Source of the DNA: a candidate division FCPU426 bacterium
GTDB lineage: Bacteria > Oederibacteriota > Muellerivitia > Muellerivitales > Muellerivitaceae
Reading direction: 5' to 3'
Length of the DNA stretch: 64,000 bases
Assembly: GCA_963796105.1 (NCBI GenBank)
Contig: CAWCKJ010000006.1
Location: forward strand, 260,109-324,108
Shown here: in pieces, positions 1-64,000 of the stretch
How positions within the stretch are numbered: position 1 is the first letter of the stretch
Layout: the number at the start of each line of letters is the position of its first letter
Position numbers and translations under genes: made by a program
Notes under the pieces: model-generated
Told to the model about the DNA's origin: nothing
Databases searched by the model: none
What the model saw: the letters and a program-made list of their open reading frames with translations, nothing else

Positions 1-1475
1 CGAGGTTTCAATCCCAACATCTTTTTCAACTGGGCGCGCCATTGGTCCAGTATAGGTTTGCGGTGTGAAAGGATAAGTGTAGGCAAGTTGCGTTTGGCAA
101 CGGCATAACAGCCCATCACCGTTTTTCCGGCGCCCGGGGGGGCCACTAAAACACCCGTTTCATGGCGTAAAACTTCCTGGATGGCTTTTTTCTGCGTATC
201 GGTCAGCTCGCCTTGAAATTTAAATGTTAATGGTTTTAAAACTGGGCGGGTATCGGTCAACTCTATGGAGCTTCCGGATTCTTCCAGAATTTTTCTTATA
301 TCTTCCAGGGTTCCACGTGGGAAATGGAGATAAGCTGCGTCTTCCTCATAGCATCGGATAAAACGTGGAATGCCATAGGTGGAGAATCGCATATTTTGGC
401 GTTCATAAAAAACGGGATTATGAAGTGACGCCAGGTGTTTGAGTTGGGACAACAGCCAGGGCGGTATTCCTGATTTTTCGATAGCGACGGAAGCATCCAA
501 GACACAACGGATTAAGGATGAGGCTGGATATTTTTTCTTGAGAACTGGTGATACGGTCTTTGTCGTTATTTGGGGGCCTACTTCAATAATCGGAATTCTT
601 TCTAACAAAACGGATAATTGAACCGGGCTCAAGCGCCGGATGGAACTTAAGAATGTCCACTGGTCTGGATAGGGTTTCAAATCCGAATCTTCCAAATTCA
701 GGAACTCCGTGCACCCCATTTTCCGGCATTGTTTTTGTAATGGAAGAGCGATCAAATTTCCGAACCCGCCCCTAGGCATAAAATCTTGGTTCGGGAAGAA
801 ACGGTCGTAGCTGGCCAAGTCCACTTCGGCTCTTTTTTCCATAGTGTCCCGTAAAAGACGAAGACCTAGTTGTCGGGCGGAAACAGCCTGGACGGGGGCC
901 GAAAAGAAAACCCAAGCGTGGCCGCCGTTCCCGGATCTGGATTTTTCCAGGTAAACCGGAATGCCGTAAGAAGCGCAAGATTGAAGGTAAGCCAATGCAT
1001 CCAATTCCCAACCGGTTTTGTCGAAGTCACAGGCAAGGAACCAACAGGTATTGTCCTTGAGAAGCGGATAAACACCGATGGTTTTCTTCCCCGAAAGGTG
1101 CTCTTGGATAACTTGATCGGTCAGGGGGTGGTACTTTTTGGGCTTACCTTTTCCCACCCAAGGATTTTCGCAGGCCGGGGAATAACCCTTCTTACCAGTT
1201 GTTTGGTTCATCCACAGTGCCGGATACACATCCTCTCGACCCTTAAAGAGGATGCGAAAGAGGCTTATTTTTTCCTGACTAGAAGAGTGGGAGTTCACCT
1301 TTGGTAATGGCTCGGATGGTAAAGGAGTGGGCAGAGGCTCTTCAACGACATAATCGCTAGGAGATTCTTGGACACCAATGACCATTTCATGTGGCAGGCC
1401 CAACCGCTTTTTAAGCTCGACGTTTTCCAGACGTAGTTTTTTTATTTCCTCGAGGGCTTTTTCCAATTCGGACAT
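1..1475 (-). CDS. AEP-type primase (TOTE-conflict-like) domain fused to SF2 DEAD/DEAH-box helicase; 3' end runs off the window
   Basis: Manual translation from ATG 1475: LFKGREDVYP, IGVYPLLKDNTCWFLACDFD, LEKSRSGNGGHAWVFF, YDRFFPNQDFMPRGGFGNLIALPLQ, then Walker A GVLVAPPGAGKT. Absent from the ORF track because there is no stop in the window. Confidence 0.85.
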   Translation of the reverse strand, partial: MSELEKALEEIKKLRLENVELKKRLGLPHEMVIGVQESPSDYVVEEPLPTPLPSEPLPKVNSHSSSQEKISLFRILFKGREDVYPALWMNQTTGKKGYSPACENPWVGKGKPKKYHPLTDQVIQEHLSGKKTIGVYPLLKDNTCWFLACDFDKTGWELDALAYLQSCASYGIPVYLEKSRSGNGGHAWVFFSAPVQAVSARQLGLRLLRDTMEKRAEVDLASYDRFFPNQDFMPRGGFGNLIALPLQKQCRKMGCTEFLNLEDSDLKPYPDQWTFLSSIRRLSPVQLSVLLERIPIIEVGPQITTKTVSPVLKKKYPASSLIRCVLDASVAIEKSGIPPWLLSQLKHLASLHNPVFYERQNMRFSTYGIPRFIRCYEEDAAYLHFPRGTLEDIRKILEESGSSIELTDTRPVLKPLTFKFQGELTDTQKKAIQEVLRHETGVLVAPPGAGKTVMGCYAVAKRNLPTLILSHRKPILDQWRAQLKKMLGLKP

Positions 1476-1509
1476 GGGAACATCCTTCACCGTAAAACCA
1501 GAAATGAAA

Positions 1510-2730
1510 TTACGCGAAATAACGGAGAGGCTCGGCAGCTCCCGCCACGAGTACTTCTCCGTTTTCTAGTTTGTGATTGTTCCAGACGGGGCGGTTAACG
1601 AGTTGCAGGCCCCTTTTACATGGTAAGTTTGACAAAAAGCGAGGCCAGTTTTTAGAGGGCTCTATATCTGAACTTTTAACCTCCACCGGCAACCAAGGTA
1701 TGCCGTCCCGAACAACAAGGAAATCGATCTCTCGTTTCTCCTTATCGCGGAGATAAAAAAGATCAAAAACGCCCTCACCAGTATCTGTCCAATAGTTGCA
1801 GGTTTTTAAAAGATGACAGGCCACCAGATTTTCGAATCTCGCGGATTCATCCTGTATGGAAGAATAATCCCACAAGTAAATCTTTCCTTCCTTACGCAGT
1901 GAGCGGGGGATACTTCGGGTAAAGGGCTTTACCTCGAAGAGGTAATAAAGTTCCTTGAGATAGGACGTCCACCTATTCACCGTTGGGATGCTGGCTTCCA
2001 GGTCGCGGCTCAGGGAAGCCGTACTGAAAAGGGAACCGACCCTTTCCGGGAGCATTGCCGTCATCATTTCAATACGACCCAATTCCGGAAGATGGGAAAG
2101 ATCACGCAAGTCCTCTCTTATCACCAATTGTTCCCGGTTATTGTGCCAAATACGCGCCTTGTGCAAGTCTTGGGTAAATAACGGTTCTGGAAACGGGCCA
2201 TAAGTCATCAAGGAAAACAAACGATTTTCAACGGCCTTGTTCGGACCATCTGTCCTCCCGAAGAGGGAAGACAAAGTCTTCTCCGGAGAAAGAATAACCG
2301 GTGTTTCCATTTCCCGAACCGAAAATGGATGAAGTCGGAAATTCAAGTGGCGCCCCAATAAACTGTCACTGCCTTTTCTGTACACATTAAGCCTAGCGCT
2401 TCCTGTTACAAGAAAATCGCAAGGGGTTTCAAGGGTGTCATAAATGCCTTTGAGGTTCCGTTTCCAGCGTCGGTCCTTGTGAATTTCGTCTAGGACAACT
2501 AAGGGTATTTTCTTTCCTTTAGCTTTTGGAATGAGAGAGGAGGGATTGTTCGCCCAAATACGGCGAAAGGCAATATCATCCCAATTCTTGTAGAGACCTA
2601 TAGCTCTTTTTTGAAGAAACATCTTGGCGACTGTTGTTTTGCCGCACTGACGTGGCCCCGATAAGAAAGCGATTTTGTGCCCGGAGAACGCAAATTTCTC
2701 GATAGCTTGTGTAATGGATCTGTTTTTCAT
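1510..2730 (-). CDS. AAA_14 ATPase with C-terminal DUF4143 domain
   Basis: GPRQCGKTT Walker A, LVVLDEIH Walker B, TGSA, GKIYLWD, FENLVA, YLRDKEKREIDF. Probable ATG at 2730 (ORF open to 2790). Confidence 0.85.
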   Translation of the reverse strand: MKNRSITQAIEKFAFSGHKIAFLSGPRQCGKTTVAKMFLQKRAIGLYKNWDDIAFRRIWANNPSSLIPKAKGKKIPLVVLDEIHKDRRWKRNLKGIYDTLETPCDFLVTGSARLNVYRKGSDSLLGRHLNFRLHPFSVREMETPVILSPEKTLSSLFGRTDGPNKAVENRLFSLMTYGPFPEPLFTQDLHKARIWHNNREQLVIREDLRDLSHLPELGRIEMMTAMLPERVGSLFSTASLSRDLEASIPTVNRWTSYLKELYYLFEVKPFTRSIPRSLRKEGKIYLWDYSSIQDESARFENLVACHLLKTCNYWTDTGEGVFDLFYLRDKEKREIDFLVVRDGIPWLPVEVKSSDIEPSKNWPRFLSNLPCKRGLQLVNRPVWNNHKLENGEVLVAGAAEPLRYFA

Positions 2731-2891
2731 TCCGACCATTGTAACGGGGGTCGTTAGTTTGGTCAAATCCTGATGATCGCAGGGAATCAAATATGTTTTT
2801 CAAGCCACTCATAAAAGTCGAAAAAGCTTGAAATGCAAGGATCGCGAGCCAGTCTCGGAAGATTCCAACCATCAACCTAGCCGCAGGCCGT

Positions 2892-3296
2892 CTAAATATC
2901 TCCACGATAATTTAAAGAATGACTTTGTTTGAGCTCTTCTTTTAGGTAGTCCATAATAAAACCATCTATTCGTTTCCAAATGTAGGAAACAAACCGCACT
3001 CTTTTCTTTATGCCTTGCTTATTCCGGTAGTTTAAGTTGTAGGTCTTAATCTTTTCGTAAAGGATAATGACACCTAATGAAACTATATCTTCCTTGTGCT
3101 TATAAAGCAGAGCAGGGATGACTTTCTGGTGTAGCCTATATAGGAGAAATCCGACGTGGCGCAGAACCATTTCCTGTCTGCTTTTTACACAACCCTTTTG
3201 TGCCAGGGAAATAAGGTGTCTTTCTTGTCTGAGGGAGATATTCTTGTTTCTATAAGCACGGATGCTTTCCCTATAAACTTGTAACATGGAGGTCAA
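2892..3296 (-). CDS. Small sigma70 region-2-like protein
   Basis: ERHLISLAQKG..SRQEMVLRH..EDIVSLG..RFVSYIWKRI resembles sigma regions 1.2/2; no region 4. Confidence 0.5.
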   Translation of the reverse strand: MTSMLQVYRESIRAYRNKNISLRQERHLISLAQKGCVKSRQEMVLRHVGFLLYRLHQKVIPALLYKHKEDIVSLGVIILYEKIKTYNLNYRNKQGIKKRVRFVSYIWKRIDGFIMDYLKEELKQSHSLNYRGDI

Positions 3297-3395
3297 AAAA
3301 AGTTGGAATTAATATGTCTTCAGGAACTTTAATCATATTTTCTCTTTAAAATAATGGATGTTGCCAAATCATCCATGGAAAGATTGGTGTAGCCG

Positions 3396-3878
3396 ATGCC
3401 GACTTTCACTCCAGGTAAAGGTTCGTATATTAGCCTCAGGGAGATTCCATTTTTGCCATTCTGCAGGGTCGTATTAAAAGCGAAAAAGCCACCAAATCCC
3501 GCTTATCCTAAAGAACTGAATACCTTGGGGGATCATATCAGGAAGCGCCGTCTTGATCTTGGTTTAAAACAGAAGGATGTTGCCTTGACCCTCGGAGTCG
3601 TCGAAGCAACAATCACTGGCTGGGAAAGGAACTGGTTTACTCCCAATATTTCCTGTCTGCCAAGAATTATCAATTACCTTGGTTATATTCCCCCGCCATA
3701 CAACAAGGTCAGCAATAATACAGTTGAAAAAATAAAGCTCTATCGACAAATTCACGGACTGAGTCAGGAAAAATTTGCCAAATTGTTGGGGATAGATGAA
3801 ACGACTGTCGCTAAATGGGAGCGGGGCGAACACGAACCATCGAAAAAACTGATTGTAAAATTCTCGAAGTTACCTTAA
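3396..3878 (+). CDS. XRE-family regulator with two HTH domains (start uncertain)
   Basis: LGDHIRKRRLDLGLKQKDVA..TITGWE and IKLYRQIHGLSQEKFAKLLGIDETTVAKWERG. Confidence 0.8.
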   Translation: MPTFTPGKGSYISLREIPFLPFCRVVLKAKKPPNPAYPKELNTLGDHIRKRRLDLGLKQKDVALTLGVVEATITGWERNWFTPNISCLPRIINYLGYIPPPYNKVSNNTVEKIKLYRQIHGLSQEKFAKLLGIDETTVAKWERGEHEPSKKLIVKFSKLP

Positions 3879-4238
3879 TCCGAAAAGGTTAATTTTGTAA
3901 AAATACGAATGTGCATATTAACTACTGAAGGAAATTTTGGAGTTTTGGGTTTGCTAATTGATGAGAATTGGAAAGCTATTCTGGAAAAGGCGGAAGAAAA
4001 ATAGAAGGGACTTTAATCTTGGGCATAGCTGGTTCCGACTTTCACTCTTAGTTAAGGGTCGCTTAACGGCAGAAGCGAGGGGCATTTCGGTTTCGTGGGT
4101 ACATAGGGGGTTTTCCCTATGAGCGCCTTTGGAATAAGGGGAAGTTAGTCTTTTCTCGCCTATTTGCCAAACCTAGTACCTGAATTTGAAGAGTGGATAT
4201 CTTGAAATTAATCCCTATTCGCCCCAATATCATCCGAA

Positions 4239-5039
4239 ATGACAAAGGAAAATCAAACAACGGACAAGATGGACGCTAAATCTTGGGATGGTCTTTCCCG
4301 CATGGCTTTCGCGGCCAATTGGGACCCTGAAAAGGCAATCGACTGGAACAGGCCCATTGAGTTGGGCGGGATCAAGGAAGGCTGGGTCAATATCCTCCAG
4401 TATTTTTACGAGGGGGAATGGCAGGGCCTGGAAATCATACAGCGCCTGATGAATAAGGCATCGCATATATTCCGGAAGCCGGACATGGTGACTTATTACT
4501 CCACCCAATGCTATGACGAATCCAAACACCTGTTCGTTTTCAAGAAATACCTTGAGAAACTGAACTCGCCTCCCTCCAAGCAAAAAGCCTTCGATTTGCT
4601 GGTATTCCTTTCCACCCGGGGTCCTATCCCGGTGGAACGCTGGATCCTTGCGACCTTTTTCACCGAGACTTTGGCCGCGGCGATTTTCCAGCGGTCTTTG
4701 GAGTTGGAGACTGTAGATGATACGGGAAAAGACATGATCCGTATGATGCTCAAGGATGAATCCAGGCATATTGCTGGTACCAAGCTGGGGGTTCAGACCC
4801 TGATGTATCATTCGGGGCCTATCAAGACGGCGGTCTTGAGGTTTTGGTGGGGACTATTCGTGAAACTGGCGGTGGGGGAAGTCAGGAGGTTGAAGCCCTT
4901 CGGAGACCAGGTGGGAATGGATCCTGAAGCCATCCTGCAGAAAACATTCTCCAGGATGTCGGAGCTGGAGGATTTCTCCCGGAAATTTTTAAGCAGGGGT
5001 CTTTCCAGGAGCTTTTGCGCCTCGAAAACAACGGTTTAA
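4239..5039 (+). CDS. Ferritin-like diiron protein (AurF-like)
   Basis: Diiron pattern EGE..DESKH..TE..DESRH. Confidence 0.75.
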   Translation: MTKENQTTDKMDAKSWDGLSRMAFAANWDPEKAIDWNRPIELGGIKEGWVNILQYFYEGEWQGLEIIQRLMNKASHIFRKPDMVTYYSTQCYDESKHLFVFKKYLEKLNSPPSKQKAFDLLVFLSTRGPIPVERWILATFFTETLAAAIFQRSLELETVDDTGKDMIRMMLKDESRHIAGTKLGVQTLMYHSGPIKTAVLRFWWGLFVKLAVGEVRRLKPFGDQVGMDPEAILQKTFSRMSELEDFSRKFLSRGLSRSFCASKTTV

Positions 5040-5269
5040 GGTCAAAGCGCTTAACTTACCAGCCCAAGCGGGTTACAATCGTTTTTAAGTTTAAACGAAA
5101 CTCATCTTCACCACAGTGGTGCTTTGCACCACACAGAGACACAGTTTAAATCCTGTAAAATTTTGAGGTTTTATCTTACTGTGCCTTTGTGTGCCTCCAA
5201 AGGAGGCCTGTGGTGAAAGCCTTTTCGTTTGATGTTATTAGTTTATAACTCTTGTGGAGGAAATTTATC

Positions 5270-6922
5270 TTGGGATCACTTTCATTCATTCCCCTTGGAG
5301 GCCTCGGGGAAATCGGCAAGAATATGGCCCTTTTGGAGTATGACGGGCAGGCGGTCATGATTGACGCGGGAATCATGTTCCCGGACGACCGGCACCCCGG
5401 CGTGGATTACATCATACCCGATTTCAACTTTTTGGCGGAAACACCAGGCAGGCTTCAGGCGGTCTTGCTTACCCACGGACATGAGGACCATATCGGCGCG
5501 GTTCCTTATCTGCTCCAGAAACTTAACGTGCCCATTTACGGGACGAAACTCACCCTGGGTTTTGTGAAGGCCAAGCTGGAGGAATTCAACCTGCCGGAGG
5601 AGCCCAAATTCGTTGAAGTGGACCCCAAACAGCCCTTTGATGTGGGGCCTTTCCATATCGAGTACATCCGGGTGACCCACAGCATCGTGGATGGCTGTGG
5701 TATCGCCTTTACGACCCCGGCGGGGGTCGTGATCCACACAGGGGACTTCAAGATCGATCCCACCCCCATCGATGGCGTACCCATCGACTTGAATCGCTTT
5801 GCCCACTACGGCTCAAACGGGGTTCTGCTCCTTCTTTCCGATTCCACCAACGTGGAACGGGAAGGTTATACCCTCTCGGAAAAAGTGGTGGGGGAGGAAT
5901 TCGACAAAATATTTCCCAAGGCCAAACACCGCATTATCGTGGCTTGTTTCGCCAGCAACATCCACAGGGTTCAGCAGGTCATCGAGTCCGCCCGCAAGGT
6001 GGGCCGAAAGGTCTGCATCATGGGACGGAGCATGGTGAGAAACACCCAAGTGGCGAGGGATTTGGGGTTCATGAACGTCCCTGCCAATATCATTGTGGCA
6101 CCTGAAAGCTTGAAAGGCATGGACCCTGAGAAGGTTGTCATCGTGACCACCGGAAGCCAGGGCGAACCCATGAGCAGTGTGACGAGAATGGCCATGGGAG
6201 ACCACAAGCAGGTTTCCATCCATCCGGATGACCTGGTTATTCTTTCCGCCCGCACTATTCCGGGAAATGAGCGCGCCATTTCCAACATCATTAACCTGCT
6301 TTACCGCAGGGGCGCCGAGGTTCTTTACGAGGCAGTCTCTGAAATACACGTATCTGGGCACGCCTGCCGGGAAGAACAGAAGATCATGCTATCCCTGGTA
6401 AAACCCAAGTATTTCGCTCCGGTTCATGGGGAGTACCGCCATCTGGTCATGCACGCCAGGATGGCCGAGGAAATGGGCATGCACCCGGAAAACACCTTGG
6501 TGCTGGAAAATGGGGAGAAACTGCTCATCGAGAATGGGGAAGCCAGGATCGAGAAGGATCAGCCGGGTGGAAGCATCCTCGTGGACGGCAAGCATATCGC
6601 CGATGTGGGCGAGGTGGTCTTGCGGGATAGGCTTCACTTGTCCCAGGATGGGGTGGTTGTGGCATTAGTGACCGTGGACGCGTCCAAGGGGATGGTAGTG
6701 GGTGGACCCGACCTGGTGACCAGGGGCTTTACTGAAAGCCTGTCGGATGACTTGATGGTGGAGGCCCGGGAACGCATAAAGAAGGTCTTGGAAAGTGAAT
6801 TGAAGGACAAAATGACCGATTGGGCAAGCGTGAAGGAAGTCATGCGCAAATCCCTCCAAAAGTTCTTTTCACAGAAATCCGACCGCAGGCCCATGATTTT
6901 GCCCGTCATCATGGAGATTTAG
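5270..6922 (+). CDS. rnj: Ribonuclease J
   Basis: PLGGLGEIGKNM, THGHEDHIG, HTGDFK, HVSGHA, HGEYRH. TTG start follows a GGAGG RBS. Confidence 0.95.
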   Translation: MGSLSFIPLGGLGEIGKNMALLEYDGQAVMIDAGIMFPDDRHPGVDYIIPDFNFLAETPGRLQAVLLTHGHEDHIGAVPYLLQKLNVPIYGTKLTLGFVKAKLEEFNLPEEPKFVEVDPKQPFDVGPFHIEYIRVTHSIVDGCGIAFTTPAGVVIHTGDFKIDPTPIDGVPIDLNRFAHYGSNGVLLLLSDSTNVEREGYTLSEKVVGEEFDKIFPKAKHRIIVACFASNIHRVQQVIESARKVGRKVCIMGRSMVRNTQVARDLGFMNVPANIIVAPESLKGMDPEKVVIVTTGSQGEPMSSVTRMAMGDHKQVSIHPDDLVILSARTIPGNERAISNIINLLYRRGAEVLYEAVSEIHVSGHACREEQKIMLSLVKPKYFAPVHGEYRHLVMHARMAEEMGMHPENTLVLENGEKLLIENGEARIEKDQPGGSILVDGKHIADVGEVVLRDRLHLSQDGVVVALVTVDASKGMVVGGPDLVTRGFTESLSDDLMVEARERIKKVLESELKDKMTDWASVKEVMRKSLQKFFSQKSDRRPMILPVIMEI

Positions 6923-7026
6923 CCCCCGGCAATAATTACGATAAAATCCATCCAGTTCGGATGGTAATAGGTTTTATTTTTGGTCATTGCCATCCAAATT
7001 AAATAAAAGCCTAAATAAACCAGATT

Positions 7027-7233
7027 TTTAGCTGGGATGCAGGGGATGAATGCAGATAAACGCCTCAAAAAGGTCTCGGGTCATGACAAGTGCTTTGCAC
7101 TTGCGCCCGATGGGCGTCATGGTCAAGCCTACGGACCGTGGAAAAATTAATTTTTCCATCGGCGTCAGCTGGACCATAGAACATGATCAAAATGCGCTTT
7201 AAATCCCATGTATCCCATGCATCCGTGGCTAAA
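7027..7233. repeat. MITE/REP-like element with imperfect terminal inverted repeats and nested hairpins
   Basis: tttagctgggatgcaggggatg at the left is inverted to atcccatgcatccgtggctaaa at the right. Internal palindromes caagtgc-gcacttg and ggaaaaatt-aatttttcc. Confidence 0.55.
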
Positions 7234-7441
7234 GTCTATTTGGGACAGGTGTGATTTGTGGTAAATTCTTTGCCTTAAATACCGATTGTTAATGGCATTT
7301 TCCCGCTTAAGAGAATTTCCGAAAGTAACTGGCAAATAATAAAATGATGAAGGGCTATTGCTTCTTGTGGGGTAATAGGTCAATTCTAAGCACAACGTTA
7401 AGTTGTGCCGGAATGAGTAACCCTATATTCAGGACCAATTC

Positions 7442-8710
7442 ATGAACCTGCGAATGCCTGCCGCTTTCAATTTAAGCGATGTTATCGAAGGCGAATTCGT
7501 AGAGCCTCATTTCCAACCCATCGTTTCCATCGGTAAAAAATCCATCCTCGGTTACGAGGGTTTGACCCGTGGAATCCATCCCATTCACCTACAGAGTATT
7601 TATCCCTGCGATTTGTTCACGGAAGCCAAGATCCAGGGGCTCACCTTCTCCCTTGACCAGCTTTGCCGCCAAAAGGTATTGGAACAGTTCAAGGTGATAT
7701 TGGAAAAACAGCCGGATTGTTTCCTGTCCTTGAATTTCGAGGCGTCGGTCATTGACCAGAAGAAAACCGAACCCGTGAACCTGATCCAGCAAGTCCTTTC
7801 CCTGGGCCTGAAACCCGAATGTATCGCCATGGAAGTCATCGAGTCCCAAGTGGAGGATCTGGCGAAACTCCAGGATTTCATCCAGACTTATCGAGGATAC
7901 GGTTTCCTGATCGCCTTGGATGACGTCGGGGCAGGGCACTCCAACCTCAATCGGATACCCCTTTTAAAACCCGATATCCTCAAGATTGACCGTTTCCTGG
8001 TGGATGGTATTTCAAAGGATTTTTACAAACTGGAGGTATTTAAATCCCTGGTGGGTTTGGCCCGCCAGATCGGGGCCTTGATCGTGGCGGAGGGGATTGA
8101 AGAGGAGGAGGACGCTTTAACGATAATGGAATTGGGTGTGGACATGCTTCAAGGCTATTACATCACCCCGCCCCAGAGATTTAATGAGTTGAATAGCCAA
8201 GTCTCGGAAGAACCCATCCAACACCTATCCCAAAGATTCAGGGAAATGGTCCTGGAAAAACTCGACATTAAGCGTTTTAACCTCCGTAAATACGAACTCA
8301 TGACCAGGGATATCCAAATAGAAATTGTCAAAGTCCAGGTAGGTGATTTTGATAGGAAACTTTCCGAGATCATCCATTATTTTCCCTTGGTGGAATGTGT
8401 TTATGTCTTGGATGAGCAAGGCGCGCAGGTCACGGAAACAATCTTCGGTGAAAACGAGGGCATCTCCAGGAACCGAACTATGTTCAGGCCCCGGAAGGCT
8501 GGTTCGGACCATTCCCTGCGGGATTATTACTATATGCTGGTGGAAGGTGGTTTGAAGAAAACCACTTACGTCAGCGAGGCATACTTGTCCCAATCCACAG
8601 GAAACCTTTGCGTGACCTTCTCCCGGATATTCACCGATTTAAACGGCGCCAACCGCATCTTATGCGCCGATATCAATACCCAATACCTGAAGCAAATTCC
8701 TACTTTTTAA
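7442..8710 (+). CDS. EAL-domain c-di-GMP phosphodiesterase with C-terminal PAS/Cache-like (YkuI_C-like) domain
   Basis: FQPIV, YEGLTR, IALDDVGAGHSNL, LKIDR, VAEGIE, MLQGYY. Confidence 0.85.
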   Translation: MNLRMPAAFNLSDVIEGEFVEPHFQPIVSIGKKSILGYEGLTRGIHPIHLQSIYPCDLFTEAKIQGLTFSLDQLCRQKVLEQFKVILEKQPDCFLSLNFEASVIDQKKTEPVNLIQQVLSLGLKPECIAMEVIESQVEDLAKLQDFIQTYRGYGFLIALDDVGAGHSNLNRIPLLKPDILKIDRFLVDGISKDFYKLEVFKSLVGLARQIGALIVAEGIEEEEDALTIMELGVDMLQGYYITPPQRFNELNSQVSEEPIQHLSQRFREMVLEKLDIKRFNLRKYELMTRDIQIEIVKVQVGDFDRKLSEIIHYFPLVECVYVLDEQGAQVTETIFGENEGISRNRTMFRPRKAGSDHSLRDYYYMLVEGGLKKTTYVSEAYLSQSTGNLCVTFSRIFTDLNGANRILCADINTQYLKQIPTF

Positions 8711-8836
8711 CTGATTGCTGAGGACCCTTTGTTTTGCGGGCCTCTTTGAGACGCTTTAATTATGTTAAAATAGAGTGTCTTTAGGACGTGATGAATTTCC
8801 GCGATTTTTAAATCAATCGTTTAATGGCTAAAGAAA

Positions 8837-9019
8837 ATGAAAAAATCGGTTAAAAAATTAAAACTTGGCGAGGAATTACCCCGGGATAACGCCGCTTATT
8901 GGTTAAGCCGTTCAGCGGAGGAGCGCATCGCGGCGGTGGAAATATTGCGGAGGGAATATTATGGAAGTTCAGCCCGACTTCAAGGAATTGTTCGAATTAT
9001 TAAATCGGCTAAAAGCTGA
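8837..9019 (+). CDS. Small protein of the type paired with minimal nucleotidyltransferases
   Basis: YWLSRSAEERIAAVEILRR; overlaps the next gene. Confidence 0.55.
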   Translation: MKKSVKKLKLGEELPRDNAAYWLSRSAEERIAAVEILRREYYGSSARLQGIVRIIKSAKS

Positions 9020-9374
9020 ATATATAATTGTGGGGTCCTATGCTTTAGCTTTTCATGGCGCTCCCCGGAATACGGGGGATATTGATGTTTACGTAAAACC
9101 TCATCCGGATAATGCCGCTAAGATCCTGAAAGTCTTGAAGAATTTCGGTTTTGATTCCCTTCATCTAAGCGAAGGGGATTTCACTCAGCCGGGACAAGTC
9201 ATCCAATTGGGTAACCCGCCTGTCCGTGTTGATTTACTCACATCCATTACCGGCGTCACATGGGAACAAGCCAACCGAGGAAAAGCCGCTGGCAAGTATG
9301 ATATAAATCTGCCCCGGCAACCCTCGTATTCGGCTGGTAGCCTCATGCGGCTTGTATCGTACCGATCTCTCTAA
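8961..9374 (+). pseudogene. Nucleotidyltransferase-family protein, C-terminus apparently replaced
   Basis: VGSYALAFHGAPRNTGDIDV motif. Family resemblance stops near 9300 and the usual C-terminal NK..GR.KD..D motif is absent. Confidence 0.55.
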
Positions 9375-9413
9375 GGTTTTATAGATGATCTGCAAATCCG
9401 TGGCTAAAAAGGT

Positions 9414-11015
9414 TTATGCCATATCCACCAGTTTGTGGTTGGGGCATTTGCGCTGGGTATATTCCTTTTCCCATTGGCTCTTGAACAGGATGACAGGCCG
9501 GTCGAGGCGGTCCCTGGTTTTCACTATTTGAACCGGGGGATCGAAGGTTTCAGGGTCCCCAATCAGCCAGGCGCTGGTTTGATAGGGCAGTAATTCCAGC
9601 TGGGTGTCGGCCCCATATTCGTTCTTCAACCGGTACTGCAATACGTCGAATTGCAGGCGGCCCACGGCGGCCACGTAATAATCCATGTCATTCCACCGCC
9701 TCAGCAGTTGGGCCGTGCCCTCCTCGGTCATTTGCTTCAATCCCTTGTCGAAAGTTTTGCGCTTGGTTACGTCCTTGGGCCTCAATTGGGCGAATATCTC
9801 GGGCTGGAACTGGGGAAGGGGCTTGAAGTTGAACCCCCCATCCTGGGAGAGGGTGTCGCCGATGGAAAAGACCCCCGGGTTGATGACTCCCACGATGTCG
9901 CCGGGATAGGCCATCACCAGGCTGTTCCGGTCTGAGGCCAGCATGGAATGGGGCTGGGAAAGCCGCAGTTTCTTGTCCAGCCGGTGGTGCATCACCATCA
10001 TGTCCCGTTCGAACCGCCCCGAGCAGACTCTCATGAATGCCGTGCTGTCCCGGTGCTTGGGGTTCATGTTGGCTTGCAGTTTGAAAATATAGGCGGAGAA
10101 GGGATTCTCCACCGGGTCCACGGAGATTTCATCCCCCGTTGGGAGATCGGCGTGCCTGGCACCTGGCGGGGGGGCTATTTCCACGAAGGCGTCAAAAAAG
10201 GGCTCCACGCCGAAATTGGTCAGGGCTGAGGCGAAAAAGACGGGGGTCACCTCGCCGTTCAGGAATTTTTGGGGGTCAAAGGGATTACCGGCCACATCGA
10301 GGAGTTCCAGCTCATGGCGCAATGTTTCTCGCTGTTCGGGAGTGAGCCGTTCCTGGGCCATCGGGTCCTTCAGGGGGATCCTGTCCACGGAAGCCTTGGA
10401 GGCCCCAGCGACGGACTTCTTGGCGAACAAGAGAAGCTCCCGGGTGCGACGGTCCACCACGCCCGTGAAATCCCGCCCGCTTCCCACAGGCCAGTTGATG
10501 GCCGAGGAATGGATCTTCAAGACCTGTTCCACTTCCTCCATCAGGTCCAGGGGGGCCCTGCCGGGAAGGTCCATCTTGTTGATGAAGGTCATGACGGGAA
10601 TGCCCCTCAGGTGGCAGACGTCGAAAAGCTTGCGGGTCTGGGTCTCCACGCCCTTGGCGGCGTCGATGACCATGATGGCGCAATCGGCGGCGGTCAGAGT
10701 GCGGTAAGTGTCCTCGGAAAAATCCTGGTGGCCCGGGGTGTCCAGGACGTTGATGATGGCATCCTTGTAGGGGAACTGCATGGCCGAGGCGGTGATGGAA
10801 ATGCCCCGCTCCTGCTCCATGCCCATCCAATCCGAAACGGCCGTCTTGCCGCCTTTTCGGCCCCGCACCATGCCGGCGGTCTGGATCATGCCGGAATAGA
10901 GGAGAAGTTTCTCGGTCAGGGTGGTCTTGCCCGCGTCCGGGTGGCTGATGATGGCGAAGGTACGGCGTTTCGCGATCGCGTTCTTGATTTCAACGGCCAA
11001 GGCTGGGTCGGTCAT
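9414..11015 (-). CDS. prfC: Peptide chain release factor 3
   Basis: RRTFAIISHPDAGKTTLTEKLL, DTPGHQDFSEDTYRTL, FINKMD. Confidence 0.97.
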   Translation of the reverse strand: MTDPALAVEIKNAIAKRRTFAIISHPDAGKTTLTEKLLLYSGMIQTAGMVRGRKGGKTAVSDWMGMEQERGISITASAMQFPYKDAIINVLDTPGHQDFSEDTYRTLTAADCAIMVIDAAKGVETQTRKLFDVCHLRGIPVMTFINKMDLPGRAPLDLMEEVEQVLKIHSSAINWPVGSGRDFTGVVDRRTRELLLFAKKSVAGASKASVDRIPLKDPMAQERLTPEQRETLRHELELLDVAGNPFDPQKFLNGEVTPVFFASALTNFGVEPFFDAFVEIAPPPGARHADLPTGDEISVDPVENPFSAYIFKLQANMNPKHRDSTAFMRVCSGRFERDMMVMHHRLDKKLRLSQPHSMLASDRNSLVMAYPGDIVGVINPGVFSIGDTLSQDGGFNFKPLPQFQPEIFAQLRPKDVTKRKTFDKGLKQMTEEGTAQLLRRWNDMDYYVAAVGRLQFDVLQYRLKNEYGADTQLELLPYQTSAWLIGDPETFDPPVQIVKTRDRLDRPVILFKSQWEKEYTQRKCPNHKLVDMA

Positions 11016-14000
11016 AGGCCGGGTATCCTACCATAAATTAATTTCGGCTCAAGACGATTGGATTATGGGGTTGGGAACCCTTGGCGGAAGAGTTGGTAGG
11101 ACAGCCTGGACAAGGATCGGCATCTGGCGAGGTTATTAACAGGACCCTGCCGCTTTAGGGCTTATCTAAGAATCAGGAGCTTTAGGATATACCTTTTCCC
11201 ATTGATGGTGACCAAAACGTGGTAAAGACCGTTCGCCAAGGGAGCGCCTGATTTGCTGATGAGGTAAACAGGCAAGCCGGTATTTGCCCCGGCGGGAATT
11301 TGTGTGAAAAGTTGATTACTGATCAATCGAAAGGCTGTCGAATAAATTTTTATATCAACCGTATTTATCGGATTGGTAAAGAGGAACTGTAGAGTGATGG
11401 GTCCGGAACCTCTTACGAGACTTGGGAAGAGGTTGGGGCGGTTTGTGGGTGGTGGATTCCCGCCAGGAATGGTATTGGTGGGCGTGATAGTCCATGTGGG
11501 AGTCAGGGTCGGTGTCTGAGTCGGCGTGGGAGTGGATTGAACCGGTGTGTAGGTATAGGTGTATGTAGGGGTAAAGGTAACAGTGGGTGATGCCAGTGTG
11601 TTGGTCGGTGTCGGGGTGGAAGTGGGTGTGATCGTGACACAAGGCCGGTTCACGGTCACTGGAAGGTTTGAGGTGACGGCTCCGCCAGGATAACCCACGC
11701 TCGCGGTATTAGTGGTAGTCACACAGGCGTTCCCAGCCCAGTAATAATCCTCCATGCTCGCCATAAGGGTCACGCAGGTATTCCCCGGGAATGTTCCCCA
11801 GGTCGCGGGACTTCCGCCACTGGCTGCTGGTTCCGGCCAATTGGCATTTGCGTTGTAATCGATTAATGTAGTGGAAACTGCTGGAACGACCCAACCAAGA
11901 AAGCTAAAGGGAGTACCGCCGCCTTGGGTGTCAGTCAGTGTCACTCCTCCGGTTGAAACGGGTCCACCTGTATTGCAGATCGCCACCGCGTAAGTCACGA
12001 ACATGTCCCCTCCGCTTATATTTGTCCCCGCGAGGCTCTTGGTGATGGTCATGGTGACCGGTCCAACCGTCGGCTGTGGCGCCGGGATCGTGGCGGCCAA
12101 GGTTTCGAAAAACGCGCCGTTGCAATTGCTGGTGCTGTAATCCCCGTCAGTTGTGGACGCGGTAAATGGAACCTGCTGGCCCGTCACAGGGTTGAAAATG
12201 CTTTGCCCCCAACAGCAATATCCGGTGGCGGTATTGACGACTGCTGGTGTCTGCCAGGTGCCGCCCGTGCCTGTGTAATTGGTCGCGTACCAATTGCTGG
12301 CTGGAGGTGTGGAAGGATTTCCGGAGCTGACATAATCCATTGAAACGCCGTTGCTTGAACTGGTAATTTCTGAATGCTGGCCATTGGAACAGGTGATATC
12401 TAGATCCCAGGAAGTGTACATGGTGTTACAGGCCGTATTTTGGGTATAAACCGCGACATAGACCTGGCTTCCGGTTAATAGGGATGTTGGCACTGTAATG
12501 CAACCAGGGGGGCAGTTACCGGTGCCATTCCAGTTGCAATAAGCGACTTGTCCCAAGTAAACACCACCGACATAAACTTGGGACCAGTCGTCACTGGCCA
12601 CGCAGATCTTGGCGGAGGAGGGAATGCATGGTGACCCTGATATCGGGGTATATGTAAATGTGGGTGTTTGGAGTGAAGTTGTGGGAGTTGAGGATAAAGT
12701 GATGGTCGGAGAAATGGTATTCGTTGGAGTGCTGGTAGGGGAAGGTGTGTTGGTTCGGGTGTAGGTGGCGACTCCTGTCGGCCAGGGGGTTGGTGTGTTT
12801 GTATAAGTATAGGTATAAGTCGGGGTATAAGTATTAGTAGGGCAGTTCATCACATAGGTGATAGCATTCGAAGTGGAAGCAGGGCTGAGAAGAGAAAAAG
12901 TGTTTACCCGACTTAGACAGTCATACATGGCGTTATTCGTATTGTCATCACCGATGATGGTCGTGGACCAACAATAGGGTGTCCAGCCGGTTCCGTTATA
13001 GGTGGCGCCAGGAAAACCTTGGGAAGCAAGCATGGTCACACTTTGGTCCCAATCGTAATAAAAGCCGTTGGAATCTGGATTGCCGGTGAATCCTTTGTTT
13101 GTGACGCCTAATACGGAGCTTCTGAACCCCTCGCTCCAGAAGAAGGTCGTGCCGTTAGTAATCCCAGAATCAACAAAAGTGACTGGGTTCGTGACCCATC
13201 TTCCGGAGTTGCAAACTTGCACCCCGATACTGACGATCCTATCCGCTGGACTTTCGTTTTGCTGGTAGCCCGGAAAAGTCACGGAGTTAGCATTTCCCGT
13301 CCCGTTGCTTGACCAGCCTACGAAACTTTTAGTTAGGGAAATGTTTGTTGCGGGCGGGACAGGAATAGGAGGCGGAATTGTGGATGCTTGGGAGAAGAAT
13401 AGTGCCCCATTGCAATTACTGGTACTGTAAGCGCCGGTGCTATCAGTGGACAAAAATGGCACACGACCGCCGGTTGTGGGGTTGTAGAGGGATTGGCTCA
13501 AACAGCAATCGCCTGAGGCTTCACTGACTACAACAGGACTGATCCAACCGGTTGTGTTGTAATTAGTGGCGTACCAATTACTGGCTGGGGGTGTGGATGG
13601 ATTTCCGTTATTCACATAATCCATATTAATGCCGCCGGTCGCGCTGGAAATGTCAGAATGTTCCCCGTTAGAGCAGGTAATATCCAGATCCCAAGAAGCG
13701 TAGAGGGTGTTACAGGAGGTGTTTTGGGTATAAACGGCGACATATACCTGGTTTCCACTTAAAAGGGAAGTGGGGACCGTGATGCATCCCGGAGGGCATG
13801 ATCCGGTGCCGTTCCAGTTGCAATAATTGATTTGGCCAAGGTAAACACCGCCCACATAAACTTGTGACCAGTCATCGCTGGCCACGCAGATCTGGGCGGA
13901 GGAAGGTGTGCAAGGGGAAATGGAAGTGGATGTTGGCGAAGGGGTTGAAGTGAAAGTGGCGACACTTGTTGGCCATGGGGTGGGGCTGTTCGTGATAGTA

Positions 14001-16108
14001 GGAGTGAAGGTGAGGGGTGGGGTGTATGTGCTGGTAAAGGTGTATGTTGGTGTATAGGTAACTGTGGGTGAGAAACATGGAATTGGAACCGAGACTGAAT
14101 TGGAATTAACGCTTCCAGAATTGCTTCCGCTAATCCAGGTCAAGCTGGCGTTATTGACGAGGGTTTGGCATTGGTTACCAGGCAAGTAGAAGTTTTCAGT
14201 GTCCGCCAGCAGGGTCACGCAATTGCCGCCTCCGCCGAAGGAAGACCAATAGATTGAATTCGCGTTTACATCCGGTTGTCCGCCTCCATAGTAGTAACAA
14301 CTTCCGGTGGCGGTGGTTGGCCCAAAACCCCAGCATGAGAAATTAAACCCGGCGCTGACCGGGAAATTGTCCGTAATCGTCACGCCGCCTGGTTGTGTCA
14401 CGGCTCCGCCATTATTGCAAACTTTGATTCCGAAAGTGGCGAACATATCCATGCCGCTGGTAACAGCCGAGCCTGATACAAGGGAATTGGTAATGGTGAA
14501 AGAAGGAGGCCCTGCTATCGGAGAAAGTGACTGAATAGTAGCTTCCTGTCGGAAGAAAAGAGCCCCGTTGCAGTTGCTGGTGCTATAGGCCCCGTTGCTA
14601 TCCGCTGAAATGAATGGAGCTTGAGAGCCGGTAACAGGATTGAAAATTTGCTGTCCCCAACAACAATAGCCCGATGTCGTGCTGACCGAGACTGGAAGGG
14701 ACGTGAAATCCGTACCGCTATAGTTGGTGGCGTACCAGTTGCTGGCGGGAGGGGTTGTGGGGTTTCCGGAACTGACGTAATCCATACCAATGCCGCCGCT
14801 TCCGCTGGTGATTTCCGAGTGTTGGCCGTTGGAGCAAGTGATATCCAAGTCCCAGGATGTATAAACATTATTACAGGCGGTGTTTTGGGTATAGACCGCG
14901 ACATAAACTTGGCTTCCGGCTAAAAGGGATGTGGGAACGGTGATGCACCCTGGAGGGCAAGATCCGCTTCCATCAAAGTTGCAATAAGCGACTTGGCCTA
15001 AGTAAACGCCTCCAACATAGACTTGGGAAAAGTCGTCGCTAGCCACGCAAATCTGTGCTGAGGTGGGAACGCAGGGAGATCCTGCGGTGCTTGAGGGCGT
15101 GGGTGAGTAGGTTTGAGTCCAAGTTGATGTAAAGGCTGGGCTTGGGGTTGCCGTGGGCGAAGGTGTGTTCGTCGGGGTATTGCACTGTTGAGTGATTGAG
15201 ATGGAATTTGTGGTGATCGGGTTGCTTCCAACGATTTCCCCATAATCAGTGAATACTGAACAAGCCGCAGGCGGGTTCATGAATTGGTAATGCAATTCAA
15301 AGGTGGCGCATTGGCTTGGAGGTAACGCTGAATAAACGATGGTGGAAGGCGCATTGCTCCCATTAAGTCCCATATAGGACAATCCAGCGCTTGTTGTATG
15401 CGGATTGTTATCGAGGATATTGCATCCGCTGGTGTCGCCGCAAAAACCGTTAAATTGGGGATTCCCAGCGGGATAATTAGTAACGTCGGTGACGGTCACC
15501 GATTGGGCTGTGACAGAACCTGTATTGCATACCCCAATCTGCACGGTGACGGCTGTCCCCCCCGCGATATTTGCCGGAATAGTGTTGATTATATTTTTTG
15601 ACAAAGTGAGATTGCTCAATGGGTTTGTGGGCGAGGGCGTAGGGGATAAGGTCATGGTCCAAGTGGGTGTTTGTGAGGGGCTGGGAGTCGGTGAGGGGGT
15701 TGGCGTGTTAGATGGACTTGGATTGGGTGTCGGGGATAGGGTAATGGTTGGAGTGTTCGTGGGGGTTGGTGTGATGGTGGGAGTGTAAGTGGCGACACCT
15801 GTCGGCCAAGGTGTTGGGGTGTAGGTATTCGTAAAGGTGAATGTAAACGTAAAAGTATATGTCGGGGTAAAAGTAAAGGTGTTGGTGGCGCAGTTCATGA
15901 CATAGGTGATGGCATTTGAGGTGTAAGCTGGACTTAAAGATGAAAAAGTGTTTGTCCTTGTAAGACAGTCATATATGGCGTTATTCGTATTGTCCCCGCC
16001 GGTGATGGTGGCTGACCAGCAATAGGGAACCCAGGCGGTTCCGTTATAGGTAGCGCCGGGAAAACCCTGTGAACCGAGCATTGTCACGGCTTGACCCCAA
16101 TCGTAATA

Positions 16109-17752
16109 CCTGAATTTTGCGCCTAATAAAAAAACCATCTAGGAAACCATTATAGGATAAGGGTTGCGAAGCCAACTCATCCTAAAAGAGGGTCCCCCAG
16201 ATGGTGAAACGTCAAGATACGCCTCAGAAATCAAACCCGCAAGTCCAGAAAAAAGCCAATCGAAACGGGAGAATCGCGCCCAAGATTACGGCCAATACTC
16301 CCGTAGGTATTTGCGAAGACCGCCTAACAGCTTTTGGCGGATTGTTGGCATTGGCGAAGATGTTCGACCTTCTTGATTTTGAGCGGGAATTCAAAAAACA
16401 CTATGCCGCACCTAAACGCCTTCCGAATTTGGGCCACTACCGGATGGTAAGCGGCATCCTAATGCTTCTTTTCATCGGGTTCCAAAGACTTGGCCATTTT
16501 GCCTACCTGCGGGGTGAGGTCATGCTGTGCGGTTTACTGCGGGTTCCCTTGTTGCCGGTAGTGACAACTTTTTGGAGATACCTGAGGTCGCTGGGGATCG
16601 GGCAGTCGGCATCGTTGCTGAATCTGAGTGGGGCGTTACGGGCCAAGGTTTGGGGACAGGTGAAATATGCCCCCAAGAAGGTGGAGATCAACATCGATAC
16701 CACCACCGCAACGGTCTACGGAAATATCGAGGGAAGCCGAAAAGGATACAACCCCAAGCACCGGGGCAAGAAGGGACTGAGGCCCATTCTGTGTTTTCTC
16801 CAGGAAACCCGGGAATATTTGTGCGGAACCCAAAGACGCGGAACCACCCTTAGTTCTGAGGAAGTGGCCCGCCAAATTAGACAATTCCGGCGACTCTTGC
16901 CGTCCTGTGTCCGGACGATTCTGGTGCGCGGTGACGGTGAAATGATCGGCTGGGAAAGCGTGAAAGCCTGTGAAAAAGAAGGGTTTTCTTTCATCTTCGG
17001 GAACAAGCGGCATGACCCGCCTTTCACGAAAAAGGGTTGGTACCGCCATGGAGAACACGAATACAACGAATGTGTCCATCAACCCATAGGCTGGCAACAA
17101 CCAGTCCGGTTTGTGGCGATGAGGACGCTGGATGAAAAAGCGCGGGAGAAACAATTGAGCCTTCCTGAAATGGAAGGATATGTCTACCGAATCTTCGCGA
17201 CCAACTGTCTGGGAGCACCCCATCGGGTGGTTGAGGAATACGACCTGCGCGCGGATGTGGAAAACCTGATTGGTGAGGCGCAACGGGAGGGGTTATTAGC
17301 AATTCCCTCTAAGAGTTTCCAAAGCCACCATGCTTTTTTCCAGATCGTGATGCTGGCTTACAACCTCTGGAGGTGGATGAAACTAATGGTGGGCCATTGT
17401 GGAAAAGAAAAGCGACCGGGAAAGAAGCCACAGGAGAAGGAACAGATCACCATGCCGGACCATACCCTTCGGATCGCACGTTTGAAGATGCTCTTTGTAG
17501 CCGCCCGAATCCAGTATCACGGCCATCGGGATGTGGTGAGGTATTCAATCCATGATGATAGGACAGCGGGCCTATTGGGTTTCCTCAAATACCTTGATCG
17601 AAAACGATTGGAAAGACCCAGGGCGGCCTAGAAGTGGCTTGGTGCAAAAAATTCTTTGCACATAAGTTCACTTCTGATGAAAATGGCCACTGTCGGGTCC
17701 CGATTCAGGCCGATCTGGCCACGGAATCGGTAAACTCGGTGCAAAATTCAGG
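16109..17752 (+). mobile_element. IS1380-family insertion sequence, 1644 bp
   Basis: Terminal IRs CCTGAATTTTGCGCC and GGTGCAAAATTCAGG (14/15). Direct repeat TAATA at 16104-16108 and 17753-17757. Confidence 0.93.
16201..17631 (+). CDS. IS1380-family DDE transposase
   Basis: LTAFGGL, IDTT..VYG..EG..GYNPK, VRGDGE, YDLRADVENLIGE. Confidence 0.9.
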   Translation: MVKRQDTPQKSNPQVQKKANRNGRIAPKITANTPVGICEDRLTAFGGLLALAKMFDLLDFEREFKKHYAAPKRLPNLGHYRMVSGILMLLFIGFQRLGHFAYLRGEVMLCGLLRVPLLPVVTTFWRYLRSLGIGQSASLLNLSGALRAKVWGQVKYAPKKVEINIDTTTATVYGNIEGSRKGYNPKHRGKKGLRPILCFLQETREYLCGTQRRGTTLSSEEVARQIRQFRRLLPSCVRTILVRGDGEMIGWESVKACEKEGFSFIFGNKRHDPPFTKKGWYRHGEHEYNECVHQPIGWQQPVRFVAMRTLDEKAREKQLSLPEMEGYVYRIFATNCLGAPHRVVEEYDLRADVENLIGEAQREGLLAIPSKSFQSHHAFFQIVMLAYNLWRWMKLMVGHCGKEKRPGKKPQEKEQITMPDHTLRIARLKMLFVAARIQYHGHRDVVRYSIHDDRTAGLLGFLKYLDRKRLERPRAA

Positions 17753-19029
17753 TAATAAAAACCGTTGGAATCCGGGTAACCTGTGATTCCGTTATTCGTC
17801 GCGCCTAATATTGAACTTCGGAACCCCTCGCTCCAGAAGAATGTCGCTCCATTGGCGATTCCCGTATCGACGAAGGTAACCGCTCCCGGGACGGCTTTTC
17901 CTGAGTTGCAGACTTGCACCGCGATTGTGACATCCCTATCTGGTGGGCTGTCATTTTGCTGGTATCCGGTAAAAGTAACGGCGTTCGCGTTTCCGCTCCC
18001 ATTGCTCGACCAGCCGACGAAACTTTTTGTGAGGGTAAGGTTCGCCGGGGGTGGGGAGTTTACAGGCGCCGGTGGGTTAAAAGCTTGGGTGAAGAATAGG
18101 GCTCCCCCGCAATTGCTGGTGCTGTAAGCCCCATTACTATCCGTTGATAAAAAAGGAATTTTTTGTCCGTAAACAGGATTGTAGAGAACCTGACTCCAAC
18201 AGCATTCAGTTGAGGCAGTACTGACCTGTGTAGGACTAACCCAGCCAGTGGTGTTGTAGTTGGTCGCGTACCAGTTGCTGGCGGGGGGGGTGGAGGGGGT
18301 TCCACTGCTTACGTAATCCATCTTTACGCCAGTGTTTGCGCTGGAGATTGTAGAATGCTGGCCGTTGGAACAGGTGATATCCAGGTCCCAGGAAGCGTAA
18401 AGGTTGTTGCAAGATGTGTTTTGGGTATAAATGGCGATATATGGCGTGCTGCCGGTTAAAAGGGATGTGGGAACTGTAATGCAACCAGGGGGACACATAC
18501 CGGAGCCATCCCAATTGCAATAACCGACTTGCCCCAAGTAAACCCCGCCCACATAGACCTGGGACCAGTCGTCGCTGGCCACGCAAATTTGGGCTGAGGA
18601 AGGTGTGCATTGGGCCCAGGTGTAAACTGGGGAAATAGTAGCGATAAATAAAAACCCCAAAAATCCGAATAGGAATTTGGGGCAGGTGGAGCGTTTGATA
18701 TTTTGAAGGAAATTGATATTCAATTTAATCTCCTTATATAACCGCATAGATTCTTCGAAATAAACATGGGTAAATTATACCTCTTAAAAAAATCTTTTCG
18801 TAACCGCTCTCCCTATATCTAGTGATGGACGAACCGGATTTATTCCATAATTTCCGAAACTATTTGAGGAAGTTTGTTTTATCGTTGCAACTTGGCTTTC
18901 CGGAGTGGTTTTGGCATGGATGGCATGGTCTTGCGATGGTTTGGGAATTGGAAATTGGGTTAAACGCGCATCATTAATGGTTGGTTGAGGACGCGGATTC
19001 GAAAAATTGAAAGTTGGAAAAGTCGGGGG

Positions 19030-19956
19030 TTATTTTCCTTGGCTGGAGAGCCATCTTTCCGTTTCGATCGCCGCCATACAGCCCATGCCCGCGGCGGAAA
19101 TAGCTTGGCGATAGAAATGATCCGCAACATCGCCAGCCGCGAATACGCCCGGGATATTGGTCATGGTCCTGGGGGGGTTCGGCAGTTTCAAATATCCCAC
19201 CTCGTCCATATCCAATTGGCCCTTGAAGAGGGAAGTGTTCGGCGAGTGCCCGATGGCGAAAAAAAGTCCGGTGAAGTTGTGGACTTTTTCCTCGTTGGTT
19301 TTCAAGTTTTTGACCTTCACACCGGTGAGTTCTTTTTCTCCCAACAGCTCTGTGATGACGGAACTAGTCAACCACTTGATCTTGGAGTTCGCCTTGGTCC
19401 GATCCAGCATGATCTTGGAGGAACGGAATTCATCCCGGCGGTGGATAAGGGTCACAGTTTTGGCGAATTTGGTGAGGAAGTTAGCTTCCTCCATGGCTGA
19501 GTCCCCTCCTCCCACGACGGCGATGTCCTGGTTCTTGAAGAAAAACCCGTCGCAGGTCGCGCAGGCCGAGACTCCATGGCCCACCAATTCCATTTCACGG
19601 GGAACACCGCCATACTTGGCGGAGGCGCCTGTGGCGATGATCACGGCTTCCGCCTCGATCTTCTCATTGGTATCCAGCCAGACTTGAAAAGGTTTCTTGG
19701 CAAAATCCACCTTGGTCACCAAGGCTGTCTTGTAGCGGGTCCCGAAAGAAGCCGCCTGTTGTTTCATGTTTTCCATCAGTTGAGGACCCTGGATGCCCTC
19801 GGGAAACCCAGGAAAATTCTCGACAAGGGTGGTCGTGGTCAATTGACCGCCAGGTTGGGGCCCGTCGATCAGGAGGGGATTTAAATTCGCCCGCGAGGCG
19901 TAGAGGGCCGCGGTGTAACCGGCAGGGCCTGATCCGATGATGACTACTTTTTCCAT
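19030..19956 (-). CDS. trxB: Thioredoxin reductase
   Basis: GSGPAGYTAA, CATCDG, GGGDSAMEEA, GVFAAGDV. Confidence 0.97.
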   Translation of the reverse strand: MEKVVIIGSGPAGYTAALYASRANLNPLLIDGPQPGGQLTTTTLVENFPGFPEGIQGPQLMENMKQQAASFGTRYKTALVTKVDFAKKPFQVWLDTNEKIEAEAVIIATGASAKYGGVPREMELVGHGVSACATCDGFFFKNQDIAVVGGGDSAMEEANFLTKFAKTVTLIHRRDEFRSSKIMLDRTKANSKIKWLTSSVITELLGEKELTGVKVKNLKTNEEKVHNFTGLFFAIGHSPNTSLFKGQLDMDEVGYLKLPNPPRTMTNIPGVFAAGDVADHFYRQAISAAGMGCMAAIETERWLSSQGK

Positions 19957-20032
19957 GACATCCCTCCGAATAATTTATGAATGGTCCGTAAAGCTAAGAA
20001 TTAATGCCTGGTTAAGTCAAGATTGGACTGCC

Positions 20033-21610
20033 TTAAGGGGCCGGAAAAAGCTGCTTTCGGTATTCCGATAACTCGGCTTTCCGGACGCGAGGACTCCACC
20101 TCAAAAGGCTTCCCATCAAACGGGCGGCTTTCTGGGAGGCTTCTCCCCAACGCTGGGGTGTGTAGCCTATTTCCAGCCTGCGCAGCATGACATCATCCAG
20201 GTGGATTGCTTTTTCCTTTATCACCGCGAAGGCGACCTGGGCCAATATCTCGGGCCTGTCCGGATGCAGGGACTGGCGCAATCCCGGCTTCTTTTTCGTG
20301 AGCATCAAAACCTCCCCAGCCCTTTGGCCGTAAAGATTGGCCAGGTGATTCGCCTGGGTTTGGCTGATCTTATATTTGGATACCCATTGGGCCGTCTCTT
20401 GCTTTACAAAAATATCCCAGGGCTGGATGGGTGTTCCAGGAAGGTTATAGCTCAGGTTTCCCTTGGATTTTCGCTTCAGGACCTTAAGGGCTTTTCGAAG
20501 GGTTTTTTCAGCCATGGACCTGTAGGTGGTCAGCTTGCCGCCGATGATGGTGAGGATATTGCCATTGGACAATATCTTATCCTCCCGGGATACGGATGAG
20601 GCGGACTCGGCCCCAGACCAAGCCAGGGTTCTAAGGCCGGCGAAAGAGGAAATCACCTTGGACCGGGACCAATGGTAATTGGGGAAGATACGGGAGGCTT
20701 CCTGGATAAGGTATTTGATTTCCTCCTCGGTTGGCTTGACCTTGCCGGGATTTCCGTCATCATCCAAGTCGGTCGTTCCCACCAGGCTGTAGCCCCTCCA
20801 CGGAATGACGAATATGATCCGGTTATCCCTCCGGCTCGTGACCAGGACCGCGTGGGTACCAAGGACCTCAGGTACGACGATGTGGCTTCCCCTGGTGGGC
20901 CGGATTAATTTCAAGGCGTTCTCATCCAGAAGTTTTGAGATTTCATTGGCCCATGGCCCGGAGGCGTTGACCAAACAGGAGGCTTCCATGACGCCCCTGC
21001 TTTTGGTGCGGAAATTCTTGTAAAAAATGCGGACCTTATCCGGGCCCTTGTCCAATTGGGTCACCTCGCAATAGTTCATGCAAAGGGCGCCGTTCTGTTC
21101 GGCGGCGAGGATGTTCTCGAAAACAAGGCGGGCGTCATTGACTTGGGCGTCGTAATAAAGCCCGCAACCCAATAAATCTTCCTGTTTTAAAGTCGGTGCC
21201 TTTTGATGTGCTTCGTCGGCGAAAAGCCATTGGTGGCGGTTGATATTTTTTGACCCGGCCAGAAAGTCGTAAAGCCACAAACCCAGCATGAGCATCCAGG
21301 GCGGGCGGCTGTCGCCCTTATAAAGCGGAAGAAGGAAGGGGATCCGATGGACCAAATGGGGAGCGATTTGGAGAAGGCGGTGGCGCTCATGAAGGGCTTC
21401 GAAGACCAGGGGAAATTGGAATTGCTCCAGGTAACGGATTCCGCCATGGATGAGTTTCGTGGATTTACTCGAGGTGCCGGACCCAAAATCACCTTTGTCG
21501 AAAAGAGTCACGGACAGGCCGGCCTGGGCGGCCTGGAAAGCCAAACCAGCCCCGTTGATCCCGCCTCCGATTATGGCCATGTCCACTTGAGATATTTTGG
21601 GTGTCTTCAT
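20033..21610 (-). CDS. glpD: FAD-dependent glycerol-3-phosphate dehydrogenase
   Basis: GGGINGAG, GTSSKSTKLIHGGIRYLE, GGKLTTYR. Confidence 0.92.
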   Translation of the reverse strand: MKTPKISQVDMAIIGGGINGAGLAFQAAQAGLSVTLFDKGDFGSGTSSKSTKLIHGGIRYLEQFQFPLVFEALHERHRLLQIAPHLVHRIPFLLPLYKGDSRPPWMLMLGLWLYDFLAGSKNINRHQWLFADEAHQKAPTLKQEDLLGCGLYYDAQVNDARLVFENILAAEQNGALCMNYCEVTQLDKGPDKVRIFYKNFRTKSRGVMEASCLVNASGPWANEISKLLDENALKLIRPTRGSHIVVPEVLGTHAVLVTSRRDNRIIFVIPWRGYSLVGTTDLDDDGNPGKVKPTEEEIKYLIQEASRIFPNYHWSRSKVISSFAGLRTLAWSGAESASSVSREDKILSNGNILTIIGGKLTTYRSMAEKTLRKALKVLKRKSKGNLSYNLPGTPIQPWDIFVKQETAQWVSKYKISQTQANHLANLYGQRAGEVLMLTKKKPGLRQSLHPDRPEILAQVAFAVIKEKAIHLDDVMLRRLEIGYTPQRWGEASQKAARLMGSLLRWSPRVRKAELSEYRKQLFPAP

Positions 21611-21700
21611 ATGTTTCCATCCTCAGGGAGAATGGGCCATTTTGGGCAGGTTTTAGCTTTGAATACCAGCTTTTTTTATGAAAATAATGTTCACGCAAAT

Positions 21701-21729
21701 TGACGGGATTTGAAGCCGTCAGTAAGATG
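21701..21729 (+). promoter_or_regulatory. Candidate sigma70 promoter upstream of tRNA-Leu/tig
   Basis: TTGACG-17 bp-TAAGAT. Confidence 0.4.
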
Positions 21730-21856
21730 TTCAAGTTTATCGGCAGGTTTTCTCGCGAAGCTTGTTTGTCTGCGTGAAAACATCTCGGCCGGAATTCGTC
21801 GTAATTTCAATGCGAGGATGGCTCGACTAGCTATATATCGAGTTGAATTTAAAGAA

Positions 21857-21979
21857 GCTAGGTACCTGCCACCCTTCTTTATCGAATAGCGGCTGGAAAC
21901 CAGCCGCTTATAAAATGCGAGGGTGGCGCACCCAGCTAAAACTTAAATTAAACAAGGAAGCTGGGTACGTGCCACCCAC
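21857..21979. repeat. REP-like cluster of three ~18-bp units in alternating orientation
   Basis: agctaggtacctgccaccc / gggtggcgcacccagct / agctgggtacgtgccaccc. Confidence 0.55.
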
Positions 21980-22020
21980 CTTTATAATTAACGGCGGAAT
22001 GTTTCCGCCGTATGTTCAGC

Positions 22021-22105
22021 GCGAGGGTGGCGAAACTGGCAGACGCACCAGATTTAGGTTCTGGCGGGGCAACCCATGGGGGTTCAACTCCCCCCCCTCG
22101 CACCA
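22021..22105 (+). tRNA. tRNA-Leu(TAG)
   Basis: GCGAGGG/CCCTCGC acceptor stem, CCAGA-TT TAG GT-TCTGG anticodon arm, long variable arm, GGTTCAACTCC T arm, CCA end. Confidence 0.95.
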
Positions 22106-22190
22106 TTTGATTCAAGACTCAAAGGAGACCCCGGCCTGGACCTAAGGGCTCCCGCTAATATTTTTCCATAAGATAAAAGAGAGGAACTTC

Positions 22191-23474
22191 GTGATAGTCA
22201 CCGTCAAGGACAATTCGGGATGTAGCAAAGAAATCCATGTGGAGATACCGGCTGACGCGGTCCAGTCCAAGGTGGACGCCATTTATAAGAAAATCGTTCA
22301 GGAAGCCAAACTGCCCGGTTTTCGCAAGGGGAAGGCTCCCCTGGACGTGATAAAAAAGAAATATAAAGACACGGTCAGGGAGGAAATGGTCAGGCATGAG
22401 CTTCCGGAGTACTTCAAGACCGCCTTGATCAACGAAAAAATCGAACCCGTGTCTCAGCCCCAGGTGACCCACCTTCAATTTGACGAGGGATCGCCCATGA
22501 AGTTCATCGGAATCGTCGAAATCAAGCCAAAATTCGACTTGAAAGAATACAAGGGCCTCAAGATTACCAAGGAATCCACGAAGGTGAAAGAAGAGGACGT
22601 GGATAAGACTTTGGACGGCTTGAGGGAGCAGGTCGCGGAATTCATTCCAGTGGAAAACCGTTCCGCTAAGGAAGGGGACCTGGTCGTCATTGATTTCGAG
22701 GGAAAAATCGACGGGAAAACCTTTGAGGGGGGGAAGGCCAACAGGTATCCCGCGCTTCTGGGAAGCCAGAACTTATTGAAGGATTTCGAGACGAATCTGG
22801 TGGGCGCGAAAAAGGGGGAATCCAAGACTTTCAAGATCACATTCCCGGCGAACTACGGGAAAAAGGAGCTGGAGGGGAAGGAGGCCGAGTTCTCAGTCAT
22901 CCTTCATGAGATAAAGGAAAAGAAACTGCCGATGGTGGACAACGATTTCGCGAAGAAGATCGCCCAAGCAGAGACGGTCAAGGATTTGAGGGAAAGGCTT
23001 GAAAAGGAAATCAAGGCCCACAAGGAAGTGGAGCAGCGCTCAAAAATGATCGAGCAAATCGGCGAAAAGCTGATCGGGGAGCACCCTTTCGATATCCCGG
23101 TCTCGCTGGTGGATTTGGAACAGCAAAGGCTTGTCCAACAGGGGGTCGAGAGGCTTCGGAACCAGGGGATCGACGCCGCCAAACTTTCCGACGAGCAAAA
23201 GAAGCAATTTGTCGAGAGCCTGAGGCCCGTGGCCCAGAAGAATGTGCGCATGGCTCTTCTCGTGGAGAAGATCGCCGAGGCTGAGAAAATCCGGTGCGAG
23301 GAGAAGGATTTCGAGGCTTATATCGACCGGCTCTCCAAGAACGCGAACCAGCCGCCGGACGCGGTGAAGCAATACATCCAGAAGCAGGGAAATGTCGACT
23401 CGGTCCGGGATTGGATCCGTTATGAGAAGACTCTGGATTACCTGATTTCAGTCTCGAAAGTGGACGCGGCTTAA
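22191..23474 (+). CDS. tig: Trigger factor
   Basis: LPGFRKGKAP signature, FKBP-like middle domain, tig-clpP-clpX synteny. Confidence 0.96.
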   Translation: MIVTVKDNSGCSKEIHVEIPADAVQSKVDAIYKKIVQEAKLPGFRKGKAPLDVIKKKYKDTVREEMVRHELPEYFKTALINEKIEPVSQPQVTHLQFDEGSPMKFIGIVEIKPKFDLKEYKGLKITKESTKVKEEDVDKTLDGLREQVAEFIPVENRSAKEGDLVVIDFEGKIDGKTFEGGKANRYPALLGSQNLLKDFETNLVGAKKGESKTFKITFPANYGKKELEGKEAEFSVILHEIKEKKLPMVDNDFAKKIAQAETVKDLRERLEKEIKAHKEVEQRSKMIEQIGEKLIGEHPFDIPVSLVDLEQQRLVQQGVERLRNQGIDAAKLSDEQKKQFVESLRPVAQKNVRMALLVEKIAEAEKIRCEEKDFEAYIDRLSKNANQPPDAVKQYIQKQGNVDSVRDWIRYEKTLDYLISVSKVDAA

Positions 23475-23641
23475 TAGTAAATAGTAACCTCTGAAAAAGT
23501 CGGCTATCGCCTCCTTTTTCAGAAAAACATTTATGGAAACCCCGCGATTTCCTGCGGAAATCTTTGGGGTCGAAACCTCTGTCGGCCGCTTTTAAATAGT
23601 TTTTTAGAGGTTTCAAGTAGAAACAAATTCATGGAGGATTT

Positions 23642-24241
23642 ATGGCTCTCATTCCAATAGTCGTGGAGCAGACGAACCGTGGGGAAAGGTCTTATGATAT
23701 CTACTCCAGGCTCCTGAAGGACCGCATCGTCATCCTGGGAACCCCGGTGAATGATGACGTGGCCAATACCATCATCGCCCAGCTTCTGTTCCTGGAATCA
23801 GAGGATCCGGATAAGGATATCAACATTTACATCAACAGCCCCGGAGGCGTGGTGACCTCCGGCCTGGCGATTTACGACACCATCCAGTACATGCGGGCGC
23901 CGGTTTCCACCATTTGCGTGGGACAGGCCGCCAGCATGGGAGCGGTGCTTTTGGCGGCGGGAGCCAAGGGCAAAAGATACAGCCTTCCCAATTCCAGGAT
24001 CATGATCCACCAACCCTCGGGAGGCACCCAAGGCCAGGCCACGGACATCGAGATCCAGGCCAAGGAAATCCTGAAAATCCGGGAGCGTTTGAACGCCATC
24101 CTGGCCCAACACACGGGCAAGCCGGTGGAGACCATCGCGCAGGACGTGGAACGGGACTTTTTCATGTCCGCGGAGGAAGCCAAGGATTACGGGTTGATCG
24201 ACGAAATCCTGGCCAAGAGGCCGGAGCCGAAGAAAAAGTAA
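23642..24241 (+). CDS. clpP: Clp protease proteolytic subunit
   Basis: [30 protein letters not shown]. Confidence 0.98.
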
Positions 24242-24258
24242 AACGAGGAGATAGTTCC

Positions 24259-25524
24259 ATGGCGGGTGATCGGGAAAAAACTTCCTTTTTAAGATGCTCC
24301 TTCTGCGGAAAGAACCAGGACGAGGTCAAGAAACTGGTGGCGGGGCCCACGGTTTACATCTGCAACGAGTGCGTGGCCCTCTGCAATGACATATTAAAAG
24401 ATGATATCAAGGGGGACGCCAAGGCCGGGGCGGCCAAGTCCAAAGTTCTGGTGCCGAAACCAGCCGAAATCAAGGGCATCCTGGACGAATACGTGATTGG
24501 CCAGGAAAAGGCCAAGAAGATATTATCCGTGGCGGTTCATAACCACTATAAACGCCTGACGGTCAAGCAGGGGCCGCAGGACGTGGAACTGCAAAAAAGC
24601 AACGTGCTCCTGATCGGGCCTACTGGCGTGGGAAAAACCCTTCTCGCCCAAACATTGGCCAGGATTCTGGACGTGCCTTTCGCGGTGGCGGACGCCACCA
24701 CCCTGACCGAGGCGGGCTATGTCGGGGAGGATGTCGAAAACATCATCCTCAAGCTCCTTCAAAACGCGGAATTTGACGTGGCCAAGGCCGAGCGGGGAAT
24801 TGTTTATATCGACGAAATCGACAAGATCAGCAGGAAATCCGAGAATGCCAGCATTACCCGCGACGTTTCGGGGGAAGGCGTCCAGCAGGCCCTCCTCAAG
24901 ATCATCGAGGGAACGGAAGTCAATGTTCCTCCCCAGGGAGGGCGCAAGCACCCCCACCAAGAATACATCAAGGTGGATTCCACGAATATTCTCTTCATTT
25001 GCGGGGGGGCTTTCGTGGGATTGGAAAAAATCATCGAGAACCGGATCGGCCGCAAGAGCATCGGCTTCAAGGGCGAGGCCTTGAGCCGCAAGGAAAAAAA
25101 ACTGGGCGAGCTTTTCGAGAAGACCCAGCCGGAGGATCTGATCAAGTTCGGGCTGATCCCTGAGTTTATCGGCCGGCTGCCGATCGTATCGGCCCTTCAT
25201 GAGCTGGATGAGGCGTCTTTGGTGAGGGTGCTCACCGAACCCAAGAACGCCTTGACCAAGCAGTATCAGAAATATTTCGAGATGGAAAACGTGAAATTGA
25301 AGTTTACCCCGGAGGCCTTGAAGGCCGTCGCGTTGGAGGCGATCCAGCGCCAATCGGGGGCCAGGGGATTGCGGGCCATCCTGGAAGAGGTTGTGATGAA
25401 CCTGATGTACGAAATTCCATCCCGCAAAGACATCAAGGAAGTGGTCGTGACGGAAGGGGCGATTCTTAAAAAGGAAGAACCCATCCTGGTTTACCAAAAA
25501 GGGTTCGGAGAAAACACCGCCTAG
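24259..25524 (+). CDS. clpX: Clp protease ATP-binding subunit ClpX
   Basis: CSFCGK..ICNEC zinc finger, [25 protein letters not shown] 24259 follows a GAGGAG RBS. Confidence 0.98.
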
Positions 25525-25726
25525 CGTTAACCTGAAGCACTGACAAAATCCCTTTGGAAACCTTTGGAATTTTTAACATTCTCGTTTTCTGCAGAAATCC
25601 CAAAACCCCTTGACAGCGTCTTCGCCCAAGTTAAACTAACCAGACTTTTCACAGTAGGCCTTTGTTTTTTATTTTTGCTCAGGCAATTTAAAGTTTTCGA
25701 TATTAAATCTTATAAAGAGGTGTCCC

Positions 25727-26881
25727 GTGAGAAAAAAATACATTATGGCCCCAGGGCCAACTCCCATTCCCCCGGAAGTATTGGCGGAAGCCAGTATGCC
25801 CATTATTCACCACAGGACTCCCCAGTTTCAGGCCATATTTAAAGAGGCCAACGAGGGCCTGCAGTTTGTCTTTCGCACGAAGCAGCCTGTTTTGACCTTT
25901 ACCTCGGTGGGGACCGGCGTCATGGAATCGGCGGTCTCCAATATGACCTCCCCGGGCGAGAAAGTGCTCGTGGCATCCTCGGGACATTTCGGGAACCGTT
26001 GGAGGGAAATCTGCAAGGCCTACCAAGTGGAAGTGGAGCATTATGAGGTGGAGTGGGGCCAGGCGGTGGACTCGGCTGAAGTCACCAAAAGGCTCAAGGC
26101 CTCGCCGGAGATCAAGTTGGTCTATACGACCCTCAATGAGACTTCCACCGGGGTTGCCAACGACATCCAAGCCCTGACCAAAGCGGTCCATGAGGCGGGA
26201 GCCATGATCGTGGTGGACGCCATTTCGGGCCTGGGAGCCATTCCCTGCGAGACCGACGCTTGGGGAGTGGATTTGATCCTGGCGGGTTCCCAAAAGGGTT
26301 TCATGATCCCGCCGGGCCTTGGGTTTGTCTGCCTTTCCCCCGCCGCGATGGAAAAGACCAAGACCGCGAAAAGCCCGCGTTACTATTTCAGCTACGAAAA
26401 GGCCGCCAAGAAGTTGATCGAGGAAAAAATGCCGGACACTCCCTTCACACCGGCTATCTCCTTGGTGATCCAGCTCAAGAAGGCATTGGATCTGATCAAA
26501 CAGGAGGGAATGGAAAATGTCTGGAAGCGCCATGCCGGCTTGGCGAAGGCCACCCGCGCGGCGGTGCAGGCCCTGGGATTGAGACTTTTTGCGCCAAGCG
26601 CTCCCTCCAACTCCATCACTTCCGTGGACGCGCCAGATGGCATTGATACCGGCTTGATCAACAAGACTTTCCGGGATGTCTATGGGATGAGCATCGTGGG
26701 AGGGCAGGGCAAGCTGAAGGGAAAGATTTTCCGGATCGGCCATCTGGGCTACGTGGACGGGTCGGATGTTATTCTGGCTATTGCCACCCTGGAAATGGTT
26801 CTTCACAGGGTGGGCAAAAAGGTTCCATTGGGCGCGGGAGTTAAGGCGGCGCAGGAAATTATTCTGGCTGAGAATCTGTAA
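25727..26881 (+). CDS. Class V (alanine-glyoxylate/serine-pyruvate type) aminotransferase
   Basis: PGPTP, NETSTGV, VDAISG, GSQKGFMIPPG; adjacent to serA. Confidence 0.9.
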   Translation: MRKKYIMAPGPTPIPPEVLAEASMPIIHHRTPQFQAIFKEANEGLQFVFRTKQPVLTFTSVGTGVMESAVSNMTSPGEKVLVASSGHFGNRWREICKAYQVEVEHYEVEWGQAVDSAEVTKRLKASPEIKLVYTTLNETSTGVANDIQALTKAVHEAGAMIVVDAISGLGAIPCETDAWGVDLILAGSQKGFMIPPGLGFVCLSPAAMEKTKTAKSPRYYFSYEKAAKKLIEEKMPDTPFTPAISLVIQLKKALDLIKQEGMENVWKRHAGLAKATRAAVQALGLRLFAPSAPSNSITSVDAPDGIDTGLINKTFRDVYGMSIVGGQGKLKGKIFRIGHLGYVDGSDVILAIATLEMVLHRVGKKVPLGAGVKAAQEIILAENL

Positions 26882-26971
26882 TTGAAGCAATGGATTTTAG
26901 CTGACCTATTTGAAAATTAGGGGAGGGGTCCCGTTCCTTTTCGAGATTCGGAAAAGGGATCCCGCAAAGGA

Positions 26972-28561
26972 ATGGCCATGTTTAAAATTCTCGTTTCCGA
27001 CAAGCTTTCCGATGAGGGGATGCAGGTTTTCAGGAAGGAAAAAGACATTCAAGCGGATGAGGTCCTCAACAAGACTCCGGAACAGCTTAAAGCCGTCATC
27101 GAGAATTATGACGCATGGGTCATCCGAAGCGGGACCACCGCTACCGCTGAATTGATCGAGGCGGCCAAGAAATTAAAGATCATTGGGCGCGCCGGGGTCG
27201 GCGTGGACAACGTGGATTTAAAGGCCGCCACCAAGCGCGGGATTATCGTCATGAATACCCCCGATGGAAACACCATTTCCACCGCGGAGCACACCATCGC
27301 CATGCTCATGTCGATGGCGCGTCTGATTCCCCAAGCCATGCAATCCGTGAAAGAAGGCAAGTGGGAGCGGAGCAAATTCACCGGCTGCGAGCTGAATGAG
27401 AAGGTCCTGAGCGTGATTGGCCTCGGCCGAATAGGAGCCAACGTGGCCCGAAAGGCCATGGGCCTGGGAATGCGCGTCCTGGCTTTCGATCCTTTTATCG
27501 ATCCTTCCAAGGCTTCCGGCCATGATTTTGAGATTGTGACCTTCGAGGACGCCGTCAAGAGGGCTGATTTTATCACGGTCCATACTCCCCTCACCCCGGA
27601 AACCCGCGGACTTATCGGGAAGAAGGAAATAGCGGCGATGAAACAAGGGGTTAGGCTGGTGAACTGCGCCAGGGGAGGGATCATCGATGAGGCGGCCTTG
27701 TTGGAGGGTCTTCAAAGCGGAAAAGTCGCCGGTGCCGCCCTGGATGTTTTCGAGAAGGAACCCCCCACGGACAATCCCCTGTTGAAATTGAGCAATGTCG
27801 TTTGCGTCCCGCATTTGGGAGCGGCCACCAAGGAAGCCCAGGTCAACGTGGCGGTGGTTGTGGCGGAACAAATGGTAGAGGCCTTGAGGGGAGGGAGGGT
27901 CCGAAACGCGGTGAATATGCCTTCCTTGGATCCCAAGCTTCTAGAAGAGCTGAAGCCCTATTTGACCCTGGTGGAGAAAATCGGGACCTTTCATTCCCAA
28001 TTGGCTGAATCCTTTATTAAAAGCATTCATGTGGAATATAGCGGGGATATCGCGCGATTCGACACCAAACCCCTGACGTTGAGCCTGCTGAAGGGCATCC
28101 TTGAAAAAGGGTTGAGTGAAACCGTCAACTATGTCAACGCAATGGTGATCGCCAAGGAAAAAGGCTATGAGATCGCCGAGACCAACAGCAATAGCAGCAG
28201 GGATTTCTCGTCACTCATTACCGTCACTGTCAAAAACGAGAAAGGCTCCCATTCGGTTTCGGGAACGGTGTTCAGCAAGAAGGAGCTTCGGATCGTCAAT
28301 TTGGACGGGAACTCGACGGATTTCACCCCTGCCGGAAACATGATTTGGCTGGCTCACCAAGACCGTCCTGGAATCGTTGGGAAATTGGGCTCCACCTTGG
28401 GTTCCAACAACGTCAATATCGCGGGCCTACATGTGGGGCGGCAGGAAGTGGGCGGTATGGCGATCGCCATGGTGAATGTGGACAACGAAGTCCCGGATAA
28501 AGTCATGTCGGATTTGAGGCAAATTCCCCATATTCATGATTTAAAGTTCATTCAATTTTAA
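26972..28561 (+). CDS. serA: D-3-phosphoglycerate dehydrogenase with ASB/ACT domains
   Basis: GRAGVGVDNVD, GLGRIG, NCARGG, PHLGAAT, C-terminal DRPG ACT domain. Confidence 0.96.
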   Translation: MAMFKILVSDKLSDEGMQVFRKEKDIQADEVLNKTPEQLKAVIENYDAWVIRSGTTATAELIEAAKKLKIIGRAGVGVDNVDLKAATKRGIIVMNTPDGNTISTAEHTIAMLMSMARLIPQAMQSVKEGKWERSKFTGCELNEKVLSVIGLGRIGANVARKAMGLGMRVLAFDPFIDPSKASGHDFEIVTFEDAVKRADFITVHTPLTPETRGLIGKKEIAAMKQGVRLVNCARGGIIDEAALLEGLQSGKVAGAALDVFEKEPPTDNPLLKLSNVVCVPHLGAATKEAQVNVAVVVAEQMVEALRGGRVRNAVNMPSLDPKLLEELKPYLTLVEKIGTFHSQLAESFIKSIHVEYSGDIARFDTKPLTLSLLKGILEKGLSETVNYVNAMVIAKEKGYEIAETNSNSSRDFSSLITVTVKNEKGSHSVSGTVFSKKELRIVNLDGNSTDFTPAGNMIWLAHQDRPGIVGKLGSTLGSNNVNIAGLHVGRQEVGGMAIAMVNVDNEVPDKVMSDLRQIPHIHDLKFIQF

Positions 28562-28612
28562 AACGAGCCCAGATTCCTTGACAGCTATGGGTAGTAACGA
28601 TAATTTAGGCCT

Positions 28613-29194
28613 ATGAAAAGACTTCGAATCCCTATCGGCCTTCTGCTTTGCTTAGGTTTTTCCTTAGCCTATGCCGCGCCCAATTTTTGGAAGGCAAATG
28701 AGACTCCTACTCCTCCCGAACCGCCTCCTGTTCAGCAGGTGGAAGAACCTCTTCAATACCAAACAGCCACACCAACGCCGGTGCCTGCGCCTTTGTTGGG
28801 GGTTCCCAGTCCCACGCCGGAGCCGATCCCGGGGGTTTCCTCGAAGAATCCGACGGAAGCCGCCTTGTTCTCAGTGGTTATTCCCGGCTCGGGGCAGGTC
28901 TACGCGGGAGATCCCCTCAAGGGCATCGCTTTCGCGGCTCTTTTTGGTTTGGGGCTTTGGCAGACTCTAGATAATTTACAATTAGTCCCGGATCCCTCGA
29001 ATGCTTATGGCTCCAACGTGAAATCCAAGAATGAAAACGCGGGAGAACTCATCGGCTTCGCGACTTTGGCGGTTTATGGTTTTGGGATACAGGACGCGTT
29101 CGACACGGCCTCCGGTTATAACAAAAGGAATAATTTGAGTTTAAGCTTCGGCATTTCTCCTCAGGCCCACGCAACCCTTGCTTTTATGTTTTAA
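28613..29194 (+). CDS. Exported/membrane hypothetical protein (DUF5683-like)
   Basis: Signal peptide, Pro-rich linker, AALFSVVIPGSGQVY. Confidence 0.6.
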   Translation: MKRLRIPIGLLLCLGFSLAYAAPNFWKANETPTPPEPPPVQQVEEPLQYQTATPTPVPAPLLGVPSPTPEPIPGVSSKNPTEAALFSVVIPGSGQVYAGDPLKGIAFAALFGLGLWQTLDNLQLVPDPSNAYGSNVKSKNENAGELIGFATLAVYGFGIQDAFDTASGYNKRNNLSLSFGISPQAHATLAFMF

Positions 29195-29204
29195 AGTCAA
29201 ATCG

Positions 29205-30224
29205 ATGAAAATCCATCAAACTGAGTTCTGGTTTTCAAAGACAATCAAAAAAAAACATCTTTTGTTTTTGCTGTTTTTATCAGCCGCGCCTCTATCGGCC
29301 CTTGAAATCGATCCATTTTCGGCCTCTACCTTTATTCGGGATGATTTTACAATATCCTTCTTCCGAGAGGAGAAACCCAGCTTTTATTGGGTGAATGCCG
29401 GAGTCCCGAACGTGTTTTTTCAAGGCGTCAGCCAGACGGTCACATCCCCCCTAGCTTACGCGGTGAACGGCATTGAGTATGGAGTGGGAGCCAGCGGCTG
29501 GTTGACGGATCAAATCCAAGCGAGCGCGACAATCCCATTTGAGGCGAATTCGCTGCAACAATCCAGCGCCGTCACAACTAGTTCTGAATCCGTCACGCAT
29601 AGCCTGGAAAAACTTGGCGATATTGAACTGGATGGGACGTTTCTCTTCGTAGGAAACCGAAAGAAGGGTAATTTTATCGGGTTTAACGGATGGGTTTGTT
29701 TCGCGACAGGTTCCAATCCTTTTTCGCTGGCTTATCCCCTGCTTTCAACCGGAAAGGGAGCAAATCGGGAAGCTTTTGGGGTGGTCCTGGGCCAACAAGC
29801 GGGTGGATTTTCCTTTTTCCAAAGTATAAACTATGAAAAAACCGATTCGATCACGCTTTCCCCAACATCCCTATTCGGCGCCGGAACATTCCAGTGGCCC
29901 GATAATTGGTTCACGGCGGGAAGAGTCGAGTATCAGGCCTTTCATCGGGCTCAAAGGCTTGTTTCTTTTTTTTATGAACTGCGTTTGAGAAAGAGCGGTT
30001 TCATGAAAATGAATAATCAAGTCGTGTTTTACGGCGGCGAATACGGGGATAACCAAGCAAGGACGACGGACCTTTTGTTCGACTCCAGTTTAGGCATGGA
30101 TGTGAGGGTGGATAAAACTTTTTCCGCCTTGATTAAATTGACGGATTTTCCTGATGAGTGGGCTGACGATCGGCCTAACCAAGGGGTGTTGTTCTCTTTA
30201 TCCCTGGTGTTTAGGCCTCTCTAA
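29205..30224 (+). CDS. Hypothetical exported protein, probable outer-membrane beta-barrel
   Basis: Signal peptide, LGDIEL..TG..STG pattern, alternating hydrophobic C-terminus. Confidence 0.55.
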   Translation: MKIHQTEFWFSKTIKKKHLLFLLFLSAAPLSALEIDPFSASTFIRDDFTISFFREEKPSFYWVNAGVPNVFFQGVSQTVTSPLAYAVNGIEYGVGASGWLTDQIQASATIPFEANSLQQSSAVTTSSESVTHSLEKLGDIELDGTFLFVGNRKKGNFIGFNGWVCFATGSNPFSLAYPLLSTGKGANREAFGVVLGQQAGGFSFFQSINYEKTDSITLSPTSLFGAGTFQWPDNWFTAGRVEYQAFHRAQRLVSFFYELRLRKSGFMKMNNQVVFYGGEYGDNQARTTDLLFDSSLGMDVRVDKTFSALIKLTDFPDEWADDRPNQGVLFSLSLVFRPL

Positions 30225-30253
30225 ATTATTTTGTTTCACCAAGGAGAAGTTCC

Positions 30254-30625
30254 ATGCCTGAAGCGAATATGTTTATTGAAAAACGGGTTTATCCCCGAGT
30301 TTCAGTCAAGATGCCGGTCAAATACCGGGTCATTGAGGACCAAAAGGAAATCGATTCGGTGTTTGAGAGGAAGAAGAAAGAGCAAACTAGCCGAACGATG
30401 GACTTGAGCCTCGGAGGCCTTTACCTGGTGGCGGATCAAATTCTCGCTGTGGGCAGCATTCTGCGCCTTGACGTGGCCCTTCCAAGCCAACCCGGCCTGA
30501 TTTCGGCTTTCGCCGAGGTGGTATGGTCCAATGAAACTGGAGGGGGCCTCCATTTTCTGGCGATGAAAGAGGAAGATGTGGAATCGCTCAAGAACTATAT
30601 CAACCAAATTTCCCCGGAAAAATGA
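30254..30625 (+). CDS. PilZ-domain c-di-GMP receptor
   Basis: EKRVYPR (RxxxR) and DLSLGG (DxSxxG). Confidence 0.9.
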
Positions 30626-30632
30626 AATATCA

Positions 30633-31850
30633 ATGGGACTAAGCTTCCATAAATTTTTTTTCCCGAAGTGGTATTTGTTTTTTTTGATTGGCGGGTGCTT
30701 AGGCGTGGGTTTGACCTATTTAGATCGAGTATGGGCCCTGGGTCTCGGGGCATTGCTGATTTGGGCGTTTGTCCTCATTGTCCGACGTCCGTTCAATCCT
30801 CGGGAATATTTTGACCGGATTTTATTGGAACTTTCTATTTCTCCCGCTTCCTCGGTTTTGGAAATGGTTGAGATTTCGAAGGAATCCCCTGATCCCGCCA
30901 AGAGTTTGATGGAAAAACTGGCCGAAAGAGTCCAAGTCCTGGAGAATGAGAAACAGGCGGGAACGATGAAACTTCAAGCTCACGAACCGCGCATCAACGA
31001 AAATTTGGAAAATTTAACTAAGGAGATGAATGTCGCCAACCAAACCTTTTACGATTTCAAGGACTTGATAAAGGATTGGGCGTCGAACATCGAAAAAGCC
31101 GGCCGGATCAACAAATCCCTCCTGCAATTGAACGAGCTCATCGTGAATGACAGCAAGAAGGTGGCCCAAGACACCGATTCGGCCGCTAAATCGGCCACCG
31201 ACGGTATTAAATCGGTGGGCAAGGAAATCAAGGCCATGACCGAGATCAAGGCCACCATCGGATCGTCGGCCGAGGTGATCAAGCAATTAAACCTTTCTTC
31301 GGAGCAAATCGGGGATTTCCTGACCACCATTACATCCATCGCGAGAAAAACCAATCTCCTAGCCTTGAATGCGGGCATTGAGGCCGCCCGGGCCGGGGAG
31401 CATGGACAGGGATTCGCCGTGGTCGCGAGCGAGATCAAGACTCTCGCGGAAGCCTCGGCCAAGGCGGCGGGTGATGTCAAACATTTGGTGGATGACATCC
31501 GCCTTAAGACCGGAAACGCTATTTCCCTGATCAGCACCACGGGTAAAATCGAGGAAAACGTGAATGTTGTTTACAACGCGGGGGATGTTTTCATGAACAT
31601 CGTCAAATCCATCCGCAAAGCCGGCGTCCTTTTAGGGGAAATCTCACAGGCCTTGGATGACCAAAGAAACGATAATGAACTGCTCGTTCAACTTCTTCAC
31701 AAGATTAATTCGACGGGGGGGCAGGTGAATGACAAGTTTGAGACTGCCCAAAAAGCGTTGGACCAGGTTCAAAAAACATCGAAAAAGTTGAGGGCAATAG
31801 TCGAAAATCCAGAAAATACATTTATCCCGGATCAACCCGGATTAAGTTGA
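30633..31850 (+). CDS. Methyl-accepting chemotaxis protein
   Basis: [37 protein letters not shown]; two N-terminal TM segments. Confidence 0.92.
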
Positions 31851-31944
31851 CAGGTTTTGGTACGCCGGGTTAAAGTACTTGACTGTCGGTTAAGCTTGTG
31901 TGGCGTTCGTAAAATCAAAACAACCATATAAACAGAGGTTTTTC

Positions 31945-32922
31945 ATGATTAAATGCCTTGCTTGCGGCGCGGAGAACCCGGACGGCACAAAAATATGCGT
32001 GAAATGCGCGACGGAATTACCCAAACCCCCCGGAAAATCAAGACCGAAAGGTCCCGCTATCGCGGCACCGGCTCCCACTTATGGCGTAAAGGATATGGGG
32101 CGGGACATGGCTGATGCCTGTATCCTTTTAGTGATTCTCGCATTGGTTATTTTTGTTTTTTACGGCCAGGCCACTCGTTGGACCTTCCGCTTGACTGAAA
32201 AAGAGGAGGCCAAAATCATCCAGCCGGTCTCCTCCCCTGAAGCGCCGGTGGTTGCGGTCAAGCCTCAAAAGCATCAGACGGTCCATAAAAAAGCTATACC
32301 TGCCAAGGCCATCGTTTCCAAACCCAATACCGAGCGGCCTGTAGTCCAATACGGCACAGCCGAGACTTTTTACAACCGGGGAAAGAATGAATTCGATAAA
32401 AGAAATTATCATACCTCGTTCAATTATCTCCGCCAGGCTCTGGAAGTGGACCCGACTTTCGCGAAGGCGTATTTTGGCTTGGGTTATCTTTACGCCAGAT
32501 TCAGCATGGATGATACGGCCATCCGAATGTACAAAAAAGCCTTGGACTTTGACCCGAACTACGCCCAGTCCATCCACAATTTAGCTTATATGTATTATCG
32601 AGCCGGTAATTATGATGATGCCCTTGAAATGTACCAGAAGGCTATCAGCCTCGACGGTCAAAACGCGATTTATGAGTATAATTTGGGAAGCCTGTACTAT
32701 GACAAGAACGAAATGGATAACGCCTTGCAGGCGTTCCAAAAAGCATCCGCCTTAAAACCCAATGATCCCGATATTTACAACGATTTGGCGATGACCTACG
32801 AAAAGCTGGGAAGAAGACCTGAAGCGGAAGATTCCTGGCAGAAAGTTCTGCAATTCTCAAACAACGCCGACATCATTCAAAACGCCAAGTCTCACCTGAG
32901 CGCCTTGCAAGCTCAAGGCTGA
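31945..32922 (+). CDS. Zinc-ribbon, TM and TPR-repeat protein
   Basis: CLACGAENPDGTKICVKCA; multiple TPR units. Confidence 0.85.
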   Translation: MIKCLACGAENPDGTKICVKCATELPKPPGKSRPKGPAIAAPAPTYGVKDMGRDMADACILLVILALVIFVFYGQATRWTFRLTEKEEAKIIQPVSSPEAPVVAVKPQKHQTVHKKAIPAKAIVSKPNTERPVVQYGTAETFYNRGKNEFDKRNYHTSFNYLRQALEVDPTFAKAYFGLGYLYARFSMDDTAIRMYKKALDFDPNYAQSIHNLAYMYYRAGNYDDALEMYQKAISLDGQNAIYEYNLGSLYYDKNEMDNALQAFQKASALKPNDPDIYNDLAMTYEKLGRRPEAEDSWQKVLQFSNNADIIQNAKSHLSALQAQG

Positions 32923-32950
32923 TCCGGCATACTGAATACCAGGGGCGTTT

Positions 32951-33646
32951 TTATTTCAGCTTGCGGTAAAGCTTAAAAAGCTCCTTAAAAGCCCTCAAGA
33001 TCACCGAAAGTTTAGCCCCCGTTTGTGTCCCGGCCGTTCTTGGATAATGCGTGACCCCGACTTCCGCGAACCGGAATTTTTCCTTATGGGCTTTCGCCAG
33101 CAGTTCCGTTGAAACCATGGCCCCGCCGGCCGTTAAATTCACCTTGTTGACCACCTTGCGCTTGAATAATTTAAAGGCGCAGTCAACATCTCTTACCTTG
33201 AATCCAAAAAGCAGCTTGACTAAGGATCCCCACATGAAGGCGTTCATTTTCCGGATCAGGGGGTCCCTGCGGTTTTTCCGGTAACCGAGCACAAGATCCC
33301 CTTCCTCCAGTTTTTCGATCAAAAGGGTGATTTCCTTCATGTCAAATTGAAGGTCCCCATCGGTAAAGAAAATATAATCATACCGCGCCGCGTTATAACC
33401 GGAAATCACCGCGCCGCCGTAGCCCTGGTTTTTCTCATGGTGCACAGGCCGGACGTTGGCGTCCTCCCGGGACAAGCGGTCAATAATCTCTCCGGTTTTA
33501 TCCCTGCTGCCGTCATTGACGGGAATGATTTCCCATTTCAACGCTAGCTCGGGAAGAATAAGCTGGGCCTGGCGGATCATTTTTTCAACATTGGCCTCTT
33601 CGTTGTAAGCGGGGAAAAACAGGGATAGGGAGGAAAGTTTTGGCAT
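32951..33646 (-). CDS. GT2 glycosyltransferase (DPM1-like)
   Basis: PAYNEE, VNDGSRD, NQGYGGA, TDGDLQ. Confidence 0.92.
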   Translation of the reverse strand: MPKLSSLSLFFPAYNEEANVEKMIRQAQLILPELALKWEIIPVNDGSRDKTGEIIDRLSREDANVRPVHHEKNQGYGGAVISGYNAARYDYIFFTDGDLQFDMKEITLLIEKLEEGDLVLGYRKNRRDPLIRKMNAFMWGSLVKLLFGFKVRDVDCAFKLFKRKVVNKVNLTAGGAMVSTELLAKAHKEKFRFAEVGVTHYPRTAGTQTGAKLSVILRAFKELFKLYRKLK

Positions 33647-33711
33647 CCATGGCTCCTGGGTAAAATATTTGGAGTATCTTACAACCCGTGCGTAAGAAAT
33701 GGGAGGAAGAA

Positions 33712-35034
33712 CTAAAGGTTTTCCTTGAAGCCGGGTATTGATAAAAGAGGATCGACTAATTTCGCCGCTTTGTTTCCGACATCCACGGCGTAGTTTGTCC
33801 CACGGTCCTCGGGATATACCATGGACATGTTGGCCAGGAATATGTTTTCAATCGGAGAGCGATAATCAGGTTTCACATCGCTATAGTTCAAGGGAACAAC
33901 GGGCTGGGCGTAGGTGTCGCGGAAAAGGAAGATTTCCTCCAGCCAAGATGGGTCGAATCCAGGGTTAATTTTCCGGATATGCGGCATAAACTCGGCGAGA
34001 AGCTGTTCTTTTGTCAGGTTGAAAAGTTTATGGGTTTTGGGAAGATAATTCCCGATGTACATGATGTGCTTGCCTTGATACCAATCAGCGGGAGCGAAAT
34101 TCGTGTGCTCCACCAGGGCCAGAAAGGGTATTTCCATATCGGAAATATTCATCCAGTAAATGGAACTGAAGGATTTTTTCATGACGAGGATCAGGCACTG
34201 GGCGGATATGAAATTCAGCCGGGAAAGGGTGTCGCGGTAATTCTCCGGCAGGTCCGGGCAGGCTTTGAGAAAAACCGGCGTGGCGGCCGTGAAGATCAGG
34301 CGGTCATAATTACGGTCTTGGCCGTTGATCTGGAGCCCGTTTAATTTTCCGTTCGAGATTAATATTTTCTCAACCGCCGTATTCAAGTGAAGTTTGCCAC
34401 CTTTTTCCCAGAAGGCCTCGGCCAGACGGTGGTTAAATAAGTCGAACCCGCCCTTGAAATACCCGAGTTTTTCCACGGAGCCTTTGCGTGATTTAGCCCG
34501 TACATGGACTCTCGCCCAGAACCAAGCCATGGCGACCTTGTCAAAATATTCGCCGAACTTGGAGCGCAAAAGGGGTTCCCAAACCACCTTGAGAATATGC
34601 GGTCCGGCGTATTTTTTAAGCCAAGCGTATGCCGTGACCTTTTCATATTTTTTCCAGTCTTCGACTTTTCCAAGATACAAGGCTTGAAGTCCGAATCGGA
34701 TACGGTCAAGAAAGGGAAGGGGCTTAAAAGTCAGCAGCTGTAAAGCTGTCCCAAATGGGTATATTTTACCCTCGTGAAAAAAACCCATTTGGCTGGTCAG
34801 CCAATGGAGATGATCGCGGATCTTAAGCTCATCCACCAGGGCCCGGATTTGGACATCGCTGGTGAAAATATGGTGGTAATACTTTTCCAGGGAATTTCCT
34901 GCCACTTGGAACCCGGCGGCGAGTCCCCCGACGTGGTCAGAAGCCTCGAAAATATCCACCTCATGGCCTTGTTTGGCCAAACGATAACCCGCAGTCATGC
35001 CCGCAATTCCAGCCCCGACGATCGCGATTTTCAC
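33712..35034 (-). CDS. FAD-dependent oxidoreductase (amine oxidase/HemY-like)
   Basis: IAIVGAGIAG, GGLAAGF, EKYYHHIF, VYPEDRGTNYAV. Confidence 0.85.
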   Translation of the reverse strand: MKIAIVGAGIAGMTAGYRLAKQGHEVDIFEASDHVGGLAAGFQVAGNSLEKYYHHIFTSDVQIRALVDELKIRDHLHWLTSQMGFFHEGKIYPFGTALQLLTFKPLPFLDRIRFGLQALYLGKVEDWKKYEKVTAYAWLKKYAGPHILKVVWEPLLRSKFGEYFDKVAMAWFWARVHVRAKSRKGSVEKLGYFKGGFDLFNHRLAEAFWEKGGKLHLNTAVEKILISNGKLNGLQINGQDRNYDRLIFTAATPVFLKACPDLPENYRDTLSRLNFISAQCLILVMKKSFSSIYWMNISDMEIPFLALVEHTNFAPADWYQGKHIMYIGNYLPKTHKLFNLTKEQLLAEFMPHIRKINPGFDPSWLEEIFLFRDTYAQPVVPLNYSDVKPDYRSPIENIFLANMSMVYPEDRGTNYAVDVGNKAAKLVDPLLSIPGFKENL

Positions 35035-35067
35035 AAAACTATCCTTTTCTCGAAATTTGACCCGCTT

Positions 35068-36069
35068 CTAACGGTTCTCCAATTTGCCGAGACTCAGATT
35101 CTCCTTGGCGGAGTAATAAAGCCCCATCAAGTTAATGGGAATCCATACCATAAAATGAACCACCAGCATGTATCCCAAGGCCAATTCCTTGGGGACGCCA
35201 AAAGGGATAAGAAGGGCAACGCCGATGAATTCGAACAAGCCGAAACCTCCTGGCGCGTTGGGGATCAGGATGCCCAGGTTGACAATAGCCATTAATAGGG
35301 CAGCGGACCAAAACGAGAGGGGAAACGGGCCAATTCCCATGCCAATCGCGAGGATGAAATAGCTGATAAATTCGCATGTCCAGGCCGCGATGGAAAAGAT
35401 CAGCACCAGAAGGGATTCTTTCGCGGATTTCAATATTTCGAGGCCGTCGAAAAACGTCTTGGCGATTTTTTCCAGGGGCTCCCGAAATTTCAGGGGCGCG
35501 TGGGAGGTGAAAAAACCGATGAAACTTACGGCGAAGGGCTTCGACATCAAGAGGACAAATAGAAAAACAAACGCGCTCCCGAAAACGTAAGGGCTGACAT
35601 GTATGGCGCTTTGAATGCCGCTAGGCATGTTTTCCCGGCGAACGGGAAGGTTCCCGAAAAACAGGGCGGCCCAGAGAAGAATCATCATGGTCAAGCCGTC
35701 GAAAAGCCTTTCCAGGACAATCGTGGCGAAAGAGGCGCTTCGGCTGATTCCTTCCTTGGTGCCGTTTAAATAGGCTCTCACGAACTCACCGGCCCTGGCA
35801 GGAAGAAGATTGTTGGCCATGAAACCGATGATGAGGATGGGAAAAAGACTTTGAAAAGAACATTTTTTCACCGGGGAAAGCAGGATGACCCAGCGGTAAC
35901 CTCGGATGATATAGCCGGCCAAATAAATCAACAAAGCGGGAAGAAGCCAGGGGAGATGAAATTGAGTGAAGGCCTTCAGAAGCTTGTCCCATTCGATATT
36001 GCGGAGCAGAAAATAAAACATGACCGCCATGAAGACGAGGCCAAACCAGGTCCGTTTTCTTCCGAGCAT
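35068..36069 (-). CDS. Lysylphosphatidylglycerol-synthase TM (flippase-like) protein
   Basis: GFMANNLLPARAGE, TIVLERLFD, PGGFGLFE. Confidence 0.88.
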   Translation of the reverse strand: MLGRKRTWFGLVFMAVMFYFLLRNIEWDKLLKAFTQFHLPWLLPALLIYLAGYIIRGYRWVILLSPVKKCSFQSLFPILIIGFMANNLLPARAGEFVRAYLNGTKEGISRSASFATIVLERLFDGLTMMILLWAALFFGNLPVRRENMPSGIQSAIHVSPYVFGSAFVFLFVLLMSKPFAVSFIGFFTSHAPLKFREPLEKIAKTFFDGLEILKSAKESLLVLIFSIAAWTCEFISYFILAIGMGIGPFPLSFWSAALLMAIVNLGILIPNAPGGFGLFEFIGVALLIPFGVPKELALGYMLVVHFMVWIPINLMGLYYSAKENLSLGKLENR

Positions 36070-36268
36070 ATAATGTTTTCCCTTCTAACTCAAAACTGAT
36101 GGAGTATTTTGCCCGAAAAACCCCAAAAAATGAAATGGTTTTATGGGTATTCCCGGCGGAATTTTTAAAGTATCATTTCATGAAAATAAAAATCCCTTTT
36201 GACATCTTGCGGGATTTGACCGTTTTCAACGGCTTGGTTGACGGATGAACATTGCGATGGAGGTCATC

Positions 36269-37321
36269 ATGAATAAATGGATCGGGTTTGTCTCTATTCT
36301 TCTAACGGGCTTTTCACTAATAGGCGGGCTTTATGCTCAAACGTCCGCCTCCCCCACTCCGGGCTCAAATTTTTCTTTGGGTTATAAAACCTTTAAGGAG
36401 GCGTTTGCGGCTGGGAACCAATTCCTAAAGGCGAAAAAATGGGATGACGCCGCTGAGGCCTACGCCGCCGCTGGCAGTTTCTCCACGAGCGATAAGGGAA
36501 AAAGCCAGGCGCTCAACGCCCAGGGCTGGGCTTTGCTGAAGGAGAAAAAATGGAAAGAGGCTAAGCTGGTTCTGGAGTCCTCGGTTCAGGCTGACCCTGA
36601 ATATAAGATCGCGATGAAAAACCTCGGTTTGGCCTGTTTCAGGCTTTATGACTATGGGTTCGCTGGAATGGACGCTTTGAAGGAAGCCATTGAAAACCTG
36701 GAAGGCGGTGGTGACGCGGAGGAGTTGGATAGAGCCAAAGGCGCTTTGACCCGAGAGGAAAGTTATTCCCAAGTGACGCCGGGGCCCGGCCTTAAATGGG
36801 AGGGCCTCAACTACAAGGCGCTGACCACCTTGGGGGATAAAGCTCAAGCCGAGGGTCGCTTTGGGGAGGCCATGAAGGTTTTCAAAAAAGCGGAGGAAAT
36901 CGCCGTCTCTCCGGCGGCCAAGGGGGCCGCGGCCAACAGGCAGGGAAAAGTCCTTCTGGATGCCAGGCGTCCCGGGGAGTCCCTTCCTTTCTTTGAGAGG
37001 GCGGTTAAATACCAGCCGAGCGAAAAAGTGTTCCTCAACAACCTGGGTTTCAGCTATTGGGTCCTCTATGATTCGGGAAAAGGCAATGCGGCGGACCTTC
37101 GAAAAGCGGTCGACGCTTTTTATAAAGCCAACGCTGTGGATCCGTCTTTCCACGACGAGAATTTAAAAATGGCCTTGGACGAGTTGAAAGAAACCGATCC
37201 TGAGGCGGCTAAGAATTATTCCATTAAGGAAGAAAAGGACGAGGGTTCCGAAGCGGATGAAAAGACCCCGGTTGACGGCGCCGATTCTCAAAAAGACAAT
37301 GAGCCGGAGAATACCAAATAA
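36269..37321 (+). CDS. Exported TPR-repeat protein
   Basis: Signal peptide, duplicated TPR module, acidic tail. Confidence 0.75.
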   Translation: MNKWIGFVSILLTGFSLIGGLYAQTSASPTPGSNFSLGYKTFKEAFAAGNQFLKAKKWDDAAEAYAAAGSFSTSDKGKSQALNAQGWALLKEKKWKEAKLVLESSVQADPEYKIAMKNLGLACFRLYDYGFAGMDALKEAIENLEGGGDAEELDRAKGALTREESYSQVTPGPGLKWEGLNYKALTTLGDKAQAEGRFGEAMKVFKKAEEIAVSPAAKGAAANRQGKVLLDARRPGESLPFFERAVKYQPSEKVFLNNLGFSYWVLYDSGKGNAADLRKAVDAFYKANAVDPSFHDENLKMALDELKETDPEAAKNYSIKEEKDEGSEADEKTPVDGADSQKDNEPENTK

Positions 37322-37357
37322 GAAATTCTGCCCGAGAACGGTCGATTAAAGGTTCCT

Positions 37358-38005
37358 TTGAAATTAAAATCCTCTCTTGACCAGTTACACCGCCAAATTC
37401 GAAATTGTTCCAAGTGCTTTCCTTTGGGCGGCAATTGTCCTGTCGCGGGTACAGGTTTGCCGAAAAAACAAGGACTTTTCCTGATCGGGCAAGCTCCCGG
37501 CGTCCGGGAGCCCGCGGCCCAGAAAAATTTCGCTTGGACGGCGGGTAAAAGGTTGTTTCAGTGGTTGGAAACTATCGGAATGACCGAGGATAAGATCAGG
37601 GTCAACGCTTATATCACCGCGGTCACCAAGTGTTATCCTGGGAAGGCCTCGCACGGAAAAGGTGACCGAAAGCCCAATCCCCTGGAAGTCGAAAATTGCG
37701 GGCCTTATCTTGAGAAGGCTTTGACGTTATTAAGCCCCGCTGTCGTAATATTAATCGGGGGACTTGCCATTGAGCGTTTATTGGGACCGCATAAATTCTC
37801 GGAAGTGATTGGAAAGGAATTCAGGAAGGATTTGCCCGGAGGGCCCTCTTGGATCGTTCCGCTTCCACATCCCTCGGGAGCCAGCCCTTGGCCGTACCTT
37901 CCGGGGAATAAGGAAAAACTGGGAAAGGCCCTTCAGTTGATAAAAGGAAGGCTGAGGTCTCAAAATCTTTATTCTCTTTTTGTGAAAGATGAGATCGGCA
38001 ATTAA
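37358..38005 (+). CDS. Uracil-DNA glycosylase superfamily protein
   Basis: CSKC, IGQAPG, KCYPG..GDRKP, PLPHPSG. Confidence 0.88.
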   Translation: MKLKSSLDQLHRQIRNCSKCFPLGGNCPVAGTGLPKKQGLFLIGQAPGVREPAAQKNFAWTAGKRLFQWLETIGMTEDKIRVNAYITAVTKCYPGKASHGKGDRKPNPLEVENCGPYLEKALTLLSPAVVILIGGLAIERLLGPHKFSEVIGKEFRKDLPGGPSWIVPLPHPSGASPWPYLPGNKEKLGKALQLIKGRLRSQNLYSLFVKDEIGN

Positions 38006-38069
38006 TCCTCAAAAGGCCCATCTCTTTTGATTTTTTCAGGTTGGACCCAAATCGTTTATGTGGTTTTTT

Positions 38070-38221
38070 TATCCACCTTCGCAGAAAAACCGGGTCTTGG
38101 CCGGGAATAAATGCGGGATAACTTGCTTCGGAGGATTCCGCAAGTAGAGTGGTGGATAAATCTCCCGAAGCCTTGGCGGAGGGGGATCAGAAGGTACCAC
38201 GGGCTTGCCCGTGGGGCTCCA
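38070..38221. repeat. Composite palindromic (REP-like) repeat, copy 1
   Basis: Begins tatccaccttcgc, ends aggtaccacgggcttgcccgtggggctcca; related copy at 46690-46902. Confidence 0.6.
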
Positions 38222-38383
38222 TTCACTGGAAGTTTCACTTTTGCGAGAACTGCAAGCAGTTGTATCTAAAGGTTAAGCTTGGCTAGAATGTCGGGCATTA
38301 ATAACCGCTAGTTTTAATCTGTTATTATTAGAGGAATTTATTCCCTTCCGCTTTATGGGGGTTTTTAAATCAAGGAGGACAAC

Positions 38384-39862
38384 ATGATTCAGTTTTCCGC
38401 AGTTTCTAATTCCGGGAATTTGAAAAACAACCAGACTTGGGTCTTATTGGGGTTTGAAAAAGAATCGGGATTTATCAACGCTCCCGGAAGGGAAGGCGAG
38501 CGGATTCGTAAATCCGCGGAGAAAGAAGGTTTCACCGGAAAACAGTCGCAGGCCGCGGCGGCCTATCCGAAAGAAGGTTATTTTTCCTCCCGGGTTGTAC
38601 TTTTGGGTTTGGGCGCCAAAGCGGAGTTTGAAGCGGAAACATTCCGCCGCGCCGGAGGCAGGTTATCCAGAAAGGCCAGGGAAATTCGCCTTGAGACTGC
38701 CTCGGTGGATTGGCCCAGGTTTTTAAAAGACGATTGCCTGAAAGCTTTTGCCGAGGGTCTTATTCTCGGGTCATACCTGTTCAACCGTTATAAATCCCAA
38801 ATCAAAGACAATCCGAAAAATTTAGAAAGTACCACTTTTAGGTTTTCGGCTGAGACATTGCCGAAAATGAAAAAGGCGTTACAAACCGCGAGCCTGAATT
38901 GCCAGGCGGTTTGCATGGCCCGCGATTTGGTCAACGGCGCCCCGAGTGATATTACTCCCAGGGTTTTAGCCGATGAGGCCCGAAAACTGGCCAAAGGCCC
39001 CATCCGCTTGAGGCTATTTTCCCGCAAGGATCTGAAACGAATGGGGGCCGGCGGCATACTGGGGGTTAATATCGGCAGCGCGCAAGAGCCGTATTTAATC
39101 CATTTGCATTACAAACCCGCGGGAAAACCCAAAAAATCCGTGGCCATTGTTGGAAAGGGCATCACTTTTGACTCCGGAGGCTTGTCCTTAAAACCGGCGG
39201 GTTCCATGGAAACCATGAAAATGGATATGTCCGGAGCGGCGGGGGTATTGGGTGTTTTCAGCCAACTCTCCAAACTCAAACCCCAAGTGGAGGTTCATGG
39301 AATTATTCCAACGACGGAAAACATGCCTGGCGGAAGGGCCTATAAACCAGGCGATGTCTTGAAAGCCTTGAATGGAAAGACCATGGAGGTATTAAACACG
39401 GACGCGGAAGGCCGTTTAATCCTTTCGGATGCCTTATCCTACGCGTTCAACCAAAAAGTGGATGAAATTATCGACATGGCGACCCTCACGGGGGCCTGCG
39501 TGGTCGCTTTGGGGTCCCTTTTAACCGGGGCCATGACCAATAACCCGGATCTTTTAGGACGATTCAAAAAAGCCGCGGAAGCGGAGGGGGAGCCGATTTG
39601 GGAATTACCCCTGGTAAAGGAATATAGCGACGATATTAAAAGCAAGATTGCCGATATCAAGAACATAGGCGGTAGCAGGGAAGCGGGAGCCATCATCGGG
39701 GGCTTATTTTTGCAAGAATTCGTGGGGGAAACACCCTGGGTTCATTTGGATATCGCGGGCCCGGCCTATATGGAAAAAGAATATTCAGCTTTACCTTACT
39801 TAACCTTTGGCGGAACTGGGGTTATGATCCGGTCCTTATTGGCCTATTTAAGAAGCGAATAA
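38384..39862 (+). CDS. pepA: Leucyl aminopeptidase (M17)
   Basis: VGKGITFDSGG, MKMDMSGAA, NTDAEGRL, ATLTGA. Confidence 0.95.
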   Translation: MIQFSAVSNSGNLKNNQTWVLLGFEKESGFINAPGREGERIRKSAEKEGFTGKQSQAAAAYPKEGYFSSRVVLLGLGAKAEFEAETFRRAGGRLSRKAREIRLETASVDWPRFLKDDCLKAFAEGLILGSYLFNRYKSQIKDNPKNLESTTFRFSAETLPKMKKALQTASLNCQAVCMARDLVNGAPSDITPRVLADEARKLAKGPIRLRLFSRKDLKRMGAGGILGVNIGSAQEPYLIHLHYKPAGKPKKSVAIVGKGITFDSGGLSLKPAGSMETMKMDMSGAAGVLGVFSQLSKLKPQVEVHGIIPTTENMPGGRAYKPGDVLKALNGKTMEVLNTDAEGRLILSDALSYAFNQKVDEIIDMATLTGACVVALGSLLTGAMTNNPDLLGRFKKAAEAEGEPIWELPLVKEYSDDIKSKIADIKNIGGSREAGAIIGGLFLQEFVGETPWVHLDIAGPAYMEKEYSALPYLTFGGTGVMIRSLLAYLRSE

Positions 39863-40071
39863 AAGGATCAAATTCCTTAACAGCGGGTGAAATCCATTCT
39901 TGAAACTAATTCTGAAAGCTGAAATTGCCGGAATTATCCTTAAAAACAGGCATTTTCATGTATTCAATGGGGGCTATTTGCCATGTTTTTAGCCAAGGCC
40001 GATTTGTTTAATATTCTTTGTAACCTAATGAGCTTATGAACCGTCAGAAGAGTAGGTAATACAGGTGAAAC

Positions 40072-40620
40072 ATGACTGAAACCGAGGCGATTGACCTTTG
40101 CCGGACAGGGGATATCGCCGGACTTCATGTTTTATATGAACTGCACAGGACGAAAGTTTACAACCTGTCTTGGAGGATACTGGGTACCCAGCATGACGCT
40201 GAGGACGCCTTGCAGGAAGTGTTCATCAAGGTTTTCGACCGCGTCAAGAATTACCGGGGTGACTCGGCGTTTAGCACCTGGCTTTACCGGATGACTACCA
40301 ATCATTGCCTTGATATTTTAAGAAGGCGCAAGATTATTTCGTTCCTGGGGTTTGAGAACGCCCCGGAGATAGAGGATAAAAAGGAGCAGGGTAGGCCGGA
40401 GAATCTGGGCTTGAGTCCCAAGATCACCCAGGCCCTGGAAAAACTTCCGGATAAGCAGAGGGCGTGCCTTTTAATGAAGGAAATGGAAGACCTGAGTTAT
40501 GAGGAAATCGCCAAGGCCCTGGGTTTTTCTCTCGGCGCGGTGAAGTCCAATATTCATCGGGCGAAAATATTTTTAAAAGGATATCTTGAAAAACAAGGGA
40601 TTTCCCTTGAGGATGTTTAA
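40072..40620 (+). CDS. ECF sigma factor
   Basis: DAEDALQEVFIK, FSTWLYR, SYEEIA..GAVKSNIHRA. Confidence 0.93.
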   Translation: MTETEAIDLCRTGDIAGLHVLYELHRTKVYNLSWRILGTQHDAEDALQEVFIKVFDRVKNYRGDSAFSTWLYRMTTNHCLDILRRRKIISFLGFENAPEIEDKKEQGRPENLGLSPKITQALEKLPDKQRACLLMKEMEDLSYEEIAKALGFSLGAVKSNIHRAKIFLKGYLEKQGISLEDV

Positions 40621-40642
40621 AGAGCGGGAAGGCGGTCATAAA

Positions 40643-41071
40643 ATGAAAACACAATGGGAAGACAAGGACATTTCAAGAGTCTTGAAAGGGTTGGCTGAGG
40701 CGGACCCTGAGGGCGCCTGGGCTGACCGCGCTTGGACCCGCATTGAAAATCACTTGATCGAGGCTAAGAATCATCAGCCGATTCATAGGGTGTGGAGGCC
40801 TTGGGGGCATCCCATCCGGTGGGTCGCGGCAGCCGGTTTTCTTTTCATGGCTTTTACAGGCGTTTATTATCAAAGTAATCAAAGAGAAGCGCGGGAAAAT
40901 ACCGAGCTGGCATCCTATTTGGTTGGCGGCTTGAATCCCATGGAGAATATTACGCGGGACCAGAATGACATCAAGGTGTCGGCGCTTTTAAGCGAGCCGT
41001 CCTCCGCCTCGCCGGTGTATTCTGATGAGTTTCACTCGGAGTCTTTGGCGGGTGATGAGATTTTTCTTTAA
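40643..41071 (+). CDS. Putative membrane anti-sigma factor
   Basis: Single TM segment, directly after the ECF gene. Confidence 0.6.
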   Translation: MKTQWEDKDISRVLKGLAEADPEGAWADRAWTRIENHLIEAKNHQPIHRVWRPWGHPIRWVAAAGFLFMAFTGVYYQSNQREARENTELASYLVGGLNPMENITRDQNDIKVSALLSEPSSASPVYSDEFHSESLAGDEIFL

Positions 41072-41092
41072 TCCAAATTATCGGGAGATCTA

Positions 41093-41560
41093 ATGAAAAG
41101 TCAAAATCGAGTGCTGGGATATGGATTGGCTTTTATTCTCATGGCGCCGGGATTGATGTTCGCGGATGCTTCCGTGGAAACTCAACCCAAGGCCAAACCC
41201 ACGGAAGTTCCCTCGGCTCATTTAACGCGCAGGGAAATACTTGAAAAGCTTCAATTGACCAAGGAGCAAAGGGGCCTGTTGCGGCAAAACCGGGCGGTTT
41301 TCCGGAAAAAAGCTGCGGAGCTGGAAGGACAGATCAAGATCAAGAAAGTGGACCTGGAAAATGAGCTGGAAAAGCCGGAGCCTGATTTGGAGAAAATCGA
41401 CCTGATCAACTCGGAAATCTATTCCCTCTTGGGAAAGAAAAACAGCATCCAAATTAAAGCCATGCTGGAAATTGAGAAGAAAATATTGACCCCCCAACAA
41501 ACCGATCAATTGAAAGTTTTGGAGGGAAAAGAAATCTTCGTGACCCACGATATTCTTTGA
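41093..41560 (+). CDS. Spy/CpxP-like periplasmic protein
   Basis: Signal peptide, LQLTKEQ and ILTPQQ (LTxxQ) motifs. Confidence 0.8.
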   Translation: MKSQNRVLGYGLAFILMAPGLMFADASVETQPKAKPTEVPSAHLTRREILEKLQLTKEQRGLLRQNRAVFRKKAAELEGQIKIKKVDLENELEKPEPDLEKIDLINSEIYSLLGKKNSIQIKAMLEIEKKILTPQQTDQLKVLEGKEIFVTHDIL

Positions 41561-42144
41561 CCGCCTGATTTCAGGCCCCGGCTTTAGCCGTGGGCATTCC
41601 CGCGAATGATTTTTTTCTTTTGATGGCATCCTGAAACGAAGTGAACATTCAGTTCAATTTCCCTTAATACTTTTGTGTTTTTCCCAAAGTTCCCCTGATG
41701 TCCGTTATTCCTTTCACGCCAAAAGGTTGCATGCCGTTACGAATCTTTTTTTTAAAAGAATGACCCTAAAACCCCGTTTAAATCGCCTATAACAAAATAT
41801 TCCCGTCAAGGGAATTGATATCCTCCTTTTAGATGATTGCTCGGAAATGATTTTGGGTGGGAATAAAACTCGTAAGCCTTCCGTCCCCGGGAATAAGCTG
41901 ATCAAGATCCTAAAGGCGAGGATCTTGCAACGTTACAAGTCCGTGGGCAGCGCGTCAAAACCTCCGCTTCCTCAAGAAATTTTTGTTCTCTCAATAAATT
42001 TCATTCCTTGCTTTTCCATTCAGGGAAGAGGCGATTGAAAAATTAATTCTCGACAAAGGAAAATTTTTGGCTAATTGAGGTCGATCTTCTTGTTATAATC
42101 CTGTTTATTTTTGACAATTGATTGGAACGAAGTAAAATTCATTT

Positions 42145-42705
42145 ATGGGATTACTCATGAAAATAGCGTCTCCATTCTTAAATATCCTGAAGAAATTGGT
42201 GCATGGGATCGAGTTTAAAAAATTCAAGGACGCCGTGAGCCGGAACCCCAACGACCATTATCTTCGCGCGCGGTTCGCCAAATTCTGCCTGAACCATTAC
42301 TTCAATCATAAAAATACCGCTCAATTGCATGTTGTTGAGGCGGTCAATCAATTCGAGAATATCGACCATTCAGAGGTTCTTGACCTGGAAGTTTTCTACT
42401 TGATGGGCAAGTATTACCAGGATCAGGACAACGAAAAAGCCGCCCAGGTTTACTTGAAGGGGATAAAAAAATATAACGAGTTCGCGGCTAAAAATTACGC
42501 CTTGAGGCACGAGTCCGTGGAAATGGCGTTCAGCATCGCCCTGAACCTATTAAGCCTGGAAAAGAACCAGGCTGATCCGGAGTTGGAAAAATTCTTTAAG
42601 ATCGTCCGGCAAACCTACCTTCGAAAATTCTTGAATGAGAAGGTGAGCGTGAAGCAGGAAATTCTTAAGGAATCAAACGGCGATGTTAAGCGTTCATCCA
42701 ATTAA
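42145..42705 (+). CDS. Hypothetical helical (TPR-like) protein
   Basis: 186-aa ORF with upstream TTGACA..TAAAAT; FYLMGKYY TPR-like helix. Confidence 0.55.
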   Translation: MGLLMKIASPFLNILKKLVHGIEFKKFKDAVSRNPNDHYLRARFAKFCLNHYFNHKNTAQLHVVEAVNQFENIDHSEVLDLEVFYLMGKYYQDQDNEKAAQVYLKGIKKYNEFAAKNYALRHESVEMAFSIALNLLSLEKNQADPELEKFFKIVRQTYLRKFLNEKVSVKQEILKESNGDVKRSSN

Positions 42706-42892
42706 AATTCTTCCCCTGATGAAACCCCCGCTGAAAATACACCCATCTTTTGCGCTTGATTTTCGGAATTTTCCATTTAAGAGATGCTCTGGTTTCGTTA
42801 AATTCCCGTGAAAATCCAGAGTTGCCTCATAAGGGAATCTTTCGAAAAACGCGATTGTGAATCAAACATAGGGCGGGTTTAAGACTTTATTT

Positions 42893-43486
42893 TCAATCGG
42901 CGATTCGGGCGGAAAGGCGCAATAGGAACCAAGTCAATCCGGCGGAAAAGCCGAAAACCATCAGGACCCCGGACACAATGAAAAAAGGGAAATGCGGGCC
43001 GGCCAACATGCAGAAAACTAAAGGGACGGAAAAATAGGTGTTCAATTTTGACGTGTTTTCGCTTAATTTCGCGAGTCTTGTTGATGGGGGAAGGCCCGAT
43101 TTGATCCCTTGGATGATTTTTTTCTGACAGGGCCAGATCACGAACCAAACATTGACCCACATGATAGTCCCCAGCCCCATGCCGGTTAAGATCCAATATC
43201 CCGGAGGACTGGCCAATTGACGCGCGTGGCCTGGCTGCAGGTAAACAAAGTATAGAAGGGATAGTCCGAGCAGGAAAGTGAACATGGATCCCCACCGGAA
43301 GAAGAAAAGAGCCCTGCCCATTAATTTTGGAACAATCAGGCTGCGGATATCCTTGTCCAATGAGCGGTTGAAATGAATGTTGACGAGGTTAAAAAAGTAC
43401 AAGAGTCCGACCCAGACAATGCCGGCCAGGACATGCAGCCACCGGGCCGCCATTTCCATTAAATATTGGCTGCTGATGTCCATCAC
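42893..43486 (-). CDS. PuuD/urate-oxidase N-terminal-like membrane protein
   Basis: RWLHVLAGIVWVGLLYFFN, GTIMWVNVWFVIWP.QKK, NTYFSVP. Confidence 0.8.
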   Translation of the reverse strand: MMDISSQYLMEMAARWLHVLAGIVWVGLLYFFNLVNIHFNRSLDKDIRSLIVPKLMGRALFFFRWGSMFTFLLGLSLLYFVYLQPGHARQLASPPGYWILTGMGLGTIMWVNVWFVIWPCQKKIIQGIKSGLPPSTRLAKLSENTSKLNTYFSVPLVFCMLAGPHFPFFIVSGVLMVFGFSAGLTWFLLRLSARIAD

Positions 43487-43728
43487 TTTTCAAGCCTTCC
43501 TTTGGGACCATCCGGGTTTTACGGTAGGTTTGCCTTGAATCAAAGTCAAGGGGAATTAGGCTCGAATGGTCAGGGCCAGCCATCGGGAATGGCTTTTTGA
43601 AACCACTTGGTATTTTATAATGCCGATGAAACGCATTTTAGTTTTGATTCCATATGTTTTTTATGCATGATGGGAAGGTTTCCGAGGCTTTTACCGCCCG
43701 GTCAATGAAGATTTATTGAAAGGTTGAC

Positions 43729-44562
43729 ATGAACGAATGTGACCAGATACATCCTCTCCTCAGCGGGTATTTGAGCGAAAAACTCACCGCCGATGAAAAA
43801 AGGATTGTCGCCCGTCATTTGAATCTTTGCACGAAGGCGCGGAGGGACTTGGCATTATTGAGGAAAGGCGACACGCTCGTTCCCGAAAAAGGGGGATCCA
43901 TCCCGGTGCCTTGGGATCAAAAGATCATCAACAAACTGTACCGCATCCCTCAAACGGCGGGGGCTTCTGAGGTTCCCCGATCCGGGGAAGAAAACAACCT
44001 GGAACAGGCCCGCGGGAAACCCTTAAAAACCCATGGGTCGGGCCGTTATATTCTTTGGATCGTGCTTTTCTTTATCGCCGCTATTTTGGTGACGCATTTC
44101 GTTCAAAACGGGGCCCAATACAAAGTCATCCGGGATTCCCGCAGGTGGCTGGCCAACCATGGATTGCGAATCTTCGGGGCCAAGTCCGTCCTTGAGCTTG
44201 TCTTGGATGTCACGAACCTTCCCCACTGGGAGGGAAATGCCGCCCCCGTAGCCTTTGAGTATGGCCAATACATCAAGGACCCACGCACCTTGAGGGTTTT
44301 TTGGATGTTTTTATTGCCGAGAGTTTCCCCGCCGTTGATCGATTTTTCCAAGAACGCCCTCGTCGTCGAATTCGCGGGCCAGAAAGACACCGCTGGGTGC
44401 GCGGTGGAATTTAAAAGGATGGAATTTTACACGGATAAGACGGTCCTTTGGTTTGACGAGTCCGCTACTGACGAGGGAAAACCCATGGTGTCGCGTCCCT
44501 GGCAAATCCAAGTGATCCCGAAGCCGAAGCAGGAGCCGGTTCTGATTCAAAGGGTTCCATAA
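43729..44562 (+). CDS. zf-HC2-like anti-sigma N-terminus, TM and PrcB_C-like domain
   Basis: CDQIHPLLSGYL..HLNLC; PLIDFSKNALVVEFAGQK.TAG. Confidence 0.65.
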   Translation: MNECDQIHPLLSGYLSEKLTADEKRIVARHLNLCTKARRDLALLRKGDTLVPEKGGSIPVPWDQKIINKLYRIPQTAGASEVPRSGEENNLEQARGKPLKTHGSGRYILWIVLFFIAAILVTHFVQNGAQYKVIRDSRRWLANHGLRIFGAKSVLELVLDVTNLPHWEGNAAPVAFEYGQYIKDPRTLRVFWMFLLPRVSPPLIDFSKNALVVEFAGQKDTAGCAVEFKRMEFYTDKTVLWFDESATDEGKPMVSRPWQIQVIPKPKQEPVLIQRVP

Positions 44563-44634
44563 TTTTTGGTGGCAAACAGGGTTTGAACAGGCCCCTGCCA
44601 TTGAGCGCGAGCGACTAAATACTTTGGAGATTTC

Positions 44635-45729
44635 ATGAAAATCGGAATTGTCGGACTGCCTAACGTCGGGAAATCGACCTTTTTCAATGCCATCACAAAA
44701 TCAAAGGCCCCAGCTGAAAATTATCCCTTTTGCACCATTAATCCCAATGTGGGAGTGGTCACCGTGCCGGATGAGCGCATTGACCGTCTGGCGGAAATGG
44801 AGGAAAGCGCCAAAAGGGTCCCGGCTATCGTTGAATTCGTGGACATCGCGGGGCTGGTGCGGGGGGCGAGCCAGGGGGAGGGTTTGGGAAACAAGTTTCT
44901 CTCCCACATCCGGGAAGTGGACGCCATCGCCATGGTAGTGCGGTGTTTCGAGGACGCCGATATCGTCCATGTTGAAGGCTCGGTGGACCCCTTGCGGGAT
45001 ATCGACACGATCATGACAGAACTATGCCTCGCGGACCTGGAAACAGTGGAGAAGCGCCTCGCGAAATCAGATAAAGGCAAGCGAGCGGGGGACAAGGCCG
45101 CGGCGGCGGAATTCGAGCTGTTTTCAAACGTCAAAAAAATCCTAGCTGAGGGCAAGCCGGCTATCGCGCTGGAGGCTGACGCGGACCAGGAAAAAAAGCT
45201 GAAGGAGCTGACGCTTCTTACACGCAAGCCGTTCCTTTACATCGGCAACGTGTCCGAGGGGGAATTGGCCGATATATCCAAGAGCAAGCACTATCAAAGG
45301 CTTTTGGAAAACACAAGTAAACTGAGGGCCACCTGCCTTCCGATTTCCGCGAAAATCGAGTCGGAAGTGGCGGAGCTTTCCGACGAGGAGGCTGTCCAGT
45401 TTTTGGCCGGCTTGGGGGTTCAAGAGCGGGGTCTTCACGCCATCATTCGGAAGTCCTATGAAACCCTGGGTTTGATCTCGTTTTTCACGGCCGGCCCTAT
45501 CGAGTCCAAGGCCTGGACGATCACGAACGGGACCACCGCCCCCGCCGCCGCGGGGAAAATCCATTCCGACATCGAGCGGGGCTTCATCCGGGCGGAGGTT
45601 TATTCCTACAGGGATCTTGTCGCGGCAGGCTCGACGGCCAAGGCCCGCGAGGCGGGAAAGCTTCGGATCGAGGGCAAGGAATATGTCATGAGGGACGGGG
45701 ACGTGGTGCATTTCCGGTTTAATGTTTAA
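44635..45729 (+). CDS. ychF: Redox-regulated ATPase YchF
   Basis: GIVGLPNVGKSTFFNA, NYPFCTI, DIAGLV, FRFNV end. Confidence 0.97.
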   Translation: MKIGIVGLPNVGKSTFFNAITKSKAPAENYPFCTINPNVGVVTVPDERIDRLAEMEESAKRVPAIVEFVDIAGLVRGASQGEGLGNKFLSHIREVDAIAMVVRCFEDADIVHVEGSVDPLRDIDTIMTELCLADLETVEKRLAKSDKGKRAGDKAAAAEFELFSNVKKILAEGKPAIALEADADQEKKLKELTLLTRKPFLYIGNVSEGELADISKSKHYQRLLENTSKLRATCLPISAKIESEVAELSDEEAVQFLAGLGVQERGLHAIIRKSYETLGLISFFTAGPIESKAWTITNGTTAPAAAGKIHSDIERGFIRAEVYSYRDLVAAGSTAKAREAGKLRIEGKEYVMRDGDVVHFRFNV

Positions 45730-45933
45730 GGTGCCCGGTATCCCAGGAATCTGGTAAAACCCTGCTCTTGTTGAATCATACGGGCGGTTTATCAATCGAA
45801 GATAACCAAATAATTCATAAATTTCCTTCATGAAAAGACCTTTACAAATGGATCATCCTGCCTATAACTTGGGGCTTTCAGGGAAGCCCTGGGCCAGGAT
45901 GCCAGCCGAAAAGGATGAAGGGGAACGGGAGAC

Positions 45934-46596
45934 ATGCCGAACTTGTCAAAACGCTTGAAAATCAGCTTAGAGTCGCGGGATTTGACCGCAAAATTCCTTC
46001 GATTAGGTTTTTCCATCACGGCCCTATTCCTTTTTTCGGGAAGGGCATGCGCGTTCAAGGCGGATGATTTCACCAGGATCTTTGGATTGAAATTGGGCAT
46101 CAGCTCGATTTTTGACGCGAAGAAAAAACTGGGCAAGGCCCCTGTCTTTGAGATCCAGGACGGCGCGACTTACGAGGATAAACTCACCTATATCCTGCCT
46201 GATGAGAACGAGAAAATCGAGTTCAGCACCGGGAAATTCGGCGGAAAAAAAAGGGTTTTACTAAGCTACACCGTGAGCCTGGCTGATAAAACCGACCAGG
46301 AGAAACTGATTAGGCTGAGATTAAACCTCCAACGGATTGACGTTAAAGGCCTTCATTTGGGCCTCAAGCGCAACGAGGTGGAGGCGCTCCTGGCGGATTG
46401 GAAATTAAAAGGGGATTATGTCTGCACCGCCCACCAAACCGCGGAGAACGAGCTCATGTTTTGGTACTCGAAGAAAGTGACCGAAAAAGTGAAGAGAAAA
46501 AAAATATCCATCGATGTCACCATCACCATCGACACCTTTTTTGACGAAACGGAAACCTTGTCGAGCTACCGCGTCACGGAGATCGTTGGAAGCTGA
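45934..46596 (+). CDS. Hypothetical exported protein
   Basis: 220-aa ORF with signal-like segment and internal two-fold repeat (GLKLG/GLHLG). Confidence 0.55.
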   Translation: MPNLSKRLKISLESRDLTAKFLRLGFSITALFLFSGRACAFKADDFTRIFGLKLGISSIFDAKKKLGKAPVFEIQDGATYEDKLTYILPDENEKIEFSTGKFGGKKRVLLSYTVSLADKTDQEKLIRLRLNLQRIDVKGLHLGLKRNEVEALLADWKLKGDYVCTAHQTAENELMFWYSKKVTEKVKRKKISIDVTITIDTFFDETETLSSYRVTEIVGS

Positions 46597-46689
46597 CCCG
46601 CAGATTGAGCGGGTTTTCAATCCCGGATAAACCCGTTCCTGTTTTAAATTCGAAAATAAAACCCGAAAACATTGTCTCTTTGGATATTT

Positions 46690-46902
46690 TATCCGCCTTC
46701 GCCAGAACATCCCGGTTTTAGCGGGGATGAATGAAGGAAGGGCTATGGCGAATTCAGCATACGTCTTGTCGGCGGATACCCGCCGAAGCCGCCCGTCCCC
46801 TGAAGCCTTCGCCCAACGCTGAAAGCCGCGGGCGACAGGCGACGAAAGAGGATGGCGGAGGTGGGTCGATATAGGTACCACGGGCTTGCCAGTGGAGCTA
46901 CA
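46690..46902. repeat. Composite palindromic (REP-like) repeat, copy 2
   Basis: Last 30 nt match 38192-38221 at 27/30; same tatccgccttcgc start. Confidence 0.6.
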
Positions 46903-47082
46903 ACATTTTCCCTTTGGCGGTTTGGAGCCCCCAGCGTTGGTGGAAACTGTCCGTGCGGTAGGACCAGGCCGATAAATCAGGATATCTGCGTGAGACGTGG
47001 TATTATTTTAGGGATGATTCAACCAGGCCGGTTGGTTTGAAACGGCCTGTGGAACTCATTTGTGGGGTTTGGGAGGCTGCTG

Positions 47083-47733
47083 ATGGTTGAATGGATGAAC
47101 AAGGAAAACTTCAAGAATTGGAACCTGACACCCTCCGAGCTGTCAGCCATCATGGTCCACAAGTATCACCTGTCCGAAAACCTAAAGAGGGAAGTCCCTA
47201 TCGATGAAGCCATCGCGGATTTTCTTGAGCGTTATATGGAGGATTTCCATAAGGAACAGACCCGTATCCAAAACCAGCACCAGTTAGAGGAAATAAAAAA
47301 ATACCGCTGGATCGAGTCCGAGAAGGCGGGAAGGGATATCGGTATCGAGAACGCCGCCCAGGATTGGCGCGCCAAATACGCCGCCATCTACCGTGACGAG
47401 AGCGAGGCGCTGGAGAAACATAATTTCCTGACCCTGGAAACGAGGGTGATGAACAGGGATGGGATCCATGTGCGTCCAGCGGGGACCCTGGCCACTTTGG
47501 CCGCGCAGTACGACGCGGACGTTTATGTCTCAAAGGAAGGTGACATGGATCACTACAATTTCGTACTCAAGGATAAACCGTACATCAATTTCAAGTCCGT
47601 CATGATCAACCTGCTCACCATCAACGCGGCCCAGGGGGCCAAGCTGACCTTCATCGCCTACGGCCGGCAGGCTGCGGAAGTCCTGGAGGCCATCAAGAAG
47701 CTGATAGAGGCCAGGTTCGGGGAAAAAGGTTAA
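47083..47733 (+). CDS. Tandem DUF4032-like domains fused to an HPr phosphocarrier domain
   Basis: HKYHLSE and KYRWIESEKAGRDIG..AAQDW repeats; HPr GIHVRPA (His15 equivalent) and NFKSV (Ser46 equivalent). Confidence 0.75.
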   Translation: MVEWMNKENFKNWNLTPSELSAIMVHKYHLSENLKREVPIDEAIADFLERYMEDFHKEQTRIQNQHQLEEIKKYRWIESEKAGRDIGIENAAQDWRAKYAAIYRDESEALEKHNFLTLETRVMNRDGIHVRPAGTLATLAAQYDADVYVSKEGDMDHYNFVLKDKPYINFKSVMINLLTINAAQGAKLTFIAYGRQAAEVLEAIKKLIEARFGEKG

Positions 47734-47778
47734 CTGTAAATTGAAAAGGTCCCCGCCGGTTTAAGGCCTTCCCTCATA

Positions 47779-48200
47779 ATGGATCACGCTGGTTCCCTTC
47801 CGAAAATACCGGGTTTTAACCGCTGGTGGATCAATCCCGGCAAGGTGATCGGCGGACCCAGCTTTGCCTATGTCAACGTGAAGGAAATTATGGATTTATT
47901 CAATTTAGGCGTTGTCGAAATTTTGAATTTCCAGGCCGGCTGGGAAGATCCTGCCTATTTGAAACACGTGAGGGAATGGGAAGGAAAAGTCGGCGGAAAA
48001 ATCGGATTCCTCAATGTGGGTATAATGGAAGGCAAGGTGCCCACTGAATAACAGGTCTTTCAATCAATCGGGTACATTCGTGAGTCGCTGCGAAAACCAT
48101 CAAGTTTAATCTATGTGCATTGCGCGGCGGCGGATCAGGTATTGGGTTTGCCGCATGAGAGACGGTTCGCTGGTGCTGGCGATTACAGGAAAGTCCCGGA
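47779..48200 (+). pseudogene. Degraded dual-specificity/tyrosine phosphatase
   Basis: In-frame TAA at 48049-48051; reading continues QVFQSIGYIRESLRKPSSLIYVHCAAA, an eroded HCxxGxxR loop. Confidence 0.6.
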
Positions 48201-48442
48201 GACCATTCACTAGAGGAAACTCGTCACGGAATGGGTACCTTCCGGATTTAAAGAATAAATATCGTCAGTCTGTTTTACAATCAATGGGAAATTGAATGAT
48301 GTAGGTCTGTTTTCATCTTTATTTGCCAGGAATAAGGATTTAAAAACTTGAAAGATATAGCGGATATCTGGTAAAACTATCGCCTAAATAAAGGCAAAAT
48401 CCATGATTTGTGGCAATATATAGGTATCTGACACAGGCTTTC

Positions 48443-48479
48443 GCGGGAATAACTCAGTGGTAGAGTGCAACCTTGCCAA
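48443..48479 (+). tRNA. 5' half of tRNA-Gly(GCC), ending at the anticodon loop (att-like junction)
   Basis: GCGGGAA TA ACTC AGTGGTA GAGT G CAACC TTGCCAA, followed by non-tRNA sequence instead of GGTTG. Confidence 0.85.
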
Positions 48480-48624
48480 CGTGAGTTCCGTCTGTCAGTT
48501 CTTTTCTGAAAAAATCCTTATAAACAAACAAAAAACTTAATTTTTTTGCCTCAGCTTCCTGATCAAATGTCACTGGTGAAGGTGTCACAAAATGCCACAA
48601 AATGACAGGGTGTGACACCAGAAT

Positions 48625-48644
48625 TTTGCCACGGCTTTGCCACA
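48625..48644 (-). repeat. Tandem GTGGCAAA repeat (arm-site/iteron-like), inverted copy
   Basis: Reverse complement reads TGTGGCAAAGCCGTGGCAAA, identical to 56859-56878. Confidence 0.7.
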
Positions 48645-48668
48645 AAAACCCATTTGAAGGGGCTCTTG

Positions 48669-48733
48669 GAATGCAACCAGAGGTAAGGTTGCATTCGCCT
48701 ATTAAAGGAGTGCAACCGGGAAGGGTTGCACTT
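48669..48733. repeat. Two TGCAACC-N6/8-GGTTGCA palindromes
   Basis: GAATGCAACC agaggtaa GGTTGCATTC and GAGTGCAACC gggaag GGTTGCACTT. Confidence 0.7.
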
Positions 48734-48799
48734 ATCTTCAAATTCCCGATGATTTTTAAATCTCAAAAAATATTCGAAAATTCCATGATTTTTTTAGGT

Positions 48800-48819
48800 T
48801 GTGGCAAAGTCGTGGCAAA
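48800..48819 (+). repeat. Tandem GTGGCAAA repeat, direct copy
   Basis: TGTGGCAAAGTCGTGGCAAA. Confidence 0.7.
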
Positions 48820-48844
48820 GTACATCTCTTGTGTATTTATTAGC

Positions 48845-48899
48845 CTCAAAATCTATCGAGAGTAATCTAATGTCGGTTCAAGTCCGACCGTAGGCACCA
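48845..48899 (+). tRNA. 3' half of tRNA-Leu(CAA), starting at the anticodon loop (att-like junction)
   Basis: CTCAAAA loop, TCTAT stem strand, long variable arm, GTCGG TTCAAGT CCGAC T arm, CGTAGGC A CCA; no D arm or 5' strand upstream. Confidence 0.8.
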
Positions 48900-49271
48900 T
48901 CTTTCCTAACACCCCTATTTTTTCGTTATTTTAGAGTTCGTTTACAACCGGAAAAGCTCTGTCCACCCTATGGGGGCAGGGTTTTTTCTTTTATGAGGGC
49001 TGGTGAGGGCTCCTGACGGGTGCTGATTGCAGAATGAGAGACGGATAAGAGACGGAAAAGTATAAAATGCCCGTGTAATGGGTGACGAACCAATATGGGT
49101 TGACACACAGTTTTTATTATGCGGGGGTAAAAGTGAAAACAACAGGTCTTCAATTTAAGTCCTTTGATCTTCATGTTTATGGCGTAAATTCTTTCCGGCA
49201 GTTGCCCTTGTGGCACAATATCCACTAGACCTTTGACTGCAACAAAACGATTAGCAGAGAGAGTGCGTTAT

Positions 49272-52200
49272 ATGTCCGTGAAGTCTTATAAGCTTAAAAT
49301 CGTTATTCCGCCCGACCGCCCTGAGATCCGGCAATGGCTGTGGAATACTCATGTTCTTTTCAATGAGGGTGTTAAATACCTCCTTCGCCAATTGTTTCTC
49401 ATGCGCCGAGGTAAGGGATGGAACCGCAAAACTAAGAATGGTTCCGCTGAGTGGGTTCCCAATCGGGAGCTTATTGACCGGTTTATACGGGTGGGAAAGA
49501 GCGCGAAAGAGGCGGAGGAACTTGCAGAGGCTTGCCGCCAAATTTACGGGCATAGTTTTCCGAAAAGCGAAAATCGGGATTCCGATGAAAAGGAATCCGA
49601 AGACGAAGAGGACCAAGAGGGTGGTGCCCAGGCGGCAAGGGGGCTATACGGTCCCTTAACCAATCCGGAATCCTCCGGCTTGGGTTTGGTGGGATTGGAG
49701 AAAATCGCCAAAAATTTGCGAAAAGCCATCCAGTCGCCCGAATCCATACGGGAGCCTGATTCCATCCGTTTTGAAAGCGGTGGCCGCAGCCCCGCACACT
49801 ACAAGATTTTCCTTGAGTGGCAATCAAAGGGCATGAAGAAAAATTCCCCATTGCGACAGAAATTCATCGACAAGGCTGAAAGTTACCTAAAGGCAAACGT
49901 TGATGAGAGCGAACTTCTATTCAGGAAGAATCTTCAAAGGGTTCGTCAAGCCTTGGGCGGGAGGGTTTTTGCGCCGGTTTCCGAGTATCTGAAGTTGTTG
50001 TCGAACGACGAAACCGGGTTTGGCGAGGAATTATCCCCGGAATGGGAGCTGGGAATGTTCACGCAGTCCTTTGAAAGACTGCTAACCCATGAGGGGTGGG
50101 CTAGCCGACGACGGAAAGAAAAGGAAGAACAGGAACGCTGGATTCAATTCAAGTTGGAAGGCGGTTGGGAGCATCTTTCCGAAAAGGAAGGAAAAGGGAA
50201 AACACCCAAGAGAATTCAGCTGAAGCCGCCTCCCGATGATCCGAAAAACTGGAAACTGGTGGAGGGTGCTCGGAACCAGGATTGGTATCTTCGATTGGGG
50301 AAATACGAGGAACAAAGGACTTTGGAGGACGGACTTTCTTCTCGACAAGGTTCCCGGGAAAAGGTTGGAATTGACGGTGGTATGACCAAAGGGTGGGGAC
50401 GGATTCGACCATTGCTATTGAAAGCATTAACGAAGGAACAAAGTTCAAAGGAACAATTAACGCAGGTCCTTAATCGTTACCAAGCCGAGAACCCAACTAG
50501 GTTCGGGGATGGAAGGCTTTTTCGCTGGCTCATCCAGGAGGAAAACCATTCCATTTGGAAGGAAAGGGATTATCTGCGGGAATATCTTCGGTTGCGTCCA
50601 AGGCCGATGGGGTCGATTACCTGGACCGACCCTGATCCGCGATTTCATCCTTTGTGGATGCGTTTTGGCCCATCCTCTGCGGTCCCCTATTCACTGGATA
50701 AAAATCTCAGTAGTGTCACCCTGAAGTTGCTCGTGCCGCATCCCCAAAAGAAAAACACCTTTGTCCAGAAGACGGTTGAAGGGGTTCCTTTGGCTCCTTA
50801 CGAAAAGTTCCAAGCCGATTTCAAATACCTGGGTAGAGCCGCAAATTCACCCAAGAAAACTGCCAAGTGGGATTCCGTGAAAGGTTCCACGGAATTGACT
50901 TATTCTGACGACCTTCTCTCCTCCGCGACCGCAAGCACCAAAGGCGCCCGTTTGATGTTTAACAGGGGACAAATCGAAAGATTGGGGCCGGGGGAGACAC
51001 CGGGGGAATATTTCCTAAATTTCAGTTGTGAAATAAAGACTTCGGAAGTCGTTCCGTGGGAGAGGGAATGGCTATATTCCTCGGGTTTTATCGCACGCAC
51101 GGGAATAGAAAATCCCTTGAAGAAAAAAGAAATTTGCGCGGAAGGTTTCTCGAAATATCGGTGGCCCTATTCGCTTATGGTGGATGGTCGGAAAAAATTG
51201 TCTCTTGAAAATGGCGCTCGAATTCTTTCCATAGACCTTGGTATGCGGCATGGCGCAGCTTGGGCTCTTTGGGGATTGTCTTTGAAGGAAGATTCTTATC
51301 ATCCCCAGGCACCAAAACCACATGTAACCGTTGAGGCGGGCGCTTCCGAGGATGGGGAAGTCGTACACGCGCATCTTTTGGGCCGGGGGCTTCTCGACCT
51401 GCCGGGGGAAGACGCTGATTTGCCGGTGGAAACTCAAAATCTCAAAGAAACAATCCGTTCCATCAAGCGCGAATTGAATGTCAATCGCCAACTGCTTTGG
51501 GTTGCCGCCAAACTATCGGAAACGGAGTATGTGACCGTTGAATGGAAGGAAAGCTTCAAGAAGCGTCGGAGTGGAAAGGGTTTTCGGCACAAATGGTCAC
51601 CGATCCGGACCAAACACACGTACTCCTCCGATCAATTACAGAAGAACGCCGTCGATGCCGCCGAAGGCTTACTCGAATTGCAGGGCATGGATGAGATTAG
51701 GAAGGAACTGGAGATGCCCTGGCCTTCTGTCGAAACTCCGGGTGATGAAACGGCTAGGCGGATTTTTTCGGAATTCGTCTTGAGCCACCGTCGAGAAGTC
51801 ACCAATATGATTTTCAAACCACAAAAACCCTTGAAGGGATTTTCGGCCAAAGACCGGAAAAACGCCTACCAACCAAATTCCATCTTTTGGAAAAGGGATA
51901 TGGAACTTCAAAAACGTGTTTTCGCGTTATGGAGGGAAGCGCGGGGAAAACGGAAAAATCGCGGAGGCCTTTCGGCGGGACGCTTGATGGTGTTGACTGA
52001 TTTTTACGACTTGTTAAAAGCCTGGACCTTTAGGCCCCGGAAACCGGGGGAGAGGCGACACATGTCGGAGGATCAGGGGTTCGCCGTAAAGGACAGGGAT
52101 CATCTCCAATCATTGAAGGATGACCGCATCAAGAAACTATCTTTCCTGATAACGGCCCGCGCCTTAGGTTATGAACCAAATTTAACTACGGGTTTGTGGA

Positions 52201-53132
52201 AATATGTGGATGAAAACGGCAAGGCGTTTTGGCAAAGGCCCGAATCTGGTGAGTTTTATAACGACCATCATGGGCGTAATGTTTGTCATCGCCCGAATAC
52301 ATTGAATGATTTGGGGGCCAAACGGCCCCATCCGGTTGGTCCATCTTGCCAATTGGTGGTCTTCGAGAACCTGACACGTTACCGGTTCCGCCAAGATCGG
52401 CCAAGAAATGAGAATTCACAGTTGATGAAGTGGTCTCATCGGGAGATTTTCAATTTTTCCAGTCAGGCGGCCCAGCTATACGGGGTTCGTACGGCTATGG
52501 TATATGCGGCCTTCAGCTCGCAGTATTGTTCTTTTTGTGGGGCGGCTGGGTGCAGGGTGACTCAGATTTCGGAAAATTGGTTTCCGGATGGACAGGCGGT
52601 CCCCTGGTTGCGCCGGATGATGGAACAAAAGGACGACAAGGGAAGGCCAACGGACAGGGCTCGGGAGTTGGCTGAGATCAAGCCGGGGGATTGGACTTCT
52701 TGGGTGTCGGGGGAAGATTTCCTGTGCTCCAATTCCAATTGCCCCCAGGGACAAAAACCCGTGAATGCCGACGAAAACGCCGCATCAAACATCGGGCGGA
52801 GGTTCTTGCAGGGTGTTCCCCCGGATTTCAGGCTAGTTTGTGAAGGGGCACCAAATAATTTGTTGAGGGTCAAAAGCGGGGAATGGAAAGGAAAGTTTTT
52901 AAAGCCTGTTTCGGAAGTTTCCTGGGTTGTTGTCGCGGAGGAAAAAGGGATGCGTAAAAGGGTCCGTAATGAACCAATTGCGGATCAAGAGGATGAGATG
53001 GAGATGGGAGAGGATAACATTAAAATCCTTTTCACTGATCCTGTATCGTTCAAGGGCAGGTGGATGGAATCCAGATTATTCTGGGGACAAGTCCGTCAGA
53101 GCGTGCGTAAAAGGCTTCAAATGATGAAATGA
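49272..53132 (+). CDS. cas12b: Type V CRISPR effector, divergent Cas12b (C2c1)-like, 1286 aa
   Basis: N-terminus SVKSYKLKI..IRQWLWNTHVLFNEGVKY; HPLWMRF; RuvC-I ILSIDLGMR (D655), RuvC-II VVFENL..DRPRNENSQLMKWSHR (E1032), RuvC-III NADENAASNI (D1167); V-B gene order. Confidence 0.88.
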   Translation: MSVKSYKLKIVIPPDRPEIRQWLWNTHVLFNEGVKYLLRQLFLMRRGKGWNRKTKNGSAEWVPNRELIDRFIRVGKSAKEAEELAEACRQIYGHSFPKSENRDSDEKESEDEEDQEGGAQAARGLYGPLTNPESSGLGLVGLEKIAKNLRKAIQSPESIREPDSIRFESGGRSPAHYKIFLEWQSKGMKKNSPLRQKFIDKAESYLKANVDESELLFRKNLQRVRQALGGRVFAPVSEYLKLLSNDETGFGEELSPEWELGMFTQSFERLLTHEGWASRRRKEKEEQERWIQFKLEGGWEHLSEKEGKGKTPKRIQLKPPPDDPKNWKLVEGARNQDWYLRLGKYEEQRTLEDGLSSRQGSREKVGIDGGMTKGWGRIRPLLLKALTKEQSSKEQLTQVLNRYQAENPTRFGDGRLFRWLIQEENHSIWKERDYLREYLRLRPRPMGSITWTDPDPRFHPLWMRFGPSSAVPYSLDKNLSSVTLKLLVPHPQKKNTFVQKTVEGVPLAPYEKFQADFKYLGRAANSPKKTAKWDSVKGSTELTYSDDLLSSATASTKGARLMFNRGQIERLGPGETPGEYFLNFSCEIKTSEVVPWEREWLYSSGFIARTGIENPLKKKEICAEGFSKYRWPYSLMVDGRKKLSLENGARILSIDLGMRHGAAWALWGLSLKEDSYHPQAPKPHVTVEAGASEDGEVVHAHLLGRGLLDLPGEDADLPVETQNLKETIRSIKRELNVNRQLLWVAAKLSETEYVTVEWKESFKKRRSGKGFRHKWSPIRTKHTYSSDQLQKNAVDAAEGLLELQGMDEIRKELEMPWPSVETPGDETARRIFSEFVLSHRREVTNMIFKPQKPLKGFSAKDRKNAYQPNSIFWKRDMELQKRVFALWREARGKRKNRGGLSAGRLMVLTDFYDLLKAWTFRPRKPGERRHMSEDQGFAVKDRDHLQSLKDDRIKKLSFLITARALGYEPNLTTGLWKYVDENGKAFWQRPESGEFYNDHHGRNVCHRPNTLNDLGAKRPHPVGPSCQLVVFENLTRYRFRQDRPRNENSQLMKWSHREIFNFSSQAAQLYGVRTAMVYAAFSSQYCSFCGAAGCRVTQISENWFPDGQAVPWLRRMMEQKDDKGRPTDRARELAEIKPGDWTSWVSGEDFLCSNSNCPQGQKPVNADENAASNIGRRFLQGVPPDFRLVCEGAPNNLLRVKSGEWKGKFLKPVSEVSWVVVAEEKGMRKRVRNEPIADQEDEMEMGEDNIKILFTDPVSFKGRWMESRLFWGQVRQSVRKRLQMMK

Positions 53133-53144
53133 CGGGAGGCATGA

Positions 53145-54989
53145 GTGGTCGAACTTCCTGATTATCTTCCGGTTCGGATGTTGAACCAATTTGTCTATTG
53201 TCCGCGCCTCTTTTATTACGAGTTTGTGGAAGGCCTTTTCGTCCACAGCGCCGACACGGTTGAGGGGACCATTCAGCACAAGAGGGTGGACAAACTCGGG
53301 AAGTCTTCCAAGCGTAAAGTCATAAAGGGGGAGGAGGCAGGAGAACAGGAAAAACCATCTGAAGTAATCCATCACCGCTCACTAACCCTTTCCAGCGAAT
53401 CCCTGAAAATTAATGCCAAGATGGATTTGGTTGAGGAAGAAGAAGGGCGATTGACTCCGGTGGATTACAAGCATTCCCGCCCATACCGTTTGGATGCGCC
53501 CCGGAAATCCTATGAAGCCACGGAGGATGATGAGGAAGAGCCGGAACCGGGCAACGAAAGTGAGGAGAAGGAAAAATGGGTGGTTTGGCCGAATGATGCT
53601 GTTCAGGTTTGCGCCCAAGGACTTGTTCTCCGGGAAAATGGTTATGACTGCCAAGGTGGATACGTCTATTACCAAGCTTCCAAACAAAAAATCCCCGTGG
53701 CTTTCACGGATGAATTGATCCTGGAAACGCGCAATGTCATTGAAAACTCCCGGAAAATCGCCATTCTAGATGTTATACCTCCGCCCCTAGTTGATAACCC
53801 TAAGTGCCTCCGGTGTTCCCTCCTCCCGATTTGTATGCCCGAGGAAACGGGACTGCTTCGTGAAAAACAACCGGACCAGGAACCGCAAACTGAGATCAGG
53901 CGAATCATCGCGGCCAGAAGTGATGAGGGGGTTTTATATGTTAATACCCAGGGGGCGCGTATTAACAAATCTGGTTCTGTATTGTGTATAAAACTGGGGA
54001 CGGGAATTCTCGCGGAGACTCCTTTGTCTGTCTTGCGACAGATCAGCTTGTTTGGCAACGTACAAATGACCGTCCAAGCGCTTCACGAAATACTGGGTTT
54101 GGGCATTCCGGTCTGCCATTTCTCAATACGAGGTTGGTTTTACGGCATTTCTCAAGGGTTACCGCTTAAAAATGTGGACCTGCGCAGAAAACAGTTTAAT
54201 TCCTTTGATGATCCGGCGACAGTTCTTGCCTTGTCGCGAAAAGTCATACAGGCGAAAATCCTGAACCAACGTACTTTTCTGATGAGGAACTCTAATGGGG
54301 TGGACGAGGCCGTTTTTCAAGACATGAAGGATTTGGCGGGGAAGGCGTCGGATTCCGCTTCCCTGGAAAGCCTCCTGGGATTCGAGGGAAGCGCCGCGAG
54401 GAAATATTTCAATTGTTTTAAGAATACCATCAAGGTGGATGTCCGGACGGGTGCTCCGGGCGAAACACCTGATGGACAGGAGAGGCTCCCATTGCCGGAC
54501 TTTTGGGAGGGAAAAAATATCTTCGATTTCGAGAACCGCAATCGCCGTCCGCCGAAGGATCCTATCAATTCCTTGCTGTCCCTGGCTTATTCAATGCTCG
54601 TAAAAGACATGACGGTAGCGTGTTATGCGGTCGGACTTGACCCCATGTTTGGTTTTTTTCATCAACCGAAATTCGGGAGGCCCGCTTTGGCGCTGGACTT
54701 GATGGAAGAATTCCGGCCCCTAATAGCTGATTCCGTGGTTCTTGGGCTTGTCAATAACCGCATGCTGAACTCGTCGCATTTTTTGTGGGGAAAAAGTGGT
54801 TGTGTACTGACCGACAAGGGAAGGGCTGTATTTTTTGAAGCCTATGAAAAACGGAAGAATTCATTGGTGACGCACCCGTTATTCGGTTACCGGATAAGTT
54901 ACGGCCGACTTTTGGAGGTGCAAGCCAGGCTTTTGGCAAAACACCTTCAGGGTGAAGTGCCGGACTATGTTGGCTTTACCACGAGGTAG
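53145..54989 (+). CDS. cas1: Cas4-Cas1 fusion
   Basis: Cas4: NQFVYCPR, KMDLVE, PVDYK, CLRCSLLPIC. Cas1: LLGFEGSAARKYF, RNRRPPKDPIN, GFFH..RPALALDLMEEFRP. Confidence 0.95.
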   Translation: MVELPDYLPVRMLNQFVYCPRLFYYEFVEGLFVHSADTVEGTIQHKRVDKLGKSSKRKVIKGEEAGEQEKPSEVIHHRSLTLSSESLKINAKMDLVEEEEGRLTPVDYKHSRPYRLDAPRKSYEATEDDEEEPEPGNESEEKEKWVVWPNDAVQVCAQGLVLRENGYDCQGGYVYYQASKQKIPVAFTDELILETRNVIENSRKIAILDVIPPPLVDNPKCLRCSLLPICMPEETGLLREKQPDQEPQTEIRRIIAARSDEGVLYVNTQGARINKSGSVLCIKLGTGILAETPLSVLRQISLFGNVQMTVQALHEILGLGIPVCHFSIRGWFYGISQGLPLKNVDLRRKQFNSFDDPATVLALSRKVIQAKILNQRTFLMRNSNGVDEAVFQDMKDLAGKASDSASLESLLGFEGSAARKYFNCFKNTIKVDVRTGAPGETPDGQERLPLPDFWEGKNIFDFENRNRRPPKDPINSLLSLAYSMLVKDMTVACYAVGLDPMFGFFHQPKFGRPALALDLMEEFRPLIADSVVLGLVNNRMLNSSHFLWGKSGCVLTDKGRAVFFEAYEKRKNSLVTHPLFGYRISYGRLLEVQARLLAKHLQGEVPDYVGFTTR

Positions 54990-54992
54990 GAC

Positions 54993-55283
54993 ATGTTGAG
55001 TGTTTATATCGTGACTTATGACATCTCAAACCCGAAGCGGCTTAATAAGGTTTTTAAGGCCCTGCATAATTACGGCGATCATCTCCAATTATCTGTTTTT
55101 GAGTGTCAAATGAGCGACAAGGATTTGGTTATCCTCAAAGAAAAATTGAATAGGATTATCAAAAAGGAGGAGGATCAGGTATTGGTTATACGGCTTGGCC
55201 CCGCCGAGGGACGGGCTGAGTTTGCAATAGAATCTCTTGGAAGACGATATGAACCTAAGGATCGGTCGATAGTAGTAGCCTGA
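54993..55283 (+). CDS. cas2: Cas2
   Basis: YIVTYDISNPKRL, HLQLSVFEC, EDQV. Confidence 0.95.
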   Translation: MLSVYIVTYDISNPKRLNKVFKALHNYGDHLQLSVFECQMSDKDLVILKEKLNRIIKKEEDQVLVIRLGPAEGRAEFAIESLGRRYEPKDRSIVVA

Positions 55284-55287
55284 CACG

Positions 55288-55316
55288 TTGACAGACTTCT
55301 TTTTCTGGTTTAACTT
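55288..55316 (+). promoter_or_regulatory. Sigma70 promoter for the predicted tracrRNA
   Basis: TTGACA-17 bp-TAACTT; predicted start near 55322. Confidence 0.65.
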
Positions 55317-55321
55317 AAGTG

Positions 55322-55452
55322 AGCTTGGTTTTTGTGTCATGGAGGGGTCACAGGATTGGCTCTGCCGTCCGAATAGCTGCCCCGGCATTTTTAAGCCCCT
55401 TGAAAAGGGTCCGAACCAAGCGGTTCTTTGAAATCGAAAGGTGGCTTCTGAC
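55322..55452 (+). ncRNA. Predicted tracrRNA
   Basis: Stem GCTTGGTT/AACCAAGC enclosing GTGTC (complement of the repeat 3' end GACAC), then degenerate anti-repeat GGTTCTTTGAAATCGAAAGGTGGCTTCTGAC. Confidence 0.7.
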
Positions 55453-55640
55453 GTCGCTGGTTTCGCGAGAGGTTTGGTGATGTGAAAACCTCCAGAGCCG
55501 CTCGAAAGGTTTTAATCGGCTTATTTATTGGAGTTTCCAATTGAACGGCATGAATGGGAGTCGAGCAATGGGGAAGATGGGCTATCCGCTCGCAGATGAT
55601 CGTTTAGTTTGTTGCCAATATTGGACTTTAGAGTGGCGCA
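55453..55640 (+). promoter_or_regulatory. CRISPR leader
   Basis: Non-coding region before repeat 1, with a gcgagag..ccgctcg inverted motif and a second ccgctcgc. Confidence 0.6.
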
Positions 55641-56623
55641 GTAGAAACACCTTCCGATAATCGAACGAGCCGACACTTCAAGACAATGGCCGAAAGAACA
55701 GGGCTTCCCGTCGATGTAGAAACACCTTCCGATAATCGAACGAGCCGACACTCGAAACCGACTCCCACAATCAATTTCTACCCACTTTGTAGAAACACCT
55801 TCCGATAATCGAACGAGCCGACACTACACTTCCCCTTATCATCCATCGGTTCATAAAAAAGTAGAAACACCTTCCGATAATCGAACGAGCCGACACTATC
55901 TCTATATTGTATAATTAAATCATAGGCAAGGCTGGTAGAAACACCTTCCGATAATCGAACGAGCCGACACTTCAAATTCACGCTCAAGGAGTACCTATGA
56001 CAGCATGTAGAAACACCTTCCGATAATCGAACGAGCCGACACGACTATTAGTAAAGGGGCGTCGTTCAAACTGGTTAAGTAGAAACACCTTCCGATAATC
56101 GAACGAGCCGACACTTATACGCCTGCTTTTGCTCATCTTGGGGAACAGAGGTAGAAACACCTTCCGATAATCGAACGAGCCGACACGCCCGTCAGCGTGG
56201 ACCTGTCTCCTCCAATTTTCTTAGTAGAAACACCTTCCGATAATCGAACGAGCCGACACGAGTGGAAGAAGATAGGGCAGTTTGACGACTACCGACGTAG
56301 AAACACCTTCCGATAATCGAACGAGCCGACACCTTCTCAATATTTGGATTTGAGAAGTGTGCCTCGGGGTAGAAACACCTTCCGATAATCGAACGAGCCG
56401 ACACCTTGGGGAGCTTATCTAGGGTTTCGCTTTGGTTGAAATTGTAGAAACACCTTCCGATAATCGAACGAGCCGACACTTATAGAAGAACGTGTAACAA
56501 ACCCAATCATTTCTGTAGAAACACCTTCCGATAATCGAACGAGCCGACACCCAAAAGGGGCAAGTCGTCTTTCACGCTCTCCCCCATGTAGAAACACCTT
56601 CCGATAATCGAACGAGCCGACAC
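55641..56623 (+). CRISPR. CRISPR array: 14 identical 36-nt repeats, 13 spacers of 35-39 nt
   Basis: Repeat GTAGAAACACCTTCCGATAATCGAACGAGCCGACAC starting at 55641, 55716, 55789, 55861, 55935, 56007, 56079, 56151, 56224, 56297, 56369, 56444, 56515, 56588. Confidence 0.99.
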
Positions 56624-56682
56624 TCAAGAAACTTCTATAACAGAGTAATTTAAAATAAACGCATTTAAGCAGATTTGGAGAC

Positions 56683-56734
56683 AGCGCGAAGCCCTTTATG
56701 CGGATTTTTAAATCCGCATAAAGGGCTTCGCGCT
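56683..56734. terminator. Perfect 25-bp inverted repeat downstream of the array
   Basis: AGCGCGAAGCCCTTTATGCGGATTT tt AAATCCGCATAAAGGGCTTCGCGCT; no U-tract, so function is uncertain. Confidence 0.5.
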
Positions 56735-56774
56735 TAGAAGCCAAATTCAGTGAGGCGGTGAATCAGGATGACAG

Positions 56775-56878
56775 GCATGCAACCGTGATCAGGTTGCACT
56801 CGTCTCTCTAAGCGATTCTTTTTCCTGCACTTTTTGTATTTTTTTTTAAAAAACTTCTTGTGGCAAAGCCGTGGCAAA
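56775..56878 (+). repeat. Third TGCAACC palindrome plus tandem GTGGCAAA repeat
   Basis: GCATGCAACC gtgatca GGTTGCACTC and TGTGGCAAAGCCGTGGCAAA (56859-56878). Confidence 0.7.
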
Positions 56879-56955
56879 TAAATTTTAAAAATATTCTTCC
56901 GCTTTTTTCCGCTTTAATTGCCCCTTCCAAAAATCCATCCTAGAATTACCGCACC

Positions 56956-58821
56956 ATGTCCTTTTTCAAAACCGTCGAGAAGCACACGCCAACTGTATTG
57001 GTCGGATTTGCCGTCTATTCTGGCGTTAAATTCATCCTGGAAGTCCTGGGAGTCCTATCCCCATCGGTTACCCCCTTTGACACTCTTTCGGCTCTTTCTG
57101 TCGGTTTCCTCTTCATGTTTGAGAAGCATGTCCACATGGATCACCTTCTGGCTTTTGCCCCGGCAGTCATCGCCCTGGCTTTTTTTCATGACTTTTTCGG
57201 GGTGTTCCTGGGGAACGAAGGGTTCACTGGGGACGTGGTGATGGGGCTTTCCATCCTGATTGGCTTCTGCATTTATTTCATCCATTTTTACATGAGGCAC
57301 ACCACGGAACACCAGGGCGAGTCGCCCCGGCACGAAGGGGGTAAGAATTCCCTGTACCTGGACGCAGAAAACAAATATTTCATTCCAGATGAACTCCTCA
57401 AATACCACACGGAAGTGATCGGATCTTCAGGAATGGGGAAGACCAACATCTTCAACCACTTGATCGAGCAGGGGATCAGGAACGGCCTGGGAATGTTCGT
57501 TTTCGACGCCAAATCCAATTACAACAAGCACATCCCCTATTACGCCCAAAAATATGGACGTCTCCACGATTTAAAGTATTTCGATTTGGCTGACATAAAA
57601 CGAAGCCAGACCTACAACCCCGACTTCAAGGACAAGCCGGACGAAGTTTTTAACGGCCTAATGAAGTCGATTTTTTATGGGCCTGTGACCCAGGAATTTT
57701 ATCGGGACCAGGCCAGCGATGTATTGAGTAACCTGACCAATCTACTTTTCATGGAGTTCAAGCACGTTACCCGGATGGATTACCAGAACCTGATATCCAA
57801 CGAGATCAGGTCTTTTGACACAATCAAAGTATTGGCTAAGAAACATGAGGACACCGTCTCGGGAAAATACTTTTTGGAGAAGTGGGTCAATATGTCGGAG
57901 AAGGACCGGGAATTGAACCTTTCGGGCCTGACTAGCAAACTTGCTCGGTTCACAAATAGGGAATGGTCACCTCTTATCAATACCCTGAACCCAGATATCA
58001 AGATGAAGGACGTGGTTGAGAAACAACAGATATTCCTATTTGGGACCTCTTCCCTGGTGAACCAGGAAGACTCTAAACCGGTCATTATTTCGGCCCTAAT
58101 AGACCTGGCGGGGGTAATAGGGAGGCGGCTAATTGAGAAGCCGGAAAGACCCTTTTTCGTGTTTTTGGACGAGTTCTATACCGCTGCATATCCCGGCCTA
58201 AACGACCTTATTTCCCTTGGTCGGGAAGCCAATGTTTGCTTCTTCCTGGCCCATCACAGTCTGGGCCAACTGGGGGCAGTCAGCCAGGAATTCAAGGACG
58301 ATATCCTTACCAACACTAATCACAAGATCGTGATGAACATCACCGAAAAAGACACAGTGGATTTTTTTGCCGCCATATTCGGAACCAAAGTCACCATGAA
58401 GGACGTTTTATCTTATGACACGCGAGTACCCCAACCCAGGGGGAAGACCGTGAAACCGGATGAGGAATTCATCATCCATCCCAATTATTTAAGGGGAATG
58501 AAACGTGGGGAAGCGGTATGCAGAATCGTCTATGTCTCAGGGCCGAAAGTTTTCAAGATGAAGCTTAAGGAAGTCAAACCTCCACCCCGAGAATTTGATT
58601 ATGTGGGCTGTGTTCCTATAAGGGATAACCACAAAAAATCAAATCAATACAACAAAATCGATTTACCAAAAGTCGAGACACCCTCGAAAACGATCCCTAA
58701 AAATGTTGAAGCAAAAAAACCGCCCAAAGAAATCCAGAAAGAAGAACCTAAAACTGACGCGGAATTATTATCCAAGGGGGAGGTTTATTCTAAAAAACTA
58801 GGGAAAGGAGAAGTTCATTGA
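56956..58821 (+). CDS. Type IV secretion coupling protein (VirD4/TraD-like)
   Basis: N-terminal TM helices, HTEVIGSSGMGKT, FDAK, YNP, VFLDEF, GREANV..AHHSLGQL. Confidence 0.88.
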   Translation: MSFFKTVEKHTPTVLVGFAVYSGVKFILEVLGVLSPSVTPFDTLSALSVGFLFMFEKHVHMDHLLAFAPAVIALAFFHDFFGVFLGNEGFTGDVVMGLSILIGFCIYFIHFYMRHTTEHQGESPRHEGGKNSLYLDAENKYFIPDELLKYHTEVIGSSGMGKTNIFNHLIEQGIRNGLGMFVFDAKSNYNKHIPYYAQKYGRLHDLKYFDLADIKRSQTYNPDFKDKPDEVFNGLMKSIFYGPVTQEFYRDQASDVLSNLTNLLFMEFKHVTRMDYQNLISNEIRSFDTIKVLAKKHEDTVSGKYFLEKWVNMSEKDRELNLSGLTSKLARFTNREWSPLINTLNPDIKMKDVVEKQQIFLFGTSSLVNQEDSKPVIISALIDLAGVIGRRLIEKPERPFFVFLDEFYTAAYPGLNDLISLGREANVCFFLAHHSLGQLGAVSQEFKDDILTNTNHKIVMNITEKDTVDFFAAIFGTKVTMKDVLSYDTRVPQPRGKTVKPDEEFIIHPNYLRGMKRGEAVCRIVYVSGPKVFKMKLKEVKPPPREFDYVGCVPIRDNHKKSNQYNKIDLPKVETPSKTIPKNVEAKKPPKEIQKEEPKTDAELLSKGEVYSKKLGKGEVH

Positions 58822-59627
58822 GGGGCCTGAAAGAAATGACTGGAATTGAAATTGAACACCTGGCATGGATTCATTCCAATAAATTTACAACTCCAGAATT
58901 GTTTCATCTGAAGTTCCTTCCTAATCAGAGTTCCAGGAACGCCTACAAAATCCTAAAAAAATACACCAGCTTGGAAAGAGACCTTTTACACGTTTTTAAG
59001 ACACCAGTGGGAAACAGTAACCTTTTTTTCTTAACTGCGGGGGCTTTAAGAACGTTGGATGAAAATAACAAAATTTTAGTGAGATCCAACAAGTATCCAA
59101 TCAAGATCAACACTCATGAAAAAGAGCACGACCTAATGGTTCAGACAGTCCGAATAACATTCGAATCTTTGGATGAACTTAGGGATATTTTTTGGGTTTC
59201 AGATTTTGAGATGCGGTCAGGAATTACACCTTCAATTAAGGCGGAATACCTGGAAGGGAAGCTGAATAAGGAAAGATGGCGCTCTAATGGGGCCAATCCA
59301 AATCCAAAAGGAAGAAGAACACCTGATGGATATTTTGAGGCAGACATTGAAGGTCGAAGAGTCTCTTTTACACTTGAACTTGAGAACCATCATTACAACG
59401 ACACTATTCTTCAAAGAATGATCGATAATTTAAAGAATGGCTTTCCTCGTGCCCTCAAACTAATCGTTTCCGCCACTCCTGGAAATGCGGTCCGGATGAT
59501 CCGTTCCCTTCAAACTAGGATTAAACCCGACGAACAGCAACAATGGTTCGTTTCCGATTTTGAGAGGGTAACCACCAAACCGTTTAAAAAATGCTGGCAC
59601 CAATTGAATAAACCATTGGCGGATTAG
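58818..59627 (+). CDS. Replication-relaxation (Replic_Relax)-like protein
   Basis: wHTH-like N-terminus, FFLT..A, EHDL, RTPDGYF, LELE; 4-nt overlap with the coupling-protein gene. Confidence 0.7.
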   Translation: MRGLKEMTGIEIEHLAWIHSNKFTTPELFHLKFLPNQSSRNAYKILKKYTSLERDLLHVFKTPVGNSNLFFLTAGALRTLDENNKILVRSNKYPIKINTHEKEHDLMVQTVRITFESLDELRDIFWVSDFEMRSGITPSIKAEYLEGKLNKERWRSNGANPNPKGRRTPDGYFEADIEGRRVSFTLELENHHYNDTILQRMIDNLKNGFPRALKLIVSATPGNAVRMIRSLQTRIKPDEQQQWFVSDFERVTTKPFKKCWHQLNKPLAD

Positions 59628-59658
59628 TCGAAATATCGAAAAACGGCCCTTGAAATAG

Positions 59659-59676
59659 TGTCAACCATAGGCGACA
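59659..59676. promoter_or_regulatory. Palindromic operator of the TA operon
   Basis: TGTCAACCATAGGCGACA just downstream of TTGAAA. Confidence 0.55.
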
Positions 59677-59693
59677 ATGAAAAGGAGAGGTAA

Positions 59694-60044
59694 TTGGAAA
59701 CAACACCTTTTGAATTAAAGGATTATGAAACACCGGATGGGCGGTGTCCTTACCAGGAATGGTATTCGGAGTTAATTAAAAAAGACCTAAGGTCTGCAAC
59801 CGCTTTAGAAAATAGGGTTAGGCGGTTAGAAAATGGCTTGCTTGGGGATTATGACGACGTTCAGGACGGTATCCTTGAACTCAGAATTCATGTAGGCCAA
59901 GGTTTTCGCATATATGTCCGTAGGATTGGTAGAACCATGATGCTTTTGCTTTCCGGCGGGGAAAAGAAAACCCAGGACCAAGATGTTAAAAAAGCCAAGG
60001 AATATTGGAACGAATTTAAAAGTAGAAATAAAGGAGTAAAGTAA
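59694..60044 (+). CDS. RelE/HigB-like addiction-module toxin
   Basis: GRCPYQEW, ILELRIHVGQGFRIY, LLLSGGEKKTQDQDV. Confidence 0.9.
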   Translation: METTPFELKDYETPDGRCPYQEWYSELIKKDLRSATALENRVRRLENGLLGDYDDVQDGILELRIHVGQGFRIYVRRIGRTMMLLLSGGEKKTQDQDVKKAKEYWNEFKSRNKGVK

Positions 60045-60343
60045 TGAAAGGCATTAGAGACCATAAATCAGCGATCATTGAACATTTAAAAACCAATGAG
60101 AACTTCCGAAAAGCTTACCTAAATGAAGCCCTTAACGAGGATGAACCTGCGGTTGTTCTTTCTATGCTTCGCGACATCGTAGATGCGACTAGGGGGTTCA
60201 CAAAACTTGCAAAAGAAACAGGCTTGGCTAGGCAAAGTCTTTATAAAGTCTTGTCTGAAAAAGGGAATCCTGAATTTGGAAGTGTTTGGAAGATCGTCCG
60301 CATATTGCGGAAAAAGAATCAAGCTTTGGTGAATGCTCGGTAA
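60044..60343 (+). CDS. Addiction-module HTH antitoxin
   Basis: AYLNEAL, GFTKLAKETGLARQSLYKVLSEKGNPEF. Confidence 0.9.
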   Translation: MKGIRDHKSAIIEHLKTNENFRKAYLNEALNEDEPAVVLSMLRDIVDATRGFTKLAKETGLARQSLYKVLSEKGNPEFGSVWKIVRILRKKNQALVNAR

Positions 60344-60347
60344 AATT

Positions 60348-62273
60348 TCATTTACCACCGTGTGGAAGGCTTTCTAAAATGTTTTGAGCCGAAGGATTGC
60401 TCGGATCGTTTTTCAAGACACGTTCCAAGCATAGTCTGGCTTCGTCGTACCGTTTAGCTAAGTAATAAAAGACGCCGAGTTTGTAGTAAAGGTCGAAATA
60501 TTTCCCGCCTGATAGATTTAATGCTTCCAAGAAAAATGCCTCGGCAGTTTGAGGATGGTTTTCCAATAAAAAAAAAGTCCCCATATTTGAAATCCCGATG
60601 GGATAATTCGCCCGCGTGTAAAAACCCATCAATAAAAAATCCCATATAGTGGGTTCGGGAAGTTTGATGAATTCAGTTGCCCTTTCCAGGACCTGATTCT
60701 GGATATTGTATTCGGCCATAATTCTGGAATCGTCAAGGGTCGGTACTTGAGGCGCATAACCTTTTTTCAAATAAATTACGGTATTCTCATCCAAGTAAAC
60801 CGGTCGCCAATCACTGTTATTTTGGAGATCAGCGACCCAACTCGTGGATATAGCTGGATTGAAAAATAGAATATTTGCGGAATTTTGGTCCGCCAAGGAT
60901 GTTATTTTTCCTGTGTACTGGGCTGAAATGTATTCTGTGAATAGTTTCTCGCCCATTACCTCCAGACGGCCATCGATAAATACCTTTTGAGGACCTTTCC
61001 AGTCCAACCAGCCTCCCGGATTCAAAGCATTTAATATCCTTCCATCTAAATGGTTTTGAATAAGGAAATCCGTGGCCCGAACGGGTTGACTTTCATCGTT
61101 CACCCCAAGGCCGAAGCGTTCGGTTCGGCGGTCGTCCACATAATAGGCGTTTGTGATAACCCGCAAACCTAGACCCGAAAGTAGAGTTATTAGGATCAAC
61201 GCAACCCATGATCTGGATAGAATCCCTTCTGTTATTTTGCGTAACCATGCCCATTCCAGGTCCTTCAAACAAGCGGCCGTAATGGGCAGGCAAATGAGGA
61301 TGAAAAGCGGAATGTTCCGTACGGCGTTTGCGGATAAATAAAAGAAAATGGCGACCAGGAAAAACTCGTGAATTTTCCGTTTCTTCCAGGTGATCAAGAT
61401 CAAAAACAATAAAAGGAAACTGAATAGCTTACAACCCCATAACTGGGCAACCGGCATAATGGGAATGTCGTAATGGACCCAAGGGGACATGAATTCATTT
61501 ATATTTGAATGGAAAAGTTTAGTGTGAAGTGTCTGCCAAAGTTGGAACGGGAATAATATCCCTCGGAAAAAATATGGGTTTAACAGGCATAAAACCATAG
61601 CCAGGCCCGAAAACCGCACCAACTTCGAATCTGCCCGGCGTTGATGGAAGATACCAGAAACCAAAAAACCAACCATCAATCCCCAACCCAGGATAAATAA
61701 ACCTTCCATGTTGGCCCAAACAACCTGGAGGATTGGAAGAAGGAATAGAAAATCCCTTTTCCGGGCCGTTCTTTGCTCCAATGTCCAAAGCATAACACTC
61801 ATAAGCAACCAACTAATGATTTCGGGCCGGACCTGGAAACGAATTTCACATTCCCATATAGCCCATGCAAACAATAGTGTGGATATCCATGTAGGCGCAC
61901 CGGTCAATCGAAGACGTGCCCATAGAAATGAAAAGACCGCGATTATTAAAACAACATTAAATAATGTAAGTAGCGGATAGCTGCCGGAAATAAAGAGCAG
62001 GTAAAGAACGACTTGATAAAGCCAATGGCCATCAACATAATCGTGATCGGGAACTGTGTAGGTGAAGGTATCCTTTGCGGGGAAACTATGATTTTGAAGT
62101 ATCCACTGGCCACTCCTTAGGTGAAAACCCAAATCCAAGTCTTGAATGGTATGTGCGCTTAATAGGGCCAGTAGGAGGAAACAAGAAATAAGTGCCCAGG
62201 ACCAAGGATTAATAAAAAAAGATCGGATTGAGGCCGAAAGAGGACGGGTTTGTAGGGAAGATTGAGTTGACAT
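60348..62273 (-). CDS. Polytopic membrane protein (GT-C-like) with C-terminal TPR
   Basis: DLGFHLRSGQWI, RPE, WANMEG, NPY, FIDGR motifs; TPR tail. Confidence 0.75.
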   Translation of the reverse strand: MSTQSSLQTRPLSASIRSFFINPWSWALISCFLLLALLSAHTIQDLDLGFHLRSGQWILQNHSFPAKDTFTYTVPDHDYVDGHWLYQVVLYLLFISGSYPLLTLFNVVLIIAVFSFLWARLRLTGAPTWISTLLFAWAIWECEIRFQVRPEIISWLLMSVMLWTLEQRTARKRDFLFLLPILQVVWANMEGLFILGWGLMVGFLVSGIFHQRRADSKLVRFSGLAMVLCLLNPYFFRGILFPFQLWQTLHTKLFHSNINEFMSPWVHYDIPIMPVAQLWGCKLFSFLLLFLILITWKKRKIHEFFLVAIFFYLSANAVRNIPLFILICLPITAACLKDLEWAWLRKITEGILSRSWVALILITLLSGLGLRVITNAYYVDDRRTERFGLGVNDESQPVRATDFLIQNHLDGRILNALNPGGWLDWKGPQKVFIDGRLEVMGEKLFTEYISAQYTGKITSLADQNSANILFFNPAISTSWVADLQNNSDWRPVYLDENTVIYLKKGYAPQVPTLDDSRIMAEYNIQNQVLERATEFIKLPEPTIWDFLLMGFYTRANYPIGISNMGTFFLLENHPQTAEAFFLEALNLSGGKYFDLYYKLGVFYYLAKRYDEARLCLERVLKNDPSNPSAQNILESLPHGGK

Positions 62274-62535
62274 TAGGTGGATTATAACAAACGTTCCATA
62301 TTTCAAATGGAGAAGAGATATTGAACTAGGGAGACCAAACAACAACCTTCTAAAAGCCCGATTTAAATCCATCTATTATCGATATCGGGTCAATTTGAAA
62401 GAACATGTTATGATTTTGGGGATTAAAAAGAATCAACCTTTGGTTCACGCTCGGTAAAATTCCATAAGAGGGTTAGGAAGCCTAAATATGTTGCTATTTC
62501 GATATAGCGTTTAACCCGTGAAACCGAATTTTACT

Positions 62536-62714
62536 TGCCTATACGGAAAGCGCATCTTAAGTTGGATTCTACTGGTGCACTCATGACACAAGTCTCCCCC
62601 TCTGAAAAGAGGGGGAATAAGGGGAAGTTAGCCTTTTATCAACGACAAATACCCCCCCACCCCCCTTTTCAAAGGGGGGCAAAGAATTCGTGAGATGCAC
62701 TTTCCGTATAGGCA
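62536..62714. mobile_element. MITE-like element with 22-bp terminal inverted repeats
   Basis: TGCCTATACGGAAAGCGCATCT / AGATGCACTTTCCGTATAGGCA (21/22); internal poly-C/poly-G hairpins. Confidence 0.65.
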
Positions 62715-63229
62715 TGGAATTTTAATATAGACAATGAATATTCATTGATGTATTAACCGTAGTGATTTTCATCACTTTTATTTTGGTGGTTTTCAAATGG
62801 ACGAATTCATATTTGAACACGCACCTACAGGAAAAAGATCAAAAATTAAGGCAAATAACTCAGATATAGCCATGATCCTTTGTTTCCAGATAAATGGCTG
62901 GTTACCAGGTGAAATCCTTTATCTTGGTCGTGCTTCCACTGTCGAAAACCTCTCCTTTTTAAAATACAGAGACGAACTCCATTACATCCCCGGTGGTCGT
63001 TTCTAAAAAATTGCCTAAATTCGGGGAATCTTTTTTTTCAAGAAAGATACCCTTTTGAAGCGTAAAAACAGGAGAAGTAATATAATTAGATGACAAATTA
63101 AGTTGGGATCATTAGGGCCAACCTCAGTAACTGATAAATCCATAAAAAAATATAACGAGACGGGGAATAAAACCGCGCATACCACCACTATATAGCAGAG
63201 ATAAAGTCGTTTCTGTTTGGAGGCCACTC

Positions 63230-64000
63230 ATGGGAATCAAGAATTTTTGGACAGCGGGAATTTTATTAATAGTGTTTGTCTTGCCATTGGCTTGCCAACG
63301 TTACCTTCCTACCGCACCCAAACCAAAGGGAATAACCACACCCAATGGTGGTGTGGTATCGACTATTGCGGGGTCTGTTAGTGCGTTCGCTAACGGAACG
63401 GGAACTGGTGCAGCTTTCAATTGGCCCGCTGGTATAGCTGTCGATGCCTCTGATAATTTGTACATCGCAGATGCTGGCAATCAATTAATCCGGTTAATAA
63501 CAACCGGAGCCGTGGTTTCGACTATAGCTGGTCAAGTTGGGGTTACTGGTTCTATGAACGCAACTGGAACTTCAGCATCTTTCTTTGATCCAAGCGGAGT
63601 CGCCGTTGATACCTCGGGAAATATATACGTTGCGGATTACGCCAACTCACTTATTCGTAAAATCACATCGGGTGGCGTGGTTTCGACCTTGGCGGGTCAA
63701 GTTGGGGTTACAGGAGCTACTAATGCGACGGGGACTTCTGCGTCATTTAATTATCCTGAAGGAGTCGCGGTGGACACCTCTGGAAATGTATATGTCGCTG
63801 ACACTGGTAATAATCTGATCCGGGTTATCTCTCCGGGGGGTGTTGTGTCAACTTTGGCGGACAGGCTGGTGTTACAGGTGCCACTAACGCAACGGGCACT
63901 TCAGCATCTTTCAATAATCCCTATGGGGTTGCGGTTGACACTTCCGGAAATGTGTACGTCGCGGACACTGGTAATAATTTGATCCGGGTTATCACCTCAG
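63230..64000 (+). CDS. NHL-repeat (beta-propeller) lipoprotein with an apparent frameshift near 63860
   Basis: Lipobox PLAC; repeats F..P.GVAVD.SGN.YVAD..N.LIR.I, which continue in another frame after 63860. Confidence 0.8.

Follow-up and report, generated by a model that had tools for sequence, protein, structure and literature searches.

In streptococci, CIMEs and microCIMEs accumulate by accretion in tandem with the ICEs ICESt1/ICESt3 and are mobilised in cis (PMC5704250, PMC7563491, PMC5812530). The cargo units of these CIMEs measure 1.2-13 kb, and ICESt1 has an internal attL' (PMC5704250, PMC7563491, PMC5812530). The microCIMEs are gene-less, 130-220 bp long, and the order is microCIME-CIME-ICE-target (PMC7563491). 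The locus described here lies in a window of 64,000 nucleotides, the whole stretch of DNA analysed, from the genome that we call G000. Like the streptococcal CIMEs, it contains decayed att-flanked units without an integrase, in tandem with an ICE and farthest from the target gene. It differs in its target, which is the anticodon loop of a tRNA-Gly gene, with a 5′ fragment, and in its inner junctions, which lack the target repeat and vary in length (AGAGGTAA, GGGAAG, GTGATCA). In addition, two ICEs apparently stand in tandem here, while the S. salivarius survey contains no such case. The locus behaves as in accretion, except that the usual repeat is not found at its inner sites.

Among tRNA-targeting tyrosine-integrase islands, those with a 5′ tDNA fragment and an att site centred on the anticodon are rare, 159 of 3919 (Islander, PMC4383910). 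As in those islands, the tRNA gene is split at the anticodon loop, the gene is restored, and the far end is recognised by the displaced 5′ fragment; the inner core array and mirror-symmetric arms of the present locus are not known from that account. Recombination of mismatched overlap (coupling) sequences, as by Tn916 Int and IntDOT (PMC5812530, PMC2817482), would, we infer, explain the varied inner spacers. Where those enzymes use AT-rich targets, the element here is specific for a tRNA gene and its palindromic core is rich in GC. The pdif sites of Acinetobacter serve the host XerC/XerD, are asymmetric (11-6-11), have no arms and require identical or near-identical spacers (PMC13141974). In both cases recombinase sites with differing spacers bracket interchangeable modules, with replacement between related backbones; in contrast to pdif, the site here is symmetric, tRNA-derived and accompanied by arm repeats and an element-encoded integrase.

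Palindromes, tandems and the integrase

The motif TGCAACC-N6-8-GGTTGCA has three matches in the window, compared with none in each of 100 shuffles, and the same holds for the tandem TGTGGCAAAGYCGTGGCAAA (three matches, none in 100 shuffles). The palindrome and tandem reported in the preliminary description at both ends of the Cas locus, with a mirror copy, are therefore real (Table 1). Of the spacing given there, about 85-90 bp, one direct copy agrees, its palindrome-to-tandem start distance being 89 bp, but the other measures 81 bp, and in the mirror copy arm and palindrome are only 27-28 bp apart. The linkers of the two direct copies, 69 bp and 60 bp, have no resemblance to each other (aligned at a score of -16, against a mean of -13 for shuffled sequences), and the two copies are members of different end families. 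The spacers of the three palindromes are unlike in both sequence and length (6, 7 and 8 bp); in palindromes 1, 2 and 3 they occupy 48679-48686, 48718-48723 and 56785-56791. The idea of one module duplicated around the Cas locus is thus ruled out by the unrelated linkers.

Table 1. Features of the locus, in window coordinates
Feature	Position	Strand	Remarks
Integrase-gene relic, likely 3′ coding part of the tRNA-Gly integrase gene	48311-48362	+	~80% over ~50 bp against L041, L042, L001 and L004 int
tRNA-Gly(GCC) 5′ half	48443-48479	+	stops where the anticodon loop ends; outer att junction
Gene-less unit, 192 bp, microCIME-like	48480-48671	+	TGTCAC/TGCCAC/GTGACA hexamers and inverted arm pair
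Arm-type tandem, inverted copy, type 1	48625-48644	-	11-bp period
Core palindrome 1	48672-48693	.	8-bp spacer AGAGGTAA; G001:C15 match ends here
Core palindrome 2	48711-48730	.	6-bp spacer GGGAAG
Arm-type tandem	48800-48819	+	70 bp past core 2
tRNA-Leu(CAA) 3′ part (48841-48900) and terminator-like flank	48841-49059	+	resembles the G001:C3 tRNA-Leu flank
cas12b, 1286 aa, divergent	49272-53132	+	NF033949, 479 bits (cut-off 150)
cas4-cas1 fusion (Cas4g/Cas1g)	53145-54989	+	NF049935 above cut-off
cas2	54993-55283	+	profile matches
CRISPR array	55641-56623	+	14 identical 36-nt repeats, 13 spacers
Perfect 25-bp inverted repeat	56683-56734	.	3′ of the array
Core palindrome 3	56778-56798	.	7-bp spacer GTGATCA; left end of the ICE body
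Arm-type tandem	56859-56878	+	61 bp past core 3
Type IV coupling protein, TrwB/TraD-like	56956-58821	+	PF10412 and PF12696 above cut-off
Probable MobC-like relaxase	58818-59627	+	weak NF041423 match (E=2.4e-4, 20.5 bits, cut-off 200); no Pfam match
Toxin-antitoxin-like pair, Gp49-like and HI1420-like	59694-60343	+	profile matches

The integrase gene lies outside the window, at the far end of the ICE. The order integrase-arm-tRNA-Gly(-Cys) is found in G000:C3, in G001:C19 of the sister species, in G075 and on metagenome contig L042. Since the GTGGCA tandem also stands between the tyrosine-integrase gene and tRNA-Gly in these four genomes or contigs, the palindromes and tandems are likely to be core and arm attachment sites. 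Recombinase core and arm sites had been among the functions first suggested for them, and the suggestion is strengthened in that the palindrome copies the tRNA-Gly anticodon arm and that arm type and spacing agree at the two ends of each ICE. The arm past core 3 mirrors the arm on C16, where 64 bp separate it from the tRNA-Gly core next to the integrase. There are two paralogues of the integrase, encoded in the G000:C16 25388-26752 region and at C3 914368-915618, with 56% identity. Each goes with an arm type and an arm-core spacing of its own, found at either end of its element: 61-64 bp for one and 49-51 bp for the other. As a sequence pattern, this is a core inverted repeat with a 6-8 bp overlap and arm direct repeats at fixed spacing. 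Of five genomes scanned, three contain the arm pattern, exactly the three that bear the integrase; a search of viral contigs for the arm tandem found none.

The tRNA-Gly integrase scores above the PF00589 cut-off. In its alignment R247 and K282 are invariant, R354, H377 and Y386 are nearly so, and the first His of HxxR is Tyr; we take these residues to be the tyrosine-recombinase catalytic pentad. On XerC/D models it reaches 20-28 bits against cut-offs of about 330, and a PDB sequence search yielded nothing past one XerC-like protein. A fold search with a low-confidence model (mean pLDDT 57) placed lambda Int first and Tn1549 Int lower. The family appears narrow, with 11 database proteins. A metagenome scan with a single integrase confirmed none of 211 candidate stretches, a scan with the alignment gave one locus in genomes and one in metagenomes, and plasmids gave two weak matches at 28%.

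A loose core scan allowing one mismatch per half gave no excess, with 32 sites compared with 27 in the reversed control, and degenerate core sites were therefore chosen by context. The half-site and spacer comparison covers 16 of 32 sites, hand-picked for homologous flanks; its consensus of 32 half sites matches the tRNA-Gly stem GAGTGCAACC. The right flank of core 2 is common to G000:C7:57055, G001:C16 and G075. Drift accounts for part of the spacer mismatch.

The tRNA-Gly junction and the ICE

The same tRNA-Gly 5′-half junction is present in G001 and G075. The gene-less unit that follows it, compared with units in the same place and with gaps excluded, is 88% identical in G001:C15, 82% in G001:C29, 76% in G075 and 66% in G000:C16. 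This type-1 unit has no GGTTG half site past the tRNA loop, and the outer junctions retain the loop TTGCCAA. In G000 and in G001, the YchF locus adjoins a gene-less unit. It is doubtful that the 5′ half in the window is an untouched native gene start, as the integrase-gene relic precedes it, and that reading is further weakened by the finding that the gene upstream of tRNA-Gly in G021 and G075 maps elsewhere in G000. A consensus scan for a promoter within the relic gave no support. Both the tRNA-Gly 5′ half and the tRNA-Leu(CAA) 3′ part had been overlooked in the preliminary description.

In G075, the tRNA-Gly 5′ half and the same gene-less unit lie about 32 kb upstream, attL and attR are on one contig, and its congener G021 has an empty tRNA-Gly site. 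A restored tRNA gene, a displaced fragment and a relative's empty site are thus all found; in G000 the two ends are on separate contigs. No exact palindrome accompanies the integrase in G075, and no close coupling-protein match lies on that contig. A simple attL, with the coupling-protein end joined straight to the tRNA-Gly 5′ half, was not seen.

In order, the locus appears to run from the tRNA 5′ half through a gene-less unit of 190 bp, the cargo and two ICEs to the tRNA, a layout that matches the known microCIME-CIME-ICE accretion. A TraG P-loop ATPase and a TrbL/VirB6 protein were found in the ICE, whose contiguity in G000 is read through G001: the link from C6 to C16, with the integrase, rests on one G001 contig that bridges C6, C5 and C16. 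The stretch 59150-64000 is duplicated on C5 (99.9%), and the G000 assembly therefore forks at this place. Judging only from arm type, ICE-B would link C16 to C1/C3.

On the sequence patterns above, a tyrosine integrase that targets tRNA-Gly(GCC), encoded at the far end of the ICE whose coupling-protein end starts at 56778, likely uses the palindromes as core sites and the GTGGCA tandems as arm sites. In this reading the Cas12b locus is a passenger that the enzyme likely attached to the end of the ICE and would take along when the composite excises. The two ICE ends would be mirror images, with GGTTGCA-61 bp-arm at the end with the coupling protein and arm-64 bp-TGCAACC, inside the tRNA 5′ half, at the end with the integrase, and a symmetric attP would be rebuilt on excision. 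Integration at the anticodon loop would restore the 5′ part of the gene, and repeated integration, deletion and decay would leave tandem microCIME- and CIME-like units linked by core sites. Because the outer junctions keep TTGCCAA, the whole composite, Cas12b included, could leave the site and be transferred. The end spacers of the ICE body are mismatched (GTGATCA vs. TTGCCAA). The spacers of the inner cores vary, so that swapping there would probably require some mismatch tolerance. The unusual features, namely 5′-fragment tRNA targeting, mirror-symmetric ends and unlike inner spacers, hint at mismatch-tolerant, cassette-like swapping.

The Cas12b cargo and its probable exchange between sister species

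The Cas locus is type V-B. It shares with other type V-B (Cas12b/C2c1) loci the cas12b gene, the cas4-cas1 fusion, cas2 and an array of 36-nt repeats; it differs in its Cas12b, which is just 31% identical to the nearest database protein. RuvC-type motifs are located at residues 653, 1029 and 1165. Among 99 genomes of the phylum, Cas12b occurs in this one only. The search for a tracrRNA gave a partial anti-repeat near 55420-55449, with no Rfam match. No convincing target of the CRISPR spacers was found in G000 and the compared loci, and the best match in phages is only 88% over 34 nt (E=0.08). Since the 25-bp inverted repeat is unique in G000 and the compared loci and absent from the G001 allele, it belongs to the cargo; in Rfam its hairpin matched only miRNA models, far under the gathering scores.

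Neither 48480-48671 nor 48731-56777 contains integrase or transfer genes. The cores that flank the Cas unit have mismatched spacers, and few half sites are weaker than the one on its right. The cargo starts with a segment, 48841-49059, that reads as what is left of the att end of a tRNA-Leu island. Such an island was probably the form in which Cas12b first came into the tandem, with trimming afterwards at a core-like half site.

From the first base of palindrome 3 (56778) onward, G001:C15 is 100% identical to the window. Upstream of this shared core it carries TetR-OEP-AcrB genes instead of Cas12b, bounded by a core at the core-1 position. The Cas locus had been described as cargo captured between two sites, and the other cargo before the same core supports the view that it can be swapped. 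In the sister species the slot holds efflux-pump genes, so a likely role of the integrase is to exchange cargo of this kind, which it would also take from cell to cell. The palindromes, within them or at their edge, are the expected place of a crossover, rather than the joint of 48820 to 56879 that had been suggested.

In the two species, the ICE agrees at 99-100% identity, compared with 77-87% for chromosomal genes, and the right boundary of identity falls at tRNA-Gly; binning of shared contigs could account for part of this identity. On G000:C7 two cores enclose a 49-kb block that recurs in G001 at 91-97% identity; there, one of its ends follows a gene-less unit and a core at another locus. 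The homology of G001 stops about 160 bp before core C7:7961 and resumes about 50 bp after core C3:16903, and no clean empty secondary sites for these two cores were found in G001. As in pdif systems, modules between sites are replaced among related backbones, G000 and G001 being the pair compared. A literature search, mostly without subscription papers, turned up neither a description of the element family nor one of Cas12b within an att array of this kind.

Alternative readings and significance

The inner cores might instead be a maintained, integron-like platform, that is, an internal attP (arm, core, arm) at which the ICE integrase inserts and removes units flanked by half sites, regardless of the spacer. 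All Gly-type left ends examined have at least two inner cores or half sites with variable contents (Cas12b; TetR-OEP-AcrB; a 2-kb unit with 36- and 60-bp units; an IS-interrupted content in G075), and the half sites are well preserved on either side of unrelated cargo. There are 15 distinct spacers among the 16 hand-picked sites, and in three copies the spacers are just 62% identical despite left flanks 97-100% identical. Yet within the coupling-protein and D families spacer differences are about those of the flanks (71%), no cargo unit occurs in two places with both ends intact, the inner sites of G075 are degenerate, and the Cas unit has a tRNA-Leu att remnant at its start and a weak half site on the right. 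Known accretion followed by decay yields the same picture, and we regard a maintained platform as rather unlikely. The same tentative standing goes to a fuller version, with one integrase working in two tiers: a spacer-faithful outer site at the tRNA-Gly anticodon loop, and an inner array of symmetric cores, their 6-8 bp spacers randomised, as a spacer-blind, integron-like slot that would have taken up Cas12b, an efflux pump and a 49-kb glycoside-hydrolase block and would move them between species.

A much less probable view makes the palindromes operators for a regulator of the ICE, or sites that bind the integrase away from the crossover, and puts the cargo changes down to nearby homologous recombination or deletion. 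The module sits 190-320 bp upstream of the coupling-protein gene, the cargo difference between G000:C16 and G001:C14 breaks away from a core, and in family D, one of the end families, homology common to three copies extends about 20 bp to the left of the half site, so that not all breakpoints lie within the spacer. Against these points, the identity with G001 begins exactly at palindrome 3, the flanks to the left and right of the palindrome are combined independently of each other, with homology switching there in several families, the spacer length ranges from 6 to 8 bp, and the half site is the tRNA-Gly anticodon stem beside an integrase. An oriT or relaxosome site of the MobC-like relaxase, also raised in the preliminary description, would suit the copy directly upstream of the coupling-protein and relaxase genes and the weak MobC-family match of the latter. 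However, among 14 coupling-protein copies of at least 80% identity (copies of 31-37% and one 75% fragment excluded; G075:C9 inspected over 400 bp upstream only), core and arm are present at six, and seven of the other eight show a tRNA site there instead. In G072 and G006 close coupling-protein copies occur without the arm pattern, and the same arm stands beside the integrase gene at the opposite end. The module thus follows the tRNA-Gly integrase rather than the coupling protein or relaxase, and the oriT proposal is hardly credible.

We therefore return to attachment sites of the tRNA-Gly integrase as the preferred reading. If matching spacers are required, the locus is a well-resolved case of known ICE accretion. 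If it is true that mismatched 6-8 bp spacers are joined under a strict tRNA target, the enzyme would be another homology-relaxed tyrosine recombinase, and a possible tool. The analysis defines a small integrase family with candidate core and arm sites, and a likely route, precise to the base, by which a rare, divergent Cas12b and other large cargo would pass between species of an uncultured lineage.

Anatomy of the locus

The window holds three copies of a palindrome, TGCAACC-N6-8-GGTTGCA (the core), and three GTGGCA-type tandems of 11-bp period (the arm), neither of which arose in 100 shuffles. The preliminary description was therefore right about the recurrence, mirror-image copy included. 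It also described a duplicated module, and this does not hold, as only the short motifs recur; the palindrome spacers are unrelated, and by alignment the same is true of the linkers that join each direct palindrome copy to its tandem. Therefore, the block is not a duplication, and a single duplication around the Cas locus is rejected.

The tRNA-Gly arm, TGCAACC-TTGCCAA-GGTTGAA, has the same pattern as the palindrome. Pooling 16 sites chosen from 32 junctions gives a half site that matches the tRNA-Gly stem, with 15 different spacers among the 16. A loose core scan returned 32 sites against 27 in the control. Among 99 phylum genomes, the exact palindrome occurs five times in the source genome (G000), five times in its sister species (G001) and once in each of three others; it is absent from the remaining 94, among them G075, of another genus.

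Coordinates of features in the window and on other contigs (C) of G000; L, fetched loci
Feature	Location	Remarks
ORF, 1658 aa	window 11162-16138 (-)	repeated domains, low-complexity repeat linkers
Shorter ORF	window 17668-18747 (-)	paralogous to the 1658-aa ORF
Integrase-gene relic	window 48311-48362	~50 bp
tRNA-Gly(GCC) 5′ half	window 48443-48479	truncated where the anticodon loop ends
Tandem	window 48625 (minus)	
Core 1	window 48672	spacer 8 bp
Core 2	window 48711	spacer 6 bp
Tandem	window 48800	
Cas12b	window 49272-53132	
CRISPR spacer 7	window 56115-56150	88% over 34 nt to Microviridae VP1 genes; E=0.08, not significant
Perfect 25-bp inverted repeat	window 56683-56734	directly 3′ of the CRISPR array; unique in genome
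Core 3	window 56778	spacer 7 bp
Tandem	window 56859	
Duplicate of window 59150-64000	C5:49414-54265	99.9%; begins within relaxase gene; second copy or assembly fork
Another cas1	C5	
Type I-E operon (Cas3, Cse1, Cas7-like, Cas5, Cas6e, Cas1)	C16:46592-55056 (L002, L009)	within the same ICE body; region common to G001:C14 at 96-98%
Conserved TPR-GGDEF and SpoVG-like genes	e.g. L001:17758-19227, L048:2582-3928	in ICE backbones, between VirB4-like gene and integrase
tRNA-Leu(CAG) 5′ half	C7:57560 region	second 5′-fragment system, same ICE backbone; near RNase R/SmpB
Integrase upstream of complete tRNA-Leu(CAG)	C2:3239-4131	same ICE backbone
Trios of adjacent tyrosine recombinase genes	C1:883-3292, C16:881-7562, C14:73694-76058, C4:40745-43148, C15:1226-3650	reminiscent of RIT elements
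Further core/half-site/arm clusters	C3:2586-4103, C7:190446	around small ORFs or with no transfer genes nearby; probably decayed ends

A tRNA-Gly integrase family and its element ends

Integrase matches number 36 in G000. Two integrases, on C3 and C16, are 56% identical and terminate just before the 5′ part of tRNA-Gly, from which an inverted arm tandem separates them. The order integrase-arm-tRNA-Gly-tRNA-Cys recurs in G001, G075 and one metagenome contig. The integrase is present in 3 of the 99 phylum genomes, and the genomes with the arm pattern (3 of 5 tested) are those that have it. A displaced tRNA-Gly 5′ half lies ~32 kb upstream in G075, and the unit that comes after it is 80% identical to window 48442-48658; the congener of G075, G021, has the empty site. 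The predicted integrase structure is weak (pLDDT 57), its top fold match being full-length lambda Int; atlas entries are general phage-integrase clusters only.

Next to the integrase, 63-64 bp separate the arm TGCCACGGCTTTGCCAC from the tRNA core that follows it; at the coupling-protein end, the reverse complement of this arm comes 61-62 bp after the palindrome. A second arm type, spaced 51 bp at one end and 49-50 bp at the other, accompanies the second integrase. We infer that core 3 pairs with the C16 integrase as the ends of ICE-A (~54 kb), which holds VirB4-like and VirB6-like genes and the type I-E operon; the link from the window's contig, C6, to C16 comes from a G001 contig spanning C6, C5 and C16 at 99.9%. 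The C16 core would, by arm type, pair with the C3 integrase (ICE-B).

Since an integrase relic precedes the tRNA-Gly half of the window, this outer junction could be what decay has left of a tandem joint, and not a native gene start. Several decayed ends retain a ~50-bp integrase coding piece upstream of tRNA-Gly halves, and in G006 and G074 (L055, L056) a stretch of weaker resemblance stands ahead of an intact tRNA-Gly. One possibility is that this piece acts as an intragenic promoter for the restored tRNA operon; a consensus promoter scan of it gave no call. In no case was a coupling-protein end seen to abut a tRNA-Gly 5′ half. The type-1 gene-less unit has no GGTTG half site, and ~20 bp left of the palindrome are common to the members of one end family (cores with homologous flanks).

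A cargo swap at core 3

Contig C15 of G001 matches window 56778-64000 at 100%, and the match begins with palindrome 3, at its very first base. In place of Cas12b, the C15 sequence upstream encodes TetR, an outer-membrane efflux protein and AcrB; a palindrome located where the window has core 1, preceded by an 86% match to 48443-48696, marks the boundary of this cargo. At the right end the two genomes agree through the integrase and tRNA-Gly, diverging ~15 bp past the latter. Given that their chromosomal genes are 77-87% identical, it is likely that the ICE was exchanged recently between the two lineages, shared binning being the alternative.

Across 32 junctions, homologous left flanks meet unrelated right flanks, and vice versa. 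A 49-kb block between two cores (G000:C7:8124-56863; GH2, GH35, GH44, LacI and AraC regulators, FlgD/FlgK-like genes) has a 91-97% identical counterpart elsewhere in G001, one end of which follows a gene-less unit and core near YchF. One cargo difference breaks at a distance from any core. Spacer identity in the coupling-protein and D end families (71%) is near flank identity; spacer change is in excess only in family A (62% against 97-100% in the flank) and the core-2 family (28% against 88%). A spacer-blind, integron-like slot within the ICE seems to us improbable.

Of the two readings in the preliminary description, recombinase core and arm sites around Cas cargo gain from the integrase association and this swap, and oriT or relaxosome sites fall away. 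Core and arm lie 190-320 bp upstream in 6 of 14 close coupling-protein copies (five genomes); the other eight have no module, seven carrying a tRNA gene or fragment (Asp, Thr, Met) there instead and one neither, and on these counts the oriT reading is rejected. The module appears, from its sequence context, to sit at the attachment position of an ICE family with exchangeable integrases.

Probable accretion and the Cas12b passenger

The anatomy, the association with the integrase and the core-3 swap are observed, and the mechanism is a proposal: the ICE would excise between its mirror-image ends and insert into the anticodon loop of the tRNA, whose gene would thereby regain its 5′ part. Repeated integration and deletion would strand passengers flanked by att sites in the stretch from the outer tRNA junction to the ICE body. 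Because outer junctions keep TTGCCAA, the composite, Cas12b included, could move by ordinary matched recombination. For the Cas unit to excise alone, or the ICE body at core 3 (GTGATCA against TTGCCAA), mismatch tolerance would be needed.

Such 5′-fragment islands make up 159 of 3919 in Islander (PMC4383910). In Streptococcus salivarius, a gene-less unit is followed by a cargo unit, the ICE and the target gene, the microCIMEs measuring 130-220 bp and the CIMEs 1.2-13 kb (PMC7563491); PMC5704250 reviews accretion and cis-mobilisation. Our locus appears to operate as CIME-ICE accretion does, but the inner junctions here have no shared repeat. ICESt1 has an internal attL′ and Tn916 coupling sequences tolerate mismatch (PMC5812530), one or two matching bases suffice for IntDOT (PMC2817482), and pdif modules move among sites whose spacers differ, although the reaction needs near-identical ones (PMC13141974). 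The literature searched gave no account of the tRNA-Gly integrase/ICE family.

The bracketed genes are type V-B: Cas12b (above the NCBIfam cut-off), a Cas4-Cas1 fusion, Cas2 and 14 repeats. Downstream lie genes for a coupling protein and for what is probably a MobC-like relaxase (weak match, and none to Replic_Relax in Pfam), then a toxin-antitoxin-like pair. A search of G001 and the other 97 genomes turned up no Cas12b. The Cas unit starts with a tRNA-Leu(CAA) 3′ part and ~160 bp resembling the flank of the G001 tRNA-Leu; therefore, Cas12b probably entered first with a different island. With the type I-E operon inside the ICE body, there would be two CRISPR types in the composite. The nearest database protein to this Cas12b is 31% identical and RuvC-type motifs are kept, making it a candidate for characterisation. 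On sequence grounds, the locus is likely an array of att sites belonging to a small family of tRNA-Gly integrases, and the divergent Cas12b an exchangeable passenger in it.
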